A stretch of DNA of 64,000 nt from Rhodospirillaceae bacterium (lineage in GTDB: Bacteria; Pseudomonadota; Alphaproteobacteria; GCA-2746255), in the NCBI GenBank assembly GCA_002746255.1, contig NVWO01000007.1, positions 2,404-66,403 of the forward strand, in the 5' to 3' direction. The position numbers and the translations under genes are program-made. Shown here one piece after another: positions 1 to 64,000 of the stretch. The notes beneath the pieces were generated by a model. The model was given only the letters and a program-made list of their open reading frames with translations. It had not been told where the DNA came from and made no database searches. Numbering within the stretch: the first letter of the stretch is position 1; each line of letters opens with the position of its first letter.

Positions 1-3000
1 ATTCGCACTTGGTGCGAGGCGGATGACCCGCATCACCTGCTCGCGTCCGTCCTTCTCAAGCCGGAGCAGATCGTTCTTCCGGACCCGCATGATCGGGCGC
101 GCATCGGGGTGGTCGCGTTTCCATGGGGGCGTCCAGTCCTTCCGGTTTGCATCGAACCGCGTCACGCCATAGCCGCGCCACTTCCCGTCCGGCGTTTCGA
201 TGATATCGATACAATAGTTCTCGCCGGGGATGACGGCCTTGTATTCTCCATTCTTCCCGTGGCGGATGACCTTGTAGTCCGCCTCGACCTTATGGACGCG
301 CACACGGTGTGTACCGGTTTCCTTGACGCAGCGTTCGAGTTCGGCCTGAAGCTCCTTTTTTTCAAGTCCTTTGGTGCGTTCCATCAATGTCTTGCGGATC
401 CCAAGATCGCCGATGCGCTTGACTTCCGCCGCCGTGAGCGAAGTCACGGGCTTGCGGGTTGCGAGCCGCGGTTCCCCCGTTAGAGGATCCCGAACGATCC
501 CGTAGGCCGTTTCCTCATGCAGCGCGCCTTCTACGCCGTGGTCCGGTTTGTGGGAAATGGTGATGCGGTTGATGGAGGTCCGGACATCTTCGCGGAAATT
601 CCGCCATGGCTCCTTCAGCCCTGCCAGCAGGCGTCTGTCGAAATTTTCTTCCGCACGTGCCGCTTCCGTGGCGACGCGTTGCAGCAGGCCACGGTCGGTC
701 AGCGCCACGACGATGGCATCGATGGCATGGTGGCGGTGGTCGTTGCGGTTCTTTGCCGGGTCCGCCGCCTCTTCCAGATTGTGACCCGCGAGCACCGAAT
801 TAAGCCCCCAGGTCCAGCGCAGATCGGCTGTCAACCGGCCCGGCGTCACCCAGACATCCGCGCCCGTGCGTAGAAGGTAGGTCTTGGCCAGGAGGGAGAG
901 GTAGCGCGTCTCGTTAAGCTGGCGGGCGAGGAAGTCCCGCTCTTCGTTGTCATAGCGCGCCATGGCGTCCGGCCCAAAGCGCCAGCTTTTGTTATTTGGT
1001 AGATTGGCGGCCCGCGCCTTTATTGCTGGCCAGTCGAAACCTTCTGGCGAGGAAGCAAAGGCTTCATAAGGTGTTTTCTGCCCCTTGACGCGATTGGCGA
1101 TGCGCATCGAGACGGTTTTGTTGCCGATGCCATCGTCAAGGGTGCGCGAGAACGGCAAAATGTGATCGATCTCCACTTCATCGGTGAACAGCCGCTCGAT
1201 GCCGATCTGTTCGCCGGTATAGGGGCAACGCCGGGTGAGCGGATTAGCCGGGTTTAGCTCCTCCCAAAGACGCAGGCGCAGGCGGTTTTCGTAAGTATCG
1301 GATAGTTTCTGTTCTTCAAGGATGGCGCGGCGCTTGTCGTTGGCATCCTGGTTGTCCCTTTGCTGTCGTTCGAGTTCCGATTTACCCTTGGCGGACAGCG
1401 GCAGATTGCGGGCGAGTTCGACCACGATTTCGGTCGGGCGGCCATAACGTTTTATCAACGCTTTTATCAACGTATTGATGACACGCCGAAGCTGGTTGAG
1501 CGCGACATGCACGGTCGGGTTGGCGATCTTGCCGACGCGCTTTTCAGGCAAGTCGGCGGGCTCGCCCGTGCCGAACGCGACATGACGTTCCAACACCTCG
1601 CCGTAATAGGGCAGCGCGTCGAACACCTCGCCGTCGAAATCAAGGTCGTCATAGCCCGCCGCCTCCTTGGCGGCGTCATAGGTAATCACGGCGCGTTCCA
1701 GTTCGGCCAGAACCCGGCGCGTGGCGGTGCGGCCCAGTCGCCCATGTCCGGCCGGCAAGGGCGCGTTGGCGACCTTCTCGGCGGCTTCGGCGGAAAGGCT
1801 ATGTTCGGCCATAAGCCAGTCAACGAGTGTTTTTTCGTTTTCCTCTTCGAGCAGACGCTTGACGATCTCTTCCTGGGCCTCGGCCGGAATTTTTCGCCAC
1901 CCCGGTCCCCAGCGATTATTGTTGGCGAGGACGGCGGCGGTCTTGTCGCCGTCGAGATGCTTGCGGCGTTCGCTTTCCAGATTGAAACGCGCCTCGTCCG
2001 GCAGTTTCAAGAGCTTGCGCGCCTTCTGAAATTCAAGCTTCTGATGTGCGAGGGCCCATGCGACAAGAGAATCACGTTCCTCCAGGGTCAGGTTGCGCTC
2101 AGCCTCGCCGGGCAGCCGCACGTTCAGATGATTAACCTCCTGATAGATACGGATGCGCTGGACCGAGGGCAGGGCATGCGGCGCGCGTTTCTCGGAAGGA
2201 TCAAGCGAACATTTGCCGACCGGCTGGGATTTTAACTTCCGCTGAAAGAGAAGGGTGTTGCGAAGCGCATCCCGCGCGGCATCGGACAGCGCCGCGTCAT
2301 GAAATTTTTTCTGCGCTTTCCACAACGTGTCAAACTCTTGCGCGATCATGTCACGGGTGGGGTAAAAGTCGTAAAATGCCTTGGCGCCGGAACCCTGAAG
2401 CCGCGCCCGAACCGGGTGTTCCTGTGCGGCTTCGTGAGCAGCTTTGCGAGCGGCTTTGCGAGTTTCGAAATCTTTCGGATTTTTAACGCGCGGTTTGGCG
2501 AGATATTCGCCAAGGGTTCGCGCGCCCGCGTTTTTCATTACCGTTTTTACGTTTTCCGCCGCAGATTTGATCTTGCCCTTTTCATCCTCGGCGCCCTTGT
2601 CTGTCTTGCGGTTCGACTTGAAGCCTCGGCGTTGCTGAAGGTGGAACAGCGCCCGGCCGAGTTCGTGGAGGGAAAGTTTCTCGTCAAGGCCGCGTACACG
2701 CAAGTACCAGGGGTCGAACTTTTCGAGCCGCTTTCGTTCAGCCGGGTCCTTCGGCATCAGGCCGTGTTCGATCAGGCGCTCCATGAATTCAGAGCGCCGC
2801 TTGAGATAACGGTCACGCCGCCTGCGTTGCTGGCGGGGCAGCCGACGCATGACGGCGAGCGACTGCTTGTCTTTTGGATTGCGCCCGTCCGAAAAGATGC
2901 GCACGCCCGATGCGATCAAACCGGTTGGCCGGCCTTGACCGTCTAGTTTAAGCGCCGCCCAGCCGAGTGAATTCGTCCCCAGATCCAGTCCCAAACGCCA

Positions 3001-3006
3001 TGCCAT
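1..3006 (-). CDS. cas9: Cas9 endonuclease, type II-C-like, C-terminally truncated by the window edge (1002 codons in window)
   Basis: Reverse-complement translation from the ATG at 3006 (RBS GAGGGAGGA upstream) reads MAWRLGLDLGTNSLGWA (RuvC-I), RRLPRQQRRRRDRYLKRR (bridge helix), IVVELARNL (RuvC-II), EIDHILPFSRTLDDGIGNKTVSMRIANRVKG (HNH), DHRHHAIDAIVVA (RuvC-III). The frame stays open to position 1. The plus-strand track ORFs here are G/R/L-rich antisense artefacts. Confidence 0.85.
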   Translation of the reverse strand, partial: MAWRLGLDLGTNSLGWAALKLDGQGRPTGLIASGVRIFSDGRNPKDKQSLAVMRRLPRQQRRRRDRYLKRRSEFMERLIEHGLMPKDPAERKRLEKFDPWYLRVRGLDEKLSLHELGRALFHLQQRRGFKSNRKTDKGAEDEKGKIKSAAENVKTVMKNAGARTLGEYLAKPRVKNPKDFETRKAARKAAHEAAQEHPVRARLQGSGAKAFYDFYPTRDMIAQEFDTLWKAQKKFHDAALSDAARDALRNTLLFQRKLKSQPVGKCSLDPSEKRAPHALPSVQRIRIYQEVNHLNVRLPGEAERNLTLEERDSLVAWALAHQKLEFQKARKLLKLPDEARFNLESERRKHLDGDKTAAVLANNNRWGPGWRKIPAEAQEEIVKRLLEEENEKTLVDWLMAEHSLSAEAAEKVANAPLPAGHGRLGRTATRRVLAELERAVITYDAAKEAAGYDDLDFDGEVFDALPYYGEVLERHVAFGTGEPADLPEKRVGKIANPTVHVALNQLRRVINTLIKALIKRYGRPTEIVVELARNLPLSAKGKSELERQQRDNQDANDKRRAILEEQKLSDTYENRLRLRLWEELNPANPLTRRCPYTGEQIGIERLFTDEVEIDHILPFSRTLDDGIGNKTVSMRIANRVKGQKTPYEAFASSPEGFDWPAIKARAANLPNNKSWRFGPDAMARYDNEERDFLARQLNETRYLSLLAKTYLLRTGADVWVTPGRLTADLRWTWGLNSVLAGHNLEEAADPAKNRNDHRHHAIDAIVVALTDRGLLQRVATEAARAEENFDRRLLAGLKEPWRNFREDVRTSINRITISHKPDHGVEGALHEETAYGIVRDPLTGEPRLATRKPVTSLTAAEVKRIGDLGIRKTLMERTKGLEKKELQAELERCVKETGTHRVRVHKVEADYKVIRHGKNGEYKAVIPGENYCIDIIETPDGKWRGYGVTRFDANRKDWTPPWKRDHPDARPIMRVRKNDLLRLEKDGREQVMRVIRLAPSAN

Positions 3007-3084
3007 GACTTTCCTCCCTCTCAAGCCGCAACCAGTGGTTGATTAAACCCCTTGCGCGAATGCGGGTAAAGGTGGTTAAATCAG

Positions 3085-3180
3085 GGACTGGTTTAGCTGA
3101 CTAGGAAACGAGGTCTTTCCGTTAACAAGATGAAAGATTCACAAAATAGGCGGTCCTTCGGGGCCGCCTTTCTTTTTTCG
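3085..3180 (+). ncRNA. candidate small RNA (possible tracrRNA) transcribed divergently from cas9, ending at a strong intrinsic terminator
   Basis: No plus-strand CDS precedes the terminator at 3149-3180. Weak TTGCGC / 18 nt / TTAAAT promoter-like elements near 3048-3080. No CRISPR repeat is available in the window to test anti-repeat complementarity. Confidence 0.2.
3149..3180. terminator. Rho-independent terminator: 8-bp GC stem with UUCG tetraloop (GGCGGTCC-TTCG-GGGCCGCC) followed by TTTCTTTTTT on the plus strand; also lies 20 nt past the stop of the minus-strand gene 3201-3908
   Basis: Read directly from the sequence. The T-tract is stronger on the plus strand (TTTCTTTTTTCGGGTTTT) than on the minus strand (TATTTTGTG). 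Confidence 0.7.
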
Positions 3181-3200
3181 GGTTTTCCTGTTTCCGGTGT

Positions 3201-3908
3201 CTAATGCCGAAGGAAGGTAACGATGGTGCCGCGTTTCGACGGGAAGCGGGCCTTCAGGATCACCCCGTCTTCGCCATACCAGAGGTCGGTACGCACGGGT
3301 TTGCCCTTGCGCATCTGGATGAGCGCGAAGGCCTTGGCCTGATGCGTCTGTCCCCGGATGGTGATGGCGGCTTGGCCCATATCCTCGGTGCGAATGGCCT
3401 TCATGCGCCCCTTTAGGGGGCTGAAAAGCTGGGCATGCCTCAGGGTTTCCTTGCACCAGATAACTTGAGAAAACAGCGGCGTTTCAATCTCTGAAAGGCT
3501 GCCATTCCGGTTCACCTTCAAACTCTGTCCGTTCGGTCCATGACTGTTCGGTTTGATGCGAATGGCGACTTCGCGGCGGTTGTCGACGGTTTTTCCATCA
3601 AAGCTCTGAAAAACATCCGTCTCCCAGATTTCTTCGGATTGATGGCGGTAATTCAGCAGCGGGATCAGATAAAGAAGCGTGACCTTCACCTTGATGAGGG
3701 TCGAAACTTTCGTGCGCGTGCCCTCGCGTTCGAAGTCGATCCATGCGCCGCCGATGGGGGTATTGTCGTTCAGGATGTCATAAGAAAACTTGCCTTGGGG
3801 AAGCGAACAGGCATCCGCCGACCTTGCGGCAAGAAAAACAAAGGCCAGAAAGAAAAACAAAACCTTGCTTGCGCGCACCGGATTTTTGCCTCCGACCATG
3901 CATCCCAA
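3201..3908 (-). CDS. exported protein of unknown function (N-terminal signal peptide)
   Basis: Track ORF, 235 aa, with hydrophobic N-terminus KVLFFFLAFVFLAARSADAC. Lies on the same strand directly downstream of modA. Confidence 0.55.
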   Translation of the reverse strand: MGCMVGGKNPVRASKVLFFFLAFVFLAARSADACSLPQGKFSYDILNDNTPIGGAWIDFEREGTRTKVSTLIKVKVTLLYLIPLLNYRHQSEEIWETDVFQSFDGKTVDNRREVAIRIKPNSHGPNGQSLKVNRNGSLSEIETPLFSQVIWCKETLRHAQLFSPLKGRMKAIRTEDMGQAAITIRGQTHQAKAFALIQMRKGKPVRTDLWYGEDGVILKARFPSKRGTIVTFLRH

Positions 3909-3940
3909 GGGGTCAGTATAGCGGCGCGCGCACGTCCGGC

Positions 3941-4720
3941 CTAGCTCGGGTGAAAGCCAAAACGTTTAAAGATTTTCTCGACTTCCGGCTCGCGCAGAAA
4001 GTGGTAGAAATTCGTCACCGCCGGTTCTGTGCGTGTGCCAATGGGAACAAGGTGGTAACGGATGGGCGCATGGGTCGTTGCCGGGATGACGGCGATCACT
4101 TTCACCCGGTCGCTGATCAGCGCGTCCGTCGCATAGACGATGCCGGCATCCGCCTGGCCGCGTTCGACCAGGGTAAGGGCTTCGCGCACGTCGCTTGCGA
4201 AAAGAAAGTTGGGCGTCAACGCTTCCCACAGTTCAAGCTGCGAAAGCGCCTCGCGGGCATAGCTTCCGGCGGGCACGTTGTCCGGCTCGCCGATGGTGAT
4301 CGTCCGGTCTTTCAGGTTCTTCGTGATGTGGAGGCCAAGCGGAATGCCGAGCTGAATGGAACTGTTCTTGCGGGTGATGAAAACCAGCCCGTTGCCACGT
4401 ATTTCCGAGGTTTTGCCGGTGGGCGTGATGCCGTAAGCGGCAAGAGCCTCTTTCCACTCCGGCCGGTCCGTAATCAGAAGATCAACCGGCGCACCTTTTG
4501 AAACCCGCTTCTCAAGCTCGGCACTGGAGGCAAAGGTGACCAGCACCGCCCCCAAACCCTTTGCAGCAAAACGCTCGGAAACGACTTGCAGCACGTTGGT
4601 AAGGCTTGTGGGCGCGTAAACGGTAACCGGCGTTATCACTCTTTCTGGTGCTTCCGCGAGAAGCGTGCCGGGAATGCACAGCACCACGAGTGCAAAAACG
4701 CAAAAGATGCCCTTTTGCAT
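3941..4720 (-). CDS. modA: molybdate ABC transporter periplasmic substrate-binding protein ModA
   Basis: VTVYAPTSLTNVLQ, GEPDNVPAGSYAREAL and VERGQADAGIVYATDA align with ModA. Start taken at internal Met MQKGIFCVFALVVL (signal peptide) immediately after the hisI stop; the track ORF extends to 4768. Confidence 0.8.
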   Translation of the reverse strand: MQKGIFCVFALVVLCIPGTLLAEAPERVITPVTVYAPTSLTNVLQVVSERFAAKGLGAVLVTFASSAELEKRVSKGAPVDLLITDRPEWKEALAAYGITPTGKTSEIRGNGLVFITRKNSSIQLGIPLGLHITKNLKDRTITIGEPDNVPAGSYAREALSQLELWEALTPNFLFASDVREALTLVERGQADAGIVYATDALISDRVKVIAVIPATTHAPIRYHLVPIGTRTEPAVTNFYHFLREPEVEKIFKRFGFHPS

Positions 4721-4721
4721 T

Positions 4722-5129
4722 CTAGCTTTTGTAAAGGTTCTTCGGATCGACAAGGACATCTTCCACATTTTCGAGTTTTCCCCCGCGCACCGCGCGGAAA
4801 AAACAACTTTGCCTGCCGGTATGGCAGGCCACCCCTTTTTGTTCGACGGTTACAAGCACCGTATCGCCGTCGCAATCCAGACGAAAGTCGATCAGCGTCT
4901 GGGTTTGCCCGGATGACTCGCCCTTTCGCCACAATTGCTTGCGGGATCGCGACCAATAATGGACCTGGCCGGTCGCAAGGGTCTTTTTGATCGCTTCGCG
5001 GTTCATCCACGCCATCATCAGAACCTCGCCCGTGCCGTCTTGTTGGGCGATTGCCGGGACAAGACCGTTTTGATCGAAAAGGACGGTTTCCAGAATTTCT
5101 GGCAAAGCATCGTCCCATGCGCTTGGCAT
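4722..5129 (-). CDS. hisI: phosphoribosyl-AMP cyclohydrolase HisI
   Basis: MPSAWDDALPEILETVLFDQNGLVPAIAQQ...CHTGRQSCFF carries the conserved Zn-ligand cysteines. Start at internal Met preceded by AGGAGA; the track ORF extends to 5225. Confidence 0.8.
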   Translation of the reverse strand: MPSAWDDALPEILETVLFDQNGLVPAIAQQDGTGEVLMMAWMNREAIKKTLATGQVHYWSRSRKQLWRKGESSGQTQTLIDFRLDCDGDTVLVTVEQKGVACHTGRQSCFFRAVRGGKLENVEDVLVDPKNLYKS

Positions 5130-5197
5130 CGGTGTTCTCCTAGGCGGCGTTTGTTCGTTCTGTCTTCTTGAGGGATGCGCTAAAGGGGCGCGCCCTG

Positions 5198-6175
5198 TCA
5201 ACCGTCCCGCGCGGGCATCAGGCAATTTTGCAGCGACGTGGCGTTTGTTTGCATCATCTGGAAGTAAAGGTCTGGGCTTGGTGTCAGACCACTTCCCAGC
5301 GGGTCCAGCGGCGCGGTGGAAATATCCGATCCCTCACGCAAGCGCGCAAGGATAGGCGCGGTGAATTGAGGTTCGTGGAAAAGGCAGCGAAAGGCGTTTT
5401 CGGTGATTTTCCTGCGAAGTGCCACGATCCGGCGTGGGCCGGCCCGGCGTTCGGGATCAATGGCGACGGCTTGCGACGGGCCGAGGTCATAACGCCCTTC
5501 AAGATAGGCATAGGAATCGTGAAAAACGAGGTACGGGATGCCGGCGAGGGGGGCAAGCTTTCGCCGTATTTCCAGGTCCAGGGCGCGCAGCCTTGCGATT
5601 GTCCTGTCGCGATTTTGCCGATAGATGGCCGTCCGTTCCGGGTTCGCTTCACCAAGCTGTTCGGCGACGATTGCCACAATCCGGATTGCGTTTTCCGGGT
5701 CGAGCCAGAAATGGGGGTCCAATTGGTAATTTGCGTCCGGATTGTGAGATTCGCTGTCGGTATCCCGATGCAGATGCCTCGCCTCACGGCGGAATATGCC
5801 CGGTGCGTGCAGAAGGGCTATGATTTTGGCCCCAGATTTTTCCGACAGACGCTTTAAGGGCGTTTCCAGAAAATTCTCCAGTTCCGGCCCGACCCAGAAG
5901 ACAAGATCTGCCTCTGCGAGGTGCCTGGCGGTCGATGGGCGTAGCATCGCGCGGTGAGGGGAGGTGCCGCCGGGGCTGAGAAGAGCCGGTTTTCCGATCC
6001 CCTCCATGACGGCGGCGACAAGGGAATGCAGGGGGGGGATGCTGACGGCCACAGCGGGTGGTGCGACCACGGCGGGTGGCGCAGTCACAGCGGGCGGTGT
6101 GGCTTTGACCGGTTGGATGGCTAGGCCAAAAACGACCAAAACAGAAAGAACATTAAAGACTTTTAATAACGGCAT
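5198..6175 (-). CDS. znuA: zinc ABC transporter substrate-binding protein ZnuA with His-rich loop
   Basis: Signal peptide, ZnuA/TroA fold motifs, His/Asp/Glu-rich loop HLHRDTDSESHNPD. Divergent from zur-znuCB across a Zur box. Confidence 0.85.
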   Translation of the reverse strand: MPLLKVFNVLSVLVVFGLAIQPVKATPPAVTAPPAVVAPPAVAVSIPPLHSLVAAVMEGIGKPALLSPGGTSPHRAMLRPSTARHLAEADLVFWVGPELENFLETPLKRLSEKSGAKIIALLHAPGIFRREARHLHRDTDSESHNPDANYQLDPHFWLDPENAIRIVAIVAEQLGEANPERTAIYRQNRDRTIARLRALDLEIRRKLAPLAGIPYLVFHDSYAYLEGRYDLGPSQAVAIDPERRAGPRRIVALRRKITENAFRCLFHEPQFTAPILARLREGSDISTAPLDPLGSGLTPSPDLYFQMMQTNATSLQNCLMPARDG

Positions 6176-6247
6176 GAAATATAGTTACTTTTTCGTCTTT
6201 AAAGGCGCGTCTGTACGACGTCCTTCGCCTTGTTTCTATAGAAGGTA

Positions 6248-6262
6248 TGTTATAGCATAACA
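6248..6262. promoter_or_regulatory. candidate Zur box (palindrome TGTTAT-AGC-ATAACA) in the znuA / zur-znuC divergent promoter region
   Basis: Perfect 6-bp inverted half-sites seen in sequence. Resembles the alphaproteobacterial Zur operator (GTAATGTTATAACATTAC type), recalled from memory. Confidence 0.5.
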
Positions 6263-6294
6263 GGCATCTATTCCCTGAAAAATATAGATTTTTT

Positions 6295-7683
6295 ATGCGA
6301 GAAGCGATGAAGTCGATGTCCGGTCAAGAAACGCGGCCAAAAGCTCCACCGCCCGACGATGGGCACGATCATCGCCGCTGTATGACAGAGGCGATGACGG
6401 TGGCGGCGGACCTTTGCCAGCAGCGCGGTGTGCGTTTTACACCGCTTCGCCGTCAGATTCTTGAACTGATCTGGGACAGCCATATGCCCCTTGGGGCTTA
6501 TGCCATTCTTGACCGCCTCCAGGAGGCGGGCAAGTCCGTCCGGCCGCCGACGGTTTACCGCGCCCTCGATTTTCTGAGAGAGCAGGGGCTAATCCACCGG
6601 ATTGAATCCCGGAACGCCTATCTCGGCTGCGTCGATCCGTCGCGGCCCCACCCAAGCCAGCATTTGATTTGCGAAGATTGTGGGAAGGTTACGGAACTGG
6701 ACAATCGGGCGGTCGAAACGACTTTGGCAGCCGGGGCCAGGGCGAAAGATTTTCAACTGGTTGGTGCCACAATTGAGGTCCATGGGTTTTGCCGCGATTG
6801 CCGCCATGAGGTATCGCCGGAGGCGTTGAAAATGCCGCCGGAGGCACCACCACCACAGCCATCGCAGAACCTGTCCGGCACCGGGCAGGATTTGAAGCAG
6901 GGCCCCGTGCTGATCTCGGCAAAGGGGCTGACGCTTCGCCATGGCGGGCTTTTGGTGTTGGATCGCGTCGATCTTGCCGTCCATAAAGGCGAGATTGTGA
7001 CGATCATTGGCCCGAACGGCTCCGGCAAGACAACCCTCGTCCGGGTCCTTCTCGGTCTTATCGACCCCGAGGCGGGCAAAATCAAAAAGGCCAACGGCCT
7101 CCGCATCGGCTACGTGCCCCAGACTTTTGTGGTGGACCCGAACCTGCCCCTTACCGTCCGACGGTTTTTGGCGATGGCGGGGAGGGGGGCGGCGGATGTC
7201 CGCGAGATGCTTGCCGTCGTCGGCGCCGGGGATATCTTGACCCACCCTATTCAAAGCCTTTCCGGTGGCGAGCTTCGCCGGGTTCTGTTGGCGCGCGCCC
7301 TTCTCAGAAGGCCGAATTTGCTTGTCCTTGACGAACCGGTTCAGGGCGTCGATATGCCGGGCCAGTCGGAACTCTACCGGTTGATCGGCGATATCCGCCG
7401 CAAGCAGGGTTGTGCCGTGCTGATGATTTCCCATGATCTGCACCTGGTGATGGCGGCGACGGACGAGGTTATCTGTCTGAACCGCCACGTTTGCTGTGCC
7501 GGCCATCCAGAAGCCGTCAGCCGGCATCCGGAATATCTGGCCCTGTTTGGCGAAGTGGCCGATGAGACGCGTTTTGCCGTCTACACCCATCACCACGATC
7601 ACGTCCACGACGAGGCCGGAAATGTTTTACCGGCCTCCGATGTGCCACCTACCGGGGGGCCGACCCCCGGACCGGAGGTCTAA
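6295..7683 (+). CDS. znuC: single 462-aa ORF: Fur-family zinc uptake regulator Zur (aa 1-172) fused in frame through a Pro-rich linker to zinc ABC transporter ATPase ZnuC (aa about 200-462)
   Basis: Zur part: winged-helix segment plus CEDCGKV and CRDCRHE CxxC pairs. No stop codon follows it. Linker VSPEALKMPPEAPPPQPSQ. ZnuC part: Walker A GPNGSGKTT, signature LSGGELRRV, Walker B LLVLDEP, H-loop ISHDLH, His-rich tail. Internal ATG at about 6832 is preceded by GGAGG. Confidence 0.75.
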   Translation: MREAMKSMSGQETRPKAPPPDDGHDHRRCMTEAMTVAADLCQQRGVRFTPLRRQILELIWDSHMPLGAYAILDRLQEAGKSVRPPTVYRALDFLREQGLIHRIESRNAYLGCVDPSRPHPSQHLICEDCGKVTELDNRAVETTLAAGARAKDFQLVGATIEVHGFCRDCRHEVSPEALKMPPEAPPPQPSQNLSGTGQDLKQGPVLISAKGLTLRHGGLLVLDRVDLAVHKGEIVTIIGPNGSGKTTLVRVLLGLIDPEAGKIKKANGLRIGYVPQTFVVDPNLPLTVRRFLAMAGRGAADVREMLAVVGAGDILTHPIQSLSGGELRRVLLARALLRRPNLLVLDEPVQGVDMPGQSELYRLIGDIRRKQGCAVLMISHDLHLVMAATDEVICLNRHVCCAGHPEAVSRHPEYLALFGEVADETRFAVYTHHHDHVHDEAGNVLPASDVPPTGGPTPGPEV

Positions 7684-7686
7684 GCC

Positions 7687-8529
7687 ATGGATGATCTTTT
7701 GCTGCGCGCGATTTTGGCTGGCATTGGCGTTGCCATTGTCGCCGGCCCCCTGGGCGTGTTCGTGGTCTGGCGGCGGATGGCCTATTTTGGCGACACCATG
7801 GCCCATTCTGCCTTTCTTGGTGTGGCACTTGGCTTCTTGCTGCATCTCGACGCGTTGATTGGTATTTTTGCGGTGGCCGTTGCCATTGCCCTGGCGCTTG
7901 CGTTTGCCGAGCGGCAAAAGCGACTGGCTACCGACACGCTGCTTGGGATTTTTGCCCATGGGGCGCTTGCCTTCGGGCTGGTCGGGCTGGCCTTTCTCGA
8001 AGGCCTGCGTGTGGATCTGATGGGCTATCTCTTTGGCGATATCCTCGCCGTTGGTGATGTGGATCTTCTCTGGATCTATGGCGGCGGCTTCACGGCCCTT
8101 GCCCTCCTTGTGGCGATCTGGCGGCCGCTCCTTGCCATGACGATCCACGAAGAACTTGCCCGGGTCGAGGGCGTGCCGGTGCGCCGGGTGCAGATTTGTT
8201 TCATGATGCTGATTGCGTTGGTGATTGTCGTTGCGATCAAGATCGTGGGCATCCTTTTGATTACGTCGATGCTGATTATTCCGGCGGCGACGGCGCGGCG
8301 CTTTGTCCGTAACCCTGAGGCAATGGCTGTGCTTGCCGCCTTTCTTGGCGTCGCGGCCGTCATTGGCGGGGTCTGGGGCTCGTTCACTTGGGACACGCCG
8401 TCCGGCCCATCAATCGCCGCCACGGCCTTCCTGATCTTTGCGGCAAGCCTGCTTGTGCCGGTTGGTGCCTTGGGTTATATGGCGGGGCGAAAGAAGGAAC
8501 CCGTCGCCCATGCGCAGTCCCATCTTTAA
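7687..8529 (+). CDS. znuB: zinc ABC transporter permease ZnuB
   Basis: 280 aa, polytopic, ABC-3 family permease, directly after znuC. Confidence 0.85.
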   Translation: MDDLLLRAILAGIGVAIVAGPLGVFVVWRRMAYFGDTMAHSAFLGVALGFLLHLDALIGIFAVAVAIALALAFAERQKRLATDTLLGIFAHGALAFGLVGLAFLEGLRVDLMGYLFGDILAVGDVDLLWIYGGGFTALALLVAIWRPLLAMTIHEELARVEGVPVRRVQICFMMLIALVIVVAIKIVGILLITSMLIIPAATARRFVRNPEAMAVLAAFLGVAAVIGGVWGSFTWDTPSGPSIAATAFLIFAASLLVPVGALGYMAGRKKEPVAHAQSHL

Positions 8530-8908
8530 TAAGCTCGGTAACGCCCTTGCCGTTTTCGGCATCCTTTGCCTCATCCTTTCCGGTGCGGGCCAGGCGAGGC
8601 CGGCTTCGGCCCCTGTAACGGGGGAGATGCCTGGCGATCTCGCGATCGCGCTTCAGACAATTTGCTCCGGTTCCGGCCTCCGCCACGCAGGCGGGGAAGG
8701 GCCGTCTTCACCACACGAACCGGGGTCGATTGCGTGTTCGCTTTGCTGTCTGCAGGGACCGTCACCGCTCGCATTCGTTCCAGCTTCTTTCGTTGCCTTG
8801 CCATCTTTCACGGCTCTGGCATTCCTTCTGCCGGCGGTGCGGCAGACAGACAGCTTCCTTGTGACGCGGCCTCCAAGCCGCGCACCGCCACGCACGCACA
8901 TTCTCTAG
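8510..8908 (+). CDS. small exported Cys-containing protein, DUF2946-like
   Basis: Start MRSPIFNKLGNALAVFGILCLILSG overlaps the znuB stop by about 20 nt. Carries CSLCC and a C-terminal RAPPRTHIL. Family assignment is from memory. Confidence 0.45.
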   Translation: MRSPIFNKLGNALAVFGILCLILSGAGQARPASAPVTGEMPGDLAIALQTICSGSGLRHAGGEGPSSPHEPGSIACSLCCLQGPSPLAFVPASFVALPSFTALAFLLPAVRQTDSFLVTRPPSRAPPRTHIL

Positions 8909-8976
8909 CTTTTCCAAGTTTACTGTTTTCTGGAAGCGTTTTTTCTGCCTCGCGGCAGAAGAAAGAAATGTGAAAG

Positions 8977-9783
8977 TTGCGAACGATGAAATTCTTAAAC
9001 GTCTCAGGGTTTTTTCTATGTCTTCTCCTGGCGGGCACTCCGGCGATTGCTCATGAGAAGGGAAAGCCTTCACCGGAATCCCTGCATTTTCTTGATCCTC
9101 TTATTGGCGAAACGCCAACGCTGGAAACGAGCCTTCGCCTCGATCACCGCTTTCGCAATCGGGCAGCAGGCACGGAACACACCCTTGGGTTGACGGCAGA
9201 ATACGCTTTCAATGACTGGCTTGGGTTTGAACTTGGCGTGCCATACGCTTTTTTAGATCCGGGCGATGGGCCAAGCCGTTCGAACCTCGGCACAATCGAA
9301 ATCGGTCTAAAATTCGCGCCCTTTATCTTTCCGGCAGAAGGGCTCGCCTTCGGCGGTGGGCTTGAAATCGGGCTACCCACCGGGGATGAAAGCAAGGCAA
9401 TCGGCAGCAACCGTGAATGGGAGCTGGAACCCTTTCTGAATGCGGGCTGGCAAGTGCGCGGCCTGCAAATGACGGCCCAACTCAGCTTTGGGATTCCTAT
9501 GAACCAATCGGAAGAAGAAGCGGACGAAGTCGATCTTGAAATCGGCTTCAATCTCGCTTTTCTTTATCCGCTCTCGCCGAAATTCACGCCGTTGCTTGAA
9601 TTCGATGGCAAGGGGGTCGCAAAAGGCACCGACAACAAAACAGTGATCAACGCCACTATTGGTTTTTTAAGCGCGCCTTTTGAAAACGAAGACATCAAAC
9701 TGGGTTTTGGCCTTGGCGCACCGCTTACCAGCGATGAGAATTTTGACGTCCGGACGATTTTTACGGTTTTCTACGAATTATAG
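8977..9783 (+). CDS. putative outer-membrane beta-barrel protein (signal peptide, alternating amphipathic strands)
   Basis: 268 aa, signal peptide ...AGTPAIAHE, many G/F/L alternations, ends FTVFYEL. Confidence 0.5.
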   Translation: MRTMKFLNVSGFFLCLLLAGTPAIAHEKGKPSPESLHFLDPLIGETPTLETSLRLDHRFRNRAAGTEHTLGLTAEYAFNDWLGFELGVPYAFLDPGDGPSRSNLGTIEIGLKFAPFIFPAEGLAFGGGLEIGLPTGDESKAIGSNREWELEPFLNAGWQVRGLQMTAQLSFGIPMNQSEEEADEVDLEIGFNLAFLYPLSPKFTPLLEFDGKGVAKGTDNKTVINATIGFLSAPFENEDIKLGFGLGAPLTSDENFDVRTIFTVFYEL

Positions 9784-9790
9784 GGGCGGT

Positions 9791-10954
9791 CTAGCCAGCG
9801 GCGTTTAGCCGCTTGAAGCCTTCGTCGAGGTCCTGAATCAAATCGTCCGGGTCTTCAAGCCCCGCATGGATACGGATGGCAGGCCCTTCTTTCCAGGTCG
9901 TCGCCGTTCGGATTGTTTCTGGGTAGATGGGGAGGATCAGGCTTTCATAGCCGCCCCAGCTATACCCGATGGCGAACAGTTTCATGCCGTCGAGCATGGC
10001 GGCGATGGCTTTTTTCGGACGGTCCCTGAGGATGAAGGAAAAAAGCCCCGGCGCACCGGTGAAGTCGCGTTTCCAGATGGCATGGCCCGGATCTTCGGGA
10101 AGGGCTGGATAAAGAATTCGCGCCACTTCGCGTCGCTCTTTCAGCCATTCGCAGAGGATGCGCGCCGTTTTCTGATGCCGTTCAAGGCGGATGTGGAGCG
10201 TGCGCAGGCCGCGCAGGGCCAGATAGCATTCTTCAGGTGCCGAACAGCCCCCCAGACTGGCGACCGTCTGCCGGACCGTCTTGAAATGTGGCTCAAGGGT
10301 GGTGATGACGCCAAGCATGGCGTCTGCGTGGCCGACGATGTATTTCGTCGCCGCCTGAATCGAAACGTCAACGCCATGGTCGAACGGCTTGAAGTAAAGC
10401 GGCGTCGCCCAACTGTTGTCCAGGATGACGACGGCCCCTTTTTCATGGGCTGCTTTGGCGATGGCAGGAATGTCCTGCACTTCGAAGGTCAGCGATCCGG
10501 GTTGCTCGACAAAGACGACCTTCGTGTTTGACCGCAGCAAATCCTTGATGCCGGCGCCTATAAGCGGATCGTAATAGGTCGTTTCGACGCCGAAGCGCGC
10601 CAGCACCTGATCGCAAAAATACCGTGTCGGCCCATAGACGCTGTCGGCAACCAGAAGGTGATCGCCCGCTTTGAGGAAGGCGAAAAGCGATGCGGCGATG
10701 GCGGCAAGGCCTGACGCCATTGCGATGCTGCGATCGCCGCCTTCAAGCTCCGCGATGGCGGCTTCCAGCGCAAAGGTCGTCGGCGTGCCGTGGCGACCGT
10801 AATAGACCCCGTCGAAGGGGTGCTTGTCGAAGGATTCAAGCGCCGCAAGGCTTGGAAAGGTCACGGTGGAGGCGCGATAGATCGGTGGATTGACGATCCC
10901 GAAATTTTCTTCCGGGTTCCGCCCGGCATTGACGATGCGCGTGTCTTCCTTCAT
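9791..10954 (-). CDS. metC: cystathionine beta-lyase (PLP-dependent, Cys/Met metabolism family)
   Basis: Cys/Met-metabolism PLP fold motifs (VVILDNSWATP, AATKYIVGHAD). Start taken at MKEDTRIVNAGR; the track ORF extends to 11023. Confidence 0.75.
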   Translation of the reverse strand: MKEDTRIVNAGRNPEENFGIVNPPIYRASTVTFPSLAALESFDKHPFDGVYYGRHGTPTTFALEAAIAELEGGDRSIAMASGLAAIAASLFAFLKAGDHLLVADSVYGPTRYFCDQVLARFGVETTYYDPLIGAGIKDLLRSNTKVVFVEQPGSLTFEVQDIPAIAKAAHEKGAVVILDNSWATPLYFKPFDHGVDVSIQAATKYIVGHADAMLGVITTLEPHFKTVRQTVASLGGCSAPEECYLALRGLRTLHIRLERHQKTARILCEWLKERREVARILYPALPEDPGHAIWKRDFTGAPGLFSFILRDRPKKAIAAMLDGMKLFAIGYSWGGYESLILPIYPETIRTATTWKEGPAIRIHAGLEDPDDLIQDLDEGFKRLNAAG

Positions 10955-11097
10955 CTGAAACCTGTCCACTTTACCGCGATGCCCGATCTTTCCGCTTGTA
11001 AAGTGACTGGCAGGGCCGGTCAAGGCGTCCGCTTTTGGGCTTGGAGAACGCCGCCCTTTCTAAGATGATGGGCCGGAAACAGGATTGAAGGTGCTGC

Positions 11098-12327
11098 ATG
11101 CCCCATACTCACGCCACCATTCTTCTTCTGCTGATCGTGCTTGGCGTTCTTGCCGGCGTCGTGACCGGCTGGTTCTGGGGAGAAGACATGCTTGCCGTTG
11201 CCTGGCTGGGCGAACTTTTTCTGAACGCGCTGAAGATGCTGATTATTCCCCTGATCGTCGCTGCCGTCATCAGCGGCGTGGCTTCCCTGGGCGACATAAG
11301 AAAATTGGGGCGTATTGGCGGCATTACCATTCTTTACTTTGTCGGCACGACGGCGGTGGCGGTGGTCATCGGGCTTGTCGTCGTCAATCTCATTCAGCCC
11401 GGCGTTGGGCTTGACTTCGAAGTACAAAGTCTGCCCGAAGCGGTCGCGGCGAAAAGGGAAATCGGCTTTACGGACATCCTGCTTTCCATTGTGTCGCCGA
11501 ATTTGATCGCGTCCGCCGCAGAAATGCAGCTTCTGCCCCTGATCTTCTTTTCCATCCTGCTTTCCGCCGCCCTGACAACGTTGGGGCCGGTTGGCGAGCA
11601 TGTCATCGGGCTTTTCAACGGGTTGAACGAAGCGTTGATGAAGGTGGTCATCTGGCTGATGTATTTTGCGCCGGTTGGTATCTTCGCCCTTGTCGCTGCG
11701 CGCCTTGGAAAGGCAGGGGGTGGGGATGCGTTTTTAGCCGAGGTGAGCGCCGTCGGCCTTCATGTCGTGACCGTGTTGAGCGGGCTGACGATCCATTTTC
11801 TCTTTCTGGTGCTGCTGATGATCTTTGTAAGCGGCCGGGGGTTGGGCTATCTGCTGGGCCTGATGCGCGCGCTTCTGACGGCGTTCGGCACGGCCAGTTC
11901 GTCGGCGACCCTGCCGTTGACGATGGAATGCGCGCGCGAACAGGCGGTGGACGAAAAAGCGATCCGCTTCGTCCTGCCGCTGGGAAGCACGGTCAACATG
12001 AACGGCACCGCCCTTTATGAGGCGGCGGCGGCGATGTTCATTGCCCAGGCCTATGGCATCGATCTTGGGCTGGGGGCCCAGAGTCTGGTTTTCATCACCG
12101 CCACCCTTGCCGCCATCGGTGCCGCCGGCATTCCCGAGGCAGGCCTGGTGACGATGGTCATCGTGTTGACGGCCGTGGGGTTACCCCTGGAGGGGCTTGG
12201 GCTTTTGCTTGCGGTTGACTGGTTCCTCGACCGCTTCCGCACGGCGGTGAACGTCTGGGGCGACGCGACAGGGGCGGCGATTGTTCACCGGTTTTTGCCG
12301 AAGCCCTCCTCCGGTGGCACGTCTTAG
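11098..12327 (+). CDS. dicarboxylate/amino acid:cation symporter (DAACS family)
   Basis: 409 aa, GltP/DctA-like transmembrane protein (PLGSTVNMNGTALYE). Confidence 0.75.
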   Translation: MPHTHATILLLLIVLGVLAGVVTGWFWGEDMLAVAWLGELFLNALKMLIIPLIVAAVISGVASLGDIRKLGRIGGITILYFVGTTAVAVVIGLVVVNLIQPGVGLDFEVQSLPEAVAAKREIGFTDILLSIVSPNLIASAAEMQLLPLIFFSILLSAALTTLGPVGEHVIGLFNGLNEALMKVVIWLMYFAPVGIFALVAARLGKAGGGDAFLAEVSAVGLHVVTVLSGLTIHFLFLVLLMIFVSGRGLGYLLGLMRALLTAFGTASSSATLPLTMECAREQAVDEKAIRFVLPLGSTVNMNGTALYEAAAAMFIAQAYGIDLGLGAQSLVFITATLAAIGAAGIPEAGLVTMVIVLTAVGLPLEGLGLLLAVDWFLDRFRTAVNVWGDATGAAIVHRFLPKPSSGGTS

Positions 12328-13175
12328 GTTGCGATCGGCAAATCGTTCCGGCTGCCCCATTCGGACCAGGACCCGTCATAGACGGGGACGTCCTCAAGCC
12401 CCAGCAAATGCAGGCCCAACGTCACGACGCCTGCCGTAACCCCAGAGCCACAGCTGGTTACGATGGGTTTCTTAAGGTCAATCCCGGCATCGGTGAATTT
12501 GCGTTGCAATTCACTGGCGGGCAGTAGCGTTTTTTCCCTGGGGTCGAGAATATCCGGGTAAGGCAGGTTGAGGCTGCCCGGGATATGGCCGGCGCGAAGG
12601 CCGGGACGGGATTCCGGCACTTTTCCGTGGAAACGTTCGGCGCTTCGCGTATCGACGACCTGTTCGTCATGGCTGTCGAGATTGGCCAGAATCTGATCGG
12701 TATCGCGCACCAGAAGATTGTTGATGCAGGCCGTAAAGTGGCGGCGGCCCGGGGTAACATGCGCGTCATCAATGGCGCGGCCTTCACGGATCCATTTTGG
12801 CAGGCCACCGTCCAGCACGGCGACGTCCTTGTGACCGAAAAAACGAAACATCCACCACACGCGCGCTGCGCTGATCAGACCGGCGGCGTCGTAAACGACG
12901 ATGCGGCAGCCATCCCCAAGGCCCAACGCGCTGACGCGGCTGGTGAATTTTTCAGGCGAGGGAAGCATGTTCGGATAAGGGCTTTGCGTATCGGCGATCT
13001 CGCCGGTATCGAAGAAGACGGCACCGGGAATGTGCCCTTTCGAATATTCCTTCATGGGGTCCAGGTCCGGGTCTGGAAACTGGTTTGTGCCGTCTACGAT
13101 CCGGATGTCCGGTGCGTGGAGTTGTTCGGCCAGTTTGGCCGTGCTGATCACGGAATCGTGGTTAATGTAATCCAT
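12324..13175 (-). CDS. sseA: 3-mercaptopyruvate sulfurtransferase (tandem rhodanese domains)
   Basis: Active-site loop CGSGVTA is typical of MST rather than the CRKGVTA of thiosulfate sulfurtransferase. Confidence 0.75.
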   Translation of the reverse strand: MDYINHDSVISTAKLAEQLHAPDIRIVDGTNQFPDPDLDPMKEYSKGHIPGAVFFDTGEIADTQSPYPNMLPSPEKFTSRVSALGLGDGCRIVVYDAAGLISAARVWWMFRFFGHKDVAVLDGGLPKWIREGRAIDDAHVTPGRRHFTACINNLLVRDTDQILANLDSHDEQVVDTRSAERFHGKVPESRPGLRAGHIPGSLNLPYPDILDPREKTLLPASELQRKFTDAGIDLKKPIVTSCGSGVTAGVVTLGLHLLGLEDVPVYDGSWSEWGSRNDLPIAT

Positions 13176-13216
13176 AAGTATATTCCATCAATGCATTGTT
13201 TTATTTAATTTAAATC

Positions 13217-14215
13217 TTACATCCACTCCGGCACAGGCAGGTTTTTTGCGCGCAGGAATTTTGGATTGAAAAGCTTGCTTTGGTAGCGGGCACCGGTATC
13301 GGTAATCAGCGTAACGATGCGATGGCCGGGGCCCATTTCTTTGGCAATTTTTATTGCCGCGCCGATATTGATGCCGCTTGATCCGCCGACCAGCAGCCCT
13401 TCGGATTTGACGAGGTCGAAGATCAGCGGCAGGGCCTCCTCATCGGTGACGCGCAGCCAGTCGTCGATCGGGGCGCCGTTGAGGTTTTTGGTAATGCGCC
13501 CCTGGCCAATTCCCTCGGTGATCGAGGAACCCTCTGCCTTCAGTTCGCCATGGTCGAAATGGTTGAAAAGGGCCGAGCCCATTGGGTCGGCGAGCACGAT
13601 TTTTATCGCCGGGTTCCGCTCTTTCAGGGCCATGCCCACCCCGGCCAGGGTGCCGCCCGTCCCGGTGGCGCAGGTAAAGGCATCGATTTTGCCGTCCGTT
13701 TGCTCCCAGATTTCGGGCCCGGTTGTCCGATAATGGCCGTCGCGGTTGGCAAGGTTGTCGAATTGGTTCGCCCAGATGGCGCCGTTCGGCTCTTTCTCGG
13801 CCAGTTCTTTCGCCAGGCGTTCGGAGGCGGGGACGTAATTTTCCGGATTTGCGTAGGGGACTGCGGGCGCAAGGTGAATTTCGGCACCGCACATTTTTAG
13901 CATGTCGATCTTTTCCTGGCTTTGGGTCTCCGGCATGACGATGACCGTGCGATAACCAAGGGCGTTGCCAACCAGTGCCAGCCCGATGCCGGTGTTGCCT
14001 GCCGTTCCTTCGACGATGACGCCCCCCGGCCTTAGAAGACCGCGTTTCTCCGCGTCCTGAACGATGAAAAGTGCCGTTCGGTCCTTGATGGAGCCGCCGG
14101 GATTGAGAAATTCCGCCTTTGCCAAGATTTCGCAGCCGGTTGCTTCCGACGGACCTTTGAGGCGAATAAGCGGTGTGTTGCCGATTGTGCCTAGGAGTCC
14201 GTCCCGGATGTCCAT
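13217..14215 (-). CDS. cysteine synthase / CBS-family PLP enzyme (CysK-like)
   Basis: GGSIKDR lysine motif, GTAGNTGIGLA, TGTGGT. Confidence 0.75.
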   Translation of the reverse strand: MDIRDGLLGTIGNTPLIRLKGPSEATGCEILAKAEFLNPGGSIKDRTALFIVQDAEKRGLLRPGGVIVEGTAGNTGIGLALVGNALGYRTVIVMPETQSQEKIDMLKMCGAEIHLAPAVPYANPENYVPASERLAKELAEKEPNGAIWANQFDNLANRDGHYRTTGPEIWEQTDGKIDAFTCATGTGGTLAGVGMALKERNPAIKIVLADPMGSALFNHFDHGELKAEGSSITEGIGQGRITKNLNGAPIDDWLRVTDEEALPLIFDLVKSEGLLVGGSSGINIGAAIKIAKEMGPGHRIVTLITDTGARYQSKLFNPKFLRAKNLPVPEWM

Positions 14216-14293
14216 GTGATTCCTGACGTTTTTTGAATGGGAGGCTAACTTATCGGTCGTGTCTGCCCGAAAGCAAGGCGTTGTCTTTCAGTC

Positions 14294-14917
14294 TCATGCG
14301 CTTGCCCAGCGTTTGCGCAAATCGTCCACGTTCAGCGCCAGCCATTGCAGCGCGATAATGGTCATCGAATTGTTGAGACACCCTTCTTTTAGCAGGCGCA
14401 TGGCCTCTTTTCTGGGCGTTGGCAGGACGCGGATGTCTTCCTGCTCGTGATCCAGGCCGTGAATGCCGCCGGCGTCCTTCAGATCCATGTGGCCGCAGAA
14501 AAGCGCCATCGTTTCCGACGTGCCGCCTGGACTTACCAGGTAATCGGCAATCGGGATCAGTTCGCCGACTTCCAGTCCGGCTTCTTCGACCGCCTCGCGG
14601 CGGACAACCACCTCTGGGCTTTCGCCTTCCTCGATGATGCCGGCGACGATTTCGGTGACCCAGGCAGGACGGTTGGCGACAAAGGCGCCGATCCGGAACT
14701 GTTCAATCAGCAACACTTCGTCCCGGTCCGGGTCGTAGCCGAGAACGCCGGCTGCGTGCCCACGCTCGAACACCTCCCGCTTGACCTCGTCACTCCACCC
14801 CCCTTCGTGGAGCGTGTGGCGCAGAAAATAGCGGTTGATGCGGAAATAGCCCTGAAAGGCGGTTTGTTTTTGCAGGATAGAAACCTGCGGCTTTTTTCCC
14901 TTGGTCATCGTCCTCAT
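14294..14917 (-). CDS. nudF: ADP-ribose pyrophosphatase (NUDIX hydrolase)
   Basis: NUDIX box GIIEEGESPEVVVRREAVEEAG. Start ATG overlaps the bioD stop (ATGA); the track ORF extends to 14998. Confidence 0.7.
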   Translation of the reverse strand: MRTMTKGKKPQVSILQKQTAFQGYFRINRYFLRHTLHEGGWSDEVKREVFERGHAAGVLGYDPDRDEVLLIEQFRIGAFVANRPAWVTEIVAGIIEEGESPEVVVRREAVEEAGLEVGELIPIADYLVSPGGTSETMALFCGHMDLKDAGGIHGLDHEQEDIRVLPTPRKEAMRLLKEGCLNNSMTIIALQWLALNVDDLRKRWASA

Positions 14918-15645
14918 GTCTCCTTGGGTGGCACCGGCTGGCGTGGCCGTGATGTCTCCATGAAAAGCGGTGTCACCAGGTCCGGAGCCTCTTGCCATGC
15001 TTCCAGGCCGCCAGCCAGGCGGGGTAGCGCCAGCATCGGCACGCGGGGGAGGAAGCGCGAAAGCGTCTGGATGGTATCGTTCATGGGCACCGGCTGATGC
15101 GTTGATTCGCTCACGATAACGCCGGCAATTTCGACGCCGCTGCGCTCTAGGGCCAGTGCCGAAGTCAGGCTGTGATTGAGACTACCAAGATAGCTGCCGA
15201 CAACAAGAAGAACCGGATAGCCAAGGGCCCGGGTCCAGTCCAGGACGGTCTTTTTCTCCGTAAGCGGCACCATGACGCCGCCGATCCCCTCGACAAAACG
15301 AAAATCCGGCGCCACCTTGCCTGAAATTGGGTTTGTCCTGGAAAAGCGCACCAGTTCGTCAAAATCAATCGCGCGGCCCTCTCGTTGCGCCGCCATATCG
15401 GGGGAAATGGGATCGTGGAATCGCCATGGCGAAATCGCGACGATGCGTTCGGCCTCGGCGGCATGGCCAAGGCTTTCGATGAGAATGGCGCTGTCGCAAT
15501 TCTTGTCACCGATGACAAATCCGGTAATGACCGGTTTGAGCAATTCCGTTCGCAATCCACGCTTTTGAAGCTGACGGGCGAGAAGGGCGGCAACAAAGGT
15601 TTTGCCGACATCGGTGCCGGAAGAGGTGATGAAAAACGACCGCAT
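14914..15645 (-). CDS. bioD: dethiobiotin synthetase
   Basis: N-terminal P-loop FFITSSGTDVGKT, 243 aa. Confidence 0.8.
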   Translation of the reverse strand: MRSFFITSSGTDVGKTFVAALLARQLQKRGLRTELLKPVITGFVIGDKNCDSAILIESLGHAAEAERIVAISPWRFHDPISPDMAAQREGRAIDFDELVRFSRTNPISGKVAPDFRFVEGIGGVMVPLTEKKTVLDWTRALGYPVLLVVGSYLGSLNHSLTSALALERSGVEIAGVIVSESTHQPVPMNDTIQTLSRFLPRVPMLALPRLAGGLEAWQEAPDLVTPLFMETSRPRQPVPPKET

Positions 15646-15813
15646 GAAAAATTCCTGTGCCTCTGGCGCCTTTGCCCATGATGTAGCCAGCCATCTGAAG
15701 GTTAGTCAACGCGTTCAGCACTTGCAGAAGGGGGGGTGCTTTGGCTATGACATTGTGACGCATGCGGAGAGAACCTGAAAAAAAGTCTAAGAAAAAACAT
15801 AAGGTTGAAAAGA

Positions 15814-16797
15814 ATGGAGAAAATAAGAACGGCTGTCATCGGGGTTGGCTATTTCGGTAAATTTCACGCTGACAAATATGCGGGTCTTGCCCTTTCGGAA
15901 TTTACCGCTGTCGCCGACAGCGATCCGGCACGCGCCAGGGAAATTGCCGAAAAACACGGTGTGTCGTTCGTTTCCGACTATCGGGACCTGCTTGGCAAGG
16001 TCGATGCGGTCAGCATCGCCGTGCCGACACCCTTTCATTACGAGGTCGCCAAGGCTTTTCTTGAAAACGGCGTGCATGTTCTGATTGAAAAGCCAATCAC
16101 AGGCGACCTTGCCGAGGCCGACGAGTTGATCCGTCTGGCAGCGGAAAACGGCCTTGTGCTTCAGGTCGGGCATCTTGAGCGATTTTCGGCGGCCCGGCTC
16201 GGACTCGAAGGGGTGATTAATCGGCCTCTTTTTATCGAATGCAACCGTATCGCTGCTTTCAAGCCGCGCGGCACGGATGTCAGCGTGACTCTGGACATGA
16301 TGATTCACGACATTGACATGATCCAATATCTCGTCAAATCGCCAATATCCGAGGTCGATGCGGCCGGGGCGCCGGTTTTTTCAGGGGAGGAAGATATCGT
16401 CAATGCGCGGCTTCACTTTGAAAATGGCTGCATTGCAAATGTGACGGCAAGCCGTATCAGCATGAAGAACGAGCGCAAGATGCGTATCTTTCAACACGAT
16501 GCCTATCTCATGATCGACTTTGTGAACAAAAAAGTGGTCGTCGCCCGGAAGGGGGAAGGGGAAAGCCTTCCCGGCGTTCCGAAAATTGACGTTGAAGAGC
16601 ACACGTATGAAGACGAGGACATTCTAGAACGCGAAATCGATGCGTTTCTGAAATCCATTGCGGAAGGTCGCCCCCCCCTCGTCAGCGGTGAAGACGGTCG
16701 CCACGCCCTTGAAACGGCCTTGTTGATTAACGAGAGCCTGAAACTGCATGCGAGCCGCAGCCAGGCTCTTGGTGCAAAAGGGACGCTGCCTGGTTAA
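15814..16797 (+). CDS. Gfo/Idh/MocA family NAD(P)-dependent oxidoreductase
   Basis: Rossmann motif AVIGVGYFGKFHA, EKP motif HVLIEKP. Sits between bioD and bioB. Confidence 0.75.
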   Translation: MEKIRTAVIGVGYFGKFHADKYAGLALSEFTAVADSDPARAREIAEKHGVSFVSDYRDLLGKVDAVSIAVPTPFHYEVAKAFLENGVHVLIEKPITGDLAEADELIRLAAENGLVLQVGHLERFSAARLGLEGVINRPLFIECNRIAAFKPRGTDVSVTLDMMIHDIDMIQYLVKSPISEVDAAGAPVFSGEEDIVNARLHFENGCIANVTASRISMKNERKMRIFQHDAYLMIDFVNKKVVVARKGEGESLPGVPKIDVEEHTYEDEDILEREIDAFLKSIAEGRPPLVSGEDGRHALETALLINESLKLHASRSQALGAKGTLPG

Positions 16798-16962
16798 GGG
16801 GGGCCTGTCTATGGAAGCGGAAGCCTGCCTTTCTCCAATCCCTCTATGGCGAGGCGGACCGCTTCGCCACGGCCGATGCGACTGTGGCACGGCTTTTTTC
16901 GTGAATTTTTGCGAAAAAACGAGTATATCGCTGTTACCCTTTGGAAGGTTGATCTCTTGAAA

Positions 16963-18003
16963 ATGACGTCGAACTCGTCCCCAGCCCCAGTTAATGTCAC
17001 AGCCCCGTCAGGGACCGCTAGCAGCGACGCTCTCCGCCATGACTGGCAGTGCGAGGAAATTCTTTCTCTTTTTGATCGTCCCTTTAACGATCTTCTTTTT
17101 GAGGCGCATTCGCTGCACCGTCGCAGTTTCGATCCGAACCGCGTGCAGATCAGTACATTGCTCAGCATCAAGACGGGCGGTTGCCCGGAAGACTGCAAAT
17201 ATTGCGCGCAAAGTGCTCGCTACGATACCGATCTTGAGGCGGAAAAGCTCCTTGCCGTGGAAGAGGTCGTGCGCGAGGCGCGCAAAGCAAAAGCGGTGGG
17301 GGCGACGCGTTTTTGCATGGGGGCTGCCTGGCGCAATCCAAAGGACCGGGATCTTCCTTGCGTCCTTGAAATGATCCGCGAAGTGAAGGCGATGGGCCTT
17401 GAGACCTGCGCCACCCTCGGCATGGTGACGGCAGAACAGGCCGCCGCATTGAAGGAAGGCGGCCTGGATTATTACAATCACAACGTCGATACGTCGGAAG
17501 AATTCTATGGCGAGATCATCACGACGCGAACGTATCAGGATCGCCTCGACACCCTGGCCAATGTGCGCGCTGCGGGCATGAAAGTATGCGCGGGCGGTAT
17601 TCTTGGCATGGGAGAAGCGCGCAAAGATCGTGCAGGCATGCTGATGACCCTTGCCAATTTGCCGACACACCCTGAGAGTGTACCCATCAACCTTTTGATA
17701 CGGGTTGCCGGAACGCCATTTGAAAAGAGCGAAACGGTTGATCCGATTGAATTCGTGCGCACTGTGGCGGTTGCCCGGATTCTTATGCCGCAATCCGTCG
17801 TCCGTCTGTCGGCGGGGCGCGAACATATGACCGATGAGATGCAGGCCCTTTGCTTCTTTGCCGGCGCCAACTCGATCTTCTATGGCGAAAAACTACTGAC
17901 TGCCGGCAACCCGGAGGAAAGCGCGGACCGCGCTCTTTTTGAACGTCTCGGTCTTAAGGGTGAAGAACTTTCCGCGCCGCCTGACGAACATCCGCATCGA
18001 TGA
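16963..18003 (+). CDS. bioB: biotin synthase (radical SAM)
   Basis: [11 protein letters not shown] radical-SAM cluster motif. Start at MTSNSS; the track ORF extends to 16846. Confidence 0.85.
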
Positions 18004-19292
18004 CGCGCCCGCCGCCGGATATGCCGGGGCGGCATTCAGAACATCTTTGGCTGCCCTATACCCAGATGGCGACGGAAACGCCGCCCCTGGAAGCGGTGGC
18101 GACGGAAGGCACACGCATTCGCCTTAAAGATGGCCGCGAACTTATTGATGGCATTGCGTCCTGGTGGACGGCCTGTCACGGTTACAACCACCCCCATATC
18201 CAAAGGGCGGTTGCCCACCAGCTTGAAGCCTTTCCCCATATCATGTTCGGCGGATTTCTTCATGAACCGTCGGTGCGTCTTGCGGACCGCCTTGTCGCGC
18301 TGTTGCCGTCGGGGCTGTCGCGCGTCTTCTTTTCTGAATCCGGCTCTGTCGCGATCGACATTGCGCTAAAACTTGCGGTCCAATATTGGACCAATCGGGG
18401 CCAGACCGGGCGCGACCGTTTTGTTGCATTTCGTCGTGGCTATCATGGCGACACGCTGGGGGCGATGGCTGTCTCGGACCCCGGTGTCGGCTTTCATGAC
18501 CGCAAGCATTTTGGCGATTACATTCCCGAACAATTTTTTGTGGACGTTCCTGACGATGCCGAAGGGGCGAAGCGTTTCGAGGATTTTCTGGCGTGTAACG
18601 CGAACAGAATTGCGGGTGTCATTCTAGAGCCGCTTGTTCAGGCGGTTGGCGGCATGCGGTTTCATTCTTCTGAAACCCTGCGTTGGATATCGCAAGCCTG
18701 CACCCGCCAGGGCGTGCTTTTCATCGCCGACGAAATTGCCACGGGCTTTGGGCGTACAGGCGCGCTTTTTGCGTGCGAGGAGGCAGGCATCACGCCGGAC
18801 ATTTTGTGCCTTGCAAAGGCGCTGACCGGCGGCACGCTTCCCCTGGCGGCGACGGTTGCGACGTCTGAGGTTTTTGACGCTTTCTATGGGGAAGACCCGG
18901 AAAAAGCCTTCCTGCACGGCCCCACCTTTATGGCCAACCCACTGGCCTGCGCTGCGGCGAACGCGTCCCTCGATTTGTTTGAGAGCGAGCCGCGGCTCGA
19001 ACAGGTGGCGGCGATTGCGGCGCATTTGCGTTCCGCGCTCGCGCCATGCCGTGCCTTTTCCGGCGTTTGCGACGTGCGCGTGAAGGGGGCTATCGGTGTT
19101 GTTCAGCTTGAAGGCGAGGTCGATCACGACTGGTTGCGCGGTCGTTTTATCGAAGAAGGGGTCTGGATTCGCCCCTTCGGCGACATGGTTTATCTGATGC
19201 CGCCCTTTGTGATCTCAGAAGAAGAATTGGCCTGTCTTACAGACGCCATCGTCAAGGTGGTTGGTGAGTGGTCGGTGCAAAAGCGGGCATAA
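18000..19292 (+). CDS. bioA: adenosylmethionine-8-amino-7-oxononanoate aminotransferase
   Basis: Class-III aminotransferase. ATGA overlap with bioB. Confidence 0.85.
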
Positions 19293-19330
19293 AAAACCCC
19301 CGACCGCGATTTGCGCGCCGAGGGTTTTTA
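19293..19330. terminator. bidirectional intrinsic terminator (A-tract, GC-rich hairpin, T-tract) between convergent bioA and the hydrolase gene
   Basis: AAAAAACCCCCGACCGCGATTTGCGCGCCGAGGGTTTTT seen in sequence. Confidence 0.55.
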
Positions 19331-19343
19331 ACGTTTGGCTTTG

Positions 19344-20441
19344 TTAGCCAAGGAAGGCTTTTTTGATCCGGTTGTTTACGAGATCGGGCTTCTCCCACAT
19401 CAGGAAATGGCCGCCGTCTGGCACATATTCCATCGTGTAATTGTTGTACCAGAGCGGAACATCGTTGGACCAGGCGGAGGGAACGACGGGATCCCCCATG
19501 CCCCAAAGGAAGGTCATTTTAAGATCCGAGATTGTGCGATCCAGCGGCGTCCACGGGTTGCTGGTGATCGACAAATTCGCCCGGTAGAAATTGAACCCCC
19601 CATGCACGTTTCCGGGTTTGACGAAATTATCCGTAAAGATTTCCAGCTCCTCATCCGTGAGCAGATCCTTGTTGTAGGACCAATGCGTGAGGAAATGCTG
19701 GAAGTAGCGCTTCGTCGCTTTGCGCGAAGAAGAAACCACGTCAACGGCCATGTCGAGCTGGTGGAATTGCGAATACCAGGATTCCGGGAAATGCCCGACG
19801 CTTAGATAGCGTGGCCCAAAACCGGGAACGATGGGGTTCATGACGAGGGCTTTGATGACCCGGTTGCGGTATTTGCGAATGAATTTGTGAGCGACGATGG
19901 AGGCGTAGTCGTGGCCGACGATGTAGGCCTTCTCAATGCCCAGGGCATCCATCAACTGGACGTAGTCCTCAGGGACGTGATTGAGATGGTAGCTCGAAAT
20001 GTCCTTGAGGTCGGGCTTTTCCGTATCGCCATAACCGCGCATGTCGGGAACGATCACGTCAAAATGCTTGGCCAGTTCGCCGATATTTTTGTGCCATTCC
20101 CACCAATAGCCCGGCCAGCCATGCCACAGGAGGAGCGGCGGGCCCTTGCCCTCGCGGACGTAATGCATCTTGACGTCTTTTAGCTGGACATAGTGATGCT
20201 TGAAGTCTTCGGGCCTGCGGATGCCGGAGGCGGCCAGCGCAGAGGGAAGGAATGCGTTCGGCGCTTTCTGTTGGAAGGGAATGCCAGCACCAAGAAAGGC
20301 ACCCGCAGTGGCGAGGCCGGCGCGTTTGAGAAAGCTGCGGCGTCCATTGTTCAAAACCGGATTGAAAAGGGCGGCGTCCACAATATCGTTGCTCTGGGAT
20401 TCTATTTTTAGAATTCCACGCTCTGTCTTGGTGGTCGTCAT
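19344..20441 (-). CDS. Tat-exported alpha/beta hydrolase, epoxide hydrolase-like
   Basis: Twin-arginine signal RRSFLKRAGLATAGAFLGAG; HGWPGYWWEW motif typical of epoxide hydrolases/haloalkane dehalogenases. Confidence 0.7.
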   Translation of the reverse strand: MTTTKTERGILKIESQSNDIVDAALFNPVLNNGRRSFLKRAGLATAGAFLGAGIPFQQKAPNAFLPSALAASGIRRPEDFKHHYVQLKDVKMHYVREGKGPPLLLWHGWPGYWWEWHKNIGELAKHFDVIVPDMRGYGDTEKPDLKDISSYHLNHVPEDYVQLMDALGIEKAYIVGHDYASIVAHKFIRKYRNRVIKALVMNPIVPGFGPRYLSVGHFPESWYSQFHQLDMAVDVVSSSRKATKRYFQHFLTHWSYNKDLLTDEELEIFTDNFVKPGNVHGGFNFYRANLSITSNPWTPLDRTISDLKMTFLWGMGDPVVPSAWSNDVPLWYNNYTMEYVPDGGHFLMWEKPDLVNNRIKKAFLG

Positions 20442-20647
20442 AGGTTTTCCTCCCTAAAGACTTTTCTTTTTGGGTCGCGCACATGGTGGCGACTGCATTC
20501 AAGTATGCCTATTTTGGTCGCCAGAGGAAACAATTTCAGGCTCCCAAATGGGAAATCCGGTCCCAGTTTACCTCTTGTCAAGTTTGCCCCTACAGGGTTA
20601 AGCCAAGTTCTTGGCTCTCGGAAGGCGTCGAAGAAGGAAAATTGGCA

Positions 20648-21511
20648 ATGGATTCTGAAAAAGAGCGCTCCATCCTGACGATTGCCTGTCCGGACCGGAC
20701 GGGGATTGTCGCCGCCGTTGCCGGCTTTCTAGCAAACCAGGACTGCTTTATTGCCGAATCGTCTCATTTTGGTGACATGAAGACCGGGAAGTTTTTCATG
20801 CGGACGGTCTATCTGCGCGGGGCGAAGACGCCTTCCCAGACGGCGCTTTTTGCGAAATTTTCCGAGATCGCCAAGCCTTTCCAGATGGATTGGGATATTT
20901 ATGACGCGCGCGCGCGCCCAAAGGTCCTCATCCTGGTTTCGCGGTTCGATCATTGCCTGAACGATCTGCTTTACCGTTACCGGACGGGGGCGCTTGGGAT
21001 GGATATCCCGGCGATCGTTTCAAACCACCCGGATCTGGCCGAGCTTGCCAACTGGCATCGCATTCCCTTTCACCATTTCCTGGTCACCGAGAAGACGAAA
21101 GGTGAGCAGGAAGCTAGAATTCTGGCCCTTATCGAGGAAAGCGGTGCCGAACTTGTTATTCTTGCGCGCTATATGCAAATTCTGACGCCGGAGTTTTGCC
21201 GGAGGTTGTCGGGGCGTATCATCAACATTCACCATTCCTTCCTGCCAGGGTTCAAAGGAGCGAAACCCTACCAGCAGGCTCACGAACGCGGCGTGAAACT
21301 GATTGGCGCAACGGCGCATTACGTCACCCCCAATCTTGACGAGGGGCCGATCATCGAGCAGGAAGTCGAGCGTGTAGACCATGCCGGCACGATCAAGGAA
21401 TTCATCCATGTTGGCCGGGACATCGAAAGCGTCGTGCTGGCACGCGCGGTGCGCTATCACCTCGAACGTCGCGTTCTCCTGCACGGAAAAAAGACAGTCG
21501 TCTTCCGGTAG
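20648..21511 (+). CDS. purU: formyltetrahydrofolate deformylase (ACT + formyltransferase domains)
   Basis: N-terminal ACT segment LTIACPDRTGIVAAVAGFL and formyl-transferase core. Start at MDSEKERS; the track ORF extends to 20483. Confidence 0.8.
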   Translation: MDSEKERSILTIACPDRTGIVAAVAGFLANQDCFIAESSHFGDMKTGKFFMRTVYLRGAKTPSQTALFAKFSEIAKPFQMDWDIYDARARPKVLILVSRFDHCLNDLLYRYRTGALGMDIPAIVSNHPDLAELANWHRIPFHHFLVTEKTKGEQEARILALIEESGAELVILARYMQILTPEFCRRLSGRIINIHHSFLPGFKGAKPYQQAHERGVKLIGATAHYVTPNLDEGPIIEQEVERVDHAGTIKEFIHVGRDIESVVLARAVRYHLERRVLLHGKKTVVFR

Positions 21512-21538
21512 ATATAGCCGGGTGAAGGGGCCGTAAGA

Positions 21539-22132
21539 TTAATGCGCGTGCCCGTCCGCGTCATGGCTCTGGTTGTGGGGGGCTTTCTTCTGGTTCGTAT
21601 GGGCGGGGGCTTCGTCATTTGTCTCGATTGTGGGTAGGGACTGGACCCCAAGGCCGTGGCGGAAAACCAGATTGCCGCCCTTGAAGCCGGTGATGGCAAG
21701 CATGCCGAGCCCAACGACAAGAACAGCAAGAAAGGCGGGGGCGACGCGCCGTTCTTGCCGATGCATCCATGCGGCCCACAGTGCCAGACCCCACCAGACA
21801 AGCGCAGTTGGCACGGCCCAGTTTCGATGGTTGGTCATTGCCCCGTGGCTTACTTCGTCATGGGCGACCGTGCCATAGGCATAAAAACCGGCGCCGATTG
21901 TAAGGATCGTAAAAAAAGCACCAAGCCAAAGGTTCCAGTAAGCCGCAATTTGCAGCGATCCGGCCCAGCGTTTTCCGGAGAAGGCGGCGCTTGCGAGAAA
22001 AAACAACCCTGAGGTTCCAAAGAGGGCGATTGTGAAATGGACGAAAATTGGGTGCCAGTTGGGCAAAATTTCGATCACGAATTTCTCCTGCGTCCTTTTT
22101 TCTTTGTATTTTGGCAGCATAGCCTCTCTCAT
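21539..22132 (-). CDS. membrane protein, DUF2231-like (4 TM helices)
   Basis: Hydrophobic segments IFVHFTIALFGTSGLFFL etc. Start uncertain: ATG at 22132 or 22147, or GTG at 22079 with an AGGAGA RBS. Confidence 0.5.
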   Translation of the reverse strand: MREAMLPKYKEKRTQEKFVIEILPNWHPIFVHFTIALFGTSGLFFLASAAFSGKRWAGSLQIAAYWNLWLGAFFTILTIGAGFYAYGTVAHDEVSHGAMTNHRNWAVPTALVWWGLALWAAWMHRQERRVAPAFLAVLVVGLGMLAITGFKGGNLVFRHGLGVQSLPTIETNDEAPAHTNQKKAPHNQSHDADGHAH

Positions 22133-22156
22133 AATGGTCTTACCCATTTTATGTAG

Positions 22157-23371
22157 ATGAAGACAGGTTCCATGGTCGATTTCACGCTTTCTCCGGAAAT
22201 TCGCGATTTTCAGAAACGCATCCACGCCTTTGTTGCCGATCGGATTTTGCCCCTTGAATCGGATCCGAGTGCCTATGACGACCATGAAAACATCGCACCC
22301 GAACGGCTGGAGGGCTTGCGCACGGCGGCAAAACGCGAAGGCCTCTGGGCGCTGCAAATGCCGAAATCGCGTGGCGGCCAGGGCCTTGGCGTCGTTGGCA
22401 TGGCGATCGCTTATGAGGAAATGGGGCGATCAATCTTCGGGCCCGTCGTCTTCAACGCCGCAGCGCCTGATGACGGCAATATGCTTTTGCTGAACCGCGT
22501 CGGCACGGAGGCGCAAAAGGACCGTTGGCTGCAACCGATCATCGATGGCGATGTCCGGTCCGCCTTTGCGATGACGGAACCGATGCCGGGTTCAGGCTCG
22601 GACCCGGCCGCCATGCGGACGACGGCGACGAAAACGGGAAAGGAATGGATCGTTCATGGGGAAAAATGGTTCACGACAGGGGCCATGGGGGCCAGGCATT
22701 TTATCCTTGTGGCGCGCACGTCGGACAATCCAAGACGGGGCTTGAGCGCCTTTCTCTTTGATAGTGATCAGCCGGGCTGGGAAGTGACGCGCCGCACGCC
22801 GATCATGGGGCCGGAGGAACATGGCGGCCATTGCGAACTTCGCTTTGACGGCCTTGCGATCCCGGACGCGAACCGGCTGCTTGAAATTGGTGACGGTCTG
22901 AAGGTCACGCAGATCCGCCTTGGCACGGCACGGCTGACGCACTGCATGCGCTGGCTGGGGATGGCCAAGCGGGCGCTGGAAATTGCCGGCGACTACATCT
23001 GCGAGCGCGAGAGCTTTGGAACAAAACTTGCCGACCACGAAGGCGTCCAATGGATGATGGGCGAGGCGGCGAAGGAAATCGCCGTCGGTCGGCTGCTCAC
23101 CCTGCACGCAGCCTGGAAGCTGGATCAGGGCGATTTTGCCCGCAAGGAAGTTGCGATGGCCAAGATTCAGGTGGCGGATACCCTGCACAAGGCGGTCGAT
23201 ACGGCGATGCAGCTTTGTGGGGCGCGTGGCTATTCAAAGGATATGCCGCTTGAGTGGATGTACCGCTATGCCCGACAGGCGCGTCTCGTCGATGGCGCGT
23301 CCGAGGTCCACAAGATGGTTTTGGCACGCTTTTTGTTGAAAGAAGGCGCGGATTTCTGGTCGTGGGAGTGA
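22157..23371 (+). CDS. acyl-CoA dehydrogenase family protein
   Basis: 404 aa, ACAD N/M/C domains. Confidence 0.75.
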   Translation: MKTGSMVDFTLSPEIRDFQKRIHAFVADRILPLESDPSAYDDHENIAPERLEGLRTAAKREGLWALQMPKSRGGQGLGVVGMAIAYEEMGRSIFGPVVFNAAAPDDGNMLLLNRVGTEAQKDRWLQPIIDGDVRSAFAMTEPMPGSGSDPAAMRTTATKTGKEWIVHGEKWFTTGAMGARHFILVARTSDNPRRGLSAFLFDSDQPGWEVTRRTPIMGPEEHGGHCELRFDGLAIPDANRLLEIGDGLKVTQIRLGTARLTHCMRWLGMAKRALEIAGDYICERESFGTKLADHEGVQWMMGEAAKEIAVGRLLTLHAAWKLDQGDFARKEVAMAKIQVADTLHKAVDTAMQLCGARGYSKDMPLEWMYRYARQARLVDGASEVHKMVLARFLLKEGADFWSWE

Positions 23372-24399
23372 TCGAGCCCGGTTTGCGCACCCGCCTGGAG
23401 AATTTTATCGCCGAGGCCACCAGCGCAAAATCGGTGGCCCTGCTTGCGTTGGAGCCTCTTTCCGGGGGCGCCGTTCAGGAAAACTGGCGCCTTGATGTTG
23501 AATTTGCCGACGGACCCTATCGGGGAAAACGGGCGTGGGTGCTGCGTGCCACGGCACCGGCCGGCATTCCGAACAGCCATAGCCGGGCCGAGGAATTCGC
23601 TCTGCTTGAAACGGCCCACGGGGCGGGGGTGCTGGTGCCGAAGCCGCTTTTTTTGTGCAACGAGAAAAGCGTATTCGGGCGGGATTTTTTCATCATGGAA
23701 CGCCTTTCTGGCCTTGCTGCCGGCCACCGCCTGGTTCGCGATGAAAACCTGGACGGCGAGGGGCTGTTGCGGCACCTCGGCACCGAACTTGGGCACATTC
23801 ACGGCATCCGCCCACCACCATGCCAAGCGCTTGGGTTTCTCGATCTGCCGGAAGTGTCGCCGGCCCTTGAAGCGGTCCGTCGCCTGCGGGCCCAAATTGA
23901 GGCCCATCCACAGCCGCACCCGGTTTTTGAATGGGGCTTACGCTGGCTTGAACAACACGCGCCGGAAGCTCAGGCCGTGGTTCTTTGCCACCGCGACTTC
24001 CGTACCGGCAATTACCTTGTCGAAGCGGGTAAACTTACCGGCCTGCTCGATTGGGAATTCGCCGGTTGGGGGGACCCGATGGAGGATGTGGGCTGGTTCT
24101 GCGCAAAATGTTGGCGTTTTGGGGCCAATGCCCGCGAGGCAGGCGGGATCGGCTCGCGCGAGGCTTTTTATCGGGCCTATGAAGAGGCCTCCGGCCTTTT
24201 GATTGTGCCGCCTTCCGTTCATTATTGGGAGGTCATGGCGCATTTGCGTTGGGGGGTCATCGCGGTTCAACAATGCGGCCGGCATCTGAGTGGCAAGCGT
24301 CCTTCGCTGGAACTTGCGTTGACCGGTCGGCTTGTGGCTGAAATGGAGCTTGAGATTCTTGCCCTTATCGAACGGGCGGATCGGGGAGAAGAGGCCTGA
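23368..24399 (+). CDS. phosphotransferase family protein (APH/choline-kinase-like)
   Basis: HRDFRTGNYLV catalytic loop and DWEFAGWGDP. GTG start overlaps the ACAD stop (GTGA); the track ORF extends to 23254. Confidence 0.65.
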   Translation: MIEPGLRTRLENFIAEATSAKSVALLALEPLSGGAVQENWRLDVEFADGPYRGKRAWVLRATAPAGIPNSHSRAEEFALLETAHGAGVLVPKPLFLCNEKSVFGRDFFIMERLSGLAAGHRLVRDENLDGEGLLRHLGTELGHIHGIRPPPCQALGFLDLPEVSPALEAVRRLRAQIEAHPQPHPVFEWGLRWLEQHAPEAQAVVLCHRDFRTGNYLVEAGKLTGLLDWEFAGWGDPMEDVGWFCAKCWRFGANAREAGGIGSREAFYRAYEEASGLLIVPPSVHYWEVMAHLRWGVIAVQQCGRHLSGKRPSLELALTGRLVAEMELEILALIERADRGEEA

Positions 24400-24821
24400 T
24401 GCAGGATCGCCCGACGACGTCGGAACTTCTAAAAGCGGCGCGCGACGCCTTTGTCCAAGACCTGCTGCCTGAAATTACGGGTGAGAAGCGCTATGTGGCG
24501 CTGATGGTGGCTAATGCGCTTGCGATCCTTGGCCGCGACCTTGAAAGTGATGCGGCGTTTCTTCAAAAAGAATATAAGCGTCTTCAAGGACTTCTCGATG
24601 TTTCCTTATCTGAAACCGAAGATTTAGGCGGGCTTCGGGCCAAGGTCGAAACCCTCAACCGCCAGTTGGTGGCGCAAATTCGCGCCGGCGCCTTCGACGA
24701 ACCAGAGGCGGCCTGTGCGCGCCTGCGCACGCATCTTCACGCCACCACTGCTGAGAAGCTTGCCACCAGCAATCCGAAGGCTTTGCGGAAGCAGAACGAC
24801 GTGCGTAGACCTTGGCGGTAA
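24399..24821 (+). CDS. hypothetical protein (small helical protein co-occurring with the ACAD/phosphotransferase pair)
   Basis: ATGA overlap with the upstream gene; 140 aa. Confidence 0.45.
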   Translation: MQDRPTTSELLKAARDAFVQDLLPEITGEKRYVALMVANALAILGRDLESDAAFLQKEYKRLQGLLDVSLSETEDLGGLRAKVETLNRQLVAQIRAGAFDEPEAACARLRTHLHATTAEKLATSNPKALRKQNDVRRPWR

Positions 24822-24883
24822 AAATTGACTAGCCCGGCCACTCTTCTAGAATAAAAAGCGAATTTCTTTCAGGGGGGAATGTC

Positions 24884-26032
24884 ATGTTGAACACCAATCT
24901 TCAGATTATCCTCGCTCAAAATCCGGTCGGTAAGTTCAGCGGCAAAGATTTCGAAATCCGTAAGGCAGCTGTTCCACGTCCGAAGAAGGGGCAGTTTCTT
25001 GTCCGCAACCTTTACCTTTCCCTGGATCCGGCAAACCGTCTTTGGGCGTCCCCCTTTGCCAGCTATACGCCGCCGGTTGGGCTTGGCGAGGTGATGCGCG
25101 GCTTTACGGTCAGCGAAGTCATTGAATCAAAACATCCAAAATTCAAGCCAGGCGACATCGTCCAGGGGATGGACGGTTGGCAGGAATATGCCATTTCGAA
25201 CGGGGTCAATTACAACGAGAAAGGCAAGGTCGATACCTGGAACCTGAAGGCCGTCGTCAAGGCCGGTCTGCCCATTTCGACGGGGCTTAGCGTTCTTGGC
25301 ACGACCGGGATGGCAGCCTATGTAGGGGTCATCAAAACCGGCCAGCCGAAACGCGGCGAAACGGTGCTGATCTCCGGCGCTGCGGGGGCGACGGGCTCCA
25401 TCGCTGGCCAGATCGCGAAAATCAAGGGCTGCCGTGTCGTCGGCATCGCCGGTTCCGATGCAAAATGCAAAATACTTCGCAAGGAATTCGGCTTTGACGC
25501 GACGATCAACTACAAAACCCAGAATCTGGACAAGGCCATCGCCAAGACCTGCCCGAAAGGCATCGATATCTATTTCGATAACGTTGGCGGCGATACGCTG
25601 AACATTGCGCTGACCCACATCAACGATCACGCGCGCGTTGTTATTTGTGGAGCAATTTCCCAATACACGACGTTGGAAAAAGGCATCCAGGGGCCATCAA
25701 ATTACGGCTATTTGCTGTTCAAGCGGGCGCGCATGGAAGGCTTTATCGTTCTCGATCATTACGTCAAGGATCGGGGAAAAATGGAGGCGGACTTAATCCG
25801 ATGGCTCAAGGCGGGGAAGATCCACTACCGCGACGAGGTCGTGAGCAGCCTGAAAAACGCGCCGAAGGTTATCAATCGCCTTTACGATGGGCGGAACATG
25901 GGCAAGCTTACGGTCAAGATTGGAAAAGAGCCGAAGATGCTTGGCCGTGCAACGCCGGCGCGCAAACCTTCCAAAGTAAAACGCAAAGCCAGCACGCCAA
26001 AACGTAAAGTCACCAAAGCAAAACGTCGCTAG
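24884..26032 (+). CDS. NADP-dependent oxidoreductase (MDR superfamily, YncB/CurA/LTB4-dehydrogenase-like) with a 35-aa Lys/Arg/Pro-rich C-terminal tail
   Basis: Nucleotide-binding GAAGATGS. Tail GKEPKMLGRATPARKPSKVKRKASTPKRKVTKAKRR. Confidence 0.75.
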   Translation: MLNTNLQIILAQNPVGKFSGKDFEIRKAAVPRPKKGQFLVRNLYLSLDPANRLWASPFASYTPPVGLGEVMRGFTVSEVIESKHPKFKPGDIVQGMDGWQEYAISNGVNYNEKGKVDTWNLKAVVKAGLPISTGLSVLGTTGMAAYVGVIKTGQPKRGETVLISGAAGATGSIAGQIAKIKGCRVVGIAGSDAKCKILRKEFGFDATINYKTQNLDKAIAKTCPKGIDIYFDNVGGDTLNIALTHINDHARVVICGAISQYTTLEKGIQGPSNYGYLLFKRARMEGFIVLDHYVKDRGKMEADLIRWLKAGKIHYRDEVVSSLKNAPKVINRLYDGRNMGKLTVKIGKEPKMLGRATPARKPSKVKRKASTPKRKVTKAKRR

Positions 26033-26061
26033 GCGGCGGTCTTTTTTTCTTTTTGTATTTC

Positions 26062-26089
26062 GGCCGGGGAGGAATGCCTCCCCGGCCGG
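26062..26089 (+). terminator. hairpin GGCCGGGGAGG-AATG-CCTCCCCGGCC (11-bp perfect stem) after the oxidoreductase gene; the downstream U-tract is only moderate
   Basis: Seen in sequence. Confidence 0.45.
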
Positions 26090-26133
26090 TTCTTTATCAA
26101 TTTAAAAACCGCGTCCTTCACATATTTGCGCGA

Positions 26134-27834
26134 CTAGAAAACGGGGGTTTCGCGATAGGTTCCCCAAAGCTCCCGCAAGGTTTCCACGATATCGCCCATG
26201 GAAGCACCAGCTTTCACAAGCTTAACTGTGATCGGCATGATGTTTTTGTCCGGGTCCTTGGCGACTTCGACGAGCTCTTTCAACAGGCTCTGAACCTTGT
26301 TCTCGTCGCGTTCGTCCCGCACTTTTTTCAAGCCTGCGATCTGCCGGTCCGTGGTGGTGTGATCGTGGGGATGCAGTTCCACGTCGAAGACTTCGTCTTT
26401 CTCGACGAATTTGTTTACCCCGATCAGCGGGTACTCGCCGCTTGCCTTTTTCATCGCCGTCTCGTAAGCGAAGTCGGCGATGTGGCGCTGGAACCAGCCT
26501 TCTTCGATCAGCTTGATCGTGCCGCCCTTTTCATCAATCTCGTCGAGAATCTTGAAGATTTCCTTCTCGTACTCGGTCGTCAGGTGTTCGACGAAATACG
26601 AACCGCCCAGTGGATCGATGACCTGGGTAACGTTCGTTTCTTCGGCAATGACTTGCTGGGTGCGAAGGGCGATCTTCATCGCTGCTTCCGTCGGGATGGC
26701 AAAGGCTTCGTCCATGCCGTTCGTGTGCAGGCTCTGCGCGCCGCCAAGGACGGCGGAAAGGGCCTGAACGGTCGTGCGCATGATGTTGACCTTGTATTGG
26801 GGCTTGGTCAACGTCGCTGCGGCCGTCTGGCAATGGAAACGAAGCCGCATGGATGCCGGATTTTTAGCACCAAAGCGTTCTTTCATGATCTTTGCATAGA
26901 CCCGACGTGCTGCCCGGAACTTTGCGATTTCCTCGAAGAAATCACGCTGGCATACAAAGAAGAAGGCGAGCCGGGGTGCGAATACGTCAACATCCAGGCC
27001 GGTTTTTATAACTTCTTCCACATAGGTAATCGTGTTCGCCATCGTGAACGCAACTTCATGTACCGGAGACGAACCAGCTTCCGAAACGTGGTAGCCGGAA
27101 ATATTGATCGGATTGAAGCGCTTCATGTTCTCGGCGCAGAAGGTGATGCAGTCGCGGACGATGCGGACAGAAGGTGTGATCGGATAGATCCATTCCTTCT
27201 GTGCCATATATTCTTTCAGAATATCCGCCTGAACCGTTCCGGAAAGCTTGTGTGGGTCGTATCCCCGCTTTTGCCCAAGGGCGTAATACATGGCCAGCAT
27301 GATCCACGCCGAAGGATTGATGGTCATGGAGACGGAGATGTTTTCAAGGTCGATGTCGGCGTAAAGCGCCTCCATATCGGCCAGGGTATCGACGGCAACG
27401 CCTTCACGACCGACTTCACCGATGCTCATCGGGTGGTCTGAGTCATATCCCATAAGGGTTGGCATATCGAAATCGGTAGAGATACCGGTCTGGCCCTGCT
27501 CGATCAGGTATTTGAACCGCTTGTTCGTGTCCTCGCCGGTGCCGAAACCTGCAATCTGGCGCATGGTCCAGTTGCGGCCACGGTACATGGTCGGATAGGG
27601 GCCACGGGTGAAGGGATATTGGCCAGGCAGGCCAATGTCCTCAAGCGGCGTTTCTGCCACGTCGAGTGCTGTATAGACGCGTTTTACCGGGAAGTTGCCG
27701 AAGGTGGTGAATTGTTCCTTCTGCTCCGGTTGACGGTTGAGGAAGGTGGCGAGTTCTTTCTTCTCCCATTTCTCAAATTGCTGTTCAAGCCGTTCGAGAG
27801 CCATGTTGTCCAGGGCCTGCTTTTCGTTAATCAT
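26134..27834 (-). CDS. hcmA: B12-dependent acyl-CoA mutase large (substrate-binding TIM-barrel) subunit, HcmA-like (candidate 2-hydroxyisobutyryl-CoA mutase)
   Basis: MCM-family motifs [10 protein letters not shown] and [14 protein letters not shown]. Specificity positions: Ile94 (MCM Tyr89 / ICM Phe80 site), Asp121 (HcmA Asp117 site), Gln212 (MCM Arg207 site). No B12-binding domain in this ORF. Confidence 0.7.
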
Positions 27835-27837
27835 TTC

Positions 27838-28857
27838 CTATTTCTCCATCCGGATTTCGGCCAGAAGGTCTTGTGCCGCTGCATATGGATTGGTTTCGTG
27901 AGCCATCATCTGTTCGATTAGTGTCGAGACTTTCCCATCCCGGTGTTCCTGAAATTTGTCACGCAGGATTTCCTCGGCCGTTTTTAGCATCCGCCGTTCG
28001 GCGATGCGCTTTTTTTGTTTGTCGAGCTCTCCGGACGTTCCGAGGTACTCCCAGTGCTGGTCGATTGCCTTAAGGAGTTCCGAAACACCCTCAAGCTTCA
28101 GGGCGCTTGTCGCGATGACCGGGACCGGCCAGTTGGTCGCGCCGGAAAGGCTTAGACCAAGGGTCATCATTCCTTTTAGATCGGTGATTGTCCGGTTTGC
28201 ATCCGGGCGGTCACATTTGCTGACGACGTGGATGTCGGCAATTTCTAGAATGCCGGCTTTGATCGCCTGAATGTCGTCGCCAAGGCCGGGGGCGGAAACG
28301 ACGATTGTCGTGTGGGCCGCTTGGACGATGTCCACCTCATCCTGACCGACCCCCACCGTTTCGATCAGGATCATATCGAAGCCGGCGGCGTCCAGAACGT
28401 CCACGGCATCCAGGCTGGCACGTGCCAGGCCGCCAAGCGAACCTCGCGTTGCCATGCTGCGAATAAAAATTCCCTTATCCCCGGCAAGTTCGTTCATGCG
28501 GATACGGTCACCCAGAATGGCCCCGCCGGAAAACGGGCTGGAAGGGTCAATCGCGACGACGGCAACCTTACGGCCTGTTTCGCGGATCATGGCGATCAGC
28601 TTGCCCATCAGGGTGGATTTGCCGCTGCCGGGCACGCCGGTGATGCCGACGATATGCGCGCGACCCGTGCGTTTGTAAATTTCGGCAAGGGCCGGGCGGC
28701 ATTCGTTTTTTCCGGCTTCGGCACGCGTGATCATCCGCGCGATGGCGCCAATATCGGCAGCAACGACACGGTCAATCAGGTCAAGAGAAGGAATATTTCT
28801 CACGGCGTCAGGCTCCGTCATTTTTTTTAAGCATGTCCTGGAAGACGGCACGGTCAT
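27838..28857 (-). CDS. MeaB/ArgK-family G-protein chaperone for B12 mutases (MeaH-like)
   Basis: P-loop GVPGSGKST; GDRIRM and SKCDRPD switch motifs. Start may be the internal Met at about 28821. Confidence 0.8.
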   Translation of the reverse strand: MTVPSSRTCLKKMTEPDAVRNIPSLDLIDRVVAADIGAIARMITRAEAGKNECRPALAEIYKRTGRAHIVGITGVPGSGKSTLMGKLIAMIRETGRKVAVVAIDPSSPFSGGAILGDRIRMNELAGDKGIFIRSMATRGSLGGLARASLDAVDVLDAAGFDMILIETVGVGQDEVDIVQAAHTTIVVSAPGLGDDIQAIKAGILEIADIHVVSKCDRPDANRTITDLKGMMTLGLSLSGATNWPVPVIATSALKLEGVSELLKAIDQHWEYLGTSGELDKQKKRIAERRMLKTAEEILRDKFQEHRDGKVSTLIEQMMAHETNPYAAAQDLLAEIRMEK

Positions 28858-30241
28858 CGATGACGCGGCGTGCCTTGAAGTCTGTCCGGGGAATGGAGTT
28901 CAGCGGTACGATCTCAACCTTTGTACGGACACCAAGCACCCGTTGCAGGTCCTTGCTGATCGTGCTTTGGAATGCGTTCAGGGCGTCGTCACCTTTCGTG
29001 TAGGTTTCCTTCACGGCCTCCACGCGGACCAGCAATTCGTCCATGGTTCCTTCGCGCGTGATGATGATGCGATGTTCCCCGCCATAGCCGTCGACTTTGT
29101 TCAGGACGGCGTCGATTTCACTTGGGTAGATGTTTTCACCACGGACCGTGAATTGATCGTCGATACGCCCAAAAATTCCGTTTGGAAGGTGTGGATAGGT
29201 ACGGCCGCAAGGGGCGGGGCCGTCATAGCGCCACTCGGTCAGGTCGCCGGAGAGCAGGCGGATCATCGGTTGTGAGGTGCGTTCGAGATGGGTGTAGACG
29301 GGCGTTCCCTTCTGACCATAGGGCACACGCCGAAAATTTGATGGGTCGCAGACTTCTGTGTAGACGATGTCCTGCCACAACAGCATGCCTTCCGGCGTTC
29401 CCTGTGAACCGGCGCAGTTCATCCAGGGCGCCATCTCGGCCATGGAACCGGAATCGTAAACTTCGGCGTTATAAAACTCCTTGATCCGGTCACGCACACC
29501 CGGGATCGATGCGCCAGGTTCGCCCGAGAAGAACAGGCATTTGAGGCCGAAATCTTTCGGCTCCAAGCCTTCCTTGATGGCGGTCTCGGCCAAATGAATG
29601 GCAAAGGACGGGGTGCCATAGAAGGCAGCGGGCTTCATCTGGCTGAGCCATTGTGCGGCGCGTGCGCTCATACCCGGGGCACCGGCGCCAAAAGGGAAGG
29701 CCTTGGCGTGCAGGCGTTCTGCACCGGCCAGCGCACCCCAGGAACCCAGGTAGAGGCTGAAAATTGCGGCGACGAAGATCATATCGCCCGGGCGCATGCC
29801 CATGCCGTACATGATGCGCGCATGGGCGTTGGCAATGGCGTCCCAGTCGTTGCGGCCGATGGCAAAAACGGTGGGCGTTCCGGTGGTTCCGGACGTGCCG
29901 TGGATGTGATGAATTTCCGATTCAGGAATGCAGAGATAATCGCCGAACCTCGGTACATTGGTCTGGGCCGCGCGCAAATCCTTCTTCGTGATGACCGGGA
30001 CCTTGTCCTCAAAATCCTCAAGGGACTTCAGGTGGTCCGGATGAAAGCCAGCTTTGTCCCATATCCGTTTGTAGAAGGGGGATTTTTCATAGGCATAACG
30101 CGTGACTTCCTGCAGGCGCCCGAGAATAGCTTTTTCCCGATCCCCCGGGTCCATCGTCTCCCGCTTTGTAAACCAGTAGGGAGAAGAGGGTTCCGGCAGG
30201 TAATTGGGGTCAAATTTTGGTGGAAACGACCAATTTTCCAT
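28808..30241 (-). CDS. PaaK-like (phenylacetate-CoA ligase family) AMP-forming acyl-CoA ligase, candidate 2-hydroxyisobutyrate-CoA ligase
   Basis: 477 aa; HGTSGTTGTPT adenylation motif; PaaK-family architecture; embedded in the mutase operon. Confidence 0.65.
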   Translation of the reverse strand: MENWSFPPKFDPNYLPEPSSPYWFTKRETMDPGDREKAILGRLQEVTRYAYEKSPFYKRIWDKAGFHPDHLKSLEDFEDKVPVITKKDLRAAQTNVPRFGDYLCIPESEIHHIHGTSGTTGTPTVFAIGRNDWDAIANAHARIMYGMGMRPGDMIFVAAIFSLYLGSWGALAGAERLHAKAFPFGAGAPGMSARAAQWLSQMKPAAFYGTPSFAIHLAETAIKEGLEPKDFGLKCLFFSGEPGASIPGVRDRIKEFYNAEVYDSGSMAEMAPWMNCAGSQGTPEGMLLWQDIVYTEVCDPSNFRRVPYGQKGTPVYTHLERTSQPMIRLLSGDLTEWRYDGPAPCGRTYPHLPNGIFGRIDDQFTVRGENIYPSEIDAVLNKVDGYGGEHRIIITREGTMDELLVRVEAVKETYTKGDDALNAFQSTISKDLQRVLGVRTKVEIVPLNSIPRTDFKARRVIDDRAVFQDMLKKNDGA

Positions 30242-30273
30242 CGTGCTTTCTCCTCCCGTCTCCGTTTTAGCTG

Positions 30274-30690
30274 TTAGCGTGCGCCGCGTTCGGCAACAAG
30301 GCGTCGCATCGTTTCAATTATTTCTTGCGGGGGTGTGTCCTGCAGCAGAATCTGTTTCACGCCAATTTTATGCAGCTCTTCGACTTCGTCGTCTGGAATG
30401 ACGCCGCCGCCGGTGACGATGATGTCTTCGGCGTTGCTTTCTTTCAGCAGTTCGATGATGCGTGGAAACACCGTCATATGCGCGCCCGAAAGAATGCTGA
30501 CGCCAAGGATGTCCACGTCTTCCTGAACGGCGGCGCGAACAACGTCCTCCGGCGTACGGTGAAGGCCTGTATAGATGACATCCATTCCGGCATCGCGAAG
30601 GGCACGTGCCACGACTTTGACGCCGCGGTCGTGACCGTCCAGCCCGACTTTCGCGATCAGCACGCGAATGATGTCTGAATTCTTACTCAT
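30274..30690 (-). CDS. hcmB: acyl-CoA mutase small B12-binding subunit (HcmB-like)
   Basis: 138 aa; DxHxxG cobalamin-binding motif in LDGHDRGVKVV. Confidence 0.8.
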   Translation of the reverse strand: MSKNSDIIRVLIAKVGLDGHDRGVKVVARALRDAGMDVIYTGLHRTPEDVVRAAVQEDVDILGVSILSGAHMTVFPRIIELLKESNAEDIIVTGGGVIPDDEVEELHKIGVKQILLQDTPPQEIIETMRRLVAERGAR

Positions 30691-30702
30691 AATAACGACT
30701 CC

Positions 30703-31425
30703 CTAATTTCCTAATGTGTTTTTTATCTCAAGGTCGACCACCTTGTCGATAGGGGCGGCCTTGGCATGGGTCTGTTTGTTCAACTCGCGTTGTAGAGACG
30801 TGGAGGCAGCTTCGGCGTGCTCGCCGGCGAGGGTCTCGGCTTTTTCCGCATCACCTTCGGCGATGGCGTCAAGAATGGCGTCATGCTCCATCCAGACGTT
30901 TTTACTATAGCCATCGATACGCAGCACGACACTCATGATGCGCCGGAAGTGGTTCAAATAGGGCTGCATCGTATCGGCAAGGATGGCATTGCCGGAAAGT
31001 TCGTAGATCAACCGGTGGAAGTCCATGTCCGTTGCGATCAATTTTGAAATTGATGCGTTCGCGGCCGTCTTTTGGTCCAGGGCCGCGGTGCGTTTTGCAC
31101 GCGCAATGTCGCGCGACGCGGCGTTTGTAGCGGCCTGTCTTGCGGCAAGTCGGTCGAGGGCGCCGCGAAATTCGTAAAGGGAACGGACAAAACCTTCTTC
31201 AAGCGGCGCAACCATCAACCCGCGTCGGCCAGCTTTGCAGACAAATCCCTGGCTTTTCAAAAGCATCAGCGCCTGGCCAACCGGTTGCCGGGAGACGTTG
31301 AGCTGCTCGGCAATGCCTTCCTGAGCAAGCCGCTCACCGGGGGCTAGCTGGCCATCGCAGATGGCATCCAGGATGGTGTTGTAGACCTGCTCCATCATGT
31401 GGGGCTGAACGTGGAGTTTACGCAA
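30703..31425 (-). CDS. GntR-family transcriptional regulator (FadR/FCD subfamily)
   Basis: N-terminal winged HTH ...ERLAQEGIAEQLNVSRQPVGQAL plus C-terminal FCD-type domain. Confidence 0.75.
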   Translation of the reverse strand: MRKLHVQPHMMEQVYNTILDAICDGQLAPGERLAQEGIAEQLNVSRQPVGQALMLLKSQGFVCKAGRRGLMVAPLEEGFVRSLYEFRGALDRLAARQAATNAASRDIARAKRTAALDQKTAANASISKLIATDMDFHRLIYELSGNAILADTMQPYLNHFRRIMSVVLRIDGYSKNVWMEHDAILDAIAEGDAEKAETLAGEHAEAASTSLQRELNKQTHAKAAPIDKVVDLEIKNTLGN

Positions 31426-31517
31426 GTGGCCGCTCCCGATTATTGCATACAGTGTTCAGTAATTTGAATTTTTCAGCGACACAAGAACTATTATTAAAAG
31501 TGTTGCCTTTCAGTGCA

Positions 31518-33257
31518 TTAGCTATTTTTTTTAGGGGGGTTCCGCCAGTCGCGTTCGGCGTTGTCCCACGCTTCCAGCGGTTGCAAATCCGGCACCAGGG
31601 CAAGGCCGGCCTTGGCATCGCCCGAGACCGCCTCGCGGGTGACCCGCACGTCAAGGACGGCGGGTGCGTTTTCGAGGCAGCGCGCGAAGGCTTCGCCAAT
31701 ATCTTCCTCGCGCTCGACATGCTCGCCATGGGCGCCAAGCGCACGCGCAAGACCGGCATAATCGGAAAAGCGAAGTTCCGTGCCGACGATATTGCCGTCA
31801 TAGGTTTCGCGCTGGTCAAAGCATTCAATGTTCCATGCACCATTGTTGGCGATGACGAAAACAACCTTGGCGTCGTGGCGAACGGCGGTATCGACCTCGA
31901 TTGCATTGAAGCCAAAGGCGCCGTCGCCGGTGACAACAATGACCTGGCGGTCGGGAAGGGCGAGGGCGGCGGCGATTCCAAAAGGAACGCCCACGCCCAG
32001 GCAGCCAAGCGCGCCGGGGTCCATATAGGGGCCTGCGGAAAGGGCGACGCGGGCGAAACTCAGGATATCGCCGCCATCGGCGATGGTGACGGCATCGGGT
32101 GCGATCCGTTCCTGCAACACACTCAACAGGCGATTGGGATGGATATGGCCGTCGCTTCCGGGGGGCGTCTTCCTAAGTTTTTTAATAAATTTTTCTCTTT
32201 TTTTCGCGTGGGTTGCGCGTATTTCCTGAACCCACTTCTTATCTACGGCGGGCTTGCGATTGCCGGCTGCCGCGACGATGGCTTTCAGGGCCAGCGCCGG
32301 CGTGGCGACGATTTCTGGGCAGCCGCGCCGATTGTCGCGAAGTTCCTCTGCATGTTCGGCAAGGCGGACGAAGCGGGCGTTTTTGAAAATAGCTGGCGAG
32401 CCATAAGCAAGCTGAAAATCGAGCTTGCGGCCGATGGTCAGGACGACATCGGCTTCTTCCATCACCTGGCCGCGCAGCGAGGAAACGACGGCGGGGTGGC
32501 TGTCTGGAACAAGCCCCCGGCTTTCAGACGTGTCGAGGTAAAGGGCGTCCAGCGCATCAAGCATCGCGCGAAGTTCGGGCCCGGCACCGCGTGCGCCACG
32601 CCCGGTAATCACCAGCGGTCGTTTGGCATTCCACAGAATTTCGACCGCCGCGGCGATGGTTTTTGGGTCGGGCTGCAATTGCACCTTGGCCCGTGGTGCC
32701 AAATGTTCGGCAAAAACCTGGTGCCGGGGCAGGCGTGCGCGCAGGAGATCCGTCGGAAAATCAATGTAGGCCGGGCCTGGTACATTGCCTTCGCCGCTGG
32801 CGCGCGCAAAGGCCTCGTCAAGGGCGGGCACGACATGGGCCGCTTCGCGCACGGTCCGGGTGTAGCGGGTGATGGAGCGAAGCAAATCCGTGTGCACAAG
32901 ATCCTGCAATGCCCCCATCTGTTCCTGGGGGCATGGCGGCACGCCGGAGATGACGACGATCGGGGCCCGGGCGACATCGGCGTTGACGATGCCGGTGATC
33001 GCGTTCGTGACGCCGGGTCCGGCGGTGGCAAGCACAACTGCGATGTTGCCTGTCAGTTCGGCATGGGCATGGGCCATGTGGGCGGCGGCACGTTCGTCAC
33101 GGACGTCAATGATGCGAATGCCGGCGCGGGCGACCCGGTCCCAGATGGGCATGATATGGCCGCCGCAAAGCCCGAAAACACGGTCGATGCCGCGTGCGGT
33201 AAGGAATTCGGCAATAAGGCCGGCGATCGTTTCCGATGTCTCTGCATTCTGAGCCAT
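31518..33257 (-). CDS. thiamine diphosphate-dependent enzyme of the 2-hydroxyacyl-CoA lyase / oxalyl-CoA decarboxylase family
   Basis: GLVPDSHP and GDGAFGFNAIEVDT...NNGAW resemble the Oxc/HACL GLLPDNHP and GDSAFGFSGMELET...NNGGIY more than acetolactate synthase. Start taken at MAQNAETSE; the track ORF, with an alternative start, extends to 33323. Confidence 0.65.
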   Translation of the reverse strand: MAQNAETSETIAGLIAEFLTARGIDRVFGLCGGHIMPIWDRVARAGIRIIDVRDERAAAHMAHAHAELTGNIAVVLATAGPGVTNAITGIVNADVARAPIVVISGVPPCPQEQMGALQDLVHTDLLRSITRYTRTVREAAHVVPALDEAFARASGEGNVPGPAYIDFPTDLLRARLPRHQVFAEHLAPRAKVQLQPDPKTIAAAVEILWNAKRPLVITGRGARGAGPELRAMLDALDALYLDTSESRGLVPDSHPAVVSSLRGQVMEEADVVLTIGRKLDFQLAYGSPAIFKNARFVRLAEHAEELRDNRRGCPEIVATPALALKAIVAAAGNRKPAVDKKWVQEIRATHAKKREKFIKKLRKTPPGSDGHIHPNRLLSVLQERIAPDAVTIADGGDILSFARVALSAGPYMDPGALGCLGVGVPFGIAAALALPDRQVIVVTGDGAFGFNAIEVDTAVRHDAKVVFVIANNGAWNIECFDQRETYDGNIVGTELRFSDYAGLARALGAHGEHVEREEDIGEAFARCLENAPAVLDVRVTREAVSGDAKAGLALVPDLQPLEAWDNAERDWRNPPKKNS

Positions 33258-33508
33258 TGTGCGATATCTCCACCTGTAGACAAGCAGTAACTGCTTGAAA
33301 TAAAAGTATAATATTTCACGCACTTTGCATGTCGTATGCAGTCTTTGGAGTGTACGCGTTTGCTTGGCGCATCACAATGTCTGTATGCCGCTCTTGCGAT
33401 CCACCATCTGTAAAATCCCCTGCCAGACGCCCACAAAGGGATGCTAATATCGATCCCATTGTGGGCGTTGGCCTGTCCGAAATCTGTCCTGTTGAAGAGG
33501 TGTTTTCC

Positions 33509-34015
33509 TTGCGTTGCATAGTAAGAACTTCATTTATTCTATTGATTTTTATGCTTCTTTTTTCTGCTAACGCCAGAGCTGACTTTGAAGGCGGCCTTGT
33601 GGCTTATCAGGAGAATGATTTCAAAAAGGCGCTTGAAGAATTCACACCCTTGGCCAAGAACGGCCACGCGATGGCTCAGTTTTACCTCGGCCTTCTTTAT
33701 GGTTTTGGCGAGGGGGTCGAAAAGGATCTGGTTACGGCGGTGCGCTGGTGGCGGCTGGCGGCCGAGCAGGGCAACACCGCCGCCCAGTCCAATCTTGGCT
33801 TCATGTACAAATATGGCAACGGTGTGTCCCCGGATCCGGTGCAGGCCTATATGTGGTCAAAAGTGGCGTCCATGGGCGGCGCGGCGTTTGCCGATGAGAA
33901 TCTTATCACCTTCGCCGAGGGCATGACTTCGGATGCGATCGCGCGTGCCGAACGGCTTGCCATGGACTGGCTGGATGCTCATCCTGCCGCCGCCGGGTCC
34001 AGGGAAACCCCTTAG
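33509..34015 (+). CDS. Sel1-repeat (TPR-like) exported protein
   Basis: Signal peptide RTSFILLIFMLLFSANARA with AT-rich codons; Sel1 repeats AQFYLGLLYGFGEGVEKD, AQSNLGFMYKYGNGV. Start is approximate (TTG or GTG). Confidence 0.6.
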   Translation: MRCIVRTSFILLIFMLLFSANARADFEGGLVAYQENDFKKALEEFTPLAKNGHAMAQFYLGLLYGFGEGVEKDLVTAVRWWRLAAEQGNTAAQSNLGFMYKYGNGVSPDPVQAYMWSKVASMGGAAFADENLITFAEGMTSDAIARAERLAMDWLDAHPAAAGSRETP

Positions 34016-34133
34016 GCGTTTCTGCGCGAAGGTTCATGGCGTTCGCCACCAAAACCCTGAAATGATCGATTTCATTGAGGCGCGCATGTTTTAGGCCATT
34101 GACGCGATCAAATATTTATATAACATATTTCTT

Positions 34134-34505
34134 ATGGAAAGAATTGGTTATATAAGCGCAGAATCAAGTCTCGACGCCATTTTTTCGGCGCTGGCCGACC
34201 CGACGCGGCGGGCAATCCTGTTACGGCTTGTGAAAGGTCAGGCTTCCGTCAATGAGATCGCCGCGCCATTTGAAATAAGTCAACCGGCGGTTTCAAGGCA
34301 TCTGAAGGTGCTGGAACAGGCGGGGTTGATCGAGCGAGATGTTGACGAACAGCGCCGCCCGGCGAGGCTGAAAGCTGAAACGATGGCAACCGCTGTCGAC
34401 TGGCTTGCCGAATTTAGAGCTTTTTGGGGGATGTCTTTTGATCAATTAGACGACGTCTTGATGCAGATGAAACTAGCCAAAGCGAAGGAAACAGACCATG
34501 AGTGA
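34134..34505 (+). CDS. ArsR/SmtB-family transcriptional regulator
   Basis: LADPTRRAILLRL...NEIAAPFEISQPAVSRHLKVLEQAGLI. Confidence 0.8.
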   Translation: MERIGYISAESSLDAIFSALADPTRRAILLRLVKGQASVNEIAAPFEISQPAVSRHLKVLEQAGLIERDVDEQRRPARLKAETMATAVDWLAEFRAFWGMSFDQLDDVLMQMKLAKAKETDHE

Positions 34506-34999
34506 ATTACCCGAATACGTACTTGACCGGGTGTTTGATGCGCCCCGCGAAGTGGTCTGGCGCGCCTGGACGGATCCTGAATGGCTCTCGCGTTGGTATG
34601 GCCCCGGCGCAGAAACGATCATCCATAAATTTGATTTAAAACCCGGTGGCATATGGCTTAACGAAATGAAGTGGGGGGGACAATTCTAACTTTCAGAAAG
34701 TCGTTTTTCAGGACGTTTTGCAACCCTCAAGGCTGGTTTGGCACCATTATTCTTTGACAGATTCGGATTGGACTGTTGTTGTGAATCCAAGAATGCCGGA
34801 TTAGCCCCGGTTGCTGCTGACAACGGTGACTTTTGAGGACATGGGCGACAAAACAAATGTGTGCCTCTCTCAGGTGCCGATTGAGGCCACAGACGCCGAG
34901 ATCGCCTGTTTCACCAAGATGATGGCTGGCATGGATCAGGGTTGGGGCAGCGGTTACGCAATCATGGATACGCTGTTCGCAGAGTTGCGGGCAGGATAA
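34498..34999 (+). pseudogene. disrupted SRPBCC (Aha1/BPI-like) domain gene, the usual partner of ArsR
   Basis: N-terminal fragment (34498-34689) and C-terminal fragment (34811-34999) are both SRPBCC-like. The middle part is recoverable in another frame (NSNFQKVVFQDVLQPSRLVWHHYSLTDSDWTVVVNPRMPD) after a poly-G run at about 34672-34680, and carries an in-frame TAG at about 34800. Confidence 0.6.
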
Positions 35000-35337
35000 G
35001 GCAGCACCTTGGGGGCAGGAGCATGTCCCTGCAAAAAGAGGCTTTGGCGGGGGACGGCCGGCCGAAGCCGGCACCGGAACTTTATGGGTAACCACCGACC
35101 GGCTTGTGTCCCGATGCCTAGCATCAATTATGCCCGTATTTTCTAAAAACGCGGCGTCCCAAAATAGCGCCACGGCATTGGCTGGCGGCTTTCCTGGTAC
35201 CCAGCCGTCTCTTGCGGGCTTTCTGGGGCAAGGCCATATTCTGCGTACCATTTTTGATAGTACAGCGTCTTTGGCATCCCGATCTAGGGATGGCCAGCGC
35301 CACGAAGTTACATGATTTTAAAAAAATGTCTGAAAAG

Positions 35338-35413
35338 TGGCTCCCCGAGTCGGACTCGAACCAACGACACAGCGGTTAACAGCCGCTTGCTCTACCAACT
35401 GAGCTACCGGGGA
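35338..35413 (-). tRNA. tRNA-Asn (anticodon GUU)
   Basis: Reverse complement folds as a cloverleaf: acceptor UCCCCGG/UCGGGGA, anticodon loop CUGUUAA, T-arm GUUGGUUCGAGUCCGAC, encoded CCA. Confidence 0.85.
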
Positions 35414-35551
35414 TCACGGGCACCGGCATGGAAATGCGCCCAGCACCACCGGGGCTTATATAGCAGAGCGATCCCCTTCTTGGCCAGCCAGAACGCCGCA
35501 CGGTTGAATGGCGCTTGTCGGATGGGAAAGCAGACGATGGGGGGCAGGAAG

Positions 35552-35625
35552 TGGAGGCGCGGGCCGGATTCGAACCGGCGTACACAGATTTGCAGTCTGC
35601 TGGATAACCACTCTCCCACCGCGCC
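35552..35625 (-). tRNA. tRNA-Cys (anticodon GCA)
   Basis: Reverse complement GGCGCGGUGGGAGAGUGGUUAUCCAGCAGACUGCAAAUCUGU...GGUUCGAAUCCGGCCCGCGCCUCCA. Confidence 0.85.
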
Positions 35626-35740
35626 GATTATTGATCGGGGACGGTCGCCAGGGTATGTAGCTGGCGGCACTTACGGTTCCCGAGAAGGGGTCGAGGTATA
35701 GGACCTGACCGAAGGCCGGTCAAGCAAGGGGGAGGCCTTT

Positions 35741-35767
35741 GGAAATCCGCTCTGGGAGCGGATTTCC
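35741..35767. repeat. perfect 11-bp inverted repeat / hairpin GGAAATCCGCT-CTGGG-AGCGGATTTCC about 75 nt upstream of the pcm-like gene
   Basis: Seen in sequence; no adjacent T-tract. Confidence 0.6.
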
Positions 35768-35840
35768 TGCAAGCGGCGTTGTGTTTGTTCCATCCGGAAC
35801 GTATAAATGGTTCCTCCGATTCGGCTGATCGAGAGATAGA

Positions 35841-36497
35841 ATGACGGATTTTACCGCCGCCAGGCGAAACATGGTGGACTGCCAGTTGCGACCGAACAAG
35901 GTGACGGACCCGCGCCTCGTTGCCGCCATGTCCGAATTGCCACGGGAACGCTTTGTCCCGTCAGGCTATGAGGGCGTTGCCTATGTCGATGCCCATTTGC
36001 CTCTGGACCGGGGCCGTTCGATTATGGAACCGATGGTGCTGGCACGTCTTCTGGAACTTGCCGAAATTCAGCAAGGAGATGTCGTTCTTGATATTGGTTG
36101 CAGCACCGGTTATTCGGCAGCCGTGATTGCCGCTCTGGCGGGGACGGTTGTTGCGCTTGAATCGGATCCCGTCTTTGCGGGTTTTGCAACAAAACTGCTT
36201 TTGGAGCTCGGCTGCGACAACGTGGCCGTCGTCGAAGGGCCATTGGCCGATGGCTATCCCAGTCAGGCACCTTTTGACGTGATTTTTATCGATGGCGCCA
36301 TCGCCGAGGTTCCAGAAGCGATCCGCAATCAGCTAAAGAAAGGCGGGCGCCTGGTTGCCGTACTCACCGGGCCGGCGGGCGTGGGGCAGGCGACTGTCCT
36401 GACGCGGACGGATAGTAGCGTTGGCAGCCGCGCCGCCTTCGACGCAGCGACGCCCGAGCTGCCGGAATTCGCAGCCAAGGAAGGCTTTGTCTTCTAA
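35841..36497 (+). CDS. protein-L-isoaspartate O-methyltransferase paralog (PIMT family)
   Basis: SAM-binding VLDIGCSTGYSAAV. Distinct from the canonical surE-linked pcm at 55285. Confidence 0.7.
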   Translation: MTDFTAARRNMVDCQLRPNKVTDPRLVAAMSELPRERFVPSGYEGVAYVDAHLPLDRGRSIMEPMVLARLLELAEIQQGDVVLDIGCSTGYSAAVIAALAGTVVALESDPVFAGFATKLLLELGCDNVAVVEGPLADGYPSQAPFDVIFIDGAIAEVPEAIRNQLKKGGRLVAVLTGPAGVGQATVLTRTDSSVGSRAAFDAATPELPEFAAKEGFVF

Positions 36498-36541
36498 GCG
36501 CATTTATATTACGATTTAGATGTAAATTTATAGCAATTTGT

Positions 36542-37966
36542 GTGGCGCGAATGAAAAACGCCAGGCGAAAGGGATTAGGGTTGGGCATCCGGGCGGTTCG
36601 ATGGTTCTCAAGGGCTTGCGCTCTCCTTCTGGTTGGTGGTGGGGCGTTTTCGGCTTTTGATGCTTGCGCGCAAAGCATCGCACAATCCCTCGTTTCCGCT
36701 TATCAGAGCAATCCGACCTTGCGCGCGCAAAGGGCCAGGCTGCGGGCGACGGACGAGGCACTTCCCCAGGCCCAGGCCGGCTGGCGGCCAACGATCACGG
36801 CAAACGCAGAAATAGGACGATCCCGGGTCGAGGGGAATTTATTCGCCCAATCTTCGGGCACCCAGATTCGTTCCCCCTCGAGTGTGAGCATCCTCCTTTC
36901 GCAACCCATCTTCCGTGGTGGCCGGACCTTTTATGAAACGCGCCAGGCGGAATATCGCGTGCAGGCCGAGCGCGCACGCCTGCGCCTCGTCGAGGCAGAA
37001 GTGCTGCTGGATGCGGCTGCGGCCTTTATGGATGTTGTGCGCGATCAGGCGGTCGTCGAGTTGAATGTCCACAACGAACAGGTTCTTCGCCGACAGCGGG
37101 AAGCCGCCGGCGACCGTTTCGAAATCGGCGAAATTACCCGAACGGATGTTGCCCAGGCCGAAGCGCGGCTGGCTGGCGCGCGCGCGGACCGAATTCAGGC
37201 GGAAGGGAATCTCGCTGCCTCGCGAGCCACCTTCAAGAGGGTAACTGGCATGGCACCGGAACGGCTTGTCACGCCGGCTTCTCTGGGAAACCTGCCGCAA
37301 TCCGAGGCCGAGACGCTGCGCATTGCGGCGATGTCTTTTCCGGCGATCATCGCTGCGAAATTCGATGAAAAATCTGCGGCGGAGGCCGTCAATATCGTTG
37401 AAGGCGAATTGCTGCCGACGGTTTCCCTGAACGCTGAGGTCAGCAAGGCGCAGGAACAGTTTTCTACCGTTGATGACACAAAACGGGGAACAATCAGCGC
37501 CCGGGTTTCGATGCCACTTTATCAGGCTGGTGCCGTACATTCGCGCCTGCGCGAAGCGCGTCAGGTTGCCGGTCAGCGTCGGGTCGAGGTCGAAGAGAGC
37601 CGTCGCAGCGCCGTCGAGCAGGCTACCCGCGCCTGGTCGGATATGATTACCGCCCAGGCGGGTATCGTCTCGCTCAAATCCCAGGCCGAAGCGGCAACCA
37701 TCGCCCTGGATGGGGTCGAGCAGGAGGCGCTTGTCGGATCGCGCACCGTGCTGGACGTGCTGGATGCTGAACAAGAGCTTCTGGATGCGAAGGTGGCTCT
37801 GGTGCGGGCTGAACGTGACGAATTTGTTGCGTCCTTCCGCCTAAAATCGGCGATCGGCGCCCTGACGGCGGAGGCCCTGGCCTTGCCGGTCGCGTTCTAT
37901 GACATGAACAAGAACTACGACGATGTGCGTGGGCGCTGGATTGGCTTTGGCAGCGATTCGGAGTAA
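36542..37966 (+). CDS. tolC: TolC-family outer membrane efflux protein
   Basis: 474 aa, signal peptide, two OEP repeats. Confidence 0.8.
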   Translation: MARMKNARRKGLGLGIRAVRWFSRACALLLVGGGAFSAFDACAQSIAQSLVSAYQSNPTLRAQRARLRATDEALPQAQAGWRPTITANAEIGRSRVEGNLFAQSSGTQIRSPSSVSILLSQPIFRGGRTFYETRQAEYRVQAERARLRLVEAEVLLDAAAAFMDVVRDQAVVELNVHNEQVLRRQREAAGDRFEIGEITRTDVAQAEARLAGARADRIQAEGNLAASRATFKRVTGMAPERLVTPASLGNLPQSEAETLRIAAMSFPAIIAAKFDEKSAAEAVNIVEGELLPTVSLNAEVSKAQEQFSTVDDTKRGTISARVSMPLYQAGAVHSRLREARQVAGQRRVEVEESRRSAVEQATRAWSDMITAQAGIVSLKSQAEAATIALDGVEQEALVGSRTVLDVLDAEQELLDAKVALVRAERDEFVASFRLKSAIGALTAEALALPVAFYDMNKNYDDVRGRWIGFGSDSE

Positions 37967-38099
37967 CAACGGACCCGGCTGCGGACGACTTCTTATTCTG
38001 GCGTTTTTTTGGGGACTGGCTTAGGGTTGACGAATTCTTTGCCGTGATCGGCCAAGACGTTACGGGTTATGACGGGCCACGGCGAAAGGGCAGGGACGG

Positions 38100-38906
38100 A
38101 TGGCGGACGGTCAGGAAAACAATCTTTCCTCGGAAGAGGATGGCGACGGGCAGGGAGAACCCTCAATGGAGGAGATTCTGTCGTCCATTCGCCGTATTAT
38201 TTCTGAGGACGACGAGGCGGAAGGCACGAAGGCCACCGGGGAAGGCGATGCAGACGTATCGGATGAGGCGGCTGTTCTGGAGGATGCGGACGGTGCGGAT
38301 GACCTGACGGTCCCGAAGGATGTTGACGGTGCGGAGGATGCCGGGGATGAAGACGAGGACATTCTGGAACTCACCCGGATGGTTTCGGAAGACGGCAGCG
38401 TGACGGACCTGGCGGAAGAAAGAAAGCCGGAGGCGGAGATGGCGACAGAGGCGAGCGAGACGGAAGCGACCTCCGAAGAGGCGATGGCAGGGGAAGGTGC
38501 GGTCGATGCGGATGCGCTTGAGATGCAGGACCCGGAACCGGACGCGCCTGCCGAGAGCAGCACACCTGCCGAGAGCACACCTGCCGAGGCCACGCCTGTC
38601 GAGGATGCGCCCGTTGAAGTTGAGGCGTCACCGACAGCATCTGAACCCGGCGGTGATTCACTCCTTGATAAGACAGCTGCCGCTGCGGCCACGGAATCCT
38701 TTGGGGAGCTTACGAAGGCGGTCATCAAAGAGGACGGGCCGGGCATTCAACTTGGTTCTCTTACCGAGAAGACCCTGGAAGACCTCCTCAAGGAGCTGCT
38801 TCGCCCGATGCTGAAAGAATGGCTCGACCAGAATTTGCCTTCGATTACTGAAAAGCTGGTGCGAAAAGAAATCGAGCGCACGGCGCGACGGGCCGAAGAA
38901 CTCTGA
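38100..38906 (+). CDS. popZ: PopZ-like polar organizing protein (DUF2497 C-terminal domain, long acidic middle region)
   Basis: N-terminal EPSMEEILSSIRRIISED and C-terminal LRPMLKEWLDQNLPSITEKLVRKEIER match the PopZ signature; D/E/A/P-rich low-complexity core. Confidence 0.7.
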   Translation: MADGQENNLSSEEDGDGQGEPSMEEILSSIRRIISEDDEAEGTKATGEGDADVSDEAAVLEDADGADDLTVPKDVDGAEDAGDEDEDILELTRMVSEDGSVTDLAEERKPEAEMATEASETEATSEEAMAGEGAVDADALEMQDPEPDAPAESSTPAESTPAEATPVEDAPVEVEASPTASEPGGDSLLDKTAAAAATESFGELTKAVIKEDGPGIQLGSLTEKTLEDLLKELLRPMLKEWLDQNLPSITEKLVRKEIERTARRAEEL

Positions 38907-39022
38907 CTTCCATGTGACTCCCCTTATGTGATTTGGATGATGATTTGGATGCCTGAGGCCAGGACGCTTTCCGTGGCTGGTCTTCCCTTTGCTTAAAAGA
39001 TGAGAAAACGCTTTAAACGGTC

Positions 39023-41674
39023 ATGAAAGAGCTAGAAAAAAGATACGATTCCAAAGCGGTCGAAGGGCCGTGCTACAAGGCCTGGGAAAATGCCGGTGCC
39101 TTTGCTGCCGACACCAAATCGGACGCGGCACCCTTTACGATCATGATGCCGCCGCCGAACGTGACCGGCAGTCTGCACATGGGCCACGCCCTCAACCATA
39201 CGCTCCAGGACATTCTGACCCGCTATTACCGCATGAAGGGGGCAGATGCCCTCTGGCAGCCGGGCATGGATCACGCAGGTATCGCCACCCAGATGGTCGT
39301 TGAAAGGCAACTCGCCGAAAAAGGCATCACGCGCCACGATCTTGGTCGCGAAGCCTTTGTTGAACGTGTCTGGGACTGGAAAGAAGAATCCGGCGGGACG
39401 ATTACCACCCAATTGCGGCGTCTGGGGACGTCCCCCGATTGGGAAAAAGAACGCTTCACCCTGGATTCGGGCCTCTCGCAAGCCGTTACGAAAGTCTTTG
39501 TCGAACTTCACAAGGCCGGCCTTCTTTATCGGGACAAGCGCCTCGTCAATTGGGATTGCGAATTGCTGACGGCGATCTCTGACCTTGAAGTCGTACAAAA
39601 AGAAACGAAAGGCCATCTGTGGCATTTTCGTTATCCGCTGGAAGACGGTTCCGGCCATATCGTCGTTGCAACCACGCGTCCGGAAACGATGTTTGGCGAT
39701 ACGGCGGTTGCTGTGCATCCCGAAGATGCGCGCTATCAGCACCTTGTCGGCAAAAAGGTACGTCTGCCGATTTCTGATCGCCTGATTCCGATTGTTGCCG
39801 ACGAACATTCGGACCCGGAGATGGGAAGCGGGGCGGTCAAAATCACCCCGGCCCACGACTTCAACGATTTCGAAGTTGGTCGTCGTCATGACCTTCCTTT
39901 GGTGAACGTGTTTGATGCGAAGGCGCATTTAAACGAAAATGTTCCCGAAGCCTATCGCGGTCTTGACCGTTATGTGGCGCGCGAAAAAGTTATTGCTGAA
40001 ATGGAATCCCTCGACCTTCTTGAACGGATTGAAGACCATGTTCACGCGCTGCCCCATGGGGATCGTTCCGGCGCGGTGATTGAGCCTTATCTCACCGATC
40101 AATGGTTTGTAGACGCCGCCACCCTGGCGAAACCGGCGATTGAGGCTGTGGAGACGCGCAAGACCCAATTCGTGCCGAAACATTGGGAAAACACCTATTT
40201 TGAATGGATGCGCAACATTCAGCCCTGGTGCATTTCGCGCCAGCTGTGGTGGGGGCATCGGATTCCGGCCTGGTACGGACCGGATGGGGAAATTTTTGTT
40301 GCGGCATCGGAGGAAGACGCCGCCGCCGCCGCCAAAATCCATTACGGCAAGGAAACCGAACTCACCCGTGACCCCGATGTGCTGGACACCTGGTTTTCAT
40401 CGGCCTTGTGGCCGTTTTCGACCCTGGGCTGGCCGGAAGAAACGCCGGAACTTGCGCGCTATTATCCGACGGACGTGCTGGTTACCGGGTTCGACATCAT
40501 TTTCTTCTGGGTGGCACGCATGATGATGATGGGGCTGCACTTCATGGGCGAGGTGCCTTTCCACACCGTCTACATCCACGCGCTGGTCCGCGATGCCTCG
40601 GGCCAGAAAATGTCGAAGTCGAAGGGCAACATCATCGATCCCCTGGGGCTGATCGAACAATATGGCTGCGATGCGCTGCGGTTCACGCTGACGGCTCTTG
40701 CTTCGCCGGGGCGTGACATCAAACTTTCGGAAGCGCGCGTTGAAAGCTCGCGAAATTTTGCAACGAAGCTTTGGAACGCGGCGCGCTATTGCCAGATGGC
40801 GGAATGCATTCCGGACCCGGATTTTAATCCGGGTGCCGCGTCGCTTACGGTCAATCGCTGGATCATCGGCCATGTTGCCAAACTGGCGGGCGATCTTGAG
40901 CAAGCGCTTGCGGCTTACCGCTTCAACGATGTGGCCAATGTGTTGCATCACTTTGTCCGGGGAACTTTCTGCGACTGGTATCTGGAGTTTACAAAACCGA
41001 TCCTGAATGGCGACGACGCGGCCGCAAAAAAAGAGACGCGCGCGACGACGGCCTGGGCGCTGAACCAGATCCTTCACCTGCTGCACCCGGTCATGCCGTT
41101 TATCACCGAGGAATTGTGGCAGAAAATCGGCGAAGGGGACGGGATGCTGATGACGTCCGGCTGGCCGATTTTTGATGCCGGCTTGATCGACGAAGACGCG
41201 ATGGCGGAAATGGATTGGGTTGTGCGGCTGATTACGAAAATCCGCATCATCCGTTCAAAATTTCAGGTGCCGCCGAAAAAGGCAATCAAGGCTGGGGTTG
41301 AGAACGCGAACGAAACCACATTGCAACGCATGAAAACCCATGACGCGATCATCAAGACACTCGCCAATCTGGAAAGCCTTAGCCAGGAAGAAAACATGGC
41401 AGGAGGCACCATTCCCTTTGTGCTCGACGAGGCGACGGGCCATGTTTTTCCGGGTGATGACATCAACGTGCCCGTACAGCAGGCGCGTTTGGAAGAAGAA
41501 ATACGCAGCCTCGACAAGGAAGTCGCCAAGATCGAAAAGAAGCTTGGCAATGCGCAATTTCTTGCGAAGGCCCCGGAAGAAGTGGTGGCGGAACAGCGCG
41601 CACGCCGGGACAGGGCCAAAGATGAATGCGACGAGAATCGAAAGTGGCTCGCGGGAATGCAAGAACGGCGTTAA
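39023..41674 (+). CDS. valS: valine--tRNA ligase
   Basis: 883 aa; HIGH-type PNVTGSLHMGH, KMSKS. Confidence 0.9.
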   Translation: MKELEKRYDSKAVEGPCYKAWENAGAFAADTKSDAAPFTIMMPPPNVTGSLHMGHALNHTLQDILTRYYRMKGADALWQPGMDHAGIATQMVVERQLAEKGITRHDLGREAFVERVWDWKEESGGTITTQLRRLGTSPDWEKERFTLDSGLSQAVTKVFVELHKAGLLYRDKRLVNWDCELLTAISDLEVVQKETKGHLWHFRYPLEDGSGHIVVATTRPETMFGDTAVAVHPEDARYQHLVGKKVRLPISDRLIPIVADEHSDPEMGSGAVKITPAHDFNDFEVGRRHDLPLVNVFDAKAHLNENVPEAYRGLDRYVAREKVIAEMESLDLLERIEDHVHALPHGDRSGAVIEPYLTDQWFVDAATLAKPAIEAVETRKTQFVPKHWENTYFEWMRNIQPWCISRQLWWGHRIPAWYGPDGEIFVAASEEDAAAAAKIHYGKETELTRDPDVLDTWFSSALWPFSTLGWPEETPELARYYPTDVLVTGFDIIFFWVARMMMMGLHFMGEVPFHTVYIHALVRDASGQKMSKSKGNIIDPLGLIEQYGCDALRFTLTALASPGRDIKLSEARVESSRNFATKLWNAARYCQMAECIPDPDFNPGAASLTVNRWIIGHVAKLAGDLEQALAAYRFNDVANVLHHFVRGTFCDWYLEFTKPILNGDDAAAKKETRATTAWALNQILHLLHPVMPFITEELWQKIGEGDGMLMTSGWPIFDAGLIDEDAMAEMDWVVRLITKIRIIRSKFQVPPKKAIKAGVENANETTLQRMKTHDAIIKTLANLESLSQEENMAGGTIPFVLDEATGHVFPGDDINVPVQQARLEEEIRSLDKEVAKIEKKLGNAQFLAKAPEEVVAEQRARRDRAKDECDENRKWLAGMQERR

Positions 41675-41704
41675 AATACGCCGGAACGATCAGGGAAGAC
41701 GCCC

Positions 41705-43429
41705 ATGACCCGCAAATTTAACGAAAAGCAGAACCTGCCGAGCCGCTATGTTTCCATCGGGCCGGAAAGCTCGCCGCATCGGTCCTATTACTACGCGATG
41801 GGGATGACGGAGGAAGAAATCCATCAGCCCTTTATCGGCGTTGCTACCTGCTGGAACGAAGCGGCACCGTGCAACATCACCCTTGGCCGTCAGGCCCAGG
41901 CCGTCAAGCTGGGCGTGAAAGCAGCAGGTGGGACGCCACGGGAATTTACGACGATCACGGTAACCGACGGCATTGCCATGGGCCATGAGGGCATGAAGTC
42001 CTCTCTCGTCAGTCGTGAAGTGATCGCCGATTCGGTCGAATTGACCATGCGCGGCCATTGTTACGATGCGTTTGTCGGCCTGGCCGGTTGCGACAAATCG
42101 CTGCCCGGCATGATGATGGCGATGCTGCGCTTAAACGTGCCGGCCGTCTTTATGTATGGCGGCACAATCCTGCCCGGCCTCTACAAGGGCAAAGAGGTCA
42201 CCGTGCAGGACGTGTTCGAAGCCGTTGGTGCCCACAGCGCCGGCGATATGACGGACAAGGAATTGTACGATCTGGAACGCGTCGCATGTCCTTCCGCAGG
42301 CTCTTGCGGCGGCCAGTTCACGGCCAATACGATGGCGTGCGTCTCGGAAGCGGTAGGGCTGGCGCTGTCCGGATCGGCGGGCGCGCCGGCACCTTATGAA
42401 TCCCGCGACGCCTATGCCGAAAAAAGCGGCGAGGCCGTCATGCGTCTTTTAGAGATGAATTTGCGGCCGCGCGATATCGTCACCCGCAAGGCGCTTGAGA
42501 ACGCGGCCATGGTTGTCGCCGCTTCGGGCGGCTCGACAAATGCGGCTCTTCACCTGCCGGCAATGGCCAACGAAGCCGGAATTGATTTTGATCTGCATGC
42601 CGTGGCCGAAATTTTCCGCAAAACGCCCTATCTTGCCGATCTGAAGCCTGCCGGGCGCTATGTGGCAAAAGACCTTTACGAAGTGGGCGGCGTGCCGATC
42701 CTGATGAAGGCCTTGCTGGACGGTGGCTATCTTCATGGCGAATGCATGACGGTCACCGGCAGGACGATTGCTGAAAATCTGGAAAACATCGTTTTCCCGA
42801 CAGATCAGGATGTTGTGCGCCCAACCTCAAACCCGCTGACACCGACGGGCGGCGTTGTCGGGGTTCGGGGGAATCTTGCGCCCCAGGGGGGGATTGTGAA
42901 GGTTGCTGGCATCGAGAAACTGCAATTCCGTGGCCCGGCGCGTTGCTTTGACTGCGAGGAAGACGCGTTTGAGGCCGTCGAAAAGCGGGATTACAAGGAA
43001 GGCGAGGTCATCGTCATTCGCTACGAAGGACCACGCGGCGGCCCCGGCATGCGCGAGATGCTGGCCACCACCGCTGCCATTTATGGCCAGGGGATGGGCA
43101 ACAAGGTGGCGCTTATCACCGATGGCCGTTTCTCTGGTGCCACCCGCGGGTTCTGCATCGGCCATGTTGGCCCGGAAGCCGCAGTCGGTGGGCCAATCGC
43201 CCTTTTGAAGGATGGCGACATCATCGCCATCGACGCCGACAAAGGCACCCTTGAGGTCGAGTTAAGCGACGACGAACTTGCCGCCCGCGCAAAGGAATGG
43301 AAGCCACGGGAAAGCGCGTTCGGGTCCGGTGCCATCTGGCGTTATGGCCAGACCGTTGGCGATGCGGAGCAGGGTGCCATCACCCATCCCGGCGCCAAAG
43401 GGGAAAAACGCGCTTACGCAGATATCTGA
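41705..43429 (+). CDS. ilvD: dihydroxy-acid dehydratase
   Basis: 574 aa; CDKSLPG, SGGSTNA motifs. Confidence 0.9.
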
Positions 43430-44214
43430 TTGGCGGGCCCCCGGGGCGGTGCAAGGGAGCACCAGACCGGCGTGTGGTCGGATGGCCGCTCTTTTGCCCG
43501 GAGACTTTTGTCGATCTCGCAAGCTTCCAGCCGGTCGGCGGCCTGAGGCGAAAGCAACAGATGGTCGATGCGCAGGCCCAGATCGCGCTGCCAGGAACCG
43601 CTCTGGTAATCCCAGAAGGTAAACGCCCCGGCTTCCGGGTGGTGAATGCGAAAGGCGTCCGTTAGGCCAAGGTGGATCAGCGCGCGGTATTTTTCCCGCG
43701 TTCGCAGGTCGTACAGCGCATCTTTCTCCCAGCCTTTGGGGTCGAAAACGTCGATCGCTGTCGGGATGACGTTGAAATCGCCCGCCAGCACGAAGGGTTC
43801 TTCTGTTTTTAACAACGCTTCGCTATGGCGCTTGAGCCGATCCAGCCAGCGTAGTTTGTAGTCGAATTTCTCGGTCGCAACCGGATTGCCGTTGGGAAGG
43901 TAGATCGAGGCCACGCGTACGTCCCCGATTCGCGCTTCGATGTAACGCGCCTGTTCGTCGTCGGGTTCGCCGGGAAGCCGTCTTTCCAGAACCTCAATGG
44001 GGGCATTGGCGAGAATGGCGACGCCGTTATAGGATTTTTGCCCGACGACGGCGGTGGCATAGCCCGCCGCCTCGATTTCGAACGCCGGAAAGGTTTCTTC
44101 AACGGTCTTGGTTTCCTGCAGGCAAACGACATCCGGCCGGGCGGTCTTCAGCCATTCCAGAAGGATCGGCAGCCGGGCTTTGACGGAATTGACGTTCCAG
44201 GACGCGATTTTCAC
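43414..44214 (-). CDS. xthA: exodeoxyribonuclease III
   Basis: [15 protein letters not shown] start (GTG); the track ORF extends to 44364. Convergent 16-nt overlap with ilvD. Confidence 0.8.
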
Positions 44215-44230
44215 TGGAAGCGCTGGCGGT

Positions 44231-44578
44231 CTAGTTGACGGAAAAGGAATTGCCGCAGCCGCAGGACGCGGTCGCGTTGGGGTTTCGGATGGCGAAGGCA
44301 GAACCGATAAGGTCTTCGACAAAATCGACTTCGGCACCGGCCAGGTATTCGCGGCTGATCGCATCGATCACGATCGACGCCCCGTTCTTTTCAATCACAA
44401 CGTCGTCATCGTTCGTCACATTGTCGAAGGTGAAATTATATTGAAAGCCCGAACAACCGCCGCCGGTAACGGCAATGCGCAGCCTGTGGCCGACCTCGGC
44501 CTCGGCGCTCAGAAGCTCGGCGATGCGCCGGGCGGCGCTTTGCGAGATTGTGACGGGTGCGTGTTCCATAAGACCCAT
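44231..44578 (-). CDS. erpA: iron-sulfur cluster insertion protein ErpA (HesB/IscA family)
   Basis: GGGCSGFQY and C-terminal CGCGNSF. Confidence 0.8.
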   Translation of the reverse strand: MGLMEHAPVTISQSAARRIAELLSAEAEVGHRLRIAVTGGGCSGFQYNFTFDNVTNDDDVVIEKNGASIVIDAISREYLAGAEVDFVEDLIGSAFAIRNPNATASCGCGNSFSVN

Positions 44579-44710
44579 TCTAGAACAAATTTTGCCCGGA
44601 CAATACCAGAGCCTGTCTTAGATGGGGGATGTTCGAATTTTGTCAATGTTTTTAACCGCTTCCCAAGCGAAGCGTTGCGTCCCCCCAAAGCTTCCGGGTA
44701 GTGTCCGGCG

Positions 44711-45889
44711 ATGGAACCCTTTGCACCCTACGCCTGTAAGCCGGAAGAAAGCCGTGGCCGTCGCTACCCTGAAGAGGAAAGCCGGATGCGGACTGTTTTT
44801 CAGCGCGACCGTGACCGCATCATTCATGCTTCGGCGTTTCGGCGGCTGAAATACAAAACCCAGGTTTTCGTCTATCACGAAGGCGATCATTATCGAACAC
44901 GGCTGACCCACAGTCTTGAAGTGGCGCAGATTGCGCGCGCCATCACCCGTACCCTGCGGCTGAACGAAGATTTGGCGGAAGGCCTGGCCCTGGCCCATGA
45001 CATTGGCCATCCGCCCTTTGGTCATGCAGGCGAAGCGGGGCTTAACGAGGCGATGGCGGCCTATGGTGGTTTTGACCACAACGCCCATACGCTTCGCATC
45101 CTCACCAGTCTTGAACGGCGTTATGCGGAATTTGACGGGCTGAACCTCACTTGGGAAACCCTGGAAGGGGTTGTGAAGCACAATGGGCCACTGACCGGCC
45201 CAAAGGCCACCGCAGGCCAGACCGTGCCGGGTGAAATAGCGGATTACATCCGCGTGCACGATCTGGAAATTGAAACGTTTCCGGGCCTTGAGGCGCAAAT
45301 TGCCTCTCTTTCGGATGACATCGCCTATCACAGCCACGACCTTGACGACGGCCTGCGCGCCGGCCTTTTCACTGTGGACGAGGTGGCAGACGTGCCGCTT
45401 GTCGGCCCGGTGGTTGCCGATGTGCGTGCGCGTTATCCTAAAATCGAGGTCCAGCGTCTGGTTCCCGAGACCATTCGACGGCTGATCGACCGCATGGTGC
45501 AGGACCTGGTCGCAGAAACAAAACGCCGGTTGCAAAGCGCGCGTCCGGAAAACGCCCAGGCCATCCGCGAACTCGATGCGCCGGTCGTCGCCTTTTCCGG
45601 GACAATGGAAAAGGACAATCAGGCCTTAAAGGCGTTTCTCATGCGGCGCATGTACCGTCATTACAAAGTCAACCGGATGGCAAGCAAGGCACGCCGTATT
45701 GTGAAAGAGCTTTTTGGGCTTTTTATCTGTGAGCCGGGATGCCTGCCGACGGAATGGCAGGTGAACATAGAGACGTTGGATAAATCGGCAAAGGCGCAGC
45801 TTGTCCTTGATTACATTGCCGGCATGACGGATCGTTTCGCGTTAGAGGAACATCGGCGGCTTTTTGACAGTTATGCAAAAATAGAATGA
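44711..45889 (+). CDS. dgt: dGTP triphosphohydrolase-like HD-domain protein
   Basis: [15 protein letters not shown]...[10 protein letters not shown]. Confidence 0.8.
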
Positions 45890-47643
45890 ACCTTTTCAAA
45901 TACTTTCAGGCAGAAGTTCTAAGAGTTGTTGAAGAAATGACGGTCGCTGGCGAGCTGCCATCAGGTCTGGATTCGACAAAAATCGTGGCCGAACCGCCGC
46001 GCGAGGCGGCCCATGGCGACGTCTCGACGAACGCGGCTCTGGTTCTAGCCAAGGCGGCGGGGAAAAAGCCACGGGAGCTGGCCGAGCGCATTGCATTGCT
46101 TCTCGCGGAAAACACGATGGTGGCGGCTGTGACGGTGGCCGGTCCCGGCTTCATCAATCTGCGGCTTACGGAGTCCTTTTGGTGCGAGCGTCTTGGCGAA
46201 ATTCTCTCGGAGGGCACGGGCTATGGGGATTCGGATTTTGGCCAGGAAGCGCACGTAAACGTTGAATATGTTTCGGCAAATCCGACCGGTCCTATGCATA
46301 TCGGCCATGGGCGCGGGGCCGTCATTGGCGACGTTTTGGCGTCGCTTCTTGAGAAAGTCGGTTATCGCGTTACCCGCGAATATTATATCAACGATGCCGG
46401 TGCCCAGATCAACAAGCTGGCTCAGGCCGTCTATTTGCGGTATCGCGAATTTCTTGGCATTGCGATTGGCCCCGATGCCTTTGAAGATTCCTATCCCGGC
46501 GATTATTTAAAGCCGGTGGCTGAGAAGCTGGCTGAAAAATATGGCCGGGAATGGGTCGATGCGCCGCCGGAGACGTGGCGTCCGGTCTTTCGCGATTTCG
46601 CGATCGATGAGATGATGGCGCTCATCCGTGAGGATTTAAAGGCACTTGGCATTGTTTTCGACCGCTTTTCTTCGGAACGCGTCCTTGTCGCCGAGGGCGG
46701 TGTGGACGCGGCCCTGCAAAGCCTTGAAGCCAAGGGCCTGGTTTATGAGGGCGTCCTAGAGCCACCCAAAGGAAAACTTCCAGACGATTGGGAAGCCCGG
46801 CCGCAAACACTTTTCCGCTCAACGGATTTTGGAGATGATGTCGATCGGCCGTTGAAGAAATCCGATGGCAGCTGGACCTATTTCGCCACCGACATTGCCT
46901 ACCATCTGGACAAGTTTCAGCGTGGGTTTGCTTCGATGATTGACGTTTGGGGCGCGGATCATGGGGGCTATGTCAAACGCATGGTGGCGGCGGTGGCGGC
47001 GATTACGGACGGTCGCGGCGCTCTGGATGTGAAGCTGTGCCAATTGGTCAGTCTGCTTGAAGATGGCGTGCAGGTGAAAATGTCGAAGCGGGCCGGTACG
47101 TTTGTCAGCCTTCGCGAGGTTGTGGACGAGGTCGGCAAGGACGTTGTCCGCTTTATCATGCTGACACGTAAAAACGACGCCCCGCTGGATTTCGATACCA
47201 GAAAAGTATGTGAGCAGACCCGGGACAATCCGGTCTTTTACGTCCAATACGCCCATGCGCGCGCCAAATCCGTGCTTCGCCACGGGAAGGAAAAATTTCC
47301 GGACATGGACCTTGGCAAAATGGCCCTTGCCGGGGCGGCGCTGAACCGGCTGACGGCAAAAGGGGAGCTTGCGCTTATTCGCAAGATGGCGGATTGGCCA
47401 CGTCAGGTGGAAATGGCGGCCCGCTTTCATGAACCCCACCGGATTGCCTTCTACCTTTACGACCTTGCCAGCGAATTCCACGGATTGTGGAACCAGGGCA
47501 ACGAGGACGCCGATCTGCGCTTTCTAATAGCCGAGGATTCAGAGCTCTCCCGGGCCCGGCTGGGGCTGGTTTTGGCGCTGACCCTTGTCATTGCGTCGGG
47601 CCTGGAAATCTTTGGCGTCGCACAGGTAGAGGAGATGCGCTGA
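45886..47643 (+). CDS. argS: arginine--tRNA ligase
   Basis: 585 aa; [11 protein letters not shown]. Confidence 0.9.
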
Positions 47644-48461
47644 TGGCCGTGGCAAAGCATTCGACGACCCGGCCGCCATTTTTCATGCGGCGTGGCGTTT
47701 TGGGCTTTTTCGCGGCTCTTGCCGCTTTTGGGATGTTTGCTGCCGTCGTTTTGGTTGCGTATGAGGAAAATATAAGATCCGGCGACGTCATCGTGCCGAT
47801 TGTGCGGGCCGAAAAGGGTCCGATCAAGATACGCCCAGAAACGCCCGGTGGCATGACCGTGCCATTTCAGGACAAGCTGGTCTATGACCGACTTTCCGAG
47901 ACGGCAGAAGGGGCGGAGAAGACGCACCTGTTGCCGCCCCCGGAAACACCTGTGGCATTGCCAAAAGCGCCTGCGGCATTGCCAAAAGCGCCTGCGGCAT
48001 TGCCAAAAGCGCCTGCGGCGGCTCCAAAAGCGCCTGCGGCAGCCCCAAAAGCGCCTGCGAAAATAGCAGATAGCGTAACTGCCGGTGAGGTGCCGCCGAA
48101 GACGGAGCTTTTGCGCCGTTTGGAGATGGAAACGCCGCCTGTGAAGTCCACACCGGCATTGGCGAAGCCAAAGGCATTGGCCAAACCGAAACCTGCAAAT
48201 GCGGCGTCTGAACAGACTCTTCGCATACAGATTGCGTCCCTGCGATCCGAACAGGCAGCCCGTGACCAGTGGGCACGGCTGCAAAAAGCCCATGGCGACC
48301 TTTTCGGGCCACTGGCCCTTCATGTGCAGCGGGTGGATTTGGGCGGGCGAGGGATTTTCTTTCGTCTGCAGGCGGGGCCGCTGGCCGGCGTTGCGGCGGC
48401 AAAAGCGCTCTGCGCGACACTTCAACAACGCAAGCTGGGGTGCCTGCTTGTCCGCCCCTGA
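47643..48461 (+). CDS. SPOR-domain protein (single TM, Ala/Pro/Lys-rich repetitive linker, C-terminal SPOR)
   Basis: TGATG overlap with argS. C-terminal LRIQIASLRSEQAARDQWARLQ...FFRLQAGPL. The track ORF extends to 47487. Confidence 0.7.
   Translation: MAVAKHSTTRPPFFMRRGVLGFFAALAAFGMFAAVVLVAYEENIRSGDVIVPIVRAEKGPIKIRPETPGGMTVPFQDKLVYDRLSETAEGAEKTHLLPPPETPVALPKAPAALPKAPAALPKAPAAAPKAPAAAPKAPAKIADSVTAGEVPPKTELLRRLEMETPPVKSTPALAKPKALAKPKPANAASEQTLRIQIASLRSEQAARDQWARLQKAHGDLFGPLALHVQRVDLGGRGIFFRLQAGPLAGVAAAKALCATLQQRKLGCLLVRP
47955..48059 (+). repeat. 21-nt tandem repeat x5 (3 identical copies GCATTGCCAAAAGCGCCTGCG + 2 variants) encoding (A-L/A-P-K-A-P-A)5 within the SPOR protein
   Basis: Seen in sequence. 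Confidence 0.85.
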
Positions 48462-49482
48462 TCGAACCGCTGCAAAAGCGCTTGTTCTCGGATGTCGTGG
48501 TTTGGTCCTTGAAGCGGACGAGCGGCGCTTTTTTTCCGAGGCTCAGCCCCTCGGCTTTATCCTTTTTGCACGCAACTGCGCCACGCCAGCCCAGTTACGC
48601 GCCCTGGTTGCCGATTTGAAAGCCAGCGTCGGGCGCGCGACGGCCCCGGTTCTCATCGATCAGGAAGGGGGGCGGGTCTGTCGGCTGCCGTCGTCCCATT
48701 GGCGGGTGCCACCACCGGCGGCGCGATTTGGTGCCCTTGCCAGAACGGACGCCGCAGCGGCATCTCAGGCCGTATGGTTGAATGCGCAGCTGCTGGCGGG
48801 CGAACTTCTCGACCTTGGGGTCACGGTGGATTGCGCGCCGGTGCTGGATCTGCCGACATCGCAGGCAGACCCGATCATCGGGGATCGTGCCTTTGGGGTT
48901 GATGCGGAGCAGACGGTCGTCCTCGGTCGCGCTATGTGCGAGGGGTTTCTTGCTGGCGGCGTCCTGCCGGTGCTGAAGCATATTCCCGGCCATGGCCGCG
49001 CCAGGGTCGATAGCCACAAGGCGCTTCCAGAAGTGACGGCGGACGGCAGCGAGCTTGCGGCGGCAGATTTCCTGCCCTTTTGCGCCCTTGCCGACATGCC
49101 GCTGGCGATGACGGCCCATATTGTCTATCGGGCATTCGATCCCAAAACGCCGGCCACGCTTTCGAAAACCGTCGTTCAGGAGATTATTCGCGGGCAAATC
49201 GGGTTCGATGGGCTTTTGCTGACGGACGACATTTCGATGAAGGCACTGGAAGGCGGGCTGGCAGATCGTGCCCGGGCGGCCCTTGAGGCAGGTTGTGATG
49301 TGGTTTTGCATTGCAATGGGCGCCTTGAGGAAATGGCGGTTCTGGCTGCGGCGGTTGGTTCTCTTACGCCAGACGCGCAGGCACGGTTCGCGCGCGCGGA
49401 AGCGATGCGGATGGCAGCGAAGGTGGACGCGGATATGGATGACGTAAGGGCACGCCTTGCGGAATGTCTGGGCGAGGCGTGA
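48448..49482 (+). CDS. nagZ: beta-N-acetylhexosaminidase (GH3)
   Basis: LVLGCRGLVLEADERRFF...; the KHIPGHG motif fits a GH3 enzyme. Start is approximate (TTG just upstream of the SPOR-gene stop). Confidence 0.75.
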   Translation: MSAPDRTAAKALVLGCRGLVLEADERRFFSEAQPLGFILFARNCATPAQLRALVADLKASVGRATAPVLIDQEGGRVCRLPSSHWRVPPPAARFGALARTDAAAASQAVWLNAQLLAGELLDLGVTVDCAPVLDLPTSQADPIIGDRAFGVDAEQTVVLGRAMCEGFLAGGVLPVLKHIPGHGRARVDSHKALPEVTADGSELAAADFLPFCALADMPLAMTAHIVYRAFDPKTPATLSKTVVQEIIRGQIGFDGLLLTDDISMKALEGGLADRARAALEAGCDVVLHCNGRLEEMAVLAAAVGSLTPDAQARFARAEAMRMAAKVDADMDDVRARLAECLGEA

Positions 49483-50174
49483 TGGAAGAAGAAGCCGCAA
49501 GTATCTTTTATACCGCGTCCGTATGGGTGCTGCCGATCCTGCTGGCAATTACGCTGCATGAAGCGGCCCACGGCTTTGTCGCGCTTCGCTTTGGCGACGA
49601 TACCGCCTTGCGCGCCGGGCGTGTCACGTTGAATCCGTTCCGTCACGTTGATCGCTTTGGCACGCTGTTGCTGCCGGCGCTGTTGCTGCTCGTCCATTCG
49701 CCGATCCTGTTCGGCTACGCAAAGCCGGTGCCGGTCAATTTTTCCCGTCTGCGCCATCCAAAACGGGACATGATCTGGGTTGCCGCGGCGGGGCCTGGAA
49801 TGAACCTTCTGCTTGCTCTTTGTGCCGCCCTAGCCTTCCACCTCCTTCCGATTTTTCCGGAAACAAGCCAGGATTGGCTGGCAGCAAATTTTGAAAATGC
49901 AATATTTATCAATGTGATATTAGCTGTTTTTAACATGCTGCCTCTGCCGCCTTTGGATGGTGGCCGGGTGGCAGTCGGATTGTTGCCCCACATGCTGGCG
50001 GTGCAGCTGGCGCGGTTGGAGCGTGTGGGCATTCCGATTCTTTTGGCATTTCTTTTCATTTTGCCGATGCTTGGAAACGCAATCGGCGTTAACCTGAACC
50101 TGTTCTCCTGGCTGGTGCTTGTCCCGGCCGAAAAGGTGCTTCGCGTGATTGTTGTTCTTGCGGGGCTAGGGTAG
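49482..50174 (+). CDS. site-2 protease family (peptidase M50) membrane zinc metalloprotease
   Basis: HExxH in ITLHEAAHG; second motif NMLPLPPLDGG. Confidence 0.7.
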   Translation: MEEEAASIFYTASVWVLPILLAITLHEAAHGFVALRFGDDTALRAGRVTLNPFRHVDRFGTLLLPALLLLVHSPILFGYAKPVPVNFSRLRHPKRDMIWVAAAGPGMNLLLALCAALAFHLLPIFPETSQDWLAANFENAIFINVILAVFNMLPLPPLDGGRVAVGLLPHMLAVQLARLERVGIPILLAFLFILPMLGNAIGVNLNLFSWLVLVPAEKVLRVIVVLAGLG

Positions 50175-50177
50175 GGG

Positions 50178-50969
50178 TTGGAGCTGTTGGTTACGGAAGA
50201 AAGGTTCGAAGCGTCGCCGGTCGTTAACGCGGACGGCCAGTTTGTCCTGAATTTGAGCGGGTTCGAAGGCCCGATCGATGTTCTGCTGACGCTGGCGCGC
50301 GAACAAAAGCTCGACCTTGCCCAGATTTCAATCCTGGACCTGGCCAACCAATATCTGGATTTCATGATGCATGCGCGTCGTGAACGCCTTGAACTGGCTG
50401 CTGATTATCTGGTGATGGCGGCATGGCTTGCCTACCTGAAATCGAAATTGCTGCTGCCGGAACCGGAAGAGGACGGGGAAGAGGCAACCGCCGCGCAAAT
50501 GGCCGAGGCATTGGCTTTCCAATTGCGCCGTCTGGAGGCGATGCAGGCGGCCAGTCAGCAATTGTTTGAACGGCCGCAATTGGGACAGGACATTTTTGCT
50601 CGGGGGGATCCGGAAGGCATTACGGTCATTGGAACTTCTGTCTACGTTCTTTCGCTGCACGATCTGCTGCGAAGCTATGGTGATACCCAGAAGCGCGAGG
50701 CGGTCGGTGCCCTTCACATCGAAGCGATGGGCCTGTTTTCGATGGAAATGGCCCTTGAGCGTCTTTCCAGCATGCTGGGCGCAATGCCCGATTGGCAAAC
50801 GCTGATGACGTACCTGCCAGACGTACCGGAAGGCGGCATTCGCCTGCGCTCTGCGATTGCCTCGACTTTTTCGGCGAGTCTGGAACTGGCGCGCGTCGGC
50901 AAAGTCGAACTCCGCCAGGAACAAAATTTTGGCCCCCTCTATATTCGCAAGGCGACAGACGCAAAATGA
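50178..50969 (+). CDS. scpA: segregation and condensation protein A
   Basis: NLSGFEGPIDVLLTLAREQKLDLAQISILDLANQYL. TTG start per track. Confidence 0.8.
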   Translation: MELLVTEERFEASPVVNADGQFVLNLSGFEGPIDVLLTLAREQKLDLAQISILDLANQYLDFMMHARRERLELAADYLVMAAWLAYLKSKLLLPEPEEDGEEATAAQMAEALAFQLRRLEAMQAASQQLFERPQLGQDIFARGDPEGITVIGTSVYVLSLHDLLRSYGDTQKREAVGALHIEAMGLFSMEMALERLSSMLGAMPDWQTLMTYLPDVPEGGIRLRSAIASTFSASLELARVGKVELRQEQNFGPLYIRKATDAK

Positions 50970-51688
50970 CCACTGGCTTGAATCAACCTTCCCAGGACGA
51001 TGGAAATGAAACAACCATTGGCCTCAATCCACATTTACGCATTCTTGAAGCCGTTCTGTTTGCGGTCGCGGAACCCCTGGACAACAAAACGCTGGCTCAA
51101 CAATTGCCAAACGATGTTGATCTGCCGAGCCTTCTTGAAACGTTGCGCCGGGCCTATGCGAACCGGGGCGTCACCCTGGTTCAGGTTGGCGGCAAATGGG
51201 CCTTTCGCACGGCGCCGGATCTGGCCGGGATGCTTCGGATCGAAAAAGAGGTAAAGCGCCGCCTTTCCCGCGCGGCAAAGGAGATGTTGGCAATCGTTGC
51301 TTACCATGCGCCGATCACACGCGCCGAAATCGAAGAGATTCGAGGCGTCGCCTTGAGCCGGGGCACCCTTGACCAATTGCTGGAGGCGGAGTGGATACGT
51401 CCGATGGGGCGGCGGCAGACGCCGGGTCGTCCGATGACCTGGGGGGTGACGGACGACTTTTACAGTCATTTTGGCCTGTCTGGCCACGATGATCTGCCTG
51501 GCATTGAGGAGTTGAAGGCGGCGGGCCTGTTGGATCAGCGACCGGCGATTTCTATCTATGCCGACCGGGCGGGCGAGGAAAGCTTGTTGCCGGATGAAGA
51601 CGCGGAAATGTCGGATGAAGACGCGGATGGAGAAGAAAACGCCGTGTTGGCACCTCTTGAGGTAGAGGAAGATCCGTCTGCCCCATAG
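50966..51688 (+). CDS. scpB: segregation and condensation protein B
   Basis: ATGA overlap with scpA; ILEAVLFAVAEPL winged-helix region. The track ORF extends to 50792. Confidence 0.8.
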   Translation: MTTGLNQPSQDDGNETTIGLNPHLRILEAVLFAVAEPLDNKTLAQQLPNDVDLPSLLETLRRAYANRGVTLVQVGGKWAFRTAPDLAGMLRIEKEVKRRLSRAAKEMLAIVAYHAPITRAEIEEIRGVALSRGTLDQLLEAEWIRPMGRRQTPGRPMTWGVTDDFYSHFGLSGHDDLPGIEELKAAGLLDQRPAISIYADRAGEESLLPDEDAEMSDEDADGEENAVLAPLEVEEDPSAP

Positions 51689-51785
51689 AGGCCAAGGGGC
51701 TGGGCGTTGCGGATGGTGCACATTTCTGGCATGATCCTGGTAGTTTTGATCTCGAAACCCTTTTTCGAAAATTAGGAGTCCTTGG

Positions 51786-52034
51786 ATGGGCGGCATTGGC
51801 ATTTGGCAGATCGTTCTGGTCTTGGCGATCGTTCTGATTCTCTTCGGGGCAGGGAAATTGCCGAAAGTGATGGGAGACTTGGCGAAGGGGGTAAAGACCT
51901 TCCGTTCCGGCCTTAAAGATGAGGAGGGGGGGGGCTCGACAAGCGTCGCATCGACTTCTCTGGAGCAGGATAAATCCTCTACCAGTCCGGCCTCAAAGGT
52001 CGTCGGCGAGAAGGACGACGCCGTCAAATCTTAA
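51786..52034 (+). CDS. tatA: twin-arginine translocase subunit TatA
   Basis: MGGIGIWQIVLVLAIVLILFGAGKLP. Confidence 0.85.
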   Translation: MGGIGIWQIVLVLAIVLILFGAGKLPKVMGDLAKGVKTFRSGLKDEEGGGSTSVASTSLEQDKSSTSPASKVVGEKDDAVKS

Positions 52035-52085
52035 CTGGCTTTCCCAGCGCCATGAACGCGATCCGGGTTCCCAGGATTACAAGAA

Positions 52086-52394
52086 ATGTTTGATATCGGT
52101 TGGCCGGAACTGGCCTTGGTCGTCCTTCTGGCAATCCTCGTGATTGGACCGAAGGAATTGCCGTTGGTGCTGCGTACCCTTGGTCGGTGGGCGGGCAAGG
52201 CGCGTGCGCTTGTCCGTGATTTTCGTAGCAGCCTTAATGAGATCGCGAAGGAAGCCGAATTGGATGAATTTCGCCGCATGGCTTCCGGCGATATGAGCGA
52301 AAAGGCAATTGAACCCGGCTCGACAGACGAAAAAGCGCGTCCCGCGAGCGATTCTTCCGTAAACAGGCCTTCGGGTGGCACGCGTGGAGAATGA
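52086..52394 (+). CDS. tatB: twin-arginine translocase subunit TatB
   Basis: MFDIGWPELALVVLLAILVIGPKELP. Confidence 0.8.
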   Translation: MFDIGWPELALVVLLAILVIGPKELPLVLRTLGRWAGKARALVRDFRSSLNEIAKEAELDEFRRMASGDMSEKAIEPGSTDEKARPASDSSVNRPSGGTRGE

Positions 52395-53166
52395 GAAAAA
52401 AATGCCGTTGCTCGGTCATCTGATCGAGCTTCGCAACCGTCTCATGTGGTCGGTTGGAATTCTCTTCATCACGTTTATTGCCTGCTATACCGTTGCCGAG
52501 GAAATCTTCGCCTTCCTGGTGAGCCCGCTTGCGGAAATCTATGGGACAGGGACGGGGCGGCGGCTGATCTATACGGGCTTGGCCGAAGTCTTCTTCACCT
52601 ATGTAAAAGTCTCTTTTTTTACGGCCCTTTGCATTTCCTTTCCGATCATCGCAACGCAAGTCTGGGCCTTCGTTGCGCCCGGGCTCTATCGCGATGAAAA
52701 GAAGGTGTTTATGCCGTACTTAATTGCGACGCCGGTTCTTTTTATCGTGGGGGCGGCGCTCGTCTATTACGTTGTTATTCCACTGGCCTGGGAATTTTTT
52801 CTAACCTTCGAGACGACGGACACGGTAAGTGGCCTGCCGATCCAACTGGAAGCGAAGGTGAATGAATATCTAAGCCTGGTCATGAAATTAATCTTTGCCT
52901 TTGGGCTCTGTTTCCAGCTTCCGGTGCTGTTAACGCTGCTTGCGCGGGTCGGTGTGGTCACTGCGGCGGGCCTTGCAGCCAAACGAAAATACGCTCTGGT
53001 CGGGATTTTTATTGCGGCCGCCGTGTTGACGCCACCCGATCTTATTAGCCAGGTGAGCCTGGCCTTGCCGGTGCTCCTGCTCTATGAGATTTCAATCCTT
53101 TCCGTCCGTCTGGCCGAAAAACGTGCCCGGGTACGGGCAGACGATGGACCTTCCGATGATGCCTGA
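52375..53166 (+). CDS. tatC: twin-arginine translocase subunit TatC
   Basis: 6-TM TatC; start may be MPLLGHLIELRNRL at about 52402. Confidence 0.85.
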   Translation: MARVENEKKMPLLGHLIELRNRLMWSVGILFITFIACYTVAEEIFAFLVSPLAEIYGTGTGRRLIYTGLAEVFFTYVKVSFFTALCISFPIIATQVWAFVAPGLYRDEKKVFMPYLIATPVLFIVGAALVYYVVIPLAWEFFLTFETTDTVSGLPIQLEAKVNEYLSLVMKLIFAFGLCFQLPVLLTLLARVGVVTAAGLAAKRKYALVGIFIAAAVLTPPDLISQVSLALPVLLLYEISILSVRLAEKRARVRADDGPSDDA

Positions 53167-53229
53167 TTGTGGACGCGATAGCATTTTGCCCCCTATAAGG
53201 TGGTCTGGCGCTGCAACCATTGGATTTCC

Positions 53230-54507
53230 ATGTTCGATCTAGCCTGGATTCGGGAAAACCCTGATGCTTTCGACCAAGGTCTGGCCCGGCGTGGCGTTGC
53301 GCCACAGGCGGCGGGTGTTCTCGACCTCGATCAGCGGTGTCGCGCCGCCCAAACTGCACTTCAGGGGCTTCAGGAAAAGCGGAAAACGCTTTCCAAGGAA
53401 ATCGGCCTTGGCAAGCGGGACGGCACCGATACGGCGGCGCTGGAAGGTGAGGTTGCGGGGATAAAGGATGCGATGACGTCGCGTGAAGTGGCGGCCCGGG
53501 AACTGGGCGAAAGCCTTACCGGCCTGCTTGCAGGGCTTCCCAATTTGCCAGCTGAGGACGTGCCCGACGGTACCGATGAAGCGGCAAATGTAGAGATAAG
53601 ATCATTTGGCAAGAAGCCGGACTTTCCATTTAAAACAAAAGAACATTTTGAATTGGGGGAAGCGCTTGGCCAGATGGACTTTACGGTTGCCGCCAAGCTT
53701 TCGGGCGCGCGTTTTGTCGTGCTTTCGGGTGCGTTGGCGCGGCTTGAACGGGCACTTGCCGCCTTCATGCTTGACCTTCATACCCAGGAATTTGGCTACC
53801 TTGAGGTAAGCCCGCCCTGTCTGGTGCGCGAGGAAGCCCTGTTCGGTACCGGCCAATTGCCGAAATTCGGGGAGGATCTGTTTCATACGACCGACGGTTA
53901 CTGGCTGCTGCCGACGGCGGAAGTGGCGCTGACCAATCTTGTGGCCGGCGACATCGTTGACGCGGAGGCCCTGCCGCTGCGCTATGTCGCGCTGACGCCC
54001 TGTTTCCGCTCGGAGGCGGGGGCGGCTGGCAAGGACACGCGCGGCATGATCCGCCAGCACCAGTTTAACAAGGTCGAACTTGTCAGCATCGTGCATCCCG
54101 ATCAGTCGGACGCGGAACATGCGCGCATGACGGCGGCTGCGGAAGAGGTGCTGAAGCGCCTGGAGCTTGCGTACCGCGTCGTCACTCTGTCGGCGGGGGA
54201 CATTGGGTTTTCTGCACGCAAGACCTATGATTTGGAGGTCTGGTTGCCGGGTCAGGGCTGTTATCGCGAAATTTCCAGTTGCTCGAATTGTGGCGACTTT
54301 CAGGCACGGCGCATGAAGGCGCGATTCCGCTCCAAGGGCGAAAAGGGTACGCGTTTTCCTCACACGCTGAACGGCTCGGGTCTGGCAGTTGGCCGCACAT
54401 TGGTGGCGGTTCTTGAAAACGGCCAGCGCGCCGATGGTGGCATCGACATTCCCCAAATATTGCGCCCCTATCTTGGTGGCATGAAGGAGATCGCGCCGAA
54501 TGTTTGA
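53230..54507 (+). CDS. serS: serine--tRNA ligase
   Basis: [12 protein letters not shown] start; class-II motifs. The track ORF extends to 53200. Confidence 0.9.
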
Positions 54508-55288
54508 TGCGCCGCTTGATCTCAAAAACGCACGCATACTTGTTACAAATGACGACGGCGTTGAAACCCCCGGCATTGAATTGCTGGAAAAGATTGCACG
54601 CGGTTTCTCAGACGATGTCTGGGTGGTGGCGCCGCGATGGGACAATACGGGTGCCGGGCATTCCATCACCTTCAACACCCCGTTTCAGGTGGAAGAGATC
54701 GCGCCGCGCCACTTTGCCGTTCACGGCACGCCGACGGATTGTGTGTTGCTGGCCTGCAAGGAACTGCTTGCCGACAAGAAACCAGCGTTGTTGCTTTCCG
54801 GGGTAAATCCGGGGCCGAATCTGGCAGAGAACGTAACCTATTCCGGCACCATTTCGGCGGCGTTCGAGGGAACGCTTCTTGGTGTGCCATCGATCGCGTT
54901 CAGTGTGCATGGAATGCCTCCCTATTGTTGGGAAACCCCGGCCCGTTTCATCGGGGATATTATTCGCAAGGCCGTTTCCGTGCCTTGGCCGAAAGATGTT
55001 CTTATCAATGTCAACTTTCCCAATGTGCCTGTAGCTGAAATCACGGGAATTTTTGCAACCCGCCAGGGGCGCAGCAAGCTGGAACAGCGCATCACGCGGG
55101 AGGACGGCGCTGATGGCAAGGTGACGTACAGGATGGATTGGATTCTTCCAAATTTTGCTAGGAACGATGGCGTTGTGCCGGAAACGGACATCGAAGCGAT
55201 CGGGAACAATGCTGTTTCCGTTTGCCCACTTAGCCTGGACTTCACCGATGAAACGCTGATCGACAATTTAAAACGGGTGCTTGATTGA
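54500..55288 (+). CDS. surE: 5'/3'-nucleotidase SurE
   Basis: [14 protein letters not shown]. Confidence 0.85.
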
Positions 55289-55923
55289 CGGTTGACCCGC
55301 GGCAGATACGTCTGCTTATGGAGCTGCGTCAGGGAGGCATTCAGGACATCGCGGTGTTGGCGGCCATCGAAAAAACGCCGCGCCACCTCTTCGTGCCGGA
55401 TAATTTTCAAGAAGAAGCTTACAAAAACACGGCGCTTCCCATCGAGTCGGGCCAGACGATCAGCCAGCCGCAGGTTGTGGCGATGATGACCGAGGCCTTG
55501 GCGGCCGATAAACGGCTTCGGGTGCTTGAAATCGGCACCGGTTCTGGCTATCAGACGGCGGTGCTGGCCAAACTCTTTCGCCGCGTCTACACGGTCGAAC
55601 GCCATCACAATCTTCTGAAGAGGGCGCAAGCCCGCTTTGCGGAGCTTGGCCTGCACAACGTTACAACCCGGCTTGGTGACGGCGCGCTGGGGTGGCCGGA
55701 GCAGGCCCCCTTTGACCGTATCCTGGTAACGGCCGGTGCCGTGGAAATTCCGTCCACACTTCTTGATCAGCTTCGAATCGGCGGCATCCTGGTTATACCG
55801 GTCGGTGCGACTGGCAATGAGCAATGCCTTCAGTGCATCCGCAAGGAAGAAGATGGCATCCATGCGGAAAACCTTGGGCTTGTCCGCTTTGTCCCGCTTG
55901 TCAAAAAACCGCCTGTTCGTTAG
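55285..55923 (+). CDS. pcm: protein-L-isoaspartate O-methyltransferase
   Basis: VLEIGTGSGYQTAVLA; canonical surE-pcm-nlpD arrangement. Confidence 0.85.
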   Translation: MTVDPRQIRLLMELRQGGIQDIAVLAAIEKTPRHLFVPDNFQEEAYKNTALPIESGQTISQPQVVAMMTEALAADKRLRVLEIGTGSGYQTAVLAKLFRRVYTVERHHNLLKRAQARFAELGLHNVTTRLGDGALGWPEQAPFDRILVTAGAVEIPSTLLDQLRIGGILVIPVGATGNEQCLQCIRKEEDGIHAENLGLVRFVPLVKKPPVR

Positions 55924-56001
55924 AGAAAAAGGCGGGTTTACGGTTGAAGCTCCGCATGCCCCCACCTAGTATTTGGAAATTGGCACCGGGGCGAATGGGG
56001 G

Positions 56002-56967
56002 ATGCGCATGGGCCGTAACCTCTTGCAAAAAGGATGGCAGGCGGTCGCGTTGCTGGTGGTCACGCTGGCATTTTCGGGTTGCAGCGAACCCTGGATTACC
56101 GGCAAGGCCATTGGCTACTCGCTGTCGCAAGCCTCGCCTGTTTCTGGAAAAAATGGTGTCACGGTGCGTAAGGGGGACACCGTTTACGGGATTGCGCGTC
56201 GTCATGGCGTCACAATACGCGCGCTTATCGATGCGAACGGTCTTCGACCGCCTTACACGCTCCGGGTTGGTGGGAAGCTTAAACTTCCAGGGCGTCAGAC
56301 CTATATTGTACGGAAAGGGGACACCGTTTACGGCATCTCGCGCAAATTGGGGACCGACATGCGCGACCTGGTGCGACAAAATGGAATCCGCTCGCCTTAC
56401 CGAATTACCGTTGGTCAAGAATTGCAGTTGTCGCAGAAGGGCGCGCGCGACGCGGCTGCTTCCTCTGCAAAGACAAAGAAAAAGCGGCGTTCGTCTGCTT
56501 CTTCCAGGGTGACGAAGCCGCCCCCGCGGCAAAAAGGTAATTTTCTTATGCCGGTTAAAGGAAAGCTCCTGGCCGGGTTCGGTCCAAAATCGGGCGGTCT
56601 GCACAATGACGGCATCAACATTTCAGCCCCGCGAGGGACGCCGGTCCGGGCAGCGGAAAATGGCGTTGTCGTCTATGTTGGCAATGAGCTTCGAGGCTTT
56701 GGAAATCTCCTGCTTATCAAGCACGCGAATGGCTGGGTATCGGCCTATGGGCATACGGATGGGTCGCTTGTAAAGCGCGGCGACGTCATCAAACGGGGGG
56801 AGCAGGTGGCGAAAGTTGGAAAATCGGGCAATGTCGATCAGCCACAACTGCACTTCGAATTGCGGCGCGGTGTCCGAGCCGTCAATCCCTTGCGCTATCT
56901 CACCAGTTCTTTGCGTGAGAAAAAGGAACGTGTTCTAGCGAAGCTGCTTGCCCAGGCGTCCGGCTAG
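56002..56967 (+). CDS. nlpD: LysM + M23 peptidase lipoprotein (NlpD-like)
   Basis: Two LysM repeats (DTVYGIARRHGV, DTVYGISRKLG) and a C-terminal M23 domain. Confidence 0.8.
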   Translation: MRMGRNLLQKGWQAVALLVVTLAFSGCSEPWITGKAIGYSLSQASPVSGKNGVTVRKGDTVYGIARRHGVTIRALIDANGLRPPYTLRVGGKLKLPGRQTYIVRKGDTVYGISRKLGTDMRDLVRQNGIRSPYRITVGQELQLSQKGARDAAASSAKTKKKRRSSASSRVTKPPPRQKGNFLMPVKGKLLAGFGPKSGGLHNDGINISAPRGTPVRAAENGVVVYVGNELRGFGNLLLIKHANGWVSAYGHTDGSLVKRGDVIKRGEQVAKVGKSGNVDQPQLHFELRRGVRAVNPLRYLTSSLREKKERVLAKLLAQASG

Positions 56968-57792
56968 ATCCTGGATGAACTGCCAGGCTACCCGGCCTGA
57001 TCGCGCGCCACGGGTCATGGACCATTCCAGCGCTTCGGCACGAAGCGTTTTTTCAGGTATATCCAGCCCATAATGCTTTGCATAGCCCTCGACGATTTCG
57101 AAAAAAGTGGGCTGATCGCAATTGTGGAAGCCGATCCAAAGCCCAAAGCGGTCGGAAAGGGAAACTTTTTCGTCGACGGATTCGCCGCCATGAATTTCGA
57201 TGGAACGCGTGTTTTCGATCATTTCCCTGGGCATCAGATGACGGCGGTTCGAGGTGGCATAAAAGAGAACGTTCTCTGGCCGCCCTTCAATGCCACCCTC
57301 CAACACCGCTTTCAGGGATTTATAGGCGGCGTCCTTGCCGTCGAAGGAAAGGTCGTCGCAGAAAAGAATAAAACGCCCCTCGTTTTTCCGAAGACGCGTC
57401 AGCAGGCGCGGCAACGAGGCGATTTCCTCGCGATGGATCTCGACCAGCGTTAAGGCGCTACCGTCTTCCTCGGCCCGCAAGGTGGCGTGCACCGCCTTTA
57501 CCAGTGAGCTTTTTCCCGTTCCCCTGGCACCCCATAGCAGCGCATTGTTGGCCGGATATCCCTTTGCGAAGCGGCGCGTGTTTTCCAAAAGCAGCCGCTT
57601 TTGGGTGTTGATGCCGCAAAGCAGGTCGATTTCGATGCGGTTGACGGTGGCCACGGCCTCCATCTCGCCAGGTTCCGCGTGCCAGACGAAGGCATCGGCC
57701 CCATTGATGGGGGGCGACGTGTGTTTTACCGGGGCCATTCGTTCCAGCGCATCGGCTATTCTGTGGAGCAGCGTCTCAAGGGGGTGGTCCAT
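56935..57792 (-). CDS. AAA-type ATPase, DUF815 family
   Basis: Walker A GARGTGKSSL. Start taken at MDHPLETLL; the track ORF extends to 57840. Confidence 0.65.
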   Translation of the reverse strand: MDHPLETLLHRIADALERMAPVKHTSPPINGADAFVWHAEPGEMEAVATVNRIEIDLLCGINTQKRLLLENTRRFAKGYPANNALLWGARGTGKSSLVKAVHATLRAEEDGSALTLVEIHREEIASLPRLLTRLRKNEGRFILFCDDLSFDGKDAAYKSLKAVLEGGIEGRPENVLFYATSNRRHLMPREMIENTRSIEIHGGESVDEKVSLSDRFGLWIGFHNCDQPTFFEIVEGYAKHYGLDIPEKTLRAEALEWSMTRGARSGRVAWQFIQDLAGRLGKQLR

Positions 57793-57975
57793 CTTCTTGT
57801 CCCGGCATGATTTTCGGTTTTGGCCCGCTGGCCCAGGCAATTATAGACGATCGGCAGGCGGCGAGGGAACAGGTGCGCGGGCCGCCCGTTTTAATGGCTT
57901 TGAAAAGCGCTGCTTTCCAAGGCAGTGGCAGCACAGTATGATCCGCGCAAACCGAAGCTTTTTAGGGAAAGTCCG

Positions 57976-58317
57976 ATGTTGATTTCACCAGCACTAGCGC
58001 AAACCGGGGCCGAGCCAAGCGGGCTTGAAATGTTCCTGCCGCTTATTCTTATTTTCGTCGTCTTTTATTTCCTGCTTATCCGGCCACAGCAGAAAAAGGC
58101 GAAGCAGCACCGAGACATGGTCGGAACCCTGCGCAGGGGGGATCGGATCGTAACTGGCGGCGGTATTCTTGGCACCGTTGCGAAAATCGTTGACGATGGG
58201 GAAGTTCTGGTCGAAATCTCTGAGAACGTCCGCGTTCGTGTGGCCCGGGCGACGATTGCGAATGTTTTGTCAAAGCCGGAACCGGCGGCAAACGACGACA
58301 AAAAGAAATCCGATTAG
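57976..58317 (+). CDS. yajC: preprotein translocase subunit YajC
   Basis: FLPLILIFVVFYFLLIRPQQKKAK. Confidence 0.8.
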   Translation: MLISPALAQTGAEPSGLEMFLPLILIFVVFYFLLIRPQQKKAKQHRDMVGTLRRGDRIVTGGGILGTVAKIVDDGEVLVEISENVRVRVARATIANVLSKPEPAANDDKKKSD

Positions 58318-58369
58318 GAAACGTCGCTAGGAAACGTCGCACAATCCTGTTCCCCCGCTCGGTGGTCGA

Positions 58370-59941
58370 ATGATCTATTTCGCAAAATGGAAAGTTGCTC
58401 TGATTCTCGGAATCTGCTTTTTTGGCGTCGTTTTTTCGATGCCAAACCTGTTCCGGGAAGAAACACTTGAGGCTATGCCAGACTGGCTGCCTCATAAGAA
58501 GATCAACCTTGGACTGGATTTGCAGGGCGGGTCGCATCTGCTTCTCGAAGTCGAGGTTGATGCCGTCATTCGCGAACGCCTCGAATCCATTGTCGATAGC
58601 GTGCGCGTGACCCTTCGCAAGGCACATGTCGGCTATAAAAATCTTGGTGTTGACGGGAATCGGGTTACCTTCCGTCTCGTTGAAAACGCTGACCTTTCGA
58701 AAGTCCGGGAACTGATTGAAAAACTGGATGCGGATACGGTTTTCTCGGAAGGTGACGGCCAGATAAGACTTACCTATACGGACAAAGCGCTTGCTGAGCG
58801 CAAGCGGCTTGCCGTCGAGCAGTCGATTGAGATCGTTCGCCGCCGCATTGATGAAACGGGCACGCGGGAGCCGACAATCCAGCGTCAGGGAACGGATCGT
58901 ATCCTCGTCCAGCTTCCAGGCGTGGAGGATCCGGAACGCATCAAGAAGCTTCTTGGCAAGACCGCCAAAATGAATTTTCACCTTGTTGATCTGACAACGA
59001 CAGTAGAGGAAGCGCGTGCCGGGCGCATTCCGCCGGGTTCCATGCTGTTGCCCTCCGATGATGTCGGTGCCGATGGTCGGCCCACCCCCTACGTTATCCG
59101 CAAGCGCGTGATGCTTGCGGGCGATACGCTGGTGGATGCGCAGCCAACCTTCGAAGATGCCCAGCCGGTTGTTTTCTTTAAATTTGATTCGCTGGGGGCT
59201 AGAAAATTCGGAGAAATCACAAAGAACAATATCGGCAAACCCTTTGCGATTGTCCTGGACGGCAAGGTGATCAGCGCACCGGTGATCCGTTCGGCGATTT
59301 TGGGGGGAAGCGGCATCATCAGCGGCAGCTTCACCGTGCAGCAAGTGCAGGATCTGGCGCTACTGCTGCGTGCCGGTGCGCTTCCAGCCCCTCTGACAAT
59401 TCTTGAGGAACGGACCGTTGGGCCCGGGCTTGGGGCCGATTCCATTCGCGCAGGCAAGATTGCCTGCATCCTCGGCCTTGTGCTTGTCCTTATCTTTATG
59501 GTGGGGATTTACGGGCGCTTCGGTTTAATGGCAGATGCGGCCCTTGTGGTAAACGTCATGCTGCTTGCAGCGGCGCTGTCGCTCTTGCAGGCGACGCTTA
59601 CCCTTCCCGGAATTGCGGGCATCGTGCTTACCATCGGGATGGCGGTGGACGCCAATGTGCTTATTTTCGAGCGGATTCGCGAAGAAGCCCGCGCCGGGCG
59701 TACGCCAATCTCGGCGATTGATTCCGGCTACCGGCGGGCGCTGACGACGATTATCGACTCGAATTTAACGACGTTTATTGCAGCGGTGCTTCTTTTTCTG
59801 TTTGGGTCCGGGCCTGTGAAAGGTTTTGCGGTCACCCTTTCCATCGGTCTTCTGACGTCAATGTTTACGGCAATGATGGTGACGCGGTTGATCATGGTGA
59901 CCTGGCTTCGGCGCACCAAGCCAACAAAATTGCCAATATAG
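58370..59941 (+). CDS. secD: protein translocase subunit SecD
   Basis: 523 aa. Confidence 0.9.
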   Translation: MIYFAKWKVALILGICFFGVVFSMPNLFREETLEAMPDWLPHKKINLGLDLQGGSHLLLEVEVDAVIRERLESIVDSVRVTLRKAHVGYKNLGVDGNRVTFRLVENADLSKVRELIEKLDADTVFSEGDGQIRLTYTDKALAERKRLAVEQSIEIVRRRIDETGTREPTIQRQGTDRILVQLPGVEDPERIKKLLGKTAKMNFHLVDLTTTVEEARAGRIPPGSMLLPSDDVGADGRPTPYVIRKRVMLAGDTLVDAQPTFEDAQPVVFFKFDSLGARKFGEITKNNIGKPFAIVLDGKVISAPVIRSAILGGSGIISGSFTVQQVQDLALLLRAGALPAPLTILEERTVGPGLGADSIRAGKIACILGLVLVLIFMVGIYGRFGLMADAALVVNVMLLAAALSLLQATLTLPGIAGIVLTIGMAVDANVLIFERIREEARAGRTPISAIDSGYRRALTTIIDSNLTTFIAAVLLFLFGSGPVKGFAVTLSIGLLTSMFTAMMVTRLIMVTWLRRTKPTKLPI

Positions 59942-59943
59942 GG

Positions 59944-60876
59944 ATGGGTATGTTTCGTCTTCTCCCCGATAAACCGAATTTCGAATTTCTTCGCTGGCGC
60001 CTGATTTTCTTTGCGCTGTCGGCGGTGCTGATGTTGGCCTCAATCACGGTCTATTTTGCCAAGGGGCTGAATTACGGAATCGATTTTGAAGGTGGCGTCC
60101 TTGTTGAAGTGCGCACACCAACACCTGCGGACCTTGGCAGCATGCGGGCGACGCTTGGTGATTTGGGGCTGGGCGAGGTTACGTTGCAGGAGTTTGGTAC
60201 GCCGACGGATGTGCTTATTCGTGTGCAGAAGCAGGAGGGGGGCGAAGCGGCCCAACAGCGCGCCGTTGAAGCTGTGCGCAATGCCCTTGGCAAGGACGTT
60301 GAATACCGGCGTGTCGAATTTGTAGGCCCGAAAGTTGGCAGCGAGCTTATTCGTGCCGGGGTTACGGCCGTTCTTCTGGCGATCGTTGCGATGCTGATTT
60401 ACATCTGGTTTCGCTTCGAGTGGCAATTCGGCATCGGTGCTGTTCTTGCGCTGAGCCATGATGTCCTGGCGACGATCGGGGTTTTTGCCTTCTTTCAGTT
60501 CGAATTTAACCTGTCGACGGTTGCTGCCATTCTTACGATTGCCGGTTATTCCATTAACGATACCGTCGTCGTTTACGATCGTGTCCGCGAGAATTTTCGA
60601 AAATACAAACGAATGCCTCTGGACCAGCTTTTCAACCGCAGTATTAATGAAACGCTTTCGCGCACGGTCAGGACCAGCGCGACGACGTTGCTGGCGCTGT
60701 TCGCATTGTATTTCTTCGGCGGTGAGGTGATTTCCGGGTTCAGCTTCGCCATGATTTTCGGCATCGTTGTCGGGACCTATTCATCCATTTGCATCGCGGT
60801 GCCGCTGCTTCTTTACATGAGCCTTGGCCGGGATGCTGGCATGGGCGGCAGAGAAACGGCTGAGGAGACGCCGTAA
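59944..60876 (+). CDS. secF: protein translocase subunit SecF
   Basis: 310 aa. Confidence 0.9.
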   Translation: MGMFRLLPDKPNFEFLRWRLIFFALSAVLMLASITVYFAKGLNYGIDFEGGVLVEVRTPTPADLGSMRATLGDLGLGEVTLQEFGTPTDVLIRVQKQEGGEAAQQRAVEAVRNALGKDVEYRRVEFVGPKVGSELIRAGVTAVLLAIVAMLIYIWFRFEWQFGIGAVLALSHDVLATIGVFAFFQFEFNLSTVAAILTIAGYSINDTVVVYDRVRENFRKYKRMPLDQLFNRSINETLSRTVRTSATTLLALFALYFFGGEVISGFSFAMIFGIVVGTYSSICIAVPLLLYMSLGRDAGMGGRETAEETP

Positions 60877-60888
60877 GGAGCCGACCTG

Positions 60889-61263
60889 GTGGATATTACG
60901 CCCCTGGTTCCTGGAAGCCTGAAGGTTGTTCAAGGCTATGGCGATTGCCGCTTTCGCATAAGTGGCAAGGTGCATGAAGGCAGCGTGCTGATCTTTCCCG
61001 AATTTGTGGTGAGCTGGGACGTGGTGGATGTTTCCACGACGGCCCTTATGGCATTGGTGCCGTTGGTTGCAGAGACAGAAATCGAGTTGCTGTTGCTTGG
61101 CACCGGCAAGACGGCCTTTTTCTTGGAAAAGACGTTGCGGCAGGCTTTCCGAGAACATGGCATCGCCCTTGAGGGGATGGACACCGGCGCGGCGTGCCGG
61201 ACCTACAACGTGTTGGCCACAGAGGGACGGCGCGTTGCTGCGGCGCTGATCGCCGTCGACTAA
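60889..61263 (+). CDS. Mth938-like domain protein (DUF498)
   Basis: 124 aa, immediately after secF. Confidence 0.6.
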   Translation: MDITPLVPGSLKVVQGYGDCRFRISGKVHEGSVLIFPEFVVSWDVVDVSTTALMALVPLVAETEIELLLLGTGKTAFFLEKTLRQAFREHGIALEGMDTGAACRTYNVLATEGRRVAAALIAVD

Positions 61264-61280
61264 AAAGCCAGACAAAAAAA

Positions 61281-61310
61281 ACGGGGCGCCGAAGCGCCCC
61301 GTTTGTATTC
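61281..61310. terminator. bidirectional intrinsic terminator: A8, hairpin ACGGGGCGC-CGAA-GCGCCCCGT, T-rich tail, between convergent genes
   Basis: Seen in sequence. Confidence 0.8.
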
Positions 61311-61327
61311 CCTGAAAAATAATCGCC

Positions 61328-61846
61328 TTAATAGAGATTCTGCGCCGCGACCATGGCGTAGAGCATTGGGATCGAAAGTGCGGTGTTGATCCGCGATGTC
61401 AGCATGGCGATTCGCGCCGAGGCTGCTTTCTCCTCGTCGCTTGCCGGCACGATGCCAATGGCCCGTTTCTGGTTTGGCCAGATGATGAACCAGACGTTGA
61501 AGGCCATGATCAGGCCCAGCCACATGCCGATGCCGATGGCGGTCTGCTGGACATTGCCGCTTTCCATGAGACCAAGCGTCATCGCGTCGTGGAGGTAGCC
61601 GCTACGCCCTGCCAGCATAAGTCCGAAGACAATGGTGGCCAGCGCGGACCAGCGAAACCAGAAAAGCGCTTTCGGTGCGATATGTTTTCCGATCGCGGGT
61701 TTCAATTCTGCCGGCAAACCCTTTGCAACGGGGATTTGGACAAAGTTGAAATACCACAGAAGACCGATCCACATAAAAGCGCTCAGTACGTGAAGATAGC
61801 GGACGAAGAAATCCACCCAAGAAGCGTTGAAATATTCCATTTCCAT
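61328..61846 (-). CDS. integral membrane protein of unknown function (4-5 TM, aromatic-rich)
   Basis: 172 aa hydrophobic ORF. Confidence 0.5.
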   Translation of the reverse strand: MEMEYFNASWVDFFVRYLHVLSAFMWIGLLWYFNFVQIPVAKGLPAELKPAIGKHIAPKALFWFRWSALATIVFGLMLAGRSGYLHDAMTLGLMESGNVQQTAIGIGMWLGLIMAFNVWFIIWPNQKRAIGIVPASDEEKAASARIAMLTSRINTALSIPMLYAMVAAQNLY

Positions 61847-61863
61847 CCTCTACGTGCTGGCTA

Positions 61864-61947
61864 GAGATTGTTGAGTGCGATGACCATCAGAACTGTTAGC
61901 ACGACCCCTAGAAGGACCGTTCCGGTAAGTGATTCGAGAATCTTCAT
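61864..61947 (-). CDS. 28-aa hydrophobic micro-ORF (MKILESLTGTVLLGVVLTVLMVIALNNL) immediately upstream of the membrane protein
   Basis: ATG...TAG read on the reverse strand; single predicted TM helix. Confidence 0.3.
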
Positions 61948-62060
61948 GTTTACATTCCCTCTCGACAAAAATCTGCCAGTCTTTGCAAATTAGAATTGTT
62001 CGAACTATAGCTCGTCGGGCCGGTGGCGAAAAGAAATTGTTGCCGACCTTGTTTTTCGCC

Positions 62061-62483
62061 TTATTCCTCGACGATTACCGTGATGACCTTTGAAACGATC
62101 GGCGGATCATGGGGGGTGTGGTTGTGATCGCCAAGCAGAAGTTGCAGGCGATGGACTCCTGGGGAGAGCGTGATCGCCGTTTCCGTTTGCCCACCACCGA
62201 AATGCCGGTGTTGCTCGTCCTTTGGAATGGACTGGTCAAGGGGCGGCAGGCCGGTGTCGATCAGAAGGTGGTGATGCCCGCTTTGGGTTTGCTCGATTCC
62301 GGCGGGAACGATTTGCACGCCTCGCGCTCCAAAGGTTATCTTGAACGTGCCTTTCACGGTGGTCCCGTCCGTCGGTGCGATAAAGAAGACCTCGCCAACG
62401 GATTCCTTTTGTGTTGGCATGGACATGACAACGATGGCGACGACCGCAGCAATCGCAGCAAGTATGATCAGGTTTCGCTGCAT
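62061..62483 (-). CDS. DUF4399-like periplasmic protein (signal anchor, His-rich GHHHLLID motif)
   Basis: 140 aa. Confidence 0.55.
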   Translation of the reverse strand: MQRNLIILAAIAAVVAIVVMSMPTQKESVGEVFFIAPTDGTTVKGTFKITFGARGVQIVPAGIEQTQSGHHHLLIDTGLPPLDQSIPKDEQHRHFGGGQTETAITLSPGVHRLQLLLGDHNHTPHDPPIVSKVITVIVEE

Positions 62484-62563
62484 GGCGAATATCTCCGTCT
62501 GGATGATTTGATCGTTTTTCAGTGGATGCTGGTTAGCCTAGAAAACTCATCACCTGCTGGCAA

Positions 62564-63418
62564 ATGGTAAAAGATAAAACCCTCTCCTATTGCGCGGTCC
62601 GGCTTCGCCAATTTGATCGCGACCGTTATCTTACCGCGCTTTTTGCACCACGAGAACGGCGCGACGCTCTCTTTGTTCTCTACGCCTTCAATCTTGAAAT
62701 TGCGCGCATCGCGGAAGCGACGACGGAACCCTTGATCGGCGAAATGCGGCTGCAATGGTGGCGGGACGTCATCGCTGACGCCTATGGGGGGAAGGTTCGA
62801 CATGGGGATGTTGTTGCCAAAAGCCTGGGAGAGGTGATTGCCGCCTATGGCTTGACGCGACGCCATTTCGACCGATTGCTGGAGGCGCGCGCCCTTGATG
62901 TGGAACGTCGTCCGCCAGCCTCTCTTGAAGAATTGAAGGTCTACGCAGAGGCAACGTCGGGTGGCCTGCAACGCCTTGCGCTTGAAATCCTAGGCGTTGG
63001 CGAACACTCAGGCGCCGCCCGGGCGGCATCGGCGATTGGCATTGCCTGGGCGTTGACTGGCCTGCTTCGTGCCGTGCCCTTTCATGGCCGCGCCGGGCGG
63101 CTTTACCTGCCTGGCGATCTGATCGCCGCCACCGGCATTGCACCCGACGCCCTTCCTCTGGGCCAATCGACCCCGGCGATGACGGCTGTTGCCAAAAGCC
63201 TTGCCGAGGCGGCACGTTCGGCGTTGCACCAGGCCAGGCAAAGGAAACGTGACATGCCGGGTGACGCGCTTCCGGCCTTGATGCTGGGGGCATTGGCCGA
63301 CCGTTACCTGGCCAGGATTGCAAAGGCGGGTTATGACCTTTTCGATCCCCGGGTGGCCGCGCCGCCGCCATTTCGCGAGGTGGGGCTTTGGCTGCGCGCG
63401 CGGAAAGGAAATTATTGA
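62564..63418 (+). CDS. squalene/phytoene synthase family protein (NDUFAF6-like)
   Basis: FVLYAFNLEIARIAE, RLQWWRD. Confidence 0.7.
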   Translation: MVKDKTLSYCAVRLRQFDRDRYLTALFAPRERRDALFVLYAFNLEIARIAEATTEPLIGEMRLQWWRDVIADAYGGKVRHGDVVAKSLGEVIAAYGLTRRHFDRLLEARALDVERRPPASLEELKVYAEATSGGLQRLALEILGVGEHSGAARAASAIGIAWALTGLLRAVPFHGRAGRLYLPGDLIAATGIAPDALPLGQSTPAMTAVAKSLAEAARSALHQARQRKRDMPGDALPALMLGALADRYLARIAKAGYDLFDPRVAAPPPFREVGLWLRARKGNY

Positions 63419-63422
63419 ACCC

Positions 63423-64000
63423 CTATTTGGTAGCGGGATGCGATGCGGCAAGCCAGCTGTCCAAATCGTTGAGCGCACGCTGGGACAGCGCGCTTCTGCG
63501 CTCTTTCTTTGGCATTTTTTCTTCAAGGGGTGGAAAAAGTCCGAAATTGATGTTCATCGGTTGGAAGGTCGCCGCTTCGGCACCGCCGGTAATGTGGTCA
63601 AGCAGCGCGCCCAGGGCCGTCGTCGGCGGTGGCGGCGGCGTTGACGTTGCCCCTTTCGCAGCCATGGCGGCAAAACGACCGGCGAGAAGGCCGATGGCGG
63701 CGCTTTCCACATAGCCTTCGACGCCTGTGATTTGTCCGGCAAAGCGTAAATGGGGTGCCTTTTTCAGCCGCAGGCTTTTATCCAGCAGCTTTGGACTGTT
63801 CAGGAAGGTGTTCCGGTGAAGCCCGCCAAGGCGTGCAAACTCGGCCTTTTCCAGGCCCGGGATTCTGCGAAAGATATCGACCTGCTCGCCATATTTGAGC
63901 TTCGTCTGGAAGCCGACAAGGTTGTAGAGAGTGCCAAGGGCGTTGTCCTGGCGCAATTGCACGACCGCATAGGGCTTTTCGTCGCAATGGGGATTTGTGA
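63423..64000 (-). CDS. trmFO: methylenetetrahydrofolate--tRNA-(uracil-5-)-methyltransferase TrmFO, C-terminal part (N-terminus beyond window end)
   Basis: [22 protein letters not shown]; the frame is open to the window end. Confidence 0.75.

Follow-up and report, generated by a model that had tools for sequence, protein, structure and literature searches.

A type II-C CRISPR-Cas9 locus with its tracrRNA gene and a divergent C-terminal cassette in an uncultured Rhodospirillaceae bacterium

Among type II-C CRISPR-Cas9 systems, those of Neisseria meningitidis (Nme) have revealed that natural variation can be concentrated in one part of the protein: between Nme1Cas9, Nme2Cas9 and Nme3Cas9, it lies mostly in the PAM-interacting domain of otherwise close orthologs, a variation that Wei and colleagues reportedly described in 2022. 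In the Nme single guide RNA, the tracrRNA tail starts with AAG after the duplex, as does the tail described below, and in Neisseria and Campylobacter the crRNAs are produced from a promoter located inside each repeat. Parvibaculum lavamentivorans Cas9 and other alphaproteobacterial II-C orthologs (~1,040 aa) are similar in size to the enzyme analyzed here, and their repeat, read on the transcribed strand, likewise starts with GYTGCGG and has GCTA at its end. Type II-C loci encode cas9, cas1 and cas2 only, without csn2 or cas4, and promoters embedded in the repeats have been documented in this type (PMC12477760). Here, we have analyzed a stretch of 64,000 nucleotides (hereafter the window) from the genome of a Rhodospirillaceae bacterium, whose first 3,006 positions contain the 5' part of a cas9 gene. 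The corresponding enzyme is a routinely annotated but uncharacterized member of a well-known kind, in a canonical locus.

The cas9 frame covers positions 1-3006 on the minus strand (codons 1-1002 of 1059), with its ATG start codon at 3004-3006 and, by direct sequence reading, a GGAGG-type Shine-Dalgarno sequence (GGGAGGAAAG) at 3009-3018 on the same strand. A previous sequence-only reading of this DNA had pointed to an uninterrupted minus-strand frame of 1002 codons, invisible in the ORF track; translation confirmed it without any in-frame stop, and its invisibility is explained by the ORF lister, which skips any frame extending past the edge of the window. The full length of the protein, 1059 aa, was read from a public metagenome contig identical to the window (L091), and hence the window holds the 5' 95% of the gene and lacks no more than the 57 C-terminal codons and the stop, which are located to the left of position 1. 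It was thus mistaken to regard the PAM-interacting C-terminus as entirely cut off, residues ~846-1002 being inside the window. We rejected a cas9 pseudogene, as no stop interrupts either the 1002 codons or the 1059-codon full gene. Against the NCBIfam equivalog TIGR01865 (cas_Csn1), the protein scores 605.2 bits for a cut-off of 100 (residues 4-957), which is far above chance, and the Pfam families HNH_4, RuvC_III and Cas9_a are all matched. By exact look-up, the 1059-aa product of L091 is identical to GenBank PCJ59550.1, entitled 'MAG: type II CRISPR RNA-guided endonuclease Cas9 [Rhodospirillaceae bacterium]', in agreement with the alphaproteobacterial origin proposed earlier; the protein is therefore already in GenBank and already named Cas9. 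The name of this record is silent on the tracrRNA, the array orientation and the C-terminal cassette.

Regarding solved structures, the best matches are the Geobacillus II-C enzymes ThermoCas9 and GeoCas9 (PDB 9ar4 and 8uza; E = 3.5e-68 and 2.4e-65), with D8, the HNH histidine and the RuvC-II and RuvC-III motifs aligned, whereas similarity to Nme1Cas9 is distant, its chains giving two partial matches with E about 1e-58. The RuvC nuclease is split into three motifs carrying the catalytic Asp, Glu, His and Asp. RuvC-I (GLDLGTNSLGWA, residues 6-17) is encoded at 2956-2991 on the minus strand, with the Asp8 codon at 2983-2985; in the alignment, this residue corresponds to D8 of chain 9ar4_A (ThermoCas9), and it is invariant in 8 relatives. 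RuvC-II (EIVVELAR), located by alignments, lies at 1408-1431 (-) with the codon of the catalytic Glu530 at 1417-1419, and the RuvC-III subdomain (residues 689-823; Pfam RuvC_III, E = 2.2e-24) at 538-942 (-), with its motif DHRHHAIDA (residues 756-764, including H760 and D763) at 715-741 (-). Inserted between RuvC-II and RuvC-III, the HNH domain (residues 594-647; Pfam HNH_4, E = 3.1e-20) occupies 1066-1227 (-); its motif, beginning with EIDHILPFSRTLDDGIGNKTVS (residues 612-642), is found at 1081-1173 (-), D614-H615 being encoded at 1162-1167 and N638 at 1093-1095, and H615 aligns with H582 of ThermoCas9. The motifs recognized from the letters alone are thus present, at coordinates slightly different from those first proposed (about 2960-3000 for RuvC-I, 1140-1200 for HNH and 700-730 for RuvC-III). 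All catalytic residues (D8, E530, D614-H615, N638, H760 and D763) are conserved in alignments with ThermoCas9, GeoCas9 and Nme1Cas9 chains and are invariant across relatives, so that the check for the catalytic Asp and His suggested at the outset came out in favor of an intact nuclease.

Between these nuclease motifs, the protein contains an Arg-rich bridge helix (RRLPRQQRRRRDRYLKRRSEFMERL, residues 54-78; 2773-2847, minus strand), mostly invariant in our protein alignment (A1) and whose first stretch, RRLPRQQRRRRDRYLKRR, corresponds to residues 54-71, followed by the alpha-helical REC lobe (Pfam Cas9_a, E = 4.2e-9, residues 260-356). Alignment with the Geobacillus enzymes extends over residues 1-342 and 491-813; in contrast, the middle of the REC lobe and the WED/PAM-interacting region are not alignable by sequence. 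The REC lobe also contains a 14-aa insertion (DFETRKAARKAAHE; 2431-2472, minus strand), which is peculiar to this ortholog, all 7 aligned relatives having a gap at this place, and which originates from a 12-nt tandem duplication, Tandem Repeats Finder reporting a period of 12 at 2436-2462. In its domain order and compact size, the enzyme resembles the Nme proteins (~1,050-1,080 aa).

Among public metagenome contigs, two match the window with 100.000% identity, one over 14,768 nt (L090) and the other, L091, over 4,843 nt (window 1-4843), and the latter extends 2,472 nt beyond the left edge. On this contig, thus outside the window itself, cas9 is followed by cas1 (302 aa, PF01867), cas2 (101 aa, PF09827), a gap of 93 nt and, at 6356-7315 of the contig, a CRISPR array in which 14 spacers of 30 nt, each unique, separate 15 identical repeats of 36 nt; since the array runs off the contig end, there are at least 15 repeats. 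Neither csn2 nor cas4 is present on L091, and types II-A and II-B were rejected on this basis. The same minimal cas9-cas1-cas2 organization without csn2 or cas4 characterizes the Nme loci (PMC12477760), in which repeats and spacers are likewise 36 nt and 30 nt long. The same three genes are found in another, independent assembly (L095), three related loci (L004, L005 and L006) have cas9-cas1-cas2 at the same chromosomal site beside znu genes, and an array with 36-nt repeats lies downstream in the same orientation in 64 of the 89 related loci. By synteny with L004 and L005, a tRNA and an NDUS4-family gene may lie beyond the array.

One may nevertheless consider an orphan or decaying locus, in which cas9 and the tracrRNA remain but the genome has lost its adaptation module or its array, or retains one repeat, and no crRNA-guided immunity is provided. 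The locus of the closest ortholog (L004, 83% identity) lends some weight to this possibility: it contains cas9, cas1 and cas2 with one repeat and zero spacers, and it has lost all its spacers, so loss of function does occur in the lineage. Likewise, the window contains no CRISPR array, its sole repeat-like copy being the anti-repeat described below. Against this stand the intact cas1 and cas2, the 15 perfect repeats and the 14 distinct spacers of L091, identical over 4,843 nt, as well as the same three genes in L095, and we hold decay to be extremely unlikely. With cas1, cas2 and an array but no csn2 or cas4 on L091, the cas9 frame at 1-3006 (-) very probably belongs to a type II-C CRISPR-Cas locus that is complete and chromosomal, in an uncultured Rhodospirillaceae host. 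The sequence-only reading had correctly assigned cas9 to type II-C and placed cas1, cas2 and the array, if they existed, immediately left of the window; it had left the choice between an orphan gene and a complete locus to an extension in this direction, and L091 speaks strongly for a complete locus.

Upstream of cas9, at 3007-3200, the same reading had seen no cas gene; there is indeed no cas protein gene, but the region is not empty, as it contains the tracrRNA gene, divergent from cas9, at 3090-3180 on the plus strand. With the window left out, a covariance model derived from 19 relatives detects it at 3089-3182 (+) with 89 bits (E = 1.8e-22; next best hit, 10.6 bits); both of its ends are inferred. 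Its 5' part (3090-3126, +) is the anti-repeat and complements the CRISPR repeat as read on the strand opposite to cas9. Pairing of the candidate tracrRNA with its cognate repeat, a test proposed beforehand, involves 25 of 27 positions of the L091 repeat together with a distal helix, and the repeat:anti-repeat dimer has a minimum free energy of -68.6 kcal/mol vs -38.2 +/- 2.5 for shuffled repeats. Across 52 unique loci, repeat and anti-repeat co-vary, with on average 23.2 of 27 positions paired for cognate partners vs 17.7 of 27 for non-cognate ones, and in 55 of 62 array-bearing relatives the homologous element upstream of cas9 is the best match to the repeat.

The anti-repeat is followed by a nexus (3127-3146, +), an invariant core in two of our alignments (A2 and A5), which consists of AAG, a short stem-loop (GAUGAAAGAUUC) and a conserved ACAAAAU. 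Scored on a structure given by hand and read sequence by sequence, the nexus stem co-varies (CG 8, GC 7, AU 4), and none of 500 shuffles reaches the observed score; in the window tracrRNA, this stem has only two clean pairs and a U-U mismatch. RNAalifold on a MAFFT alignment recovered only two nexus pairs, a low yield due to the terminator hairpins being out of register in the alignment. The gene ends with an intrinsic terminator (3148-3179, +), for which a terminator scan returned a 9-bp GC-rich hairpin at 3148-3169 and a T tract at 3170-3179, the hairpin being at the same place in relatives. The anti-repeat, 3' tail and terminator of a type II-C tracrRNA are thus all found at 3090-3180 (+). 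A convergent DUF6134 ORF ends at 3201; the terminator probably serves this gene as well and, for this reason, is likely bidirectional. According to gene callers, the DUF6134 product has 225 aa.

Could the element at 3090-3126 be instead a stray, degenerate CRISPR repeat, such as the remnant of an inverted array? It does resemble the repeat, 25 of its first 27 positions being identical or compatible through wobble pairing, and no Rfam family reaches its gathering score there. However, the element occurs only once, in the orientation opposite to that of the array, and in more than 50 loci it precedes, at an unchanged distance from cas9, an invariant tail (GTTAACAAG, a stem and CACAAAAT) and a terminator. 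Moreover, the part of the element that differs from the repeat (TTTCCGTTAAC vs CAACCGCAAC) is itself conserved and accounts for the internal loop and the bulge that typify the guide duplexes of Cas9. The probability of a stray repeat is, in our opinion, next to negligible, and we consider the element as the anti-repeat of a tracrRNA. Throughout the window, Rfam matches above the gathering threshold are limited to two tRNAs and include no tracrRNA family: the tracrRNA of this Cas9 clade is outside the coverage of Rfam models.

Along the cas9 strand, the proposed order is therefore the tracrRNA (on the opposite strand), cas9, cas1, cas2 and the array. By analogy with the established type II-C mechanism, crRNAs would be transcribed from the strand opposite to cas9, possibly from promoter-like elements within each repeat, would pair with the tracrRNA and would then be loaded into Cas9. 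The C-terminal domain of Cas9 would read the PAM, HNH would cut the target strand and RuvC the other strand, while new spacers would be added by Cas1-Cas2. On the strand opposite to cas9, the repeat reads, in our own reading, GTTGCGG-TTGGAC-N17-TAAACT, which agrees with the sigma-70 hexamers at 3/6 and 4/6 positions. Unlike the Nme repeats, it offers only a weak -10-like element, TAAACT, and lacks an extended -10, and repeat-internal promoters are consequently only putative in this locus. A sigma-70 scan of positions 2800-4100 returned no promoter; read by eye, weak candidates are TTGCGC-N18-TTAAAT for the tracrRNA and TTTACC-N17-TTTAAT for cas9.

The 14 spacers gave no match in the window (the best alignment having 8 mismatches) nor in 50,697 phage records and 72,556 plasmids, and 24-mers from four of them gave none in IMG/VR. 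Spacers of uncultured hosts usually have no matches. The lack of a protospacer in these collections, and of a promoter consensus near cas9 and the tracrRNA in the scanned region, would also fit a complete locus whose Cas9 does not perform DNA interference but is silent, regulatory or devoted to spacer acquisition, and type II-C Cas9 has been documented to act in acquisition without RNA (PMC12477760). Nevertheless, the nuclease residues are intact and invariant among relatives, the repeats are mutually identical, and the complementarity between repeat and anti-repeat has been kept across the clade, as expected under selection for guide RNAs. A role other than interference is hence very unlikely, and an RNA-guided nuclease remains the preferred function.

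Only the C-terminus of the protein is somewhat unusual. The identity profile against relatives breaks sharply near residue 845: relatives are 68-85% identical over residues 1-845, while identity is ~33% in the following WED/PAM-interacting cassette, which corresponds to residues about 846-1059 of the full protein and of which the window encodes the N-terminal three quarters (residues 846-1002; positions 1-471, minus strand). One relative, P0002, is 85% identical to the window protein over residues 1-845 and 33% over 846-995, whereas another, P0001, is 83% and 85% identical over the same segments. Conversely, four proteins (P0056, P0006, P0022 and P0048) have a cassette 55-60% identical to that of the window but N-terminal parts just 54-66% identical, and the cassette of P0121 reaches 65%. 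These relatives of the cassette were obtained by BLASTP against the 269 proteins in hand. A HMMER search of cluster representatives used a profile that includes N-terminal columns (322 positions), and its hit counts are not cassette-specific; a word-index search with the 163-aa C-terminus returned P0121 alone and missed P0001.

Using P0121 as a proxy, an AlphaFold model of the cassette (206 residues, pLDDT 87.4) had as its top 34 PDB matches Cas9 chains exclusively (probability ~1.0); the target region is not part of this output, and the C-terminal placement of the match follows from the position of the cassette in the protein. The model supports the view that the window cassette is the C-terminal WED/PAM-interacting domain, with a predicted Cas9 fold, although this homolog is only 10-13% identical to the Nme PAM-interacting regions in the fold match. 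The lineage of the cassette differs from that of the closest orthologs, which indicates, at the level of sequence comparison, a past domain exchange. There is about an even chance that the cassette, taken here as residues ~846-1040, was recombined in from a different Cas9 lineage and has given the window ortholog and P0001 a PAM specificity unlike that of their 68-85% identical sisters. If so, an environmental alphaproteobacterial clade, with a host unlike that of the Nme systems, would provide a natural PAM-domain swap analogous to the differences between Nme1Cas9, Nme2Cas9 and Nme3Cas9. The enzyme would then be a reasonable candidate where new PAM specificities are wanted and would form, with relatives of the P0002 type, a natural chimera series for PAM-domain modularity.

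The value of the locus lies mainly in cataloguing one more compact (1059 aa) type II-C Cas9, now with its guide RNAs defined. Indeed, the repeat, the tracrRNA and the orientation of transcription suffice for the design of a single guide RNA, for which a possible layout is a 24-nt guide, GUUGCGGUUGGACCGCGUUUCCUA, GAAA and the tracrRNA from ~3102 to 3180. Finally, beyond this locus the window consists of core chromosome, in line with the earlier reading, with a ZnuA / Zur-ZnuC / ZnuB cluster, ValRS, ArgRS, SerRS, SecD, IlvD and methylmalonyl-CoA mutase. We rejected a mobile-element cargo, since the znu genes and the DUF6134 gene also flank cas9 in relatives at 71-83% identity.

Minus-strand positions 1-3006 of the window translate into 1002 stop-free codons, beginning with an ATG at 3004-3006 that is preceded by a GGAGG-type ribosome-binding site (3009-3018, -), and this frame is a cas9 gene, intact across all of its length visible in the window, as the sequence-only reading had claimed. 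Indeed, its product matches the Pfam domains HNH_4 (E = 3.1e-20), RuvC_III (E = 2.2e-24) and Cas9_a (E = 4.2e-9) and scores 605 bits against the NCBIfam equivalog TIGR01865 (Cas9), for a cut-off of 100. The gene had been called invisible in the ORF track, and it is missing from the ORF listing because its frame runs past the window edge. On the minus strand, RuvC-I GLDLGTNSLGWA (2956-2991), the Arg-rich bridge helix (2773-2847), HNH EIDHILPFSRTLDDGIGNKTVS... (1081-1173) and RuvC-III DHRHHAIDA (715-741) were all found about 30 nt or less from where that reading had placed them, together with RuvC-II EIVVELAR (1408-1431). It had also advised aligning the catalytic Asp and His: D8 and H615 correspond to the catalytic D8 and H582 of ThermoCas9 (solved structure, chain 9ar4_A), the IELAR and HHAxDA motifs coincide, and the catalytic residues are unchanged in seven of seven aligned relatives (64-84% identity). 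Regarding the REC lobe, it carries a 14-aa insertion, DFETRKAARKAAHE (2431-2472, -), present in none of the aligned relatives; as its site overlaps a 12-nt tandem repeat (2436-2462; units RKAA/RKAA/HEAA), it appears to have arisen by in-frame slippage duplication.

Whether the locus was complete or an orphan cas9 had been left to a leftward extension, which two contigs encoding an exact copy of the substrate-binding protein at 3941-4768 (-) made possible. By BLASTN, L090 (ENA) and L091 (JGI 3300029925) are 100.000% identical to the window across 14,768 and 4,843 nt, respectively, with no mismatch or gap, and L091 extends 2,472 nt beyond window position 1. On L091, the cas9 stop follows codon 1059, and hence just the last 57 residues lie outside the window, not the whole PAM-interacting C-terminus that had been described as cut off. 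The stop is overlapped by cas1 (302 aa, PF01867), followed by cas2 (101 aa, PF09827) and, 93 nt further, by a CRISPR array of at least 15 identical repeats AGTTTAGCTGATTAGGAAACGCGGTCCAACCGCAAC, separated by 14 distinct 30-nt spacers and reaching the contig end. No csn2 or cas4 was found in the interval from cas2 to the array, and the locus has the minimal gene set of type II-C (PMC12477760), which bears out the type assigned from sequence; the order cas9-cas1-cas2 is the same in a second assembly, L095. The locus is therefore complete: a real, intact cas9 in a canonical type II-C locus whose tracrRNA gene lies inside the window. An exact look-up returned the 1059-aa protein as PCJ59550.1, on a 90.8-kb contig, so that this Cas9, textbook in kind, mechanism and architecture, is already named as such in GenBank.

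The 194-nt gap between cas9 and the next gene, in which the earlier reading saw no cas gene, is indeed devoid of cas genes but holds a tracrRNA gene (3090-3180, +). Its four elements are an anti-repeat GGTTTAGCTGACTAGGAAACGAGGTCTTTCCGTTAAC (3090-3126), which reproduces the CRISPR repeat, with few changes, in inverted orientation, AAG with a short stem-loop, ACAAAAT, and a 9-bp GC-rich hairpin with a T tract as terminator (3148-3179). When this candidate was checked, as had been proposed, with the cognate repeat extracted from L091, 25 of 27 positions paired, with a 7-bp distal helix beyond an internal loop and a bulge, and the dimer reached -68.6 kcal/mol vs -38.2 +/- 2.5 with shuffled repeats. 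Moreover, a covariance model derived from 19 relatives, the window left out, has its sole strong match in the 64 kb at 3089-3182 (+) (89 bits, E = 1.8e-22; runner-up, 10.6 bits), while the Rfam scan of the window offered no model for a tracrRNA at 3090-3180 (+). We infer the transcript ends and promoter from sequence; a consensus promoter scan (2800-4100) returned no promoter. The DUF6134 gene (3201-3908, -) is convergent, its stop 32 nt from the terminator hairpin, which probably ends both transcripts. Upstream of cas9, a box TTGATTAAAC (3039-3048; GTTTAATCAA on the cas9 strand), kept in the window and in the related loci L004 and L005, could be the -10 element of a cas9 promoter, TTTACC-N17-TTTAAT, a candidate undetected by the promoter scan.

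This tracrRNA and array arrangement is common to the whole Cas9 clade. A same-orientation array of 36-nt repeats lies downstream of cas9 in 64 of 89 fetched related loci, and, of 62 loci analysed, 55 have as their best extra-array repeat match an inverted copy upstream of the cas9 start (26-351 nt away, mostly 60-100 nt); the remaining seven also carry such a copy, though not as best match. The anti-repeat varies in step with the repeat over 52 unique loci (means of 23.2/27 cognate vs 17.7/27 non-cognate paired positions). The tail is almost invariant in relatives (GYTAACAAG, stem, CACNAAAT), the nexus stem covaries (at one pair, CG 8, GC 7, AU 4) and 89.5% of cells in the nexus structure are paired vs 62% when shuffled and at most 48% when slid.

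Three concordant observations point to transcription of crRNAs from the strand opposite cas9. The anti-repeat, being an inverted near-copy, would yield a plus-strand RNA pairing with a crRNA so transcribed, and its orientation and own terminator fit this direction. On the strand opposite cas9, a hairpin ACGCCCTTG...CAAGGGCGT with a T-run stands between cas2 and the first repeat (L091 6308-6355) and is kept in L004 (about 7400-7464); it probably terminates transcription of the array and may be bidirectional. Read on that strand, the repeat starts GTTGCGG and ends GCTAAACT, as other type II-C repeats do. It also contains TTGGAC-N17-TAAACT, a weak sigma-70-like arrangement and hence an unproven candidate for a repeat-internal promoter, a known type II-C mode (PMC12477760). 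In L005 (16108-16161), the repeat most distant from cas2 is degenerate, ending ...CCGCGGGG instead of ...CCGCAAC, which suggests that new spacers are added on the cas2-proximal side.

In the window, cas9 neighbours DUF6134, a periplasmic binding protein, PRA-CH, ZnuA, a Fur-family/ZnuC fusion and ZnuB, and this set of genes also flanks it in L004 (Cas9 83% identity), L005 and L006 (both 71%). These shared flanks mark the locus as part of the chromosome, inherited vertically in this group, rather than mobile-element cargo. ValRS, ArgRS, SerRS, SecD, IlvD and methylmalonyl-CoA mutase farther inside, with the znu neighbours, confirm the core chromosome recognized earlier. The fusion gene (6295-7683, +; 462 aa) joins a Fur-family (Zur-like) domain (residues 44-162) to a ZnuC-type ABC ATPase domain (residues 222-349) and recurs, at 450-458 aa, in the syntenic L005, L006 and L090. 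In L004, the closest ortholog locus, cas9-cas1-cas2 is intact with one repeat (7465-7500) and zero spacers; array collapse hence happens in the lineage, not in the window's genome. This natural state is reminiscent of an engineered N. meningitidis allele, single-repeat and crRNA-null, which boosts acquisition via apoCas9 (PMC12477760). The L004 repeat is immediately followed by an oppositely oriented tRNA gene.

The sole lead of interest in this otherwise textbook locus is an apparently swapped C-terminal WED/PAM-interacting cassette (residues 846-1059). Right after HEETAYGI, near residue 845, the identity profile drops sharply: the relative P0002 falls from 85% (1-845) to 33% (846-995), and P0003, P0004, P0005, P0009 and P0014 from 68-78% to 29-33%, whereas P0001 keeps 83% and 85%. 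Conversely, P0056, P0006, P0022 and P0048 share 55-60% identity over the full cassette and a mere 54-66% over residues 1-845; the last ~20 residues, ARLVHVDPAGRVFDPGPP, are again common to both cassette types. This mosaic would be best explained by cassette exchange between Cas9 lineages, and we liken it to Neisseria Nme1/2/3Cas9, which reportedly show the same exchange, a topic Wei et al. (2022) are said to treat. In the AlphaFold model of P0121, which bears a homologous cassette (pLDDT 87.4), the top 34 solved-structure matches are nothing but Cas9 chains (10-16% identity), including SaCas9, CjCas9, Nme1/2Cas9 and GeoCas9; the modelled fold thus appears canonical, and homology gives no PAM reading. 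None of the 14 spacers matched a protospacer in the window or in phage and plasmid collections (IMG/VR for four spacers).

Elsewhere in the window, long ORFs overlap on opposite strands at 31443-33290 (+, 615 aa) and 31518-33323 (-, 601 aa), the 615-aa product having no Pfam match at E <= 1e-5. Nothing in the window but two tRNA genes (35341-35413 and 35555-35625, -) reached the Rfam gathering score. Finally, 5.3 tandem copies of a 21-nt unit (92% matches; 47949-48059) sit inside overlapping long ORFs, in the interval that separates the ArgRS gene from a glycosyl hydrolase family 3 gene.

Follow-up and report, generated by a model that had tools for sequence, protein, structure and literature searches.

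What does the 194-nt gap between cas9 and its neighboring gene encode? The gap (3007–3200 of the window, by which we mean the whole 64-kb stretch of DNA analyzed here) houses the whole of a structured element that ends in a strong hairpin, and it lies next to a type II cas9-cas1-cas2 locus, an intergenic placement that is expected of a tracrRNA gene. The region upstream of cas9 is a typical tracrRNA location in both II-A and II-C systems, with the gene in either orientation (PMC3737331, PMC6546382). The first-pass annotation suggested a tracrRNA encoded beside cas9 and ending in the terminator, and this suggestion is supported here by a cognate anti-repeat, by the full tracrRNA anatomy and by covariation in about 18 cas9 loci. 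Judging from these sequence comparisons, we conclude with a probability of roughly 90% that positions 3088–3178 of the plus strand encode the predicted tracrRNA of a type II-C CRISPR-Cas9 system. The coordinates of the individual features are collected in Table 1.

Table 1. Features in and around the gap between cas9 and the DUF6134 gene, in window coordinates.
Feature	Position	Strand	Details
cas9, type II-C, 5' part	1..3006	−	ATG start 3006; Pfam RuvC_III, HNH_4, Cas9_a; homologues named Cas9
Putative cas9 promoter	3042..3070	−	−35 TTTACC (3070..3065), 17-nt spacer, −10 TTTAAT (3047..3042)
Putative tracrRNA promoter	3052..3081	+	−35 TTGCGC (3052–3057), 18-nt spacer, −10 TTAAAT (3076–3081)
Anti-repeat, 37 nt, GGTTTAGCTGACTAGGAAACGAGGTCTTTCCGTTAAC	3090..3126	+	Pairs with locus repeat; unique in window
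AA junction and nexus hairpin GAUGAAAGAUUC	AA 3127–3128; nexus 3129–3140	+	Nexus G3129...C3140; RNAalifold, covariation
Linker ACAAAAUA	3141..3148	+	Identical in relatives found via Cas9 homology
Intrinsic terminator	3148..3179	+	Stem 3148–3169, UUCG loop 3157–3160, T-tract 3170–3179
DUF6134 gene, signal-peptide-like N-terminus	3201..3899	−	Pfam and ORF list; convergent on tracrRNA terminator

Results

The Terminator Hairpin

The terminator stem (AGGCGGTCC-TTCG-GGGCCGCCT) has 9 pairs, including 7 G-C pairs and one U.G wobble, and is followed by TTCTTTTTTC (3170–3179). In a consensus scan of positions 2000–4500, the hairpin at 3148–3169 heads the list of terminator-like structures with the most pairs (9, of which 7 are G-C). 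An intrinsic terminator with a UUCG loop and a U-tract had been claimed at 3149–3180 with an 8-bp stem; it is real, and its stem is 9 bp long at 3148–3169. The accompanying claim that the hairpin is best formed on the plus strand holds as well, with a ΔG of −20.6 kcal/mol in the plus sense vs. −13.0 kcal/mol in the minus sense. In the minus-strand form the U.G wobble becomes an A.C mismatch, and the strict scan flags a terminator on the plus strand only. The open reading frame list contains no credible plus-strand coding sequence 5' of the terminator, which bears out what had been stated earlier, as the sole plus-strand ORF nearby (2299–2946) is antisense within cas9. The DUF6134 gene on the other side of the gap is not part of the CRISPR system.

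The Type II-C Locus and Its Repeat

No CRISPR array was found inside the 64-kb window because cas9 runs off its left edge (the reading frame is open there, with 1002 codons without a stop and 174 nt more outside), and the anti-repeat test was therefore not feasible on the window alone. An exact-protein look-up of the SBP gene of the window (3941–4768) gave access to L037, a metagenome contig (JGI 3300029925) that is 100% identical to window positions 1–4843 and reaches 2.5 kb beyond the left edge, and which very likely derives from the genome that contains the window. The extension contains the end of cas9, then cas1 and cas2, then at least 15 exact 36-nt repeats with a period of 66 nt and 30-nt spacers. 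In the plus-strand sense of the window, the locus' own repeat is GTTGCGGTTGGACCGCGTTTCCTAATCAGCTAAACT, and the 36-nt crRNA repeat was taken as 5'-GUUGCGGUUGGACCGCGUUUCCUAAUCAGCUAAACU-3'. The arrays of the related loci L005 and L007 are likewise downstream of cas2, and the sequence of their 36-nt repeat, written in the cas9 sense, is AGTTTAGCTGACTAGRAAACGYGGTCCAACCGCAAC. Apart from the anti-repeat, no repeat-like sequence was found outside the array in either L037 or the window. A protospacer and PAM search with two array spacers against viral contigs, meant as an independent check of the array polarity, gave no matches, and no exact 15-mers are common to any spacer and the window.

The full-length Cas9 on L037 is 1059 aa long, with cas1 and then cas2 downstream. 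The gene order cas9-cas1-cas2, with neither csn2 nor cas4, is found on L037, L004, L005, and L007, and in all four the operon is followed by an array or an unrelated gene. This is the organization by which type II-C is defined, namely a minimal operon of cas9, cas1, and cas2 without a fourth gene (PMC3737331).

Two features of the arrays may be recorded here. In the L005 array (14496–16158), and also in the L037 repeats, each repeat contains in the crRNA sense a small hairpin (GCGGUUGGACCGC) and, after it, a U-run, a combination that in L005 the scan scored as terminator-like 25 times; the hairpin falls where the repeat pairs with the lower and upper stems of the tracrRNA. The “array” of L004 (7464–7499) is a single repeat with no spacer, although the tracrRNA and cas genes of that locus look intact, and the sequence beside this repeat holds, by eye, a tRNA-like gene on the other strand.

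The Anti-repeat and the Predicted Hybrid

The 26-nt core of the repeat aligns to window positions 3090–3115 on the plus strand with 3 mismatches, where 0.00 such matches are expected from shuffles, and the match is unique in the 64 kb. Over its full length, and allowing a 1-nt bulge, 3090–3126 pairs with 32 of the 36 repeat positions, which gives a hybrid ΔG of −46.2 to −47.9 kcal/mol compared to −16.6 ± 3.4 kcal/mol for shuffled anti-repeats. It is the strongest repeat-pairing site in the window when both strands are considered. The check that had been proposed for this locus, a search with its repeat for a 20–35 nt anti-repeat upstream of the terminator, is thus passed with the L037 repeat and its 32/36 paired positions.

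Starting at the spacer-proximal end of the hybrid, GUUG pairs with UAAC and, past a bulged U, CGG pairs with CCG; a UU/UU loop separates these pairs from an upper stem of ~25 bp that contains two mismatches (G.A and A.C). On the anti-repeat side this corresponds to a lower stem CCG-U-UAAC (3119–3126), the 2 × 2 internal loop, and the upper stem. Repeat position G1 pairs with C3126, and the lower stem of 7 bp with its 1-nt bulge follows the organization of known crRNA-tracrRNA hybrids. The first lower-stem pair is G-C at the window locus, and among tracrRNA groups this pair is mostly G.U (PMC6546382). The window anti-repeat also fits the L007 repeat slightly better than its own (−51.4 vs. about −46 kcal/mol), and this better fit, together with the two mismatches to its own repeat, means that repeat and anti-repeat have drifted slightly apart.

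Nexus, Terminator, and Transcript Boundaries

The general order of parts described for type II guide RNAs is a hybrid (lower stem, bulge, and upper stem), AA, a nexus with a G-initial stem, and a Rho-independent terminator (PMC6546382), and the order in the window element agrees with this published description. The nexus follows the hybrid, is separated from it by AA, and begins its stem with G, and the Rho-independent terminator is found 3' of the anti-repeat on the same strand, as in known tracrRNAs. The nexus of the window itself has only 2 clean pairs. Among the 19 sequences that we aligned, its closing pair is G-C in 19/19, and the second pair occurs as A-U, G-C, U-A, and C-G with zero breaks.

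From these boundaries we infer an RNA of ~90 nt (about 3088–3178) that would begin near 3088 and end in the U-tract. The first-pass annotation had placed a plus-strand transcript of ~90–150 nt within 3030–3180; the lower length agrees with our prediction, but 3030–3087 appears to be promoter DNA and not RNA. The promoter assignments of Table 1 place the predicted tracrRNA start near 3088–3090. Neither promoter pair passes a strict sigma-70 consensus scan, and their elements are weak. At the position of the tracrRNA promoter, relatives carry a TTG and, 17–19 nt downstream, an A/T-rich TAnnnT-like hexamer, while the DNA between the two diverges, and the ATTAAA/TTG block at the putative cas9 promoter is conserved among relatives. 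Chylinski et al. predict tracrRNA genes from an anti-repeat in an intergenic region, pairing that has been validated, and a terminator together with a promoter (PMC3737331); the window locus has the first two and a terminator, and its putative promoter is weak.

The promoter region also contains a 65-bp imperfect dyad (3030–3094) with an RNA-folding z of −3 to −4 on both strands, where RNAfold draws it as one long hairpin. The dyad as such is not conserved in relatives and overlaps just 4–5 nt of the anti-repeat, so we rejected it as a structured RNA or as a single guide of the tracr-L type. It probably reflects two interleaved divergent promoters, i.e., a symmetry at the DNA level. Promoters that are interleaved back-to-back in this way could couple the expression of cas9 and the tracrRNA or mutually limit it.

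Searches with Rfam gave no match to the tracrRNA family (RF02348) at the gathering score, nor at E values up to 10 within 2900–3300, and the weak Rfam matches at the element are driven by the terminator. This miss says little about function because tracrRNAs lack sequence conservation across the family (PMC3737331).

Related Loci and Covariation

Relatives of the element were taken from the contigs of Cas9 homologues and from a metagenome scan with the pattern CCGTTAACAAG-N(6-16)-CACAAAATA. The regions upstream of cas9 in L004, L005, and L007 contain the same element in the same place and the same orientation, and in total the module is found upstream of cas9 and on the opposite strand in ~18 related loci. 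The pattern scan returned 26 loci, 15 of which have a Cas9 (31–74% identical to that of the window) that starts ~110–150 bp away on the opposite strand. A further 10 of the 26 were set aside as chance matches, having neither a cas9 nearby nor an anti-repeat. The element in L026 looks genuine, and with no cas9 match on its contig it is the lone exception to cas9 linkage. In every real match except L026, the conserved core CCGTTAACAAG-N-CACAAAATA and the hairpin are found ~110–150 bp from cas9, where it should be kept in mind that in the loci found by the pattern the conservation of CCGTTAACAAG, CACAAAATA, and the linker is imposed by the search itself.

The pairing between anti-repeat and repeat can be followed in nine loci that have arrays and also in L004, which has a single repeat. 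The hybrids of cognate anti-repeat and repeat have energies of −40 to −52 kcal/mol, and their lower stem, bulge, and internal loop are the same in all of these loci. Across 10 loci, 93% of the alignment cells are paired compared to 32–47% when the partners are slid, both partners have changed in 11 pairs, and covariation scores 0.213, a value reached by 0/500 shuffles, vs. 0.091 for shuffled alignments. For the part of the RNA downstream of the hybrid, RNAalifold applied to 19 tracrRNAs recovered the nexus and the terminator. Here 94% of the cells are paired vs. 67% in shuffles (0/500 shuffles reach this value), the covariation is 0.71 vs. 0.21 in shuffled and 0.08–0.21 in slid controls (again reached by 0/500 shuffles), and 8 of the 9 terminator pairs show compensatory changes. 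These shuffle counts are not probabilities since the sequences are related to each other, but the slid controls preserve that relatedness and agree with them.

A covariance model was built from 17 relatives, with the window, L004, and L037 left out. Against the window it gives a single full-length match at 3088–3175 on the plus strand with 90.7 bits (E ~1e-22), and the next match has 18 bits. A Cas9 search of genome contigs found only relatives at 40% identity, L001 among them. In this contig, a Nitratireductor metagenome-assembled genome, the covariance model identifies a tracrRNA homologue at 498–589 on the minus strand (51 bits), upstream of the 40%-identical Cas9. The model finds no match in L002 and L003, whose Cas9 proteins are similarly distant and which have a different repeat. 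The RNA family thus extends past the close Cas9 clade, yet it misses some equally distant relatives.

In one of the related loci, L010, two degenerate repeats in the crRNA sense (...GGTTGGGCCGCGTTTCCTTATCAGCTAATAT and GTTGCGGTTGGATCGCGTTTTCCAGTCA...) are located at 550–671, between cas9 and the tracrRNA and on the tracrRNA strand. A decayed mini-array is one possible reading; the other is a repeat that could be transcribed together with the tracrRNA to give a natural single guide.

Discussion

Direction of Transcription

Complementarity is blind to strand, and for this reason the strand of the element was decided by four other observations. The nexus and terminator follow 3' of the anti-repeat only when the element is read on the plus strand. 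The terminator is more stable in the tracrRNA sense at 17 of 19 loci, with 18 G.U pairs in that sense vs. 3 in the other. Repeats read in the tracrRNA sense have the form GTTGCGG...TAAACT or ...TACAAT. At the cas2-proximal end of the array, the strand of tracrRNA sense carries a hairpin (ACGCCCTTGG...CAAGGGCGT) followed by UUUUUCUUGUU, and the same feature is found in L004. We infer from the array polarity, the strand asymmetry of the hairpin, and the tracrRNA anatomy, all of which point in the same direction, that the plus strand is transcribed. In N. meningitidis and C. jejuni, transcription of the array runs counter to that of the cas operon (PMC3737331).

The hairpin and U-tract between cas2 and the first repeat occupy L037 positions 6263–6355, ~1.4–1.5 kb left of the window edge, and probably end the transcription of the array before it reaches cas2. 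The strict scan misses this hairpin because its loop is too long, whereas RNAfold shows it.

Alternative Explanations

If the array were instead co-transcribed with the cas operon, the crRNA repeat would be AGUUUAGCUG...CGCAAC, and minus-strand positions 3126..3090 would be the anti-repeat of a tracrRNA made from the cas9-sense strand. Chylinski et al. had difficulty predicting array direction, most arrays having potential promoters at either end, and assumed the direction of the cas operon unless it had been validated otherwise (PMC3737331); given further that complementarity cannot distinguish the strands, and that the hairpin followed by UAUUUUGUG could in principle act as a 5' element, the proposal deserves consideration. 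It is very improbable all the same, because it would put the nexus and terminator 5' of the anti-repeat, opposite to the general architecture (PMC6546382), and would leave no terminator between the element and the start of cas9, with the sequence 3' of the element being poorly conserved. The hairpin and U-run at the cas2-proximal end of the array exist only in the antisense direction, and the G.U asymmetry of the terminator favors the plus sense. In the antisense direction the repeats read GUUG...UAAACU or UACAAU, and in this they presumably resemble the type II-C repeats of Neisseria.

The hairpin could simply, or also, terminate the convergent DUF6134 gene and shield cas9 from read-through, with the repeat-like sequence being incidental. 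It stands 32 nt past the DUF6134 stop codon (3201), the minus-strand sequence after it (UAUUUUGUG) is fairly U-rich, and in several relatives a convergent gene ends within 50–140 nt, so that a bidirectional role is plausible. On the other hand, the anti-repeat, nexus, linker, and hairpin stay with cas9 as a block beside unrelated neighbors (in L004 the neighbor is an SBP gene and in L007 an integrase, and L013, L017, and L027 have no convergent ORF close by), and the strand bias runs the wrong way for a minus-strand terminator in the window (−13.0 kcal/mol in the minus vs. −20.6 kcal/mol in the plus sense, with only the plus strand flagged by the scan) as well as in the family (18 G.U pairs to 3). 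Nor does it account for an anti-repeat that covaries with its repeat. Since the block keeps with cas9 and the strand asymmetry favors the plus sense, terminating DUF6134 is not the main role of the hairpin; the alternative raised earlier for the exported-protein gene may thus survive as a second role while failing as the main explanation, which we consider distinctly unlikely. A functionless orphan repeat, e.g., the remnant of a former second array that decayed beside an unrelated terminator, is harder still to credit. tracrRNAs are thought to derive from degenerate repeats (PMC3737331), L010 does have two degenerate repeats between cas9 and the element, and the window copy carries two mismatches to its own repeat; but a decaying remnant would not track its cognate repeat across loci with Cas9 proteins of 31–83% identity, and it would retain neither the compensatory changes in the nexus and terminator nor the invariant sequence of the lower stem and junction. 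A type II system also needs an anti-repeat, and the locus offers no other candidate.

Proposed Mechanism

In the mechanism that we propose, the tracrRNA would be transcribed from its own promoter, back-to-back with the cas9 promoter and in the direction away from cas9. Its first 37 nt would be the anti-repeat, which would pair with the 36-nt repeat of each crRNA to form a hybrid with a 7-bp bulged lower stem beside the spacer, a 2 × 2 loop, and an upper stem of ~25 bp. After the hybrid would come the AA junction, the nexus, the linker, and a single GC-rich terminator hairpin with its U-tract. Cas9 would grip the lower stem, nexus, and tail, leaving the crRNA spacer to find matching DNA for cutting. 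Transcription of the array would follow the direction of the tracrRNA and oppose that of the cas genes, an arrangement also seen in Neisseria and Campylobacter, and maturation of the crRNAs would seem to proceed via RNase III or via promoters internal to the repeats.

Comparison with Known Systems

[quoted passage not shown] In those two species the tracrRNA gene is located within or after the cas operon, unlike the window tracrRNA gene, which is upstream of cas9 and divergent from it. The window tail shows no detectable sequence similarity to theirs and is short, with one terminator hairpin, and the window Cas9 is only distantly related to the solved II-C Cas9 proteins, the closest structures to it being II-C enzymes of ~1080 aa with E values of 1e-58 to 1e-68. 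Repeats in the clade of the window end in the −10-like sequences TAAACT or TACAAT, an ending that we take to resemble the repeat-embedded promoters of N. meningitidis. Like the array in these two species (PMC3737331), the array and tracrRNA of the window locus would be read from the strand opposite to the cas genes. The hybrid energy of −46 kcal/mol falls in the published II-C range, which has a median of −39.4 kcal/mol (PMC6546382). 

The closest comparison is with metagenomic alphaproteobacterial II-C loci (L004, L005, L007, L016, L018, L029–L032, and others) in which Cas9 is 55–83% identical to that of the window. They carry an orthologous tracrRNA with the core CCGUUAACAAG-nexus-CACAAAAUA-hairpin in the same position and orientation, and differ in the length of the nexus loop, in the terminator sequence, and in a few anti-repeat positions that follow their own repeats. 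The ZnuA/PRA-CH/SBP neighborhood of the window recurs in L005 and in L004, which has the closest Cas9 (83%).

The type II-A tracrRNA gene of S. pyogenes (RF02348) is also upstream of cas9, and it is on the strand opposite to cas9. The window system differs in being II-C, without csn2, and in the opposite polarity of its array relative to the cas genes. Another difference is that RNA folding gave no indication of a long tracrRNA form able to fold into a natural single guide. The order of parts is the same in both, i.e., anti-repeat, AA, G-initial nexus, linker, and terminator (PMC6546382).

Searching the literature for the repeat and the core gave unrelated primer matches only and no description of these RNAs. 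The tracrRNA class is well known, and the window gene is an ordinary member of ~90 nt that is previously undescribed in the literature searched. Our result fills the gap in the annotation of this type II-C CRISPR-Cas9 locus, which belongs to an uncultured alphaproteobacterium, and it supplies what is needed for single-guide design for the ~1059-aa Cas9 and its relatives, namely the repeat, the anti-repeat, the register of lower stem and bulge, the nexus, and the single-hairpin tail. For cleavage work, the crRNA would be the spacer plus GUUGCGGUUGGACCGCGUUUCC.... In metagenomes, where Rfam gives no match, tracrRNAs of this clade can be found with the covariance model and with the signature CCGUUAACAAG ... 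CACAAAAUA plus hairpin. The result is of modest practical value and leaves the understanding of type II systems unchanged.

Further Observations

GGUCUUU, the 3' half of the anti-repeat (3113–3119), can form an intramolecular helix with AAAGAUU, on the 3' side of the nexus (3133–3139), that would loop out the invariant CCGUUAACAAG, and the same positions pair in relatives. Cognate pairings average −5.9 kcal/mol vs. −4.1 kcal/mol for permuted ones, with 0/2000 permutations as good, a comparison that is confounded by kinship among the sequences. When free, the tracrRNA could adopt this helix as a “closed” state and be opened by crRNA binding, or the pairing could be a base-triple contact; a base-triple arrangement is found in the structure of the C. 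jejuni Cas9 guide RNA. That the tracrRNA does more than scaffold Cas9, either by the coupling of interleaved promoters or by a closed or triplex form of anti-repeat and nexus, strikes us as doubtful. If true, the closed form or the coupled promoters would represent a regulatory or structural variant undescribed for this clade.

Elsewhere in the window, two tRNA genes on the minus strand (35341–35413 and 35555–35625) are the only matches at the Rfam gathering score. A 21-nt tandem repeat (CCTGCGGCATTGCCAAAAGCG) is present at 47949–48059 in 5.3 copies with 92% matches, and is probably an in-frame repeat within a gene.

Follow-up and report, generated by a model that had tools for sequence, protein, structure and literature searches.

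Zur and ZnuABC, which have been investigated as individual molecules, are the textbook pair for the control of zinc uptake in bacteria. Regulators of other uptake or sensing systems are known to be coupled to the membrane in several ways. In the MalT-MalK and Mlc-PtsG pairs the regulator is controlled non-covalently by a transporter, and ToxR and CadC are membrane-integrated one-component regulators. PutA, in which a DNA-binding domain is fused to a membrane-associating enzyme, is an experimentally established switch between a repressor and a membrane-bound state. Regulatory domains carried by the ABC importer ATPases MetN and ModC cause trans-inhibition.

In gene arrangement, the closest described system is the published zur-znuC-znuB operon of Pseudomonas aeruginosa (Np20/Zur; PMC3781045). 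The locus analyzed here has the same gene order and orientation, including a divergent znuA, and the short stretch between znuA and zur again carries a Zur box; the operon would likewise be expected to be autorepressed by the product of its first gene. Both loci encode a Zur of the Gram-negative type, with the equivalents of Tyr45 and Arg65, the Cys4 site and the H/C/H/E site, and a ZnuC that carries the C-terminal CxxxHxCC zinc-sensing motif. By contrast, zur and znuC are separate ORFs in Pseudomonas and in all of the approximately 45 adjacent zur/znuC loci found among 80 listed loci, whereas they form one ORF with a disordered tether here. The ZnuC of E. coli lacks an N-terminal domain, and zur is not linked to znuC in that species.

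The resulting architecture, a Fur domain joined by a disordered linker to a soluble ABC ATPase, contains no hydrophobic or transmembrane segment. It resembles MalT-MalK, Mlc-PtsG, ToxR and CadC in that transcriptional control would be tied physically to a membrane complex for transport or sensing, but differs from them in the covalent link to a peripheral ATPase subunit. The transmembrane segment of its own that characterizes ToxR and CadC is absent from the fusion, which would associate with the membrane only through its presumed docking to ZnuB. PutA embodies the same concept, namely a repressor of its own locus and a pathway enzyme in one polypeptide, with the same ligand for both roles; its fold is unrelated (ribbon-helix-helix plus dehydrogenases versus Fur-family plus ABC ATPase), and its switching has been demonstrated by experiment. 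A literature search of limited coverage returned reporter fusions and the unfused operon only, with no description of a Zur-ZnuC fusion protein like the one conserved in this marine alphaproteobacterium and its relatives.

Architecture of the zur::znuC reading frame

The window (the whole stretch of DNA analyzed, 64 kb) contains a single uninterrupted ORF on the plus strand, running from the ATG at 6295 to the TAA at 7681-7683, that encodes 462 amino acids without an internal stop, as the sequence-only reading had claimed. It comprises a complete Zur domain, a disordered Pro/Ala/Ser-rich linker, and an equally complete ZnuC ATPase, which carries a zinc-sensing motif in its C-terminal part:

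6295..7683, plus strand: zur::znuC fusion ORF, 462 aa plus stop; the fusion is kept in orthologs at the DNA level
6295..6381, plus strand: N-terminal extension (aa 1-29), ending in a conserved HDHxxC motif (aa 24-29)
6382..6810, plus strand: Zur domain (aa 30-172), winged helix and dimerisation domain, from Pfam, AF2 and phmmer searches against the PDB
6811..6906, plus strand: interdomain linker (aa 173-204), Pro/Ala/Ser/Glu-rich, predicted disordered
6907..7470, plus strand: ZnuC nucleotide-binding domain (NBD; aa 205-392), from structures, NCBIfam and motifs, namely Walker A GPNGSGKT (aa 239-246), Q276, signature LSGGE (aa 322-326), Walker B LLVLDEP (aa 342-348) and H380
7471..7632, plus strand: ZnuC C-terminal zinc-sensing domain (aa 393-446), with CxxxHxCC (C394, H398, C400, C401) and a His cluster (H432/H434/H436/H438)

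The identical protein is deposited at NCBI as PCJ59555.1 under the label 'MAG: hypothetical protein [Rhodospirillaceae bacterium]', and a JGI/ENA record carries it again on a different contig. The ATG codons at 6307 and 6316 are alternative starts of the ORF, and a fused ortholog, L091, has a GTG at the codon aligned to the start at 6295. The HDHxxC motif is common to the full-length sequences of both fused clades, and the N-terminal extension has a dN/dS of 0.16 (L091 serves as the reference for all dN/dS values), which indicates that the region is translated. The AF2 model consists of two confident domains separated by a low-confidence linker, with pLDDT values of 75-96 over the Zur domain (confident across aa 25-170), below 50 across linker residues 173-198, and of approximately 90 in the NBD.

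The N-terminal half had been described as a complete Fur-family fold with two CxxC pairs, and this description stands. The Pfam FUR profile (PF01475) matches aa 44-162 with an E value of 2.5e-18 and 66.8 bits, against a cut-off of 23.1, and is covered from position 2 to 120 of 121; both pairs are present (C126-EDC-C129 and C166-RDC-C169). PDB entries matched by phmmer include the Zur proteins of Xanthomonas (7dh7, E 1.2e-31) and E. coli (4mtd, E 3.6e-28). In E. coli Zur, zinc is bound by C103/C106/C143/C146 and by H77/C88/H96/E111, and DNA is contacted by Tyr45 and Arg65 (PMC4219657). The structural Cys4 zinc site is present, with C126, C129, C166 and C169 aligned to C103, C106, C143 and C146, as is the regulatory zinc site, with H101, C112, H119 and E134 aligned to H77, C88, H96 and E111; the base-reading residues correspond to Y69 and R89. 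Among these positions, Y69, R89, H101, C112, C126 and E134 are invariant in 15 of 15 aligned sequences, and C129, C166 and C169 are nearly invariant in the aligned fused orthologs. H119, the His96 equivalent, is kept in group A; within group B, the P0012/P0013 branch retains it and P0009-P0011 have another residue there. The protein falls below the cut-off of the NCBIfam Zur equivalog (PRK11639, NF008646), with 126.5 bits against 167 over aa 32-171; because this model is built around the enterobacterial Zur, the score touches the naming and does not conflict with the residue-level tests. In E. coli Zur, the Asp49-Arg52 salt bridge underpins dimer-dimer cooperativity (PMC4219657). The window protein has Gln76 at the position of Arg52, so that its operator binding may differ from that of E. 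coli. Within the 64 kb window there is neither a second Fur-family gene nor a second znuC at E <= 1.

The ATPase half is complete too, as had been proposed. Pfam ABC_tran matches aa 222-349 (E 1.2e-27), the NCBIfam ZnuC equivalog NF007090 matches aa 206-445 with 306 bits, equal to its cut-off of 306 (profile positions 4-243 of 251), and the cryo-EM chains of E. coli ZnuC (9okq, 9oko and 9okp) match at E ~3e-79. Residues G239-K245, Q276, S323-E326, D346-E347 and H380 are invariant in both protein alignments (A1 and A2), with T246 nearly invariant, and the ATPase motifs are unchanged across the 38 sequences of alignment A2. The C-terminal CxxxHxCC motif of E. coli ZnuC acts as a post-translational zinc sensor (preprint PMC12236471). 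In the window protein, the ATPase core of the E. coli ZnuB2C2 complex (PDB 9okq and related; PMC12236471) is kept together with the equivalents of C193, H197, C199, C200, H230, H232 and H234; of the zinc-sensing residues, C394, H398, C400, C401, H432, H434 and H436 are invariant in alignment A2. By analogy with ZnuB2C2, the fusion would be expected to form a ZnuC dimer. It departs from a stand-alone ZnuC of approximately 250 aa in its length of 462 aa and its N-terminal Zur domain. Its tail (aa 439-462) contains no His where the equivalent of the last M2 ligand of E. coli, His246, is expected; many fused relatives end in ...HDHG.

Conservation of the fusion and its proposed origin

The sequence-only reading had offered a lost stop codon or an assembly error as an alternative to a real fusion, and comparison with orthologous loci speaks against both. 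The fusion is kept in proteins P0001-P0013, at identities of 100-49%, which fall into two clades (groups A and B); for P0013 alone, this covers 35 indexed blocks of the assembly collection, and 24 contigs were read. It was confirmed at the DNA level in L001, L002/L003, L085, L086/L087, L088-L090, L091 and L092, and the syntenic arrangement, in which znuA diverges from zur::znuC-znuB, is shared across many independent assemblies. The stop codon is thus absent in relatives as well, and it is not the case that all relatives have separate genes. Both domains are under purifying selection, as judged from a dN/dS of ~0.1 (0.11 for the Zur domain, 0.13 for the NBD and 0.03 for the zinc-sensing domain). 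Frame-shifted artefacts that mimic such a fusion do occur on error-prone contigs: P0014, P0026/L004 and P0158/L093 were considered as further fusions and rejected, since their junctions are garbled and lack the second CxxC, and the genes neighbouring L004 and L093 are fragmented. In the window, by contrast, the junction is clean: both CxxC pairs are present, as is the full ZnuC N-terminus, and the flanking genes are intact. That the fused frame arose by misassembly or sequencing error, or by a recent pseudogenising stop loss in a normal zur-znuC pair, is exceedingly improbable given the recurrence of the same fusion in two diverged clades and many assemblies, its in-frame linker indels and the selection on both halves. 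The central claim of a real in-frame Zur-ZnuC fusion therefore holds.

The fusion is rare. A genuine end-to-end fusion was found once among the best 150 representatives of 50%-identity clusters. None was found among the 80 listed species-representative loci from a contig scan on generic ZnuC motifs, a set in which the clade of the window is not represented; in approximately 45 of these 80, znuC is immediately preceded by zur, which has an ORF of its own. The rarity of the fusion would also fit a nearly neutral accident. Of the 15 unfused loci inspected closely, most have their probable znuC start no more than a few nucleotides away from the zur stop. The fusion probably derives from an ancestral zur-znuC-znuB operon of the Pseudomonas aeruginosa type, in which the zur stop abutted or overlapped the znuC start and the boundary was then lost. 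Between the last CxxC and Walker A, the fusions have 53-100 aa and the unfused relatives 40-64 aa, made up in the latter of the Zur tail and the ZnuC N-terminus. On the question of one versus several origins, a neighbour-joining tree of concatenated Zur and ZnuC with 200 bootstraps recovers group A in every replicate and group B in 118 of the 200, whereas a clade uniting the two groups appears in only 12. A further protein, P0290, has 316 aa with a partial FUR domain plus an ABC domain.

The linker and the question of free ZnuC

The linker is Pro-rich, as had been described, and reads ...CRHEVSPEALKMPPEAPPPQPSQNLSGTGQDLKQGPV... in the window protein. Both its length (25 to 72 aa) and its sequence vary among orthologs, and its dN/dS is 0.26; its indels are all in frame, also within clusters of at least 90% identity. 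It contains one element that could allow ZnuC to be translated separately:

6819..6834, plus strand: possible lineage-specific internal start, with GGAGG at 6819-6823, an 8-nt spacer and ATG at 6832-6834 (Met180); it would give a ZnuC of 283 aa

The internal ATG and its ribosome-binding site had been noted from the sequence and exist as described. On these grounds one gene might yield two proteins, with separate Zur and ZnuC arising by initiation at ATG 6832 or by proteolysis of the linker, the full-length product being minor or transient, and the fused frame mostly an accident at the coding level. The linker, predicted to be disordered, could be accessible to proteases and cut, Met180 and its GGAGG could also give free ZnuC in the window genome, and GTG codons lie behind GGAGG near the ZnuC N-terminus in L088-L090. 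Orthologs argue against this arrangement as a general one. A conserved internal start was looked for and is absent in L091/P0002, L001, L085 and L086, and an ortholog of 89% identity has no Met at the position of Met180. The linker of L085 contains a single GTG, which lacks a Shine-Dalgarno sequence and lies so close to Walker A, at a distance of 26 aa, that a start there would truncate the first strand of the domain, and that of L086 contains no in-frame ATG, GTG or TTG, so that ZnuC can be translated there only as a fusion. Furthermore, the frame survives many linker indels, whereas an irrelevant spacer would be predicted to show frame-breaking indels and re-initiation in some lineages. We consider this two-protein explanation unlikely, and conservation lends no support to the earlier expectation that ATG 6832 probably serves to make free ZnuC as well; internal initiation there is possible in the window genome alone.

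Operator, neighbouring genes and proposed function

The genes flanking the fusion and a predicted operator complete the locus:

5198..6175, minus strand: znuA, periplasmic zinc-binding protein (Pfam ZnuA, E 2.8e-56, full-length profile match), divergent from the fusion gene
6248..6262, palindromic, given without strand: predicted Zur box, core TGTTATAGCATAACA, a perfect 6-3-6 palindrome; extended site 6246-6264
7687..8529, plus strand: znuB, permease (Pfam ABC-3, E 7.7e-73), starting 4 nt past the fusion stop

The position of znuB is the same in all fused loci, and znuA is likewise divergent in L001, L002, L085 and L086. The predicted Zur box precedes ATG 6295 by 33 nt and the divergent znuA start by 73 nt and, with no mismatch of its own, is the sole match at two or fewer mismatches across the 64 kb window. 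The published gamma-proteobacterial Zur box is AATGTTATAWTATAACATT (PMC2706843). The core agrees with it at 13 of 15 positions, the consensus being taken from gamma-proteobacteria and the host being alphaproteobacterial. Equivalent boxes precede the fused orthologs in L002 (ATGTTATAATATAACAA) and L089 (TGTGTTATCTTATAACATA), and the matches upstream of L001, L085 and L086 are weaker and degenerate. A simple promoter scan of 6050-6950 gave no sigma-70-like promoter or terminator. By eye, TTGTTT (6230-6235) and TAGCAT (6253-6258), separated by 17 nt, would form a weak promoter candidate that overlaps the Zur box.

Retention of a predicted Zur box upstream in both clades, together with the invariance of the recognition helix PPTVYRALDFL and of Y69 and R89, bears on whether the Zur domain is still a repressor. 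It might have given up DNA binding and now serve the ATPase as an allosteric zinc sensor, by analogy with the trans-inhibition of MetN and ModC: the ATPases of ABC importers often bear ligand-binding regulatory domains (MetNI, ModBC), and covalent attachment would favour an effect in cis on the NBD dimer. The conserved operator and base-reading residues render this quite improbable. In addition, post-translational control is already provided for in ZnuC by a conserved zinc-sensing domain at its C terminus, and AF2 gives no sign of a fixed arrangement of the Zur domain and the NBD, because the tether is long and of low confidence.

We favour instead a genuine, selectively maintained fusion that would act as a bifunctional, self-repressing regulator-ATPase, and assign it a probability of about 0.65. 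Its product would begin with a Zur repressor, continue through a disordered tether of 25-70 aa, and close with the ZnuC ATPase, whose C-terminal domain is a second zinc sensor. Two Zur domains per ZnuC dimer would fit both the 2:2 stoichiometry of ZnuB2C2 and a dimeric Zur. When zinc is sufficient, the Zur domains would take it up, bind the Zur box, and repress znuA and their own operon; when zinc is low, both sensors would let go, the operon would be derepressed, and the same protein would drive ZnuB. Since the fusion fixes repressor and ATPase at 1:1, autorepression would scale with the level of the transporter. The sensor would be tethered physically to the transporter through ZnuC, a peripheral subunit, which would place transcriptional sensing at the cytoplasmic face of the importer, be this advantageous or merely tolerated.

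A possible but doubtful elaboration is that the protein is a transporter-tethered transcription factor, in which Zur domains on ZnuB2C2 meet zinc on its exit from the permease, sense the import flux and not bulk zinc, and, once loaded, capture the nearby znu operator at the membrane, so that shut-off of transcription and locking of the ATPase take place in one complex; this might be the only Zur in these genomes. If true, it would be a naturally occurring example of a metalloregulator attached directly to the uptake system that it controls.

For the self-repressing regulator-ATPase, retention by selection would mean that a repressor works, or is at least tolerated, while covalently bound to the importer ATPase at a fixed 1:1 ratio. 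Two zinc sensors would reside in one protein, with the regulatory site of Zur acting on transcription and the zinc-sensing domain of ZnuC acting post-translationally. The fusion would thus offer a compact natural system for studying the coordination of two layers of control, and the sensing of bulk versus transporter-local zinc. Annotation pipelines hide it: in L088-L090, PGAP reports only a ZnuC of 258 aa from a CTG start and leaves the Zur half unannotated, and the window protein is labelled hypothetical, so that Zur could be scored as absent from these genomes.

A fused Zur-ZnuC reading frame in a zinc-uptake locus

The Zur repressor and the ZnuC ATPase are encoded in the window by a single uninterrupted reading frame of 462 codons, which lies between two intact zinc-transport genes:

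5198-6175, minus strand: znuA, divergent and upstream of zur::znuC
6295-7683, plus strand: zur::znuC
7687-8529, plus strand: znuB, starting 4 nt past the zur::znuC stop

Pfam places a nearly full-length FUR domain at residues 44-162 (E 2.5e-18) and an ABC_tran domain at residues 222-349. The NCBIfam ZnuC equivalog, aligned over residues 206-445, scores 306 bits, exactly the cut-off of the model, and the enterobacterial Zur model over residues 32-171 reaches 126.5 bits, under its cut-off of 167. Family membership assigns the N-terminal half to the Gram-negative-type Zur proteins and the C-terminal half to ZnuC. The AlphaFold2 model contains two confident domains (pLDDT 75-96 and ~90), between which residues 173-198 form a low-confidence segment. 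Both CxxC pairs of the Zur half and the Pro-rich linker, described in the sequence-only reading, are present. The protein is deposited as NCBI PCJ59555.1, 'MAG: hypothetical protein [Rhodospirillaceae bacterium]', and a second record (JGI/ENA) carries the same protein on a different contig.

The nearest solved structures to the Zur half are those of Xanthomonas Zur (7dh7; E 1e-31) and of E. coli Zur on DNA (4mtd; E 4e-28), and its residues were mapped onto the E. coli protein as follows.

Residues of E. coli Zur (roles from PMC4219657) and their counterparts in the window
Zinc site A (structural): E. coli C103, C106, C143, C146; window C126, C129, C166, C169
Zinc site B (regulatory): E. coli H77, C88, H96, E111; window H101, C112, H119, E134
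Base-reading residues: E. coli Tyr45, Arg65; window Y69, R89

Y69 and R89 are invariant across the fused set. By contrast, the Asp49-Arg52 salt bridge that supports dimer-dimer cooperativity in E. coli Zur is kept only in its Asp (D73), as Arg52 is replaced by Gln76. The ZnuC half matches the chains of the E. coli ZnuBC cryo-EM structure with E ~3e-79 and retains all ATPase motifs, the CxxxHxCC motif and the His cluster. An HDHxxC motif (window 6364-6381, residues 24-29) precedes the Zur fold; it is kept in full-length sequences of both fused clades and in a Pseudomonas-like protein (P0014), is absent from E. coli Zur, and may give this Zur subgroup an additional metal site.

Conservation, rarity and origin of the fusion

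A search of 5.8 billion proteins recovered fused FUR and ABC_tran proteins (P0001-P0013) that align end to end with identities from 100% down to 49%; P0013 alone occurs in 35 index blocks of the assembly collection, from which 24 contigs were read. At the DNA level, the Zur motif and Walker A lie inside one stop-to-stop ORF at every ortholog locus checked, with no intervening stop at L001, L002/L003, L085, L086/L087, L088-L090, L091 or L092 (L numbers denote genomic loci of relatives). The fused orthologs form two clades, group A (window, L091, L092, L085, L001, P0006 and L086; 200/200 bootstraps) and group B (L002, P0012, P0009, P0010 and L089; 118/200). The two are joined in 12/200 neighbour-joining bootstraps, a value that decides neither for one origin nor for two. 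Synteny with the window is recognisable in the longer loci, with hisI and modA-like genes on one side and znuB followed by metC, rhodanese and PALP genes on the other. Divergent znuA adjoins the fusion gene in L001, L002/L003, L085 and L086/L087, and is absent beside it in the group-B loci L088-L090.

Linker indels are in frame throughout, even between sequences at least 90% identical (for example a 5-residue ATSSG repeat unit and differences of 3 and 4 residues). Across the fused orthologs, the catalytic and metal-binding positions vary hardly or not at all; the one exception is H119, the His96-equivalent ligand, in whose place P0009-P0011, a branch of group B, have another residue. These two features are among the evidence that the fused state is under selection. 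The in-frame fusion proposed from the sequence is thus real and conserved in orthologous proteins and loci. Its proposed alternative, a lost stop codon or an assembly error, is rejected, and an artefactual origin is very improbable. The window is unlike the artefacts that the search did return. Those (P0014, P0026/L004 and P0158/L093) were discarded as further fusions because their junctions are scrambled, with neither the second CxxC nor the N-terminus of ZnuC present; P0014 stems from a 2.2-kb contig, and L004 and L093 belong to error-prone assemblies that break adjacent genes into two or three pieces. Left in public protein sets, these three proteins would inflate domain-architecture counts of the fusion.

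The architecture is rare. Among the matches listed, none of 80 species-representative genomes has the fusion, and about 45 of the 80 carry a separate zur ORF directly upstream of znuC (Pseudomonas, Halopseudomonas, Marinomonas, Magnetovibrio, Magnetospirillum and Hyphomicrobium are included). P0006 is the only genuine end-to-end fusion among the best 150 representatives of 50%-identity clusters. In most of 15 unfused loci examined closely, the likely znuC start lies a few nucleotides from the zur stop, so that a change of 1-2 nt would merge the frames. In the fused proteins, 53-100 residues separate the last CxxC from Walker A, whereas the Zur tail and the ZnuC N-terminus sum to about 40-64 residues in unfused relatives; the tether therefore seems to have been lengthened after fusion. 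Four unfused loci (L005-L008, from an Oceanospirillaceae MAG, two Hyphomicrobium MAGs and a Proteobacteria MAG) have zur and znuC in the same frame with one stop codon between them, and are thus one substitution short of the fused state.

Operator, internal start and proposed mode of action

A perfect palindrome, TGTTATAGCATAACA, is the candidate Zur box of the locus:

6248-6262: TGTTATAGCATAACA, upstream of both genes (33 nt before the fusion ATG, 73 nt before the znuA start)

No other position in the 64 kb window matches with two mismatches or fewer, and the palindrome agrees at 13 of 15 core positions with the published Zur box AATGTTATAWTATAACATT (PMC2706843), a gamma-proteobacterial consensus. 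Equivalent boxes precede the group-B orthologs L002 and L089, and weaker, degenerate matches lie upstream of the group-A orthologs L001, L085 and L086. A simple promoter scan around the candidate operator returned no sigma-70-like promoter. A second AT-rich perfect palindrome, AAAAATATAGATTTTT (6-4-6; 6278-6293), stands immediately upstream of the ATG at 6295. The corresponding stretch is AT-rich in fused orthologs too, with no clear conserved motif, and the element could be a second operator half, an UP-like element or a plain AT-rich leader. At L085, a Zur-box-like site with 2 mismatches (TTTTATATATTAACA, 10848-10862) stands 7 nt before a minus-strand TonB-dependent receptor gene (8442-10841) that adjoins znuB, which suggests that the fused Zur probably controls genes beyond its own operon in that organism.

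One conserved ORF with both domains and the candidate operator intact makes a bifunctional protein the most likely reading. The fusion would dimerise, since Zur forms dimers and ZnuC does so within ZnuB2C2. Zinc-bound Zur domains would sit on the Zur box, repressing both znuA and zur::znuC-znuB, and both sensors would release when zinc is scarce. Repressor and ATPase would be strictly equimolar, and the transcriptional sensor would be placed beside the importer. That the Zur domain has been repurposed purely as an allosteric sensor is improbable, given that its DNA-reading residues and the upstream box are conserved and that ZnuC already has a zinc-sensing domain.

Somewhat less improbable, though still unlikely, is the production of separate Zur and ZnuC proteins, either by initiation inside the frame or by cleavage of the linker. 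The window does contain the reported ATG at 6832, 8 nt downstream of a GGAGG, but the suggestion that free ZnuC is also made has no support as a general feature. From the alignments this start is lineage-specific: its Met is aligned with a His in the 89%-identical ortholog, L086 has no ATG, GTG or TTG from the last CxxC to 20 residues before Walker A, and L085 offers a single GTG, which lacks a Shine-Dalgarno sequence and stands just 26 residues before Walker A. The ZnuC encoded at L086 and L085 can be translated solely as the fusion, which must therefore be capable of acting as the ATPase at full length.

Known systems, annotation and neighbouring genes

The locus has the known zur-znuCB/znuA layout; the operon with divergent znuA and autorepression has been published for P. 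aeruginosa (PMC3781045). The fusion is a variant of this well-known system, from which it differs by two new elements, the covalent link and the tether. If tethering matters for zinc sensing, the importance of the fusion would be considerably greater. A full-text literature search turned up no account of a naturally occurring Zur-ZnuC fusion.

The nearest analogies would be functional ones, namely PutA, in which a membrane-associating enzyme carries a repressor domain, and regulator-transporter partnerships such as MalT-MalK or Mlc-PtsG. The fusion has no transmembrane segment and is therefore not a ToxR/CadC-type regulator.

Fused proteins are labelled 'hypothetical protein', 'ATP-binding cassette domain-containing protein' or 'zinc transport system ATP-binding protein' in databases. 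In three NCBI MAGs of group B, PGAP annotates only a 258-residue ZnuC that begins at a CTG codon; the in-frame Zur half stays unannotated, so that these genomes would score as Zur-less at the following stop-to-stop ORFs:

L088: 5404-6777
L089: 5404-6777
L090: 794-2167

In the stretch 8501-11588 of L086 (GCA_040752895.1), the fused ortholog is followed by a second ZnuA-ZnuB pair without an ATPase gene, preceded by a 449-residue protein without a Pfam match; this second importer may borrow the fused ZnuC. Further features of the window are:

8510-8908, plus strand: DUF2946 small protein (Pfam E 6.9e-06), overlapping the znuB end by 20 nt
8977-9783, plus strand: beta-barrel protein with signal peptide, Phenol_MetA_deg-like (E 6.9e-05), downstream of znuB
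35338-35413, minus strand: tRNA-Asn(GTT)
35552-35625, minus strand: tRNA-Cys(GCA)

The DUF2946 and beta-barrel genes may supply the zinc locus with an outer-membrane component. At the 89%-related locus L091, the beta-barrel gene (84% identical to that of the window) directly follows znuB, and its signal peptide resembles the N-terminus of the DUF2946 ORF, which points to ~450 nt having been inserted or rearranged in the window. The two tRNA genes are the sole Rfam matches at gathering score in the window.

What the first reader, a model, noticed from the sequence alone, without database searches (positions are those of the whole stretch)
26134..30690. Split B12 acyl-CoA mutase operon whose specificity residues match 2-hydroxyisobutyryl-CoA mutase (HcmA/HcmB + MeaH + PaaK-like ligase)
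The large subunit, aligned by eye on the conserved blocks FTRGPY..MY..W..RQ-x-AGF and ILKE(F/Y)M-x-(R/Q), has Ile94 at the MCM Tyr89 / ICM Phe80 position (RQIAGF). It has Asp121 exactly 27 residues later, matching the reported HcmA Ile90/Asp117 spacing (STDFD versus MCM SVAFD). It has Gln212 instead of the carboxylate-binding MCM Arg207 (MAQKEW versus MVRNTY). That triad is the published signature of 2-hydroxyisobutyryl-CoA / 3-hydroxybutyryl-CoA mutase. The operon also encodes a MeaB-type G-protein, a 138-aa DxHxxG B12-binding subunit, and a 477-aa phenylacetate-CoA-ligase-family enzyme. That is the same gene set as the Aquincola/Kyrpidia hcm clusters, where the ligase activates 2-hydroxyisobutyrate. 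Here the host is an alphaproteobacterium and the operon is under a GntR regulator.
Basis: partly seen in the sequence, partly recalled or inferred. Interest (0 to 1): 0.7.

Follow-up and report, generated by a model that had tools for sequence, protein, structure and literature searches.

The report
2-Hydroxyisobutyrate operon: mutase plus lyase

Summary
The 566-aa large subunit aligns without gaps to crystallised Aquincola HcmA (PDB 4R3U, about 76% identity). Its Ile94/Asp121/Gln212 fall on HcmA Ile90/Asp117/Gln208. The small subunit is about 70% identical to HcmB. The ligase is about 70% identical to the crystallised 2-HIBA-CoA ligase (6HDW) and only 27% to a PaaK-like ligase from a pivalyl-type mutase cluster. 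The order hcmB-hcl-meaH-hcmA recurs in about 60 species genomes from many phyla. It also matches the Methylibium PM1 and Xanthobacter Py2 (alphaproteobacterial) plasmids, both with an adjacent GntR gene. The literature already says a GntR gene is usual there. An alphaproteobacterial host and GntR control are therefore not new.

It is an orthologue of the "actinobacterial" 2-hydroxyisobutyryl-CoA lyase (NCBIfam NF058623, 858 bits; about 53% identity to 7PT1). The catalytic residues and the C-terminal lid are conserved. An ATAC-N-GTAT palindrome lies upstream of gntR/hcmB in 12 loci and upstream of the lyase in the three closest relatives. Degenerate copies sit at both promoters in the window. 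The cluster therefore probably offers two fates for 2-HIBA-CoA.

Verdict: new member of a known kind, low-to-moderate interest.

The parts
26134..27834 (-). hcmA, the large (substrate-binding) subunit of 2-hydroxyisobutyryl-CoA mutase, 566 aa, with Ile94/Asp121/Gln212
   Evidence: PDB 4R3U_A gives E=4.6e-295 with an ungapped alignment and about 76% identity. Pfam MM_CoA_mutase scores 689 bits. The triad positions were confirmed. It falls in the HcmA clade of the NJ tree.
27838..28803 (-). meaH, a MeaB-type G-protein chaperone of the mutase. The longest ORF runs to 28857; the likely start is the GTG at 28803, giving 321 aa.
   Evidence: TIGR00750 MeaB scores 336.6 bits against a cut-off of 240.75. 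Pfam MeaB scores 308 bits. PDB MeaB 8DPB/2QM7 give E about 1e-52. The gene is called as 321 aa on identical metagenome contigs.
28808..30241 (-). hcl, 2-hydroxyisobutyrate-CoA ligase (PaaK-like fold), 477 aa
   Evidence: PDB 6HDW (2-hydroxyisobutyryl-CoA synthetase) scores 782 bits over residues 1-470, against 221 bits for PaaK 2Y27. Identity to 6HDW is about 70%. It is below the PaaK equivalog cut-off, 252 against 646. It is 70% identical to Xaut_5019 and PM1 hcl, and 27% to Xaut_5040.
30274..30690 (-). hcmB, the small adenosylcobalamin-binding subunit, 138 aa, with DGHDRG at residues 18-23
   Evidence: PDB 4R3U_C (HcmB) gives E=1.8e-57 and about 70% identity. TIGR00640 and Pfam B12-binding both match. 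The motif position was confirmed.
30703..31425 (-). GntR/FadR-type regulator (winged helix plus FCD domain), 240 aa, TTG start, 12 nt upstream of hcmB
   Evidence: Pfam GntR and FCD both match. It is called as 240 aa on identical contigs. Orthologues stand next to hcmB in many loci. The literature says a GntR gene is usually present.
31445..31457 (.). Candidate GntR operator, a degenerate ATAC-N-GTAT palindrome (GCATACAGTGTTC). It lies 19 nt upstream of the gntR start and overlaps the -10 of a promoter-like site at 31468-31439.
   Evidence: The exact motif sits at the same 19-nt spacing in L001-L003.
31518..33257 (-). Thiamine-diphosphate-dependent 2-hydroxyisobutyryl-CoA lyase (AcHACL type), 579 aa. 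The longest ORF runs to 33323.
   Evidence: NCBIfam NF058623 2-hydroxyacyl-CoA lyase scores 858 bits against a cut-off of 600. PDB 7PT1 scores 630 bits over the full length, against 207 or less for other HACL/OXC enzymes. Identity to 7PT1 is about 53%. E65, L127, I492, E493 and the C-terminal lid are conserved. A 100% identical 579-aa protein is in NCBI as 'MAG: Rhodospirillaceae bacterium'.
33327..33339 (.). Second candidate operator (GCATGTCGTATGC), upstream of the lyase and overlapping the -35 of a promoter-like site at 33335-33308
   Evidence: The exact palindrome lies upstream of the lyase in L001-L003.
26060..26089 (.). GC-rich 13-bp hairpin between the convergent curA-like gene and hcmA. 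It is the likely 3' end of the operon.
   Evidence: Terminator scan. The T-tract is on the + strand only.

Best explanation
This is a chromosomal six-gene, co-directional cluster for using 2-hydroxyisobutyrate (2-HIBA), ordered lyase, gntR, hcmB, hcl, meaH, hcmA. The host is an uncultured Rhodospirillaceae-like alphaproteobacterium.

Proposed pathway:
- HCL activates free 2-HIBA to 2-hydroxyisobutyryl-CoA, using ATP and CoA.
- The adenosylcobalamin-dependent mutase HcmAB is loaded and protected by the G-protein MeaH. It shifts the thioester carbon by a radical 1,2-rearrangement and yields (S)-3-hydroxybutyryl-CoA.
- That product enters central metabolism through acetoacetyl-CoA.
- The lyase encoded just upstream offers a second, B12-independent fate for the same thioester: cleavage to acetone and formyl-CoA.
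- The FCD-type GntR protein probably represses both transcription units by binding an ATAC-N-GTAT palindrome at each promoter. It would be released by 2-HIBA or its CoA ester.

What is shown here: orthology of each protein to a crystallised, characterised enzyme; conservation of the specificity and catalytic residues; conservation of gene order; and the placement of the palindrome.

What is inferred: substrate, stereochemistry, direction of flux, relative use of the two branches, and regulator-operator binding.
For: Orthology to characterised enzymes:
- HcmA: 983 bits, ungapped, about 76% identity to 4R3U_A.
- HcmB: about 70% identity to 4R3U_C.
- HCL: 782 bits and about 70% identity to 6HDW.
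- MeaH: above the MeaB equivalog cut-off.

Specificity triad:
- Ile94/Asp121/Gln212 correspond to HcmA 90/117/208.
- Among the mutase homologues aligned across all fetched loci, 67 carry I/D/Q and two carry V/D/Q, all at 63% identity or more.
- Wherever the flank is available, these I/D/Q and V/D/Q homologues have hcl beside them.
- Homologues at 52% identity or less carry F/A/Q or Y/A/R and lack hcl.
- The NJ tree groups the window protein with the PM1 and Xanthobacter HcmA.

Synteny: the gene order is identical in the PM1 and Py2 plasmids, each with an adjacent GntR gene.

Lyase:
- NF058623 scores 858 bits against a cut-off of 600.
- 7PT1 scores 630 bits over the full length.
- E65, L127, I492, E493 and the lid are conserved.
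- The lyase-gntR-hcmB-hcl-meaH-hcmA order is conserved in L001-L003.

Operator:
- All 16 exact ATAC-N-GTAT sites in 1.14 Mb of related loci lie within about 110 nt upstream of gntR, hcmB or the lyase.
- Two of the three 2-mismatch sites in the 64-kb window lie at the two promoters, at the homologous spacing.

Literature: the HCL-mutase-MeaH-GntR organisation and the lyase reaction are described in PMC7176365 and PMC8760513.
Against: - No biochemical or growth data exist for this organism, which is known only from metagenomes.
- No adenosyltransferase, 3-hydroxybutyryl-CoA dehydrogenase, thiolase, or acetone or formate enzymes are encoded in the 64-kb window. The PM1 and ELW1 clusters do carry some of these. 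Downstream steps must therefore be encoded elsewhere.
- The operator copies in the window are degenerate, with 2 mismatches each. The count of such sites in the window is not by itself significant: 3 observed against 1.08 expected, and 12 of 100 shuffles reach 3.
- The lyase's closest relatives outside this clade sit with a different acyl-CoA ligase, so its preferred substrate could be another short 2-hydroxyacyl-CoA.
- The literature meaning of the triad (Yaneva 2012; Kurteva-Yaneva 2015) is recalled from memory. Those papers were not held in the library.
Confidence: 0.85

Rival explanations
1. Acetone plus C1 assimilation. The lyase would run in the synthase direction, condensing acetone with formyl-CoA to give 2-hydroxyisobutyryl-CoA. 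HcmAB would then isomerise that to 3-hydroxybutyryl-CoA. This would be an ATP-sparing, carboxylase-free route for acetone, analogous to the pathway proposed for Desulfococcus biacutus but built from an AcHACL-type enzyme and an HcmAB-type mutase.
For: - Both reactions are reversible, and the combination of lyase and mutase is discussed for D. biacutus (PMC7176365; PMC7888143).
- The lyase and the mutase operon are adjacent, co-directional and appear to share an operator.
- Lyase-mutase linkage recurs in PM1, L006 and ELW1.
Against: - A dedicated 2-HIBA-CoA ligase sits inside the operon. The cited paper uses the absence of HCL as the mark of the acetone pathway.
- No formyl-CoA-generating enzyme and no acetone-related gene is in the window.
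- Most hcm clusters lack the lyase.
Confidence: 0.08
2. The lyase is a functionally unrelated neighbour. It would act on another short 2-hydroxyacyl-CoA, for example one supplied by a ligase encoded elsewhere. Only gntR through hcmA would form the 2-HIBA unit.
For: - Its 61-64% identical relatives in Bradyrhizobium, Zoogloeaceae and a betaproteobacterium are linked to a different AMP-binding ligase and to PQQ or aldehyde dehydrogenases, not to hcm.
- A 92-nt gap with its own promoter-like site separates it from gntR.
- The operator copy at the lyase promoter is degenerate.
Against: - The substrate-size residues L127 and I492 and the lid that restrict AcHACL to C4/C5 acyl groups are conserved.
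- The exact palindrome stands upstream of both the lyase and gntR in L001-L003.
- The six-gene order is kept down to 77% lyase identity.
- Lyase-hcm linkage arose in three distant lineages.
Confidence: 0.12
3. The mutase has a different specificity: isobutyryl-, pivalyl-, ethylmalonyl- or methylmalonyl-CoA, or the (R)-specific RCM type.
For: - The generic annotations read 'methylmalonyl-CoA mutase family protein'.
- The same set of gene families surrounds a different mutase at Xaut_5040-5045.
Against: - It is 76% identical to HcmA, about 50% to F/A/Q and Y/A/R mutases, and 35% to Xaut_5043.
- The triad is I/D/Q, not F/A/Q, Y/A/R or L/L/N.
- It falls far below the MCM and IcmF equivalog cut-offs, 578 against 876 and 340 against 1500.
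- Asp at the 117 position is retained. From the literature as I recall it, this residue sets (S)-specificity.
Confidence: 0.03

Closest known systems
hcm cluster of Aquincola tertiaricarbonis L108 and Methylibium petroleiphilum PM1 (HcmAB, MeaH, HCL; PDB 4R3U, 6HDW)
   Same: The four genes are the same and in the same order, hcmB-hcl-meaH-hcmA. Identity is about 76%, 70% and 70% to the crystallised HcmA, HcmB and HCL. The I/D/Q triad is identical. A GntR/FCD regulator is adjacent. PM1 also has an AcHACL-like TPP enzyme nearby.
   Different: - Here gntR is co-directional and only 12 nt upstream of hcmB. In PM1 it is divergent.
- The lyase is immediately upstream of gntR. In PM1 it is downstream of hcmA.
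- There is no adenosyltransferase, gamma-carbonic-anhydrase-like gene or 3-hydroxybutyryl-CoA dehydrogenase in the cluster.
- The setting is chromosomal, among housekeeping genes, not a catabolic megaplasmid.
Xanthobacter autotrophicus Py2 pXAUT01 cluster Xaut_5017-5021
   Same: The host is an alphaproteobacterium. The gene order is identical, and a GntR gene is adjacent. HcmA is 77% identical and HCL 70% identical.
   Different: The Xanthobacter cluster is plasmid-borne, its GntR gene is divergent, and no lyase lies within 6 kb.
Actinobacterial 2-hydroxyacyl-CoA lyase pathway (Actinomycetospora chiangmaiensis AcHACL, PDB 7PT1; lyase-HCL cluster)
   Same: The lyase is a full-length orthologue with about 53% identity. 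E65, L127, I492, E493 and the C-terminal lid are conserved. It is associated with HCL and a GntR regulator.
   Different: In A. chiangmaiensis the lyase replaces the mutase, and the genome has no mutase. It is also clustered with mpdBC dehydrogenases. Here the lyase coexists with HcmAB and no diol or aldehyde dehydrogenases are present.
Mycolicibacterium sp. ELW1 ibc cluster 2 (plasmid pELW1-1)
   Same: hcmB-hcl-meaB-hcmA, an FCD regulator and a TPP lyase are all in one cluster. [quoted passage not shown]
   Different: - The host is an actinobacterium and the cluster is on a plasmid.
- The lyase lies about 4.5 kb from hcmA, with other genes in between.
- L127 is replaced by Met.
- The cluster also carries a thiolase, a 3-hydroxybutyryl-CoA dehydrogenase and cobalamin genes.
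Desulfococcus biacutus acetone pathway (TPP enzyme plus RcmAB-like mutase)
   Same: A TPP-dependent C-C enzyme and a 2-HIBA-CoA mutase are combined in one organism.
   Different: The TPP enzyme there is unrelated (22% identity to AcHACL). The mutase is RCM-like. There is no HCL, and the pathway runs from acetone towards 3-hydroxybutyryl-CoA.

Membership tests
2-hydroxyisobutyryl-CoA mutase HcmAB | Large subunit orthologous to characterised HcmA rather than to MCM, ICM or PCM | tested here: met
   983 bits against 4R3U_A, 438 or less against MCM and 253 against IcmF. It falls in the HcmA clade of the NJ tree. Identity is 75-77% to PM1 and Xaut HcmA, 35% to Xaut_5043 and about 50% to F/A/Q and Y/A/R mutases.
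2-hydroxyisobutyryl-CoA mutase HcmAB | Active-site triad Ile90 / Asp117 / Gln208 in HcmA numbering, replacing MCM Tyr89 / Ala / Arg207 | tested here: met
   Ile94/Asp121/Gln212 align without gaps to those positions of 4R3U_A. The triad tracks hcl linkage across the fetched loci. The meaning of the residues is recalled from Yaneva 2012 and Kurteva-Yaneva 2015, which were not held in the library.
2-hydroxyisobutyryl-CoA mutase HcmAB | Separate small B12-binding subunit with a DxHxxG base-off/His-on motif | tested here: met
   A 138-aa ORF with DGHDRG at residues 18-23. E=1.8e-57 against HcmB 4R3U_C.
2-hydroxyisobutyryl-CoA mutase HcmAB | Operon-like association with meaH (G-protein chaperone) and hcl | tested here: met
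   The genes are contiguous on one strand with gaps of 32 nt or less. The order is the same in about 60 loci.
2-hydroxyisobutyryl-CoA mutase HcmAB | Catalyses 2-HIBA-CoA to (S)-3-hydroxybutyryl-CoA with adenosylcobalamin | not testable with these tools
   This needs an enzyme assay.
2-HIBA-CoA ligase (HCL) | Orthology to characterised HCL, distinct from phenylacetate-CoA ligase PaaK | tested here: met
   782 bits against 6HDW and 221 against PaaK 2Y27. It falls below the PaaK equivalog cut-off, 252 against 646. It is 27% identical to the PaaK-like Xaut_5040.
AcHACL-type 2-hydroxyisobutyryl-CoA lyase | Scores above the curated cut-off of NCBIfam NF058623 | tested here: met
   858.1 bits against a cut-off of 600, covering profile positions 4-574 of 575.
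AcHACL-type 2-hydroxyisobutyryl-CoA lyase | Catalytic Glu493 on a short helix, size-limiting Leu127 and Ile492, cofactor Glu65, and an extended C-terminal lid (residues 556-590) | tested here: met
   All four residues are conserved, and the lid segment aligns through AcHACL residue 583. The features are defined in PMC8760513.
AcHACL-type 2-hydroxyisobutyryl-CoA lyase | [quoted passage not shown] | not testable with these tools
   This needs an enzyme assay.
GntR/FadR-subfamily regulator of hcm clusters | N-terminal GntR winged helix plus C-terminal FCD domain, encoded next to hcmB | tested here: met
   Pfam GntR scores 49 bits and FCD 94 bits. It is 44-53% identical to the GntR genes next to other hcm clusters.
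GntR/FadR-subfamily regulator of hcm clusters | Binds a palindromic operator at the regulated promoters | tested here: inconclusive
   ATAC-N-GTAT is found only upstream of gntR, hcmB or the lyase in related loci, 16 of 16 sites. The window copies have 2 mismatches each, and their number alone is not significant. No binding data exist.
Isobutyryl-, pivalyl- or methylmalonyl-CoA mutase | Phe/Ala/Gln (ICM), Tyr/Ala/Arg (MCM) or the PCM-type residues at the three positions, and equivalog-level scores | tested here: not met
   The triad is I/D/Q. The MCM equivalog scores 578 against a cut-off of 876, and IcmF scores 340 against 1500.
RcmAB, the (R)-specific mutase of Kyrpidia | Membership of the RCM lineage, described as only distantly related to HcmAB | not tested
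76% identity to HcmA makes RCM membership implausible.

The most novel reading that the evidence does not exclude
The tight, apparently co-regulated coupling of an AcHACL-type lyase with HcmAB in an aerobic, free-living alphaproteobacterium might not be redundancy. It could be a working bidirectional node. One reading is a cobalamin-independent bypass that lets the cell use 2-HIBA when B12 is scarce. The other is a carboxylase-free route that condenses acetone with formyl-CoA and isomerises the product to 3-hydroxybutyryl-CoA. On either reading, the 'actinobacterial' lyase family would be mainly a proteobacterial family with thousands of unannotated members.
Probability: 0.15. Interest if true: 0.6.

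Novelty: new member of a known kind. Interest (0 to 1): 0.3.

Why it matters
The mutase operon itself adds nothing new to what is known. It is one more orthologue of a pathway characterised since 2006-2015. That pathway has thousands of close homologues in public data, most labelled only 'methylmalonyl-CoA mutase family protein'.

Three by-products have modest value:

1. The I/D/Q triad together with hcl linkage is a clean rule for re-annotating such genes.
2. The lyase described as actinobacterial is abundant in Proteobacteria. In at least four lineages it is physically coupled to the mutase: this clade, a betaproteobacterial MAG, Methylibium PM1 and Mycolicibacterium ELW1. This suggests that a dual fate for 2-HIBA-CoA is selected for, perhaps because of B12 limitation.
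3. A conserved ATAC-N-GTAT palindrome is a testable operator for the uncharacterised GntR regulator of these clusters. It could serve as a 2-HIBA-responsive biosensor part for methacrylate-precursor engineering.

Tried and rejected
- **Primary papers on the HcmA triad and distribution.** I tried to read PMC4392272, PMC3346121, PMC1489616 and PMC4551191. None is held. PMC2847961 does not mention the residues. The literature meaning of the triad therefore rests on memory plus the direct alignment to the crystal-structure sequence.
- **Other literature searches.** A search for 'hcmA hcmB' gave only irrelevant hits. A search for a characterised hcm GntR repressor gave none.
- **Pathway partners in the window.** I looked for an adenosyltransferase, 3-hydroxybutyryl-CoA dehydrogenase, thiolase, acetone carboxylase or monooxygenase, formyl-CoA transferase and formate dehydrogenase. 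Only housekeeping genes turned up. PurU (20483-21511) is probably coincidental.
- **Regulatory RNA.** I looked for a cobalamin riboswitch or other RNA element in 20000-36000. Only two tRNAs were found.
- **Plasmid origin.** I considered this and rejected it. The flanks are valS, ilvD, argS, serS, secDF, tatC, the bio genes and PopZ.
- **The antisense ORF 31443-33290 (+, 615 aa).** It has no family hit and is rejected in favour of the lyase on the minus strand.
- **Gene content as evidence for HCM.** I rejected this because the Xaut_5040-5045 cluster has the same families.

Full report
**Observation**

The minus strand between 26134 and 30690 carries four contiguous ORFs:
- a 566-aa methylmalonyl-CoA-mutase-family large subunit;
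- a MeaB-type GTPase;
- a 477-aa PaaK-like ligase;
- a 138-aa B12-binding protein.

RQIAGF places Ile at residue 94, STDFD places Asp at 121, and MAQKEW places Gln at 212. DGHDRG (DxHxxG) lies at residues 18-23 of the small subunit.

HMMER aligns residues 14-566 to chain positions 21-573 of PDB 4R3U_A ('2-hydroxyisobutyryl-CoA mutase large subunit') without a single gap. That 584-residue chain has 11 extra residues at each end. Query 94/121/212 therefore equal native HcmA 90/117/208. In the same output, human MCM shows RQYAGF, SVAFD and MVRNTY at these places.

**Identity of the four proteins**

| Protein | Closest characterised match | Score or E-value | Identity | Next-best or contrast |
|---|---|---|---|---|
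| Large subunit | HcmA, 4R3U_A | 983 bits | about 76% | 438 bits or less for MCMs, 253 for IcmF |
| Small subunit | HcmB, 4R3U_C | E=1.8e-57 | about 70% | – |
| Ligase | 2-HIBA-CoA synthetase, 6HDW | 782 bits over residues 1-470 | about 70% | 221 bits for PaaK |
| GTPase | MeaB, TIGR00750 | 336.6 bits (cut-off 240.75) | – | – |

The identity percentages were counted from the HMMER match lines.

The curated NCBIfam equivalogs for other functions are all missed by wide margins. MCM scores 578 against 876, IcmF 340 against 1500, and PaaK 252 against 646.

A scan of one genome per species returned 80 loci. I located all cluster genes in them by tblastn and read the three diagnostic positions from the alignments.
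- 67 mutase homologues carry I/D/Q and two carry V/D/Q, all at 63% identity or more to the window protein.
- Wherever the flank is present, they have hcl next to them, nearly always in the order hcmB-hcl-meaH-hcmA.
- Homologues at 52% identity or less carry F/A/Q or Y/A/R and have no hcl.

An NJ tree on a MAFFT alignment places the window protein with its three closest MAG relatives. That group lies inside a clade that also holds Methylibium PM1 HcmA (75%) and Xanthobacter Xaut_5021 (77%). The F/A/Q group, a Y/A/R mutase and Xaut_5043 (35% identity, L/L/N) lie outside this clade. From memory, Xaut_5043 is the pivalyl-CoA mutase large subunit.

The ligase is 70% identical to the hcl genes of PM1 and Py2. 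It is only 27% identical to Xaut_5040, the PaaK-like ligase of the Xaut_5043 cluster.

That second Xanthobacter cluster contains the same set of families, under a TetR regulator: large subunit, small subunit, MeaB-like protein and PaaK-like ligase. The homology and the residues are.

**What is already known**

- A blastn search of plasmids found the window cluster collinear with the PM1 megaplasmid and with pXAUT01 of the alphaproteobacterium Xanthobacter autotrophicus Py2.
- Both carry a GntR gene next to hcmB.
- Rohwerder et al. 2020 (PMC7176365) state that hcl is in operon-like organisation with hcmAB or rcmAB and meaH. [quoted passage not shown] - A protein search returned 8000 hits, the cap for that search. 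The best 120 are all 77% identical or more, and most are labelled only as methylmalonyl-CoA mutase family.

The gene immediately upstream of gntR on the same strand is 31518-33257. Its longest ORF runs to 33323, and a 100% identical 579-aa protein is in NCBI as 'MAG: Rhodospirillaceae bacterium'.
- It scores 858 bits against NCBIfam NF058623 '2-hydroxyacyl-CoA lyase', whose cut-off is 600.
[quoted passage not shown] Other HACL/OXC structures score 207 or less.
- The features that PMC8760513 gives as characteristic are all conserved. These are cofactor Glu65, catalytic Glu493, size-limiting Leu127 and Ile492, and the extended C-terminal lid.

The six-gene order lyase-gntR-hcmB-hcl-meaH-hcmA is kept in the three closest genomes, L001-L003, where lyase identity is 77-83%. 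A lyase homologue is also linked to hcm in:
- a betaproteobacterial MAG, L006 (62% identity, divergent from hcmB);
- Methylibium PM1 (53% identity, two genes beyond hcmA);

Most hcm loci lack the lyase. The lyase family itself is large in Proteobacteria. More than 6500 hits reach E of 1e-80 or better, and the best are 61-65% identical. In the three examples inspected, those genes sit with a different AMP-binding ligase, a GntR/FCD gene and PQQ or aldehyde dehydrogenases.

**Regulation**

Comparing the regions upstream of gntR and of the lyase in L001-L003 exposed a palindrome, (G/T)(C/T)ATAC-N-GTAT.
- The core ATACNGTAT occurs 16 times in the 1.14 Mb of loci fetched at that point. It has no further matches in the 90 loci held later.
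- Every occurrence lies within about 110 nt upstream of gntR, hcmB or the lyase (coordinates compared).
- The 12 loci that carry it come from Alphaproteobacteria, Burkholderiales, Verrucomicrobia, Trueperaceae and Halofilum.

In the window the motif is degenerate: GCATACAGTGTTC at 31445-31457 and GCATGTCGTATGC at 33327-33339.
- These are two of only three sites in 64 kb within two mismatches of the consensus. The count alone is not significant: 1.08 expected, and 12 of 100 shuffles reach 3.
- Their placement is telling. The first lies 19 nt before the gntR start, exactly as in L001-L003. Each overlaps one of the three promoter-like sites found in 25900-33500.

I infer that one FCD-type repressor controls both units, but binding is untested. 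A GC-rich hairpin at 26060-26089 lies between hcmA and the convergent curA-like gene and probably ends the operon. No riboswitch or other Rfam element lies in 20000-36000 apart from two tRNAs.

**Context**

The rest of the window is chromosomal housekeeping. It includes valS, ilvD, argS, serS, secDF, tatC, bioB/A/D, cysK, metC, znuABC, xth and a PopZ-family protein.

This context, the MAG names of the nearest relatives and the NCBI label of the identical lyase support an uncultured Rhodospirillaceae-like alphaproteobacterium. No adenosyltransferase, 3-hydroxybutyryl-CoA dehydrogenase, thiolase, or acetone or formate gene is present in the window. The downstream steps must be encoded elsewhere.

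**Mechanism**

The steps below are inferred from orthology:
1. HCL adenylates 2-HIBA and forms 2-hydroxyisobutyryl-CoA.
2. HcmAB performs the radical 1,2-carbonyl shift to (S)-3-hydroxybutyryl-CoA. Cobalamin is bound base-off/His-on by HcmB, and cofactor loading is guarded by MeaH.
3. Asp at the 117 position is retained. From the literature as I recall it, this residue sets (S)-stereospecificity.
4. The lyase can alternatively cleave the same thioester to acetone and formyl-CoA without B12.

Which branch carries the flux, and whether the lyase ever runs in the condensing direction, cannot be decided from sequence. The presence of hcl argues for catabolism of free 2-HIBA rather than a Desulfococcus-like acetone pathway. 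PMC7176365 notes that the latter lacks HCL.

**Verdict**

The operon is a new member of a well-characterised kind. Its supposed distinguishing features (host class, GntR) are already documented.

The only elements of moderate interest are the tight coupling of an AcHACL-type lyase to the mutase operon and a predicted shared operator. The coupling is seen elsewhere but has scarcely been discussed. Interest is 0.3.

Noticed in passing
window 22157-26032 (+): Four genes converge on hcmA: an acyl-CoA dehydrogenase (22157-23371), an APH-family phosphotransferase (about 23254-24399), DUF6285 (24399-24821) and a CurA-like NADPH enone reductase (24884-26032). ACAD, APH and DUF6285 stay next to the hcm cluster in L001-L003 and on identical metagenome contigs. 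From memory, an ACAD plus APH-kinase pair resembles the ACAD10/11 and LvaA/LvaC modules for 4-hydroxyacyl-CoA. No link to 2-HIBA was shown.
   Followed up: partly
L086-L088 (Bradyrhizobium ontarionense, Zoogloeaceae MAG, betaproteobacterial MAG): The lyase described as 'actinobacterial' has thousands of 61-65% identical homologues in Proteobacteria, annotated only as acetolactate synthase or TPP-binding protein. In the three contexts inspected they sit with a different AMP-binding ligase, a GntR/FCD gene and PQQ or aldehyde dehydrogenases. This suggests an unannotated route from diol to 2-hydroxyacid to CoA ester to lyase.
   Followed up: partly
L089 12433-17871 (Xanthobacter Py2 pXAUT01, Xaut_5040-5045): A second acyl-CoA mutase cluster lies on the same plasmid as the Xanthobacter hcm genes. 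It has the same family set (large and small subunit, MeaB-like protein, PaaK-like ligase, plus PaaD) under a TetR regulator. Its large subunit has L/L/N at the triad positions and is 35% identical to the window HcmA.
   Followed up: partly
L066 1-1497 (Myxococcales MAG): This mutase large subunit is 67% identical to the window HcmA, as close as the I/D/Q-bearing Myxococcales proteins. Yet it has F/A/Q at the triad positions. The locus is cut at the contig end, so its neighbours are unknown. It may be a recent specificity switch.
   Followed up: no
L003 8001-9698 and 9721 onward; L038/L039 (one Halofilum contig): L003 carries two tandem full-length hcmA copies (85% and 84% identity, both I/D/Q). 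The Halofilum contig carries two complete hcm clusters about 17 kb apart.
   Followed up: no
window 33281-33297: A perfect 8-1-8 palindrome, CAAGCAGT-T-ACTGCTTG, lies in the lyase 5' leader between the promoter-like site and the start codon. It is not seen in L001-L003. It could be a second operator or an RNA hairpin.
   Followed up: no
window 6295-7683 (+): One 462-aa ORF matches the Zur repressor at residues 32-171 and the ZnuC ATPase at residues 206-445. It is either a zur-znuC fusion or two genes read in one frame by the longest-ORF rule.
   Followed up: no
window 35341-35413 and 35555-35625 (-): Two tRNA genes (Rfam RF00005, 62 and 64 bits) lie about 2 kb beyond the lyase. The ORF 35312-35701 (+) listed mechanically over them is probably spurious.
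   Followed up: no
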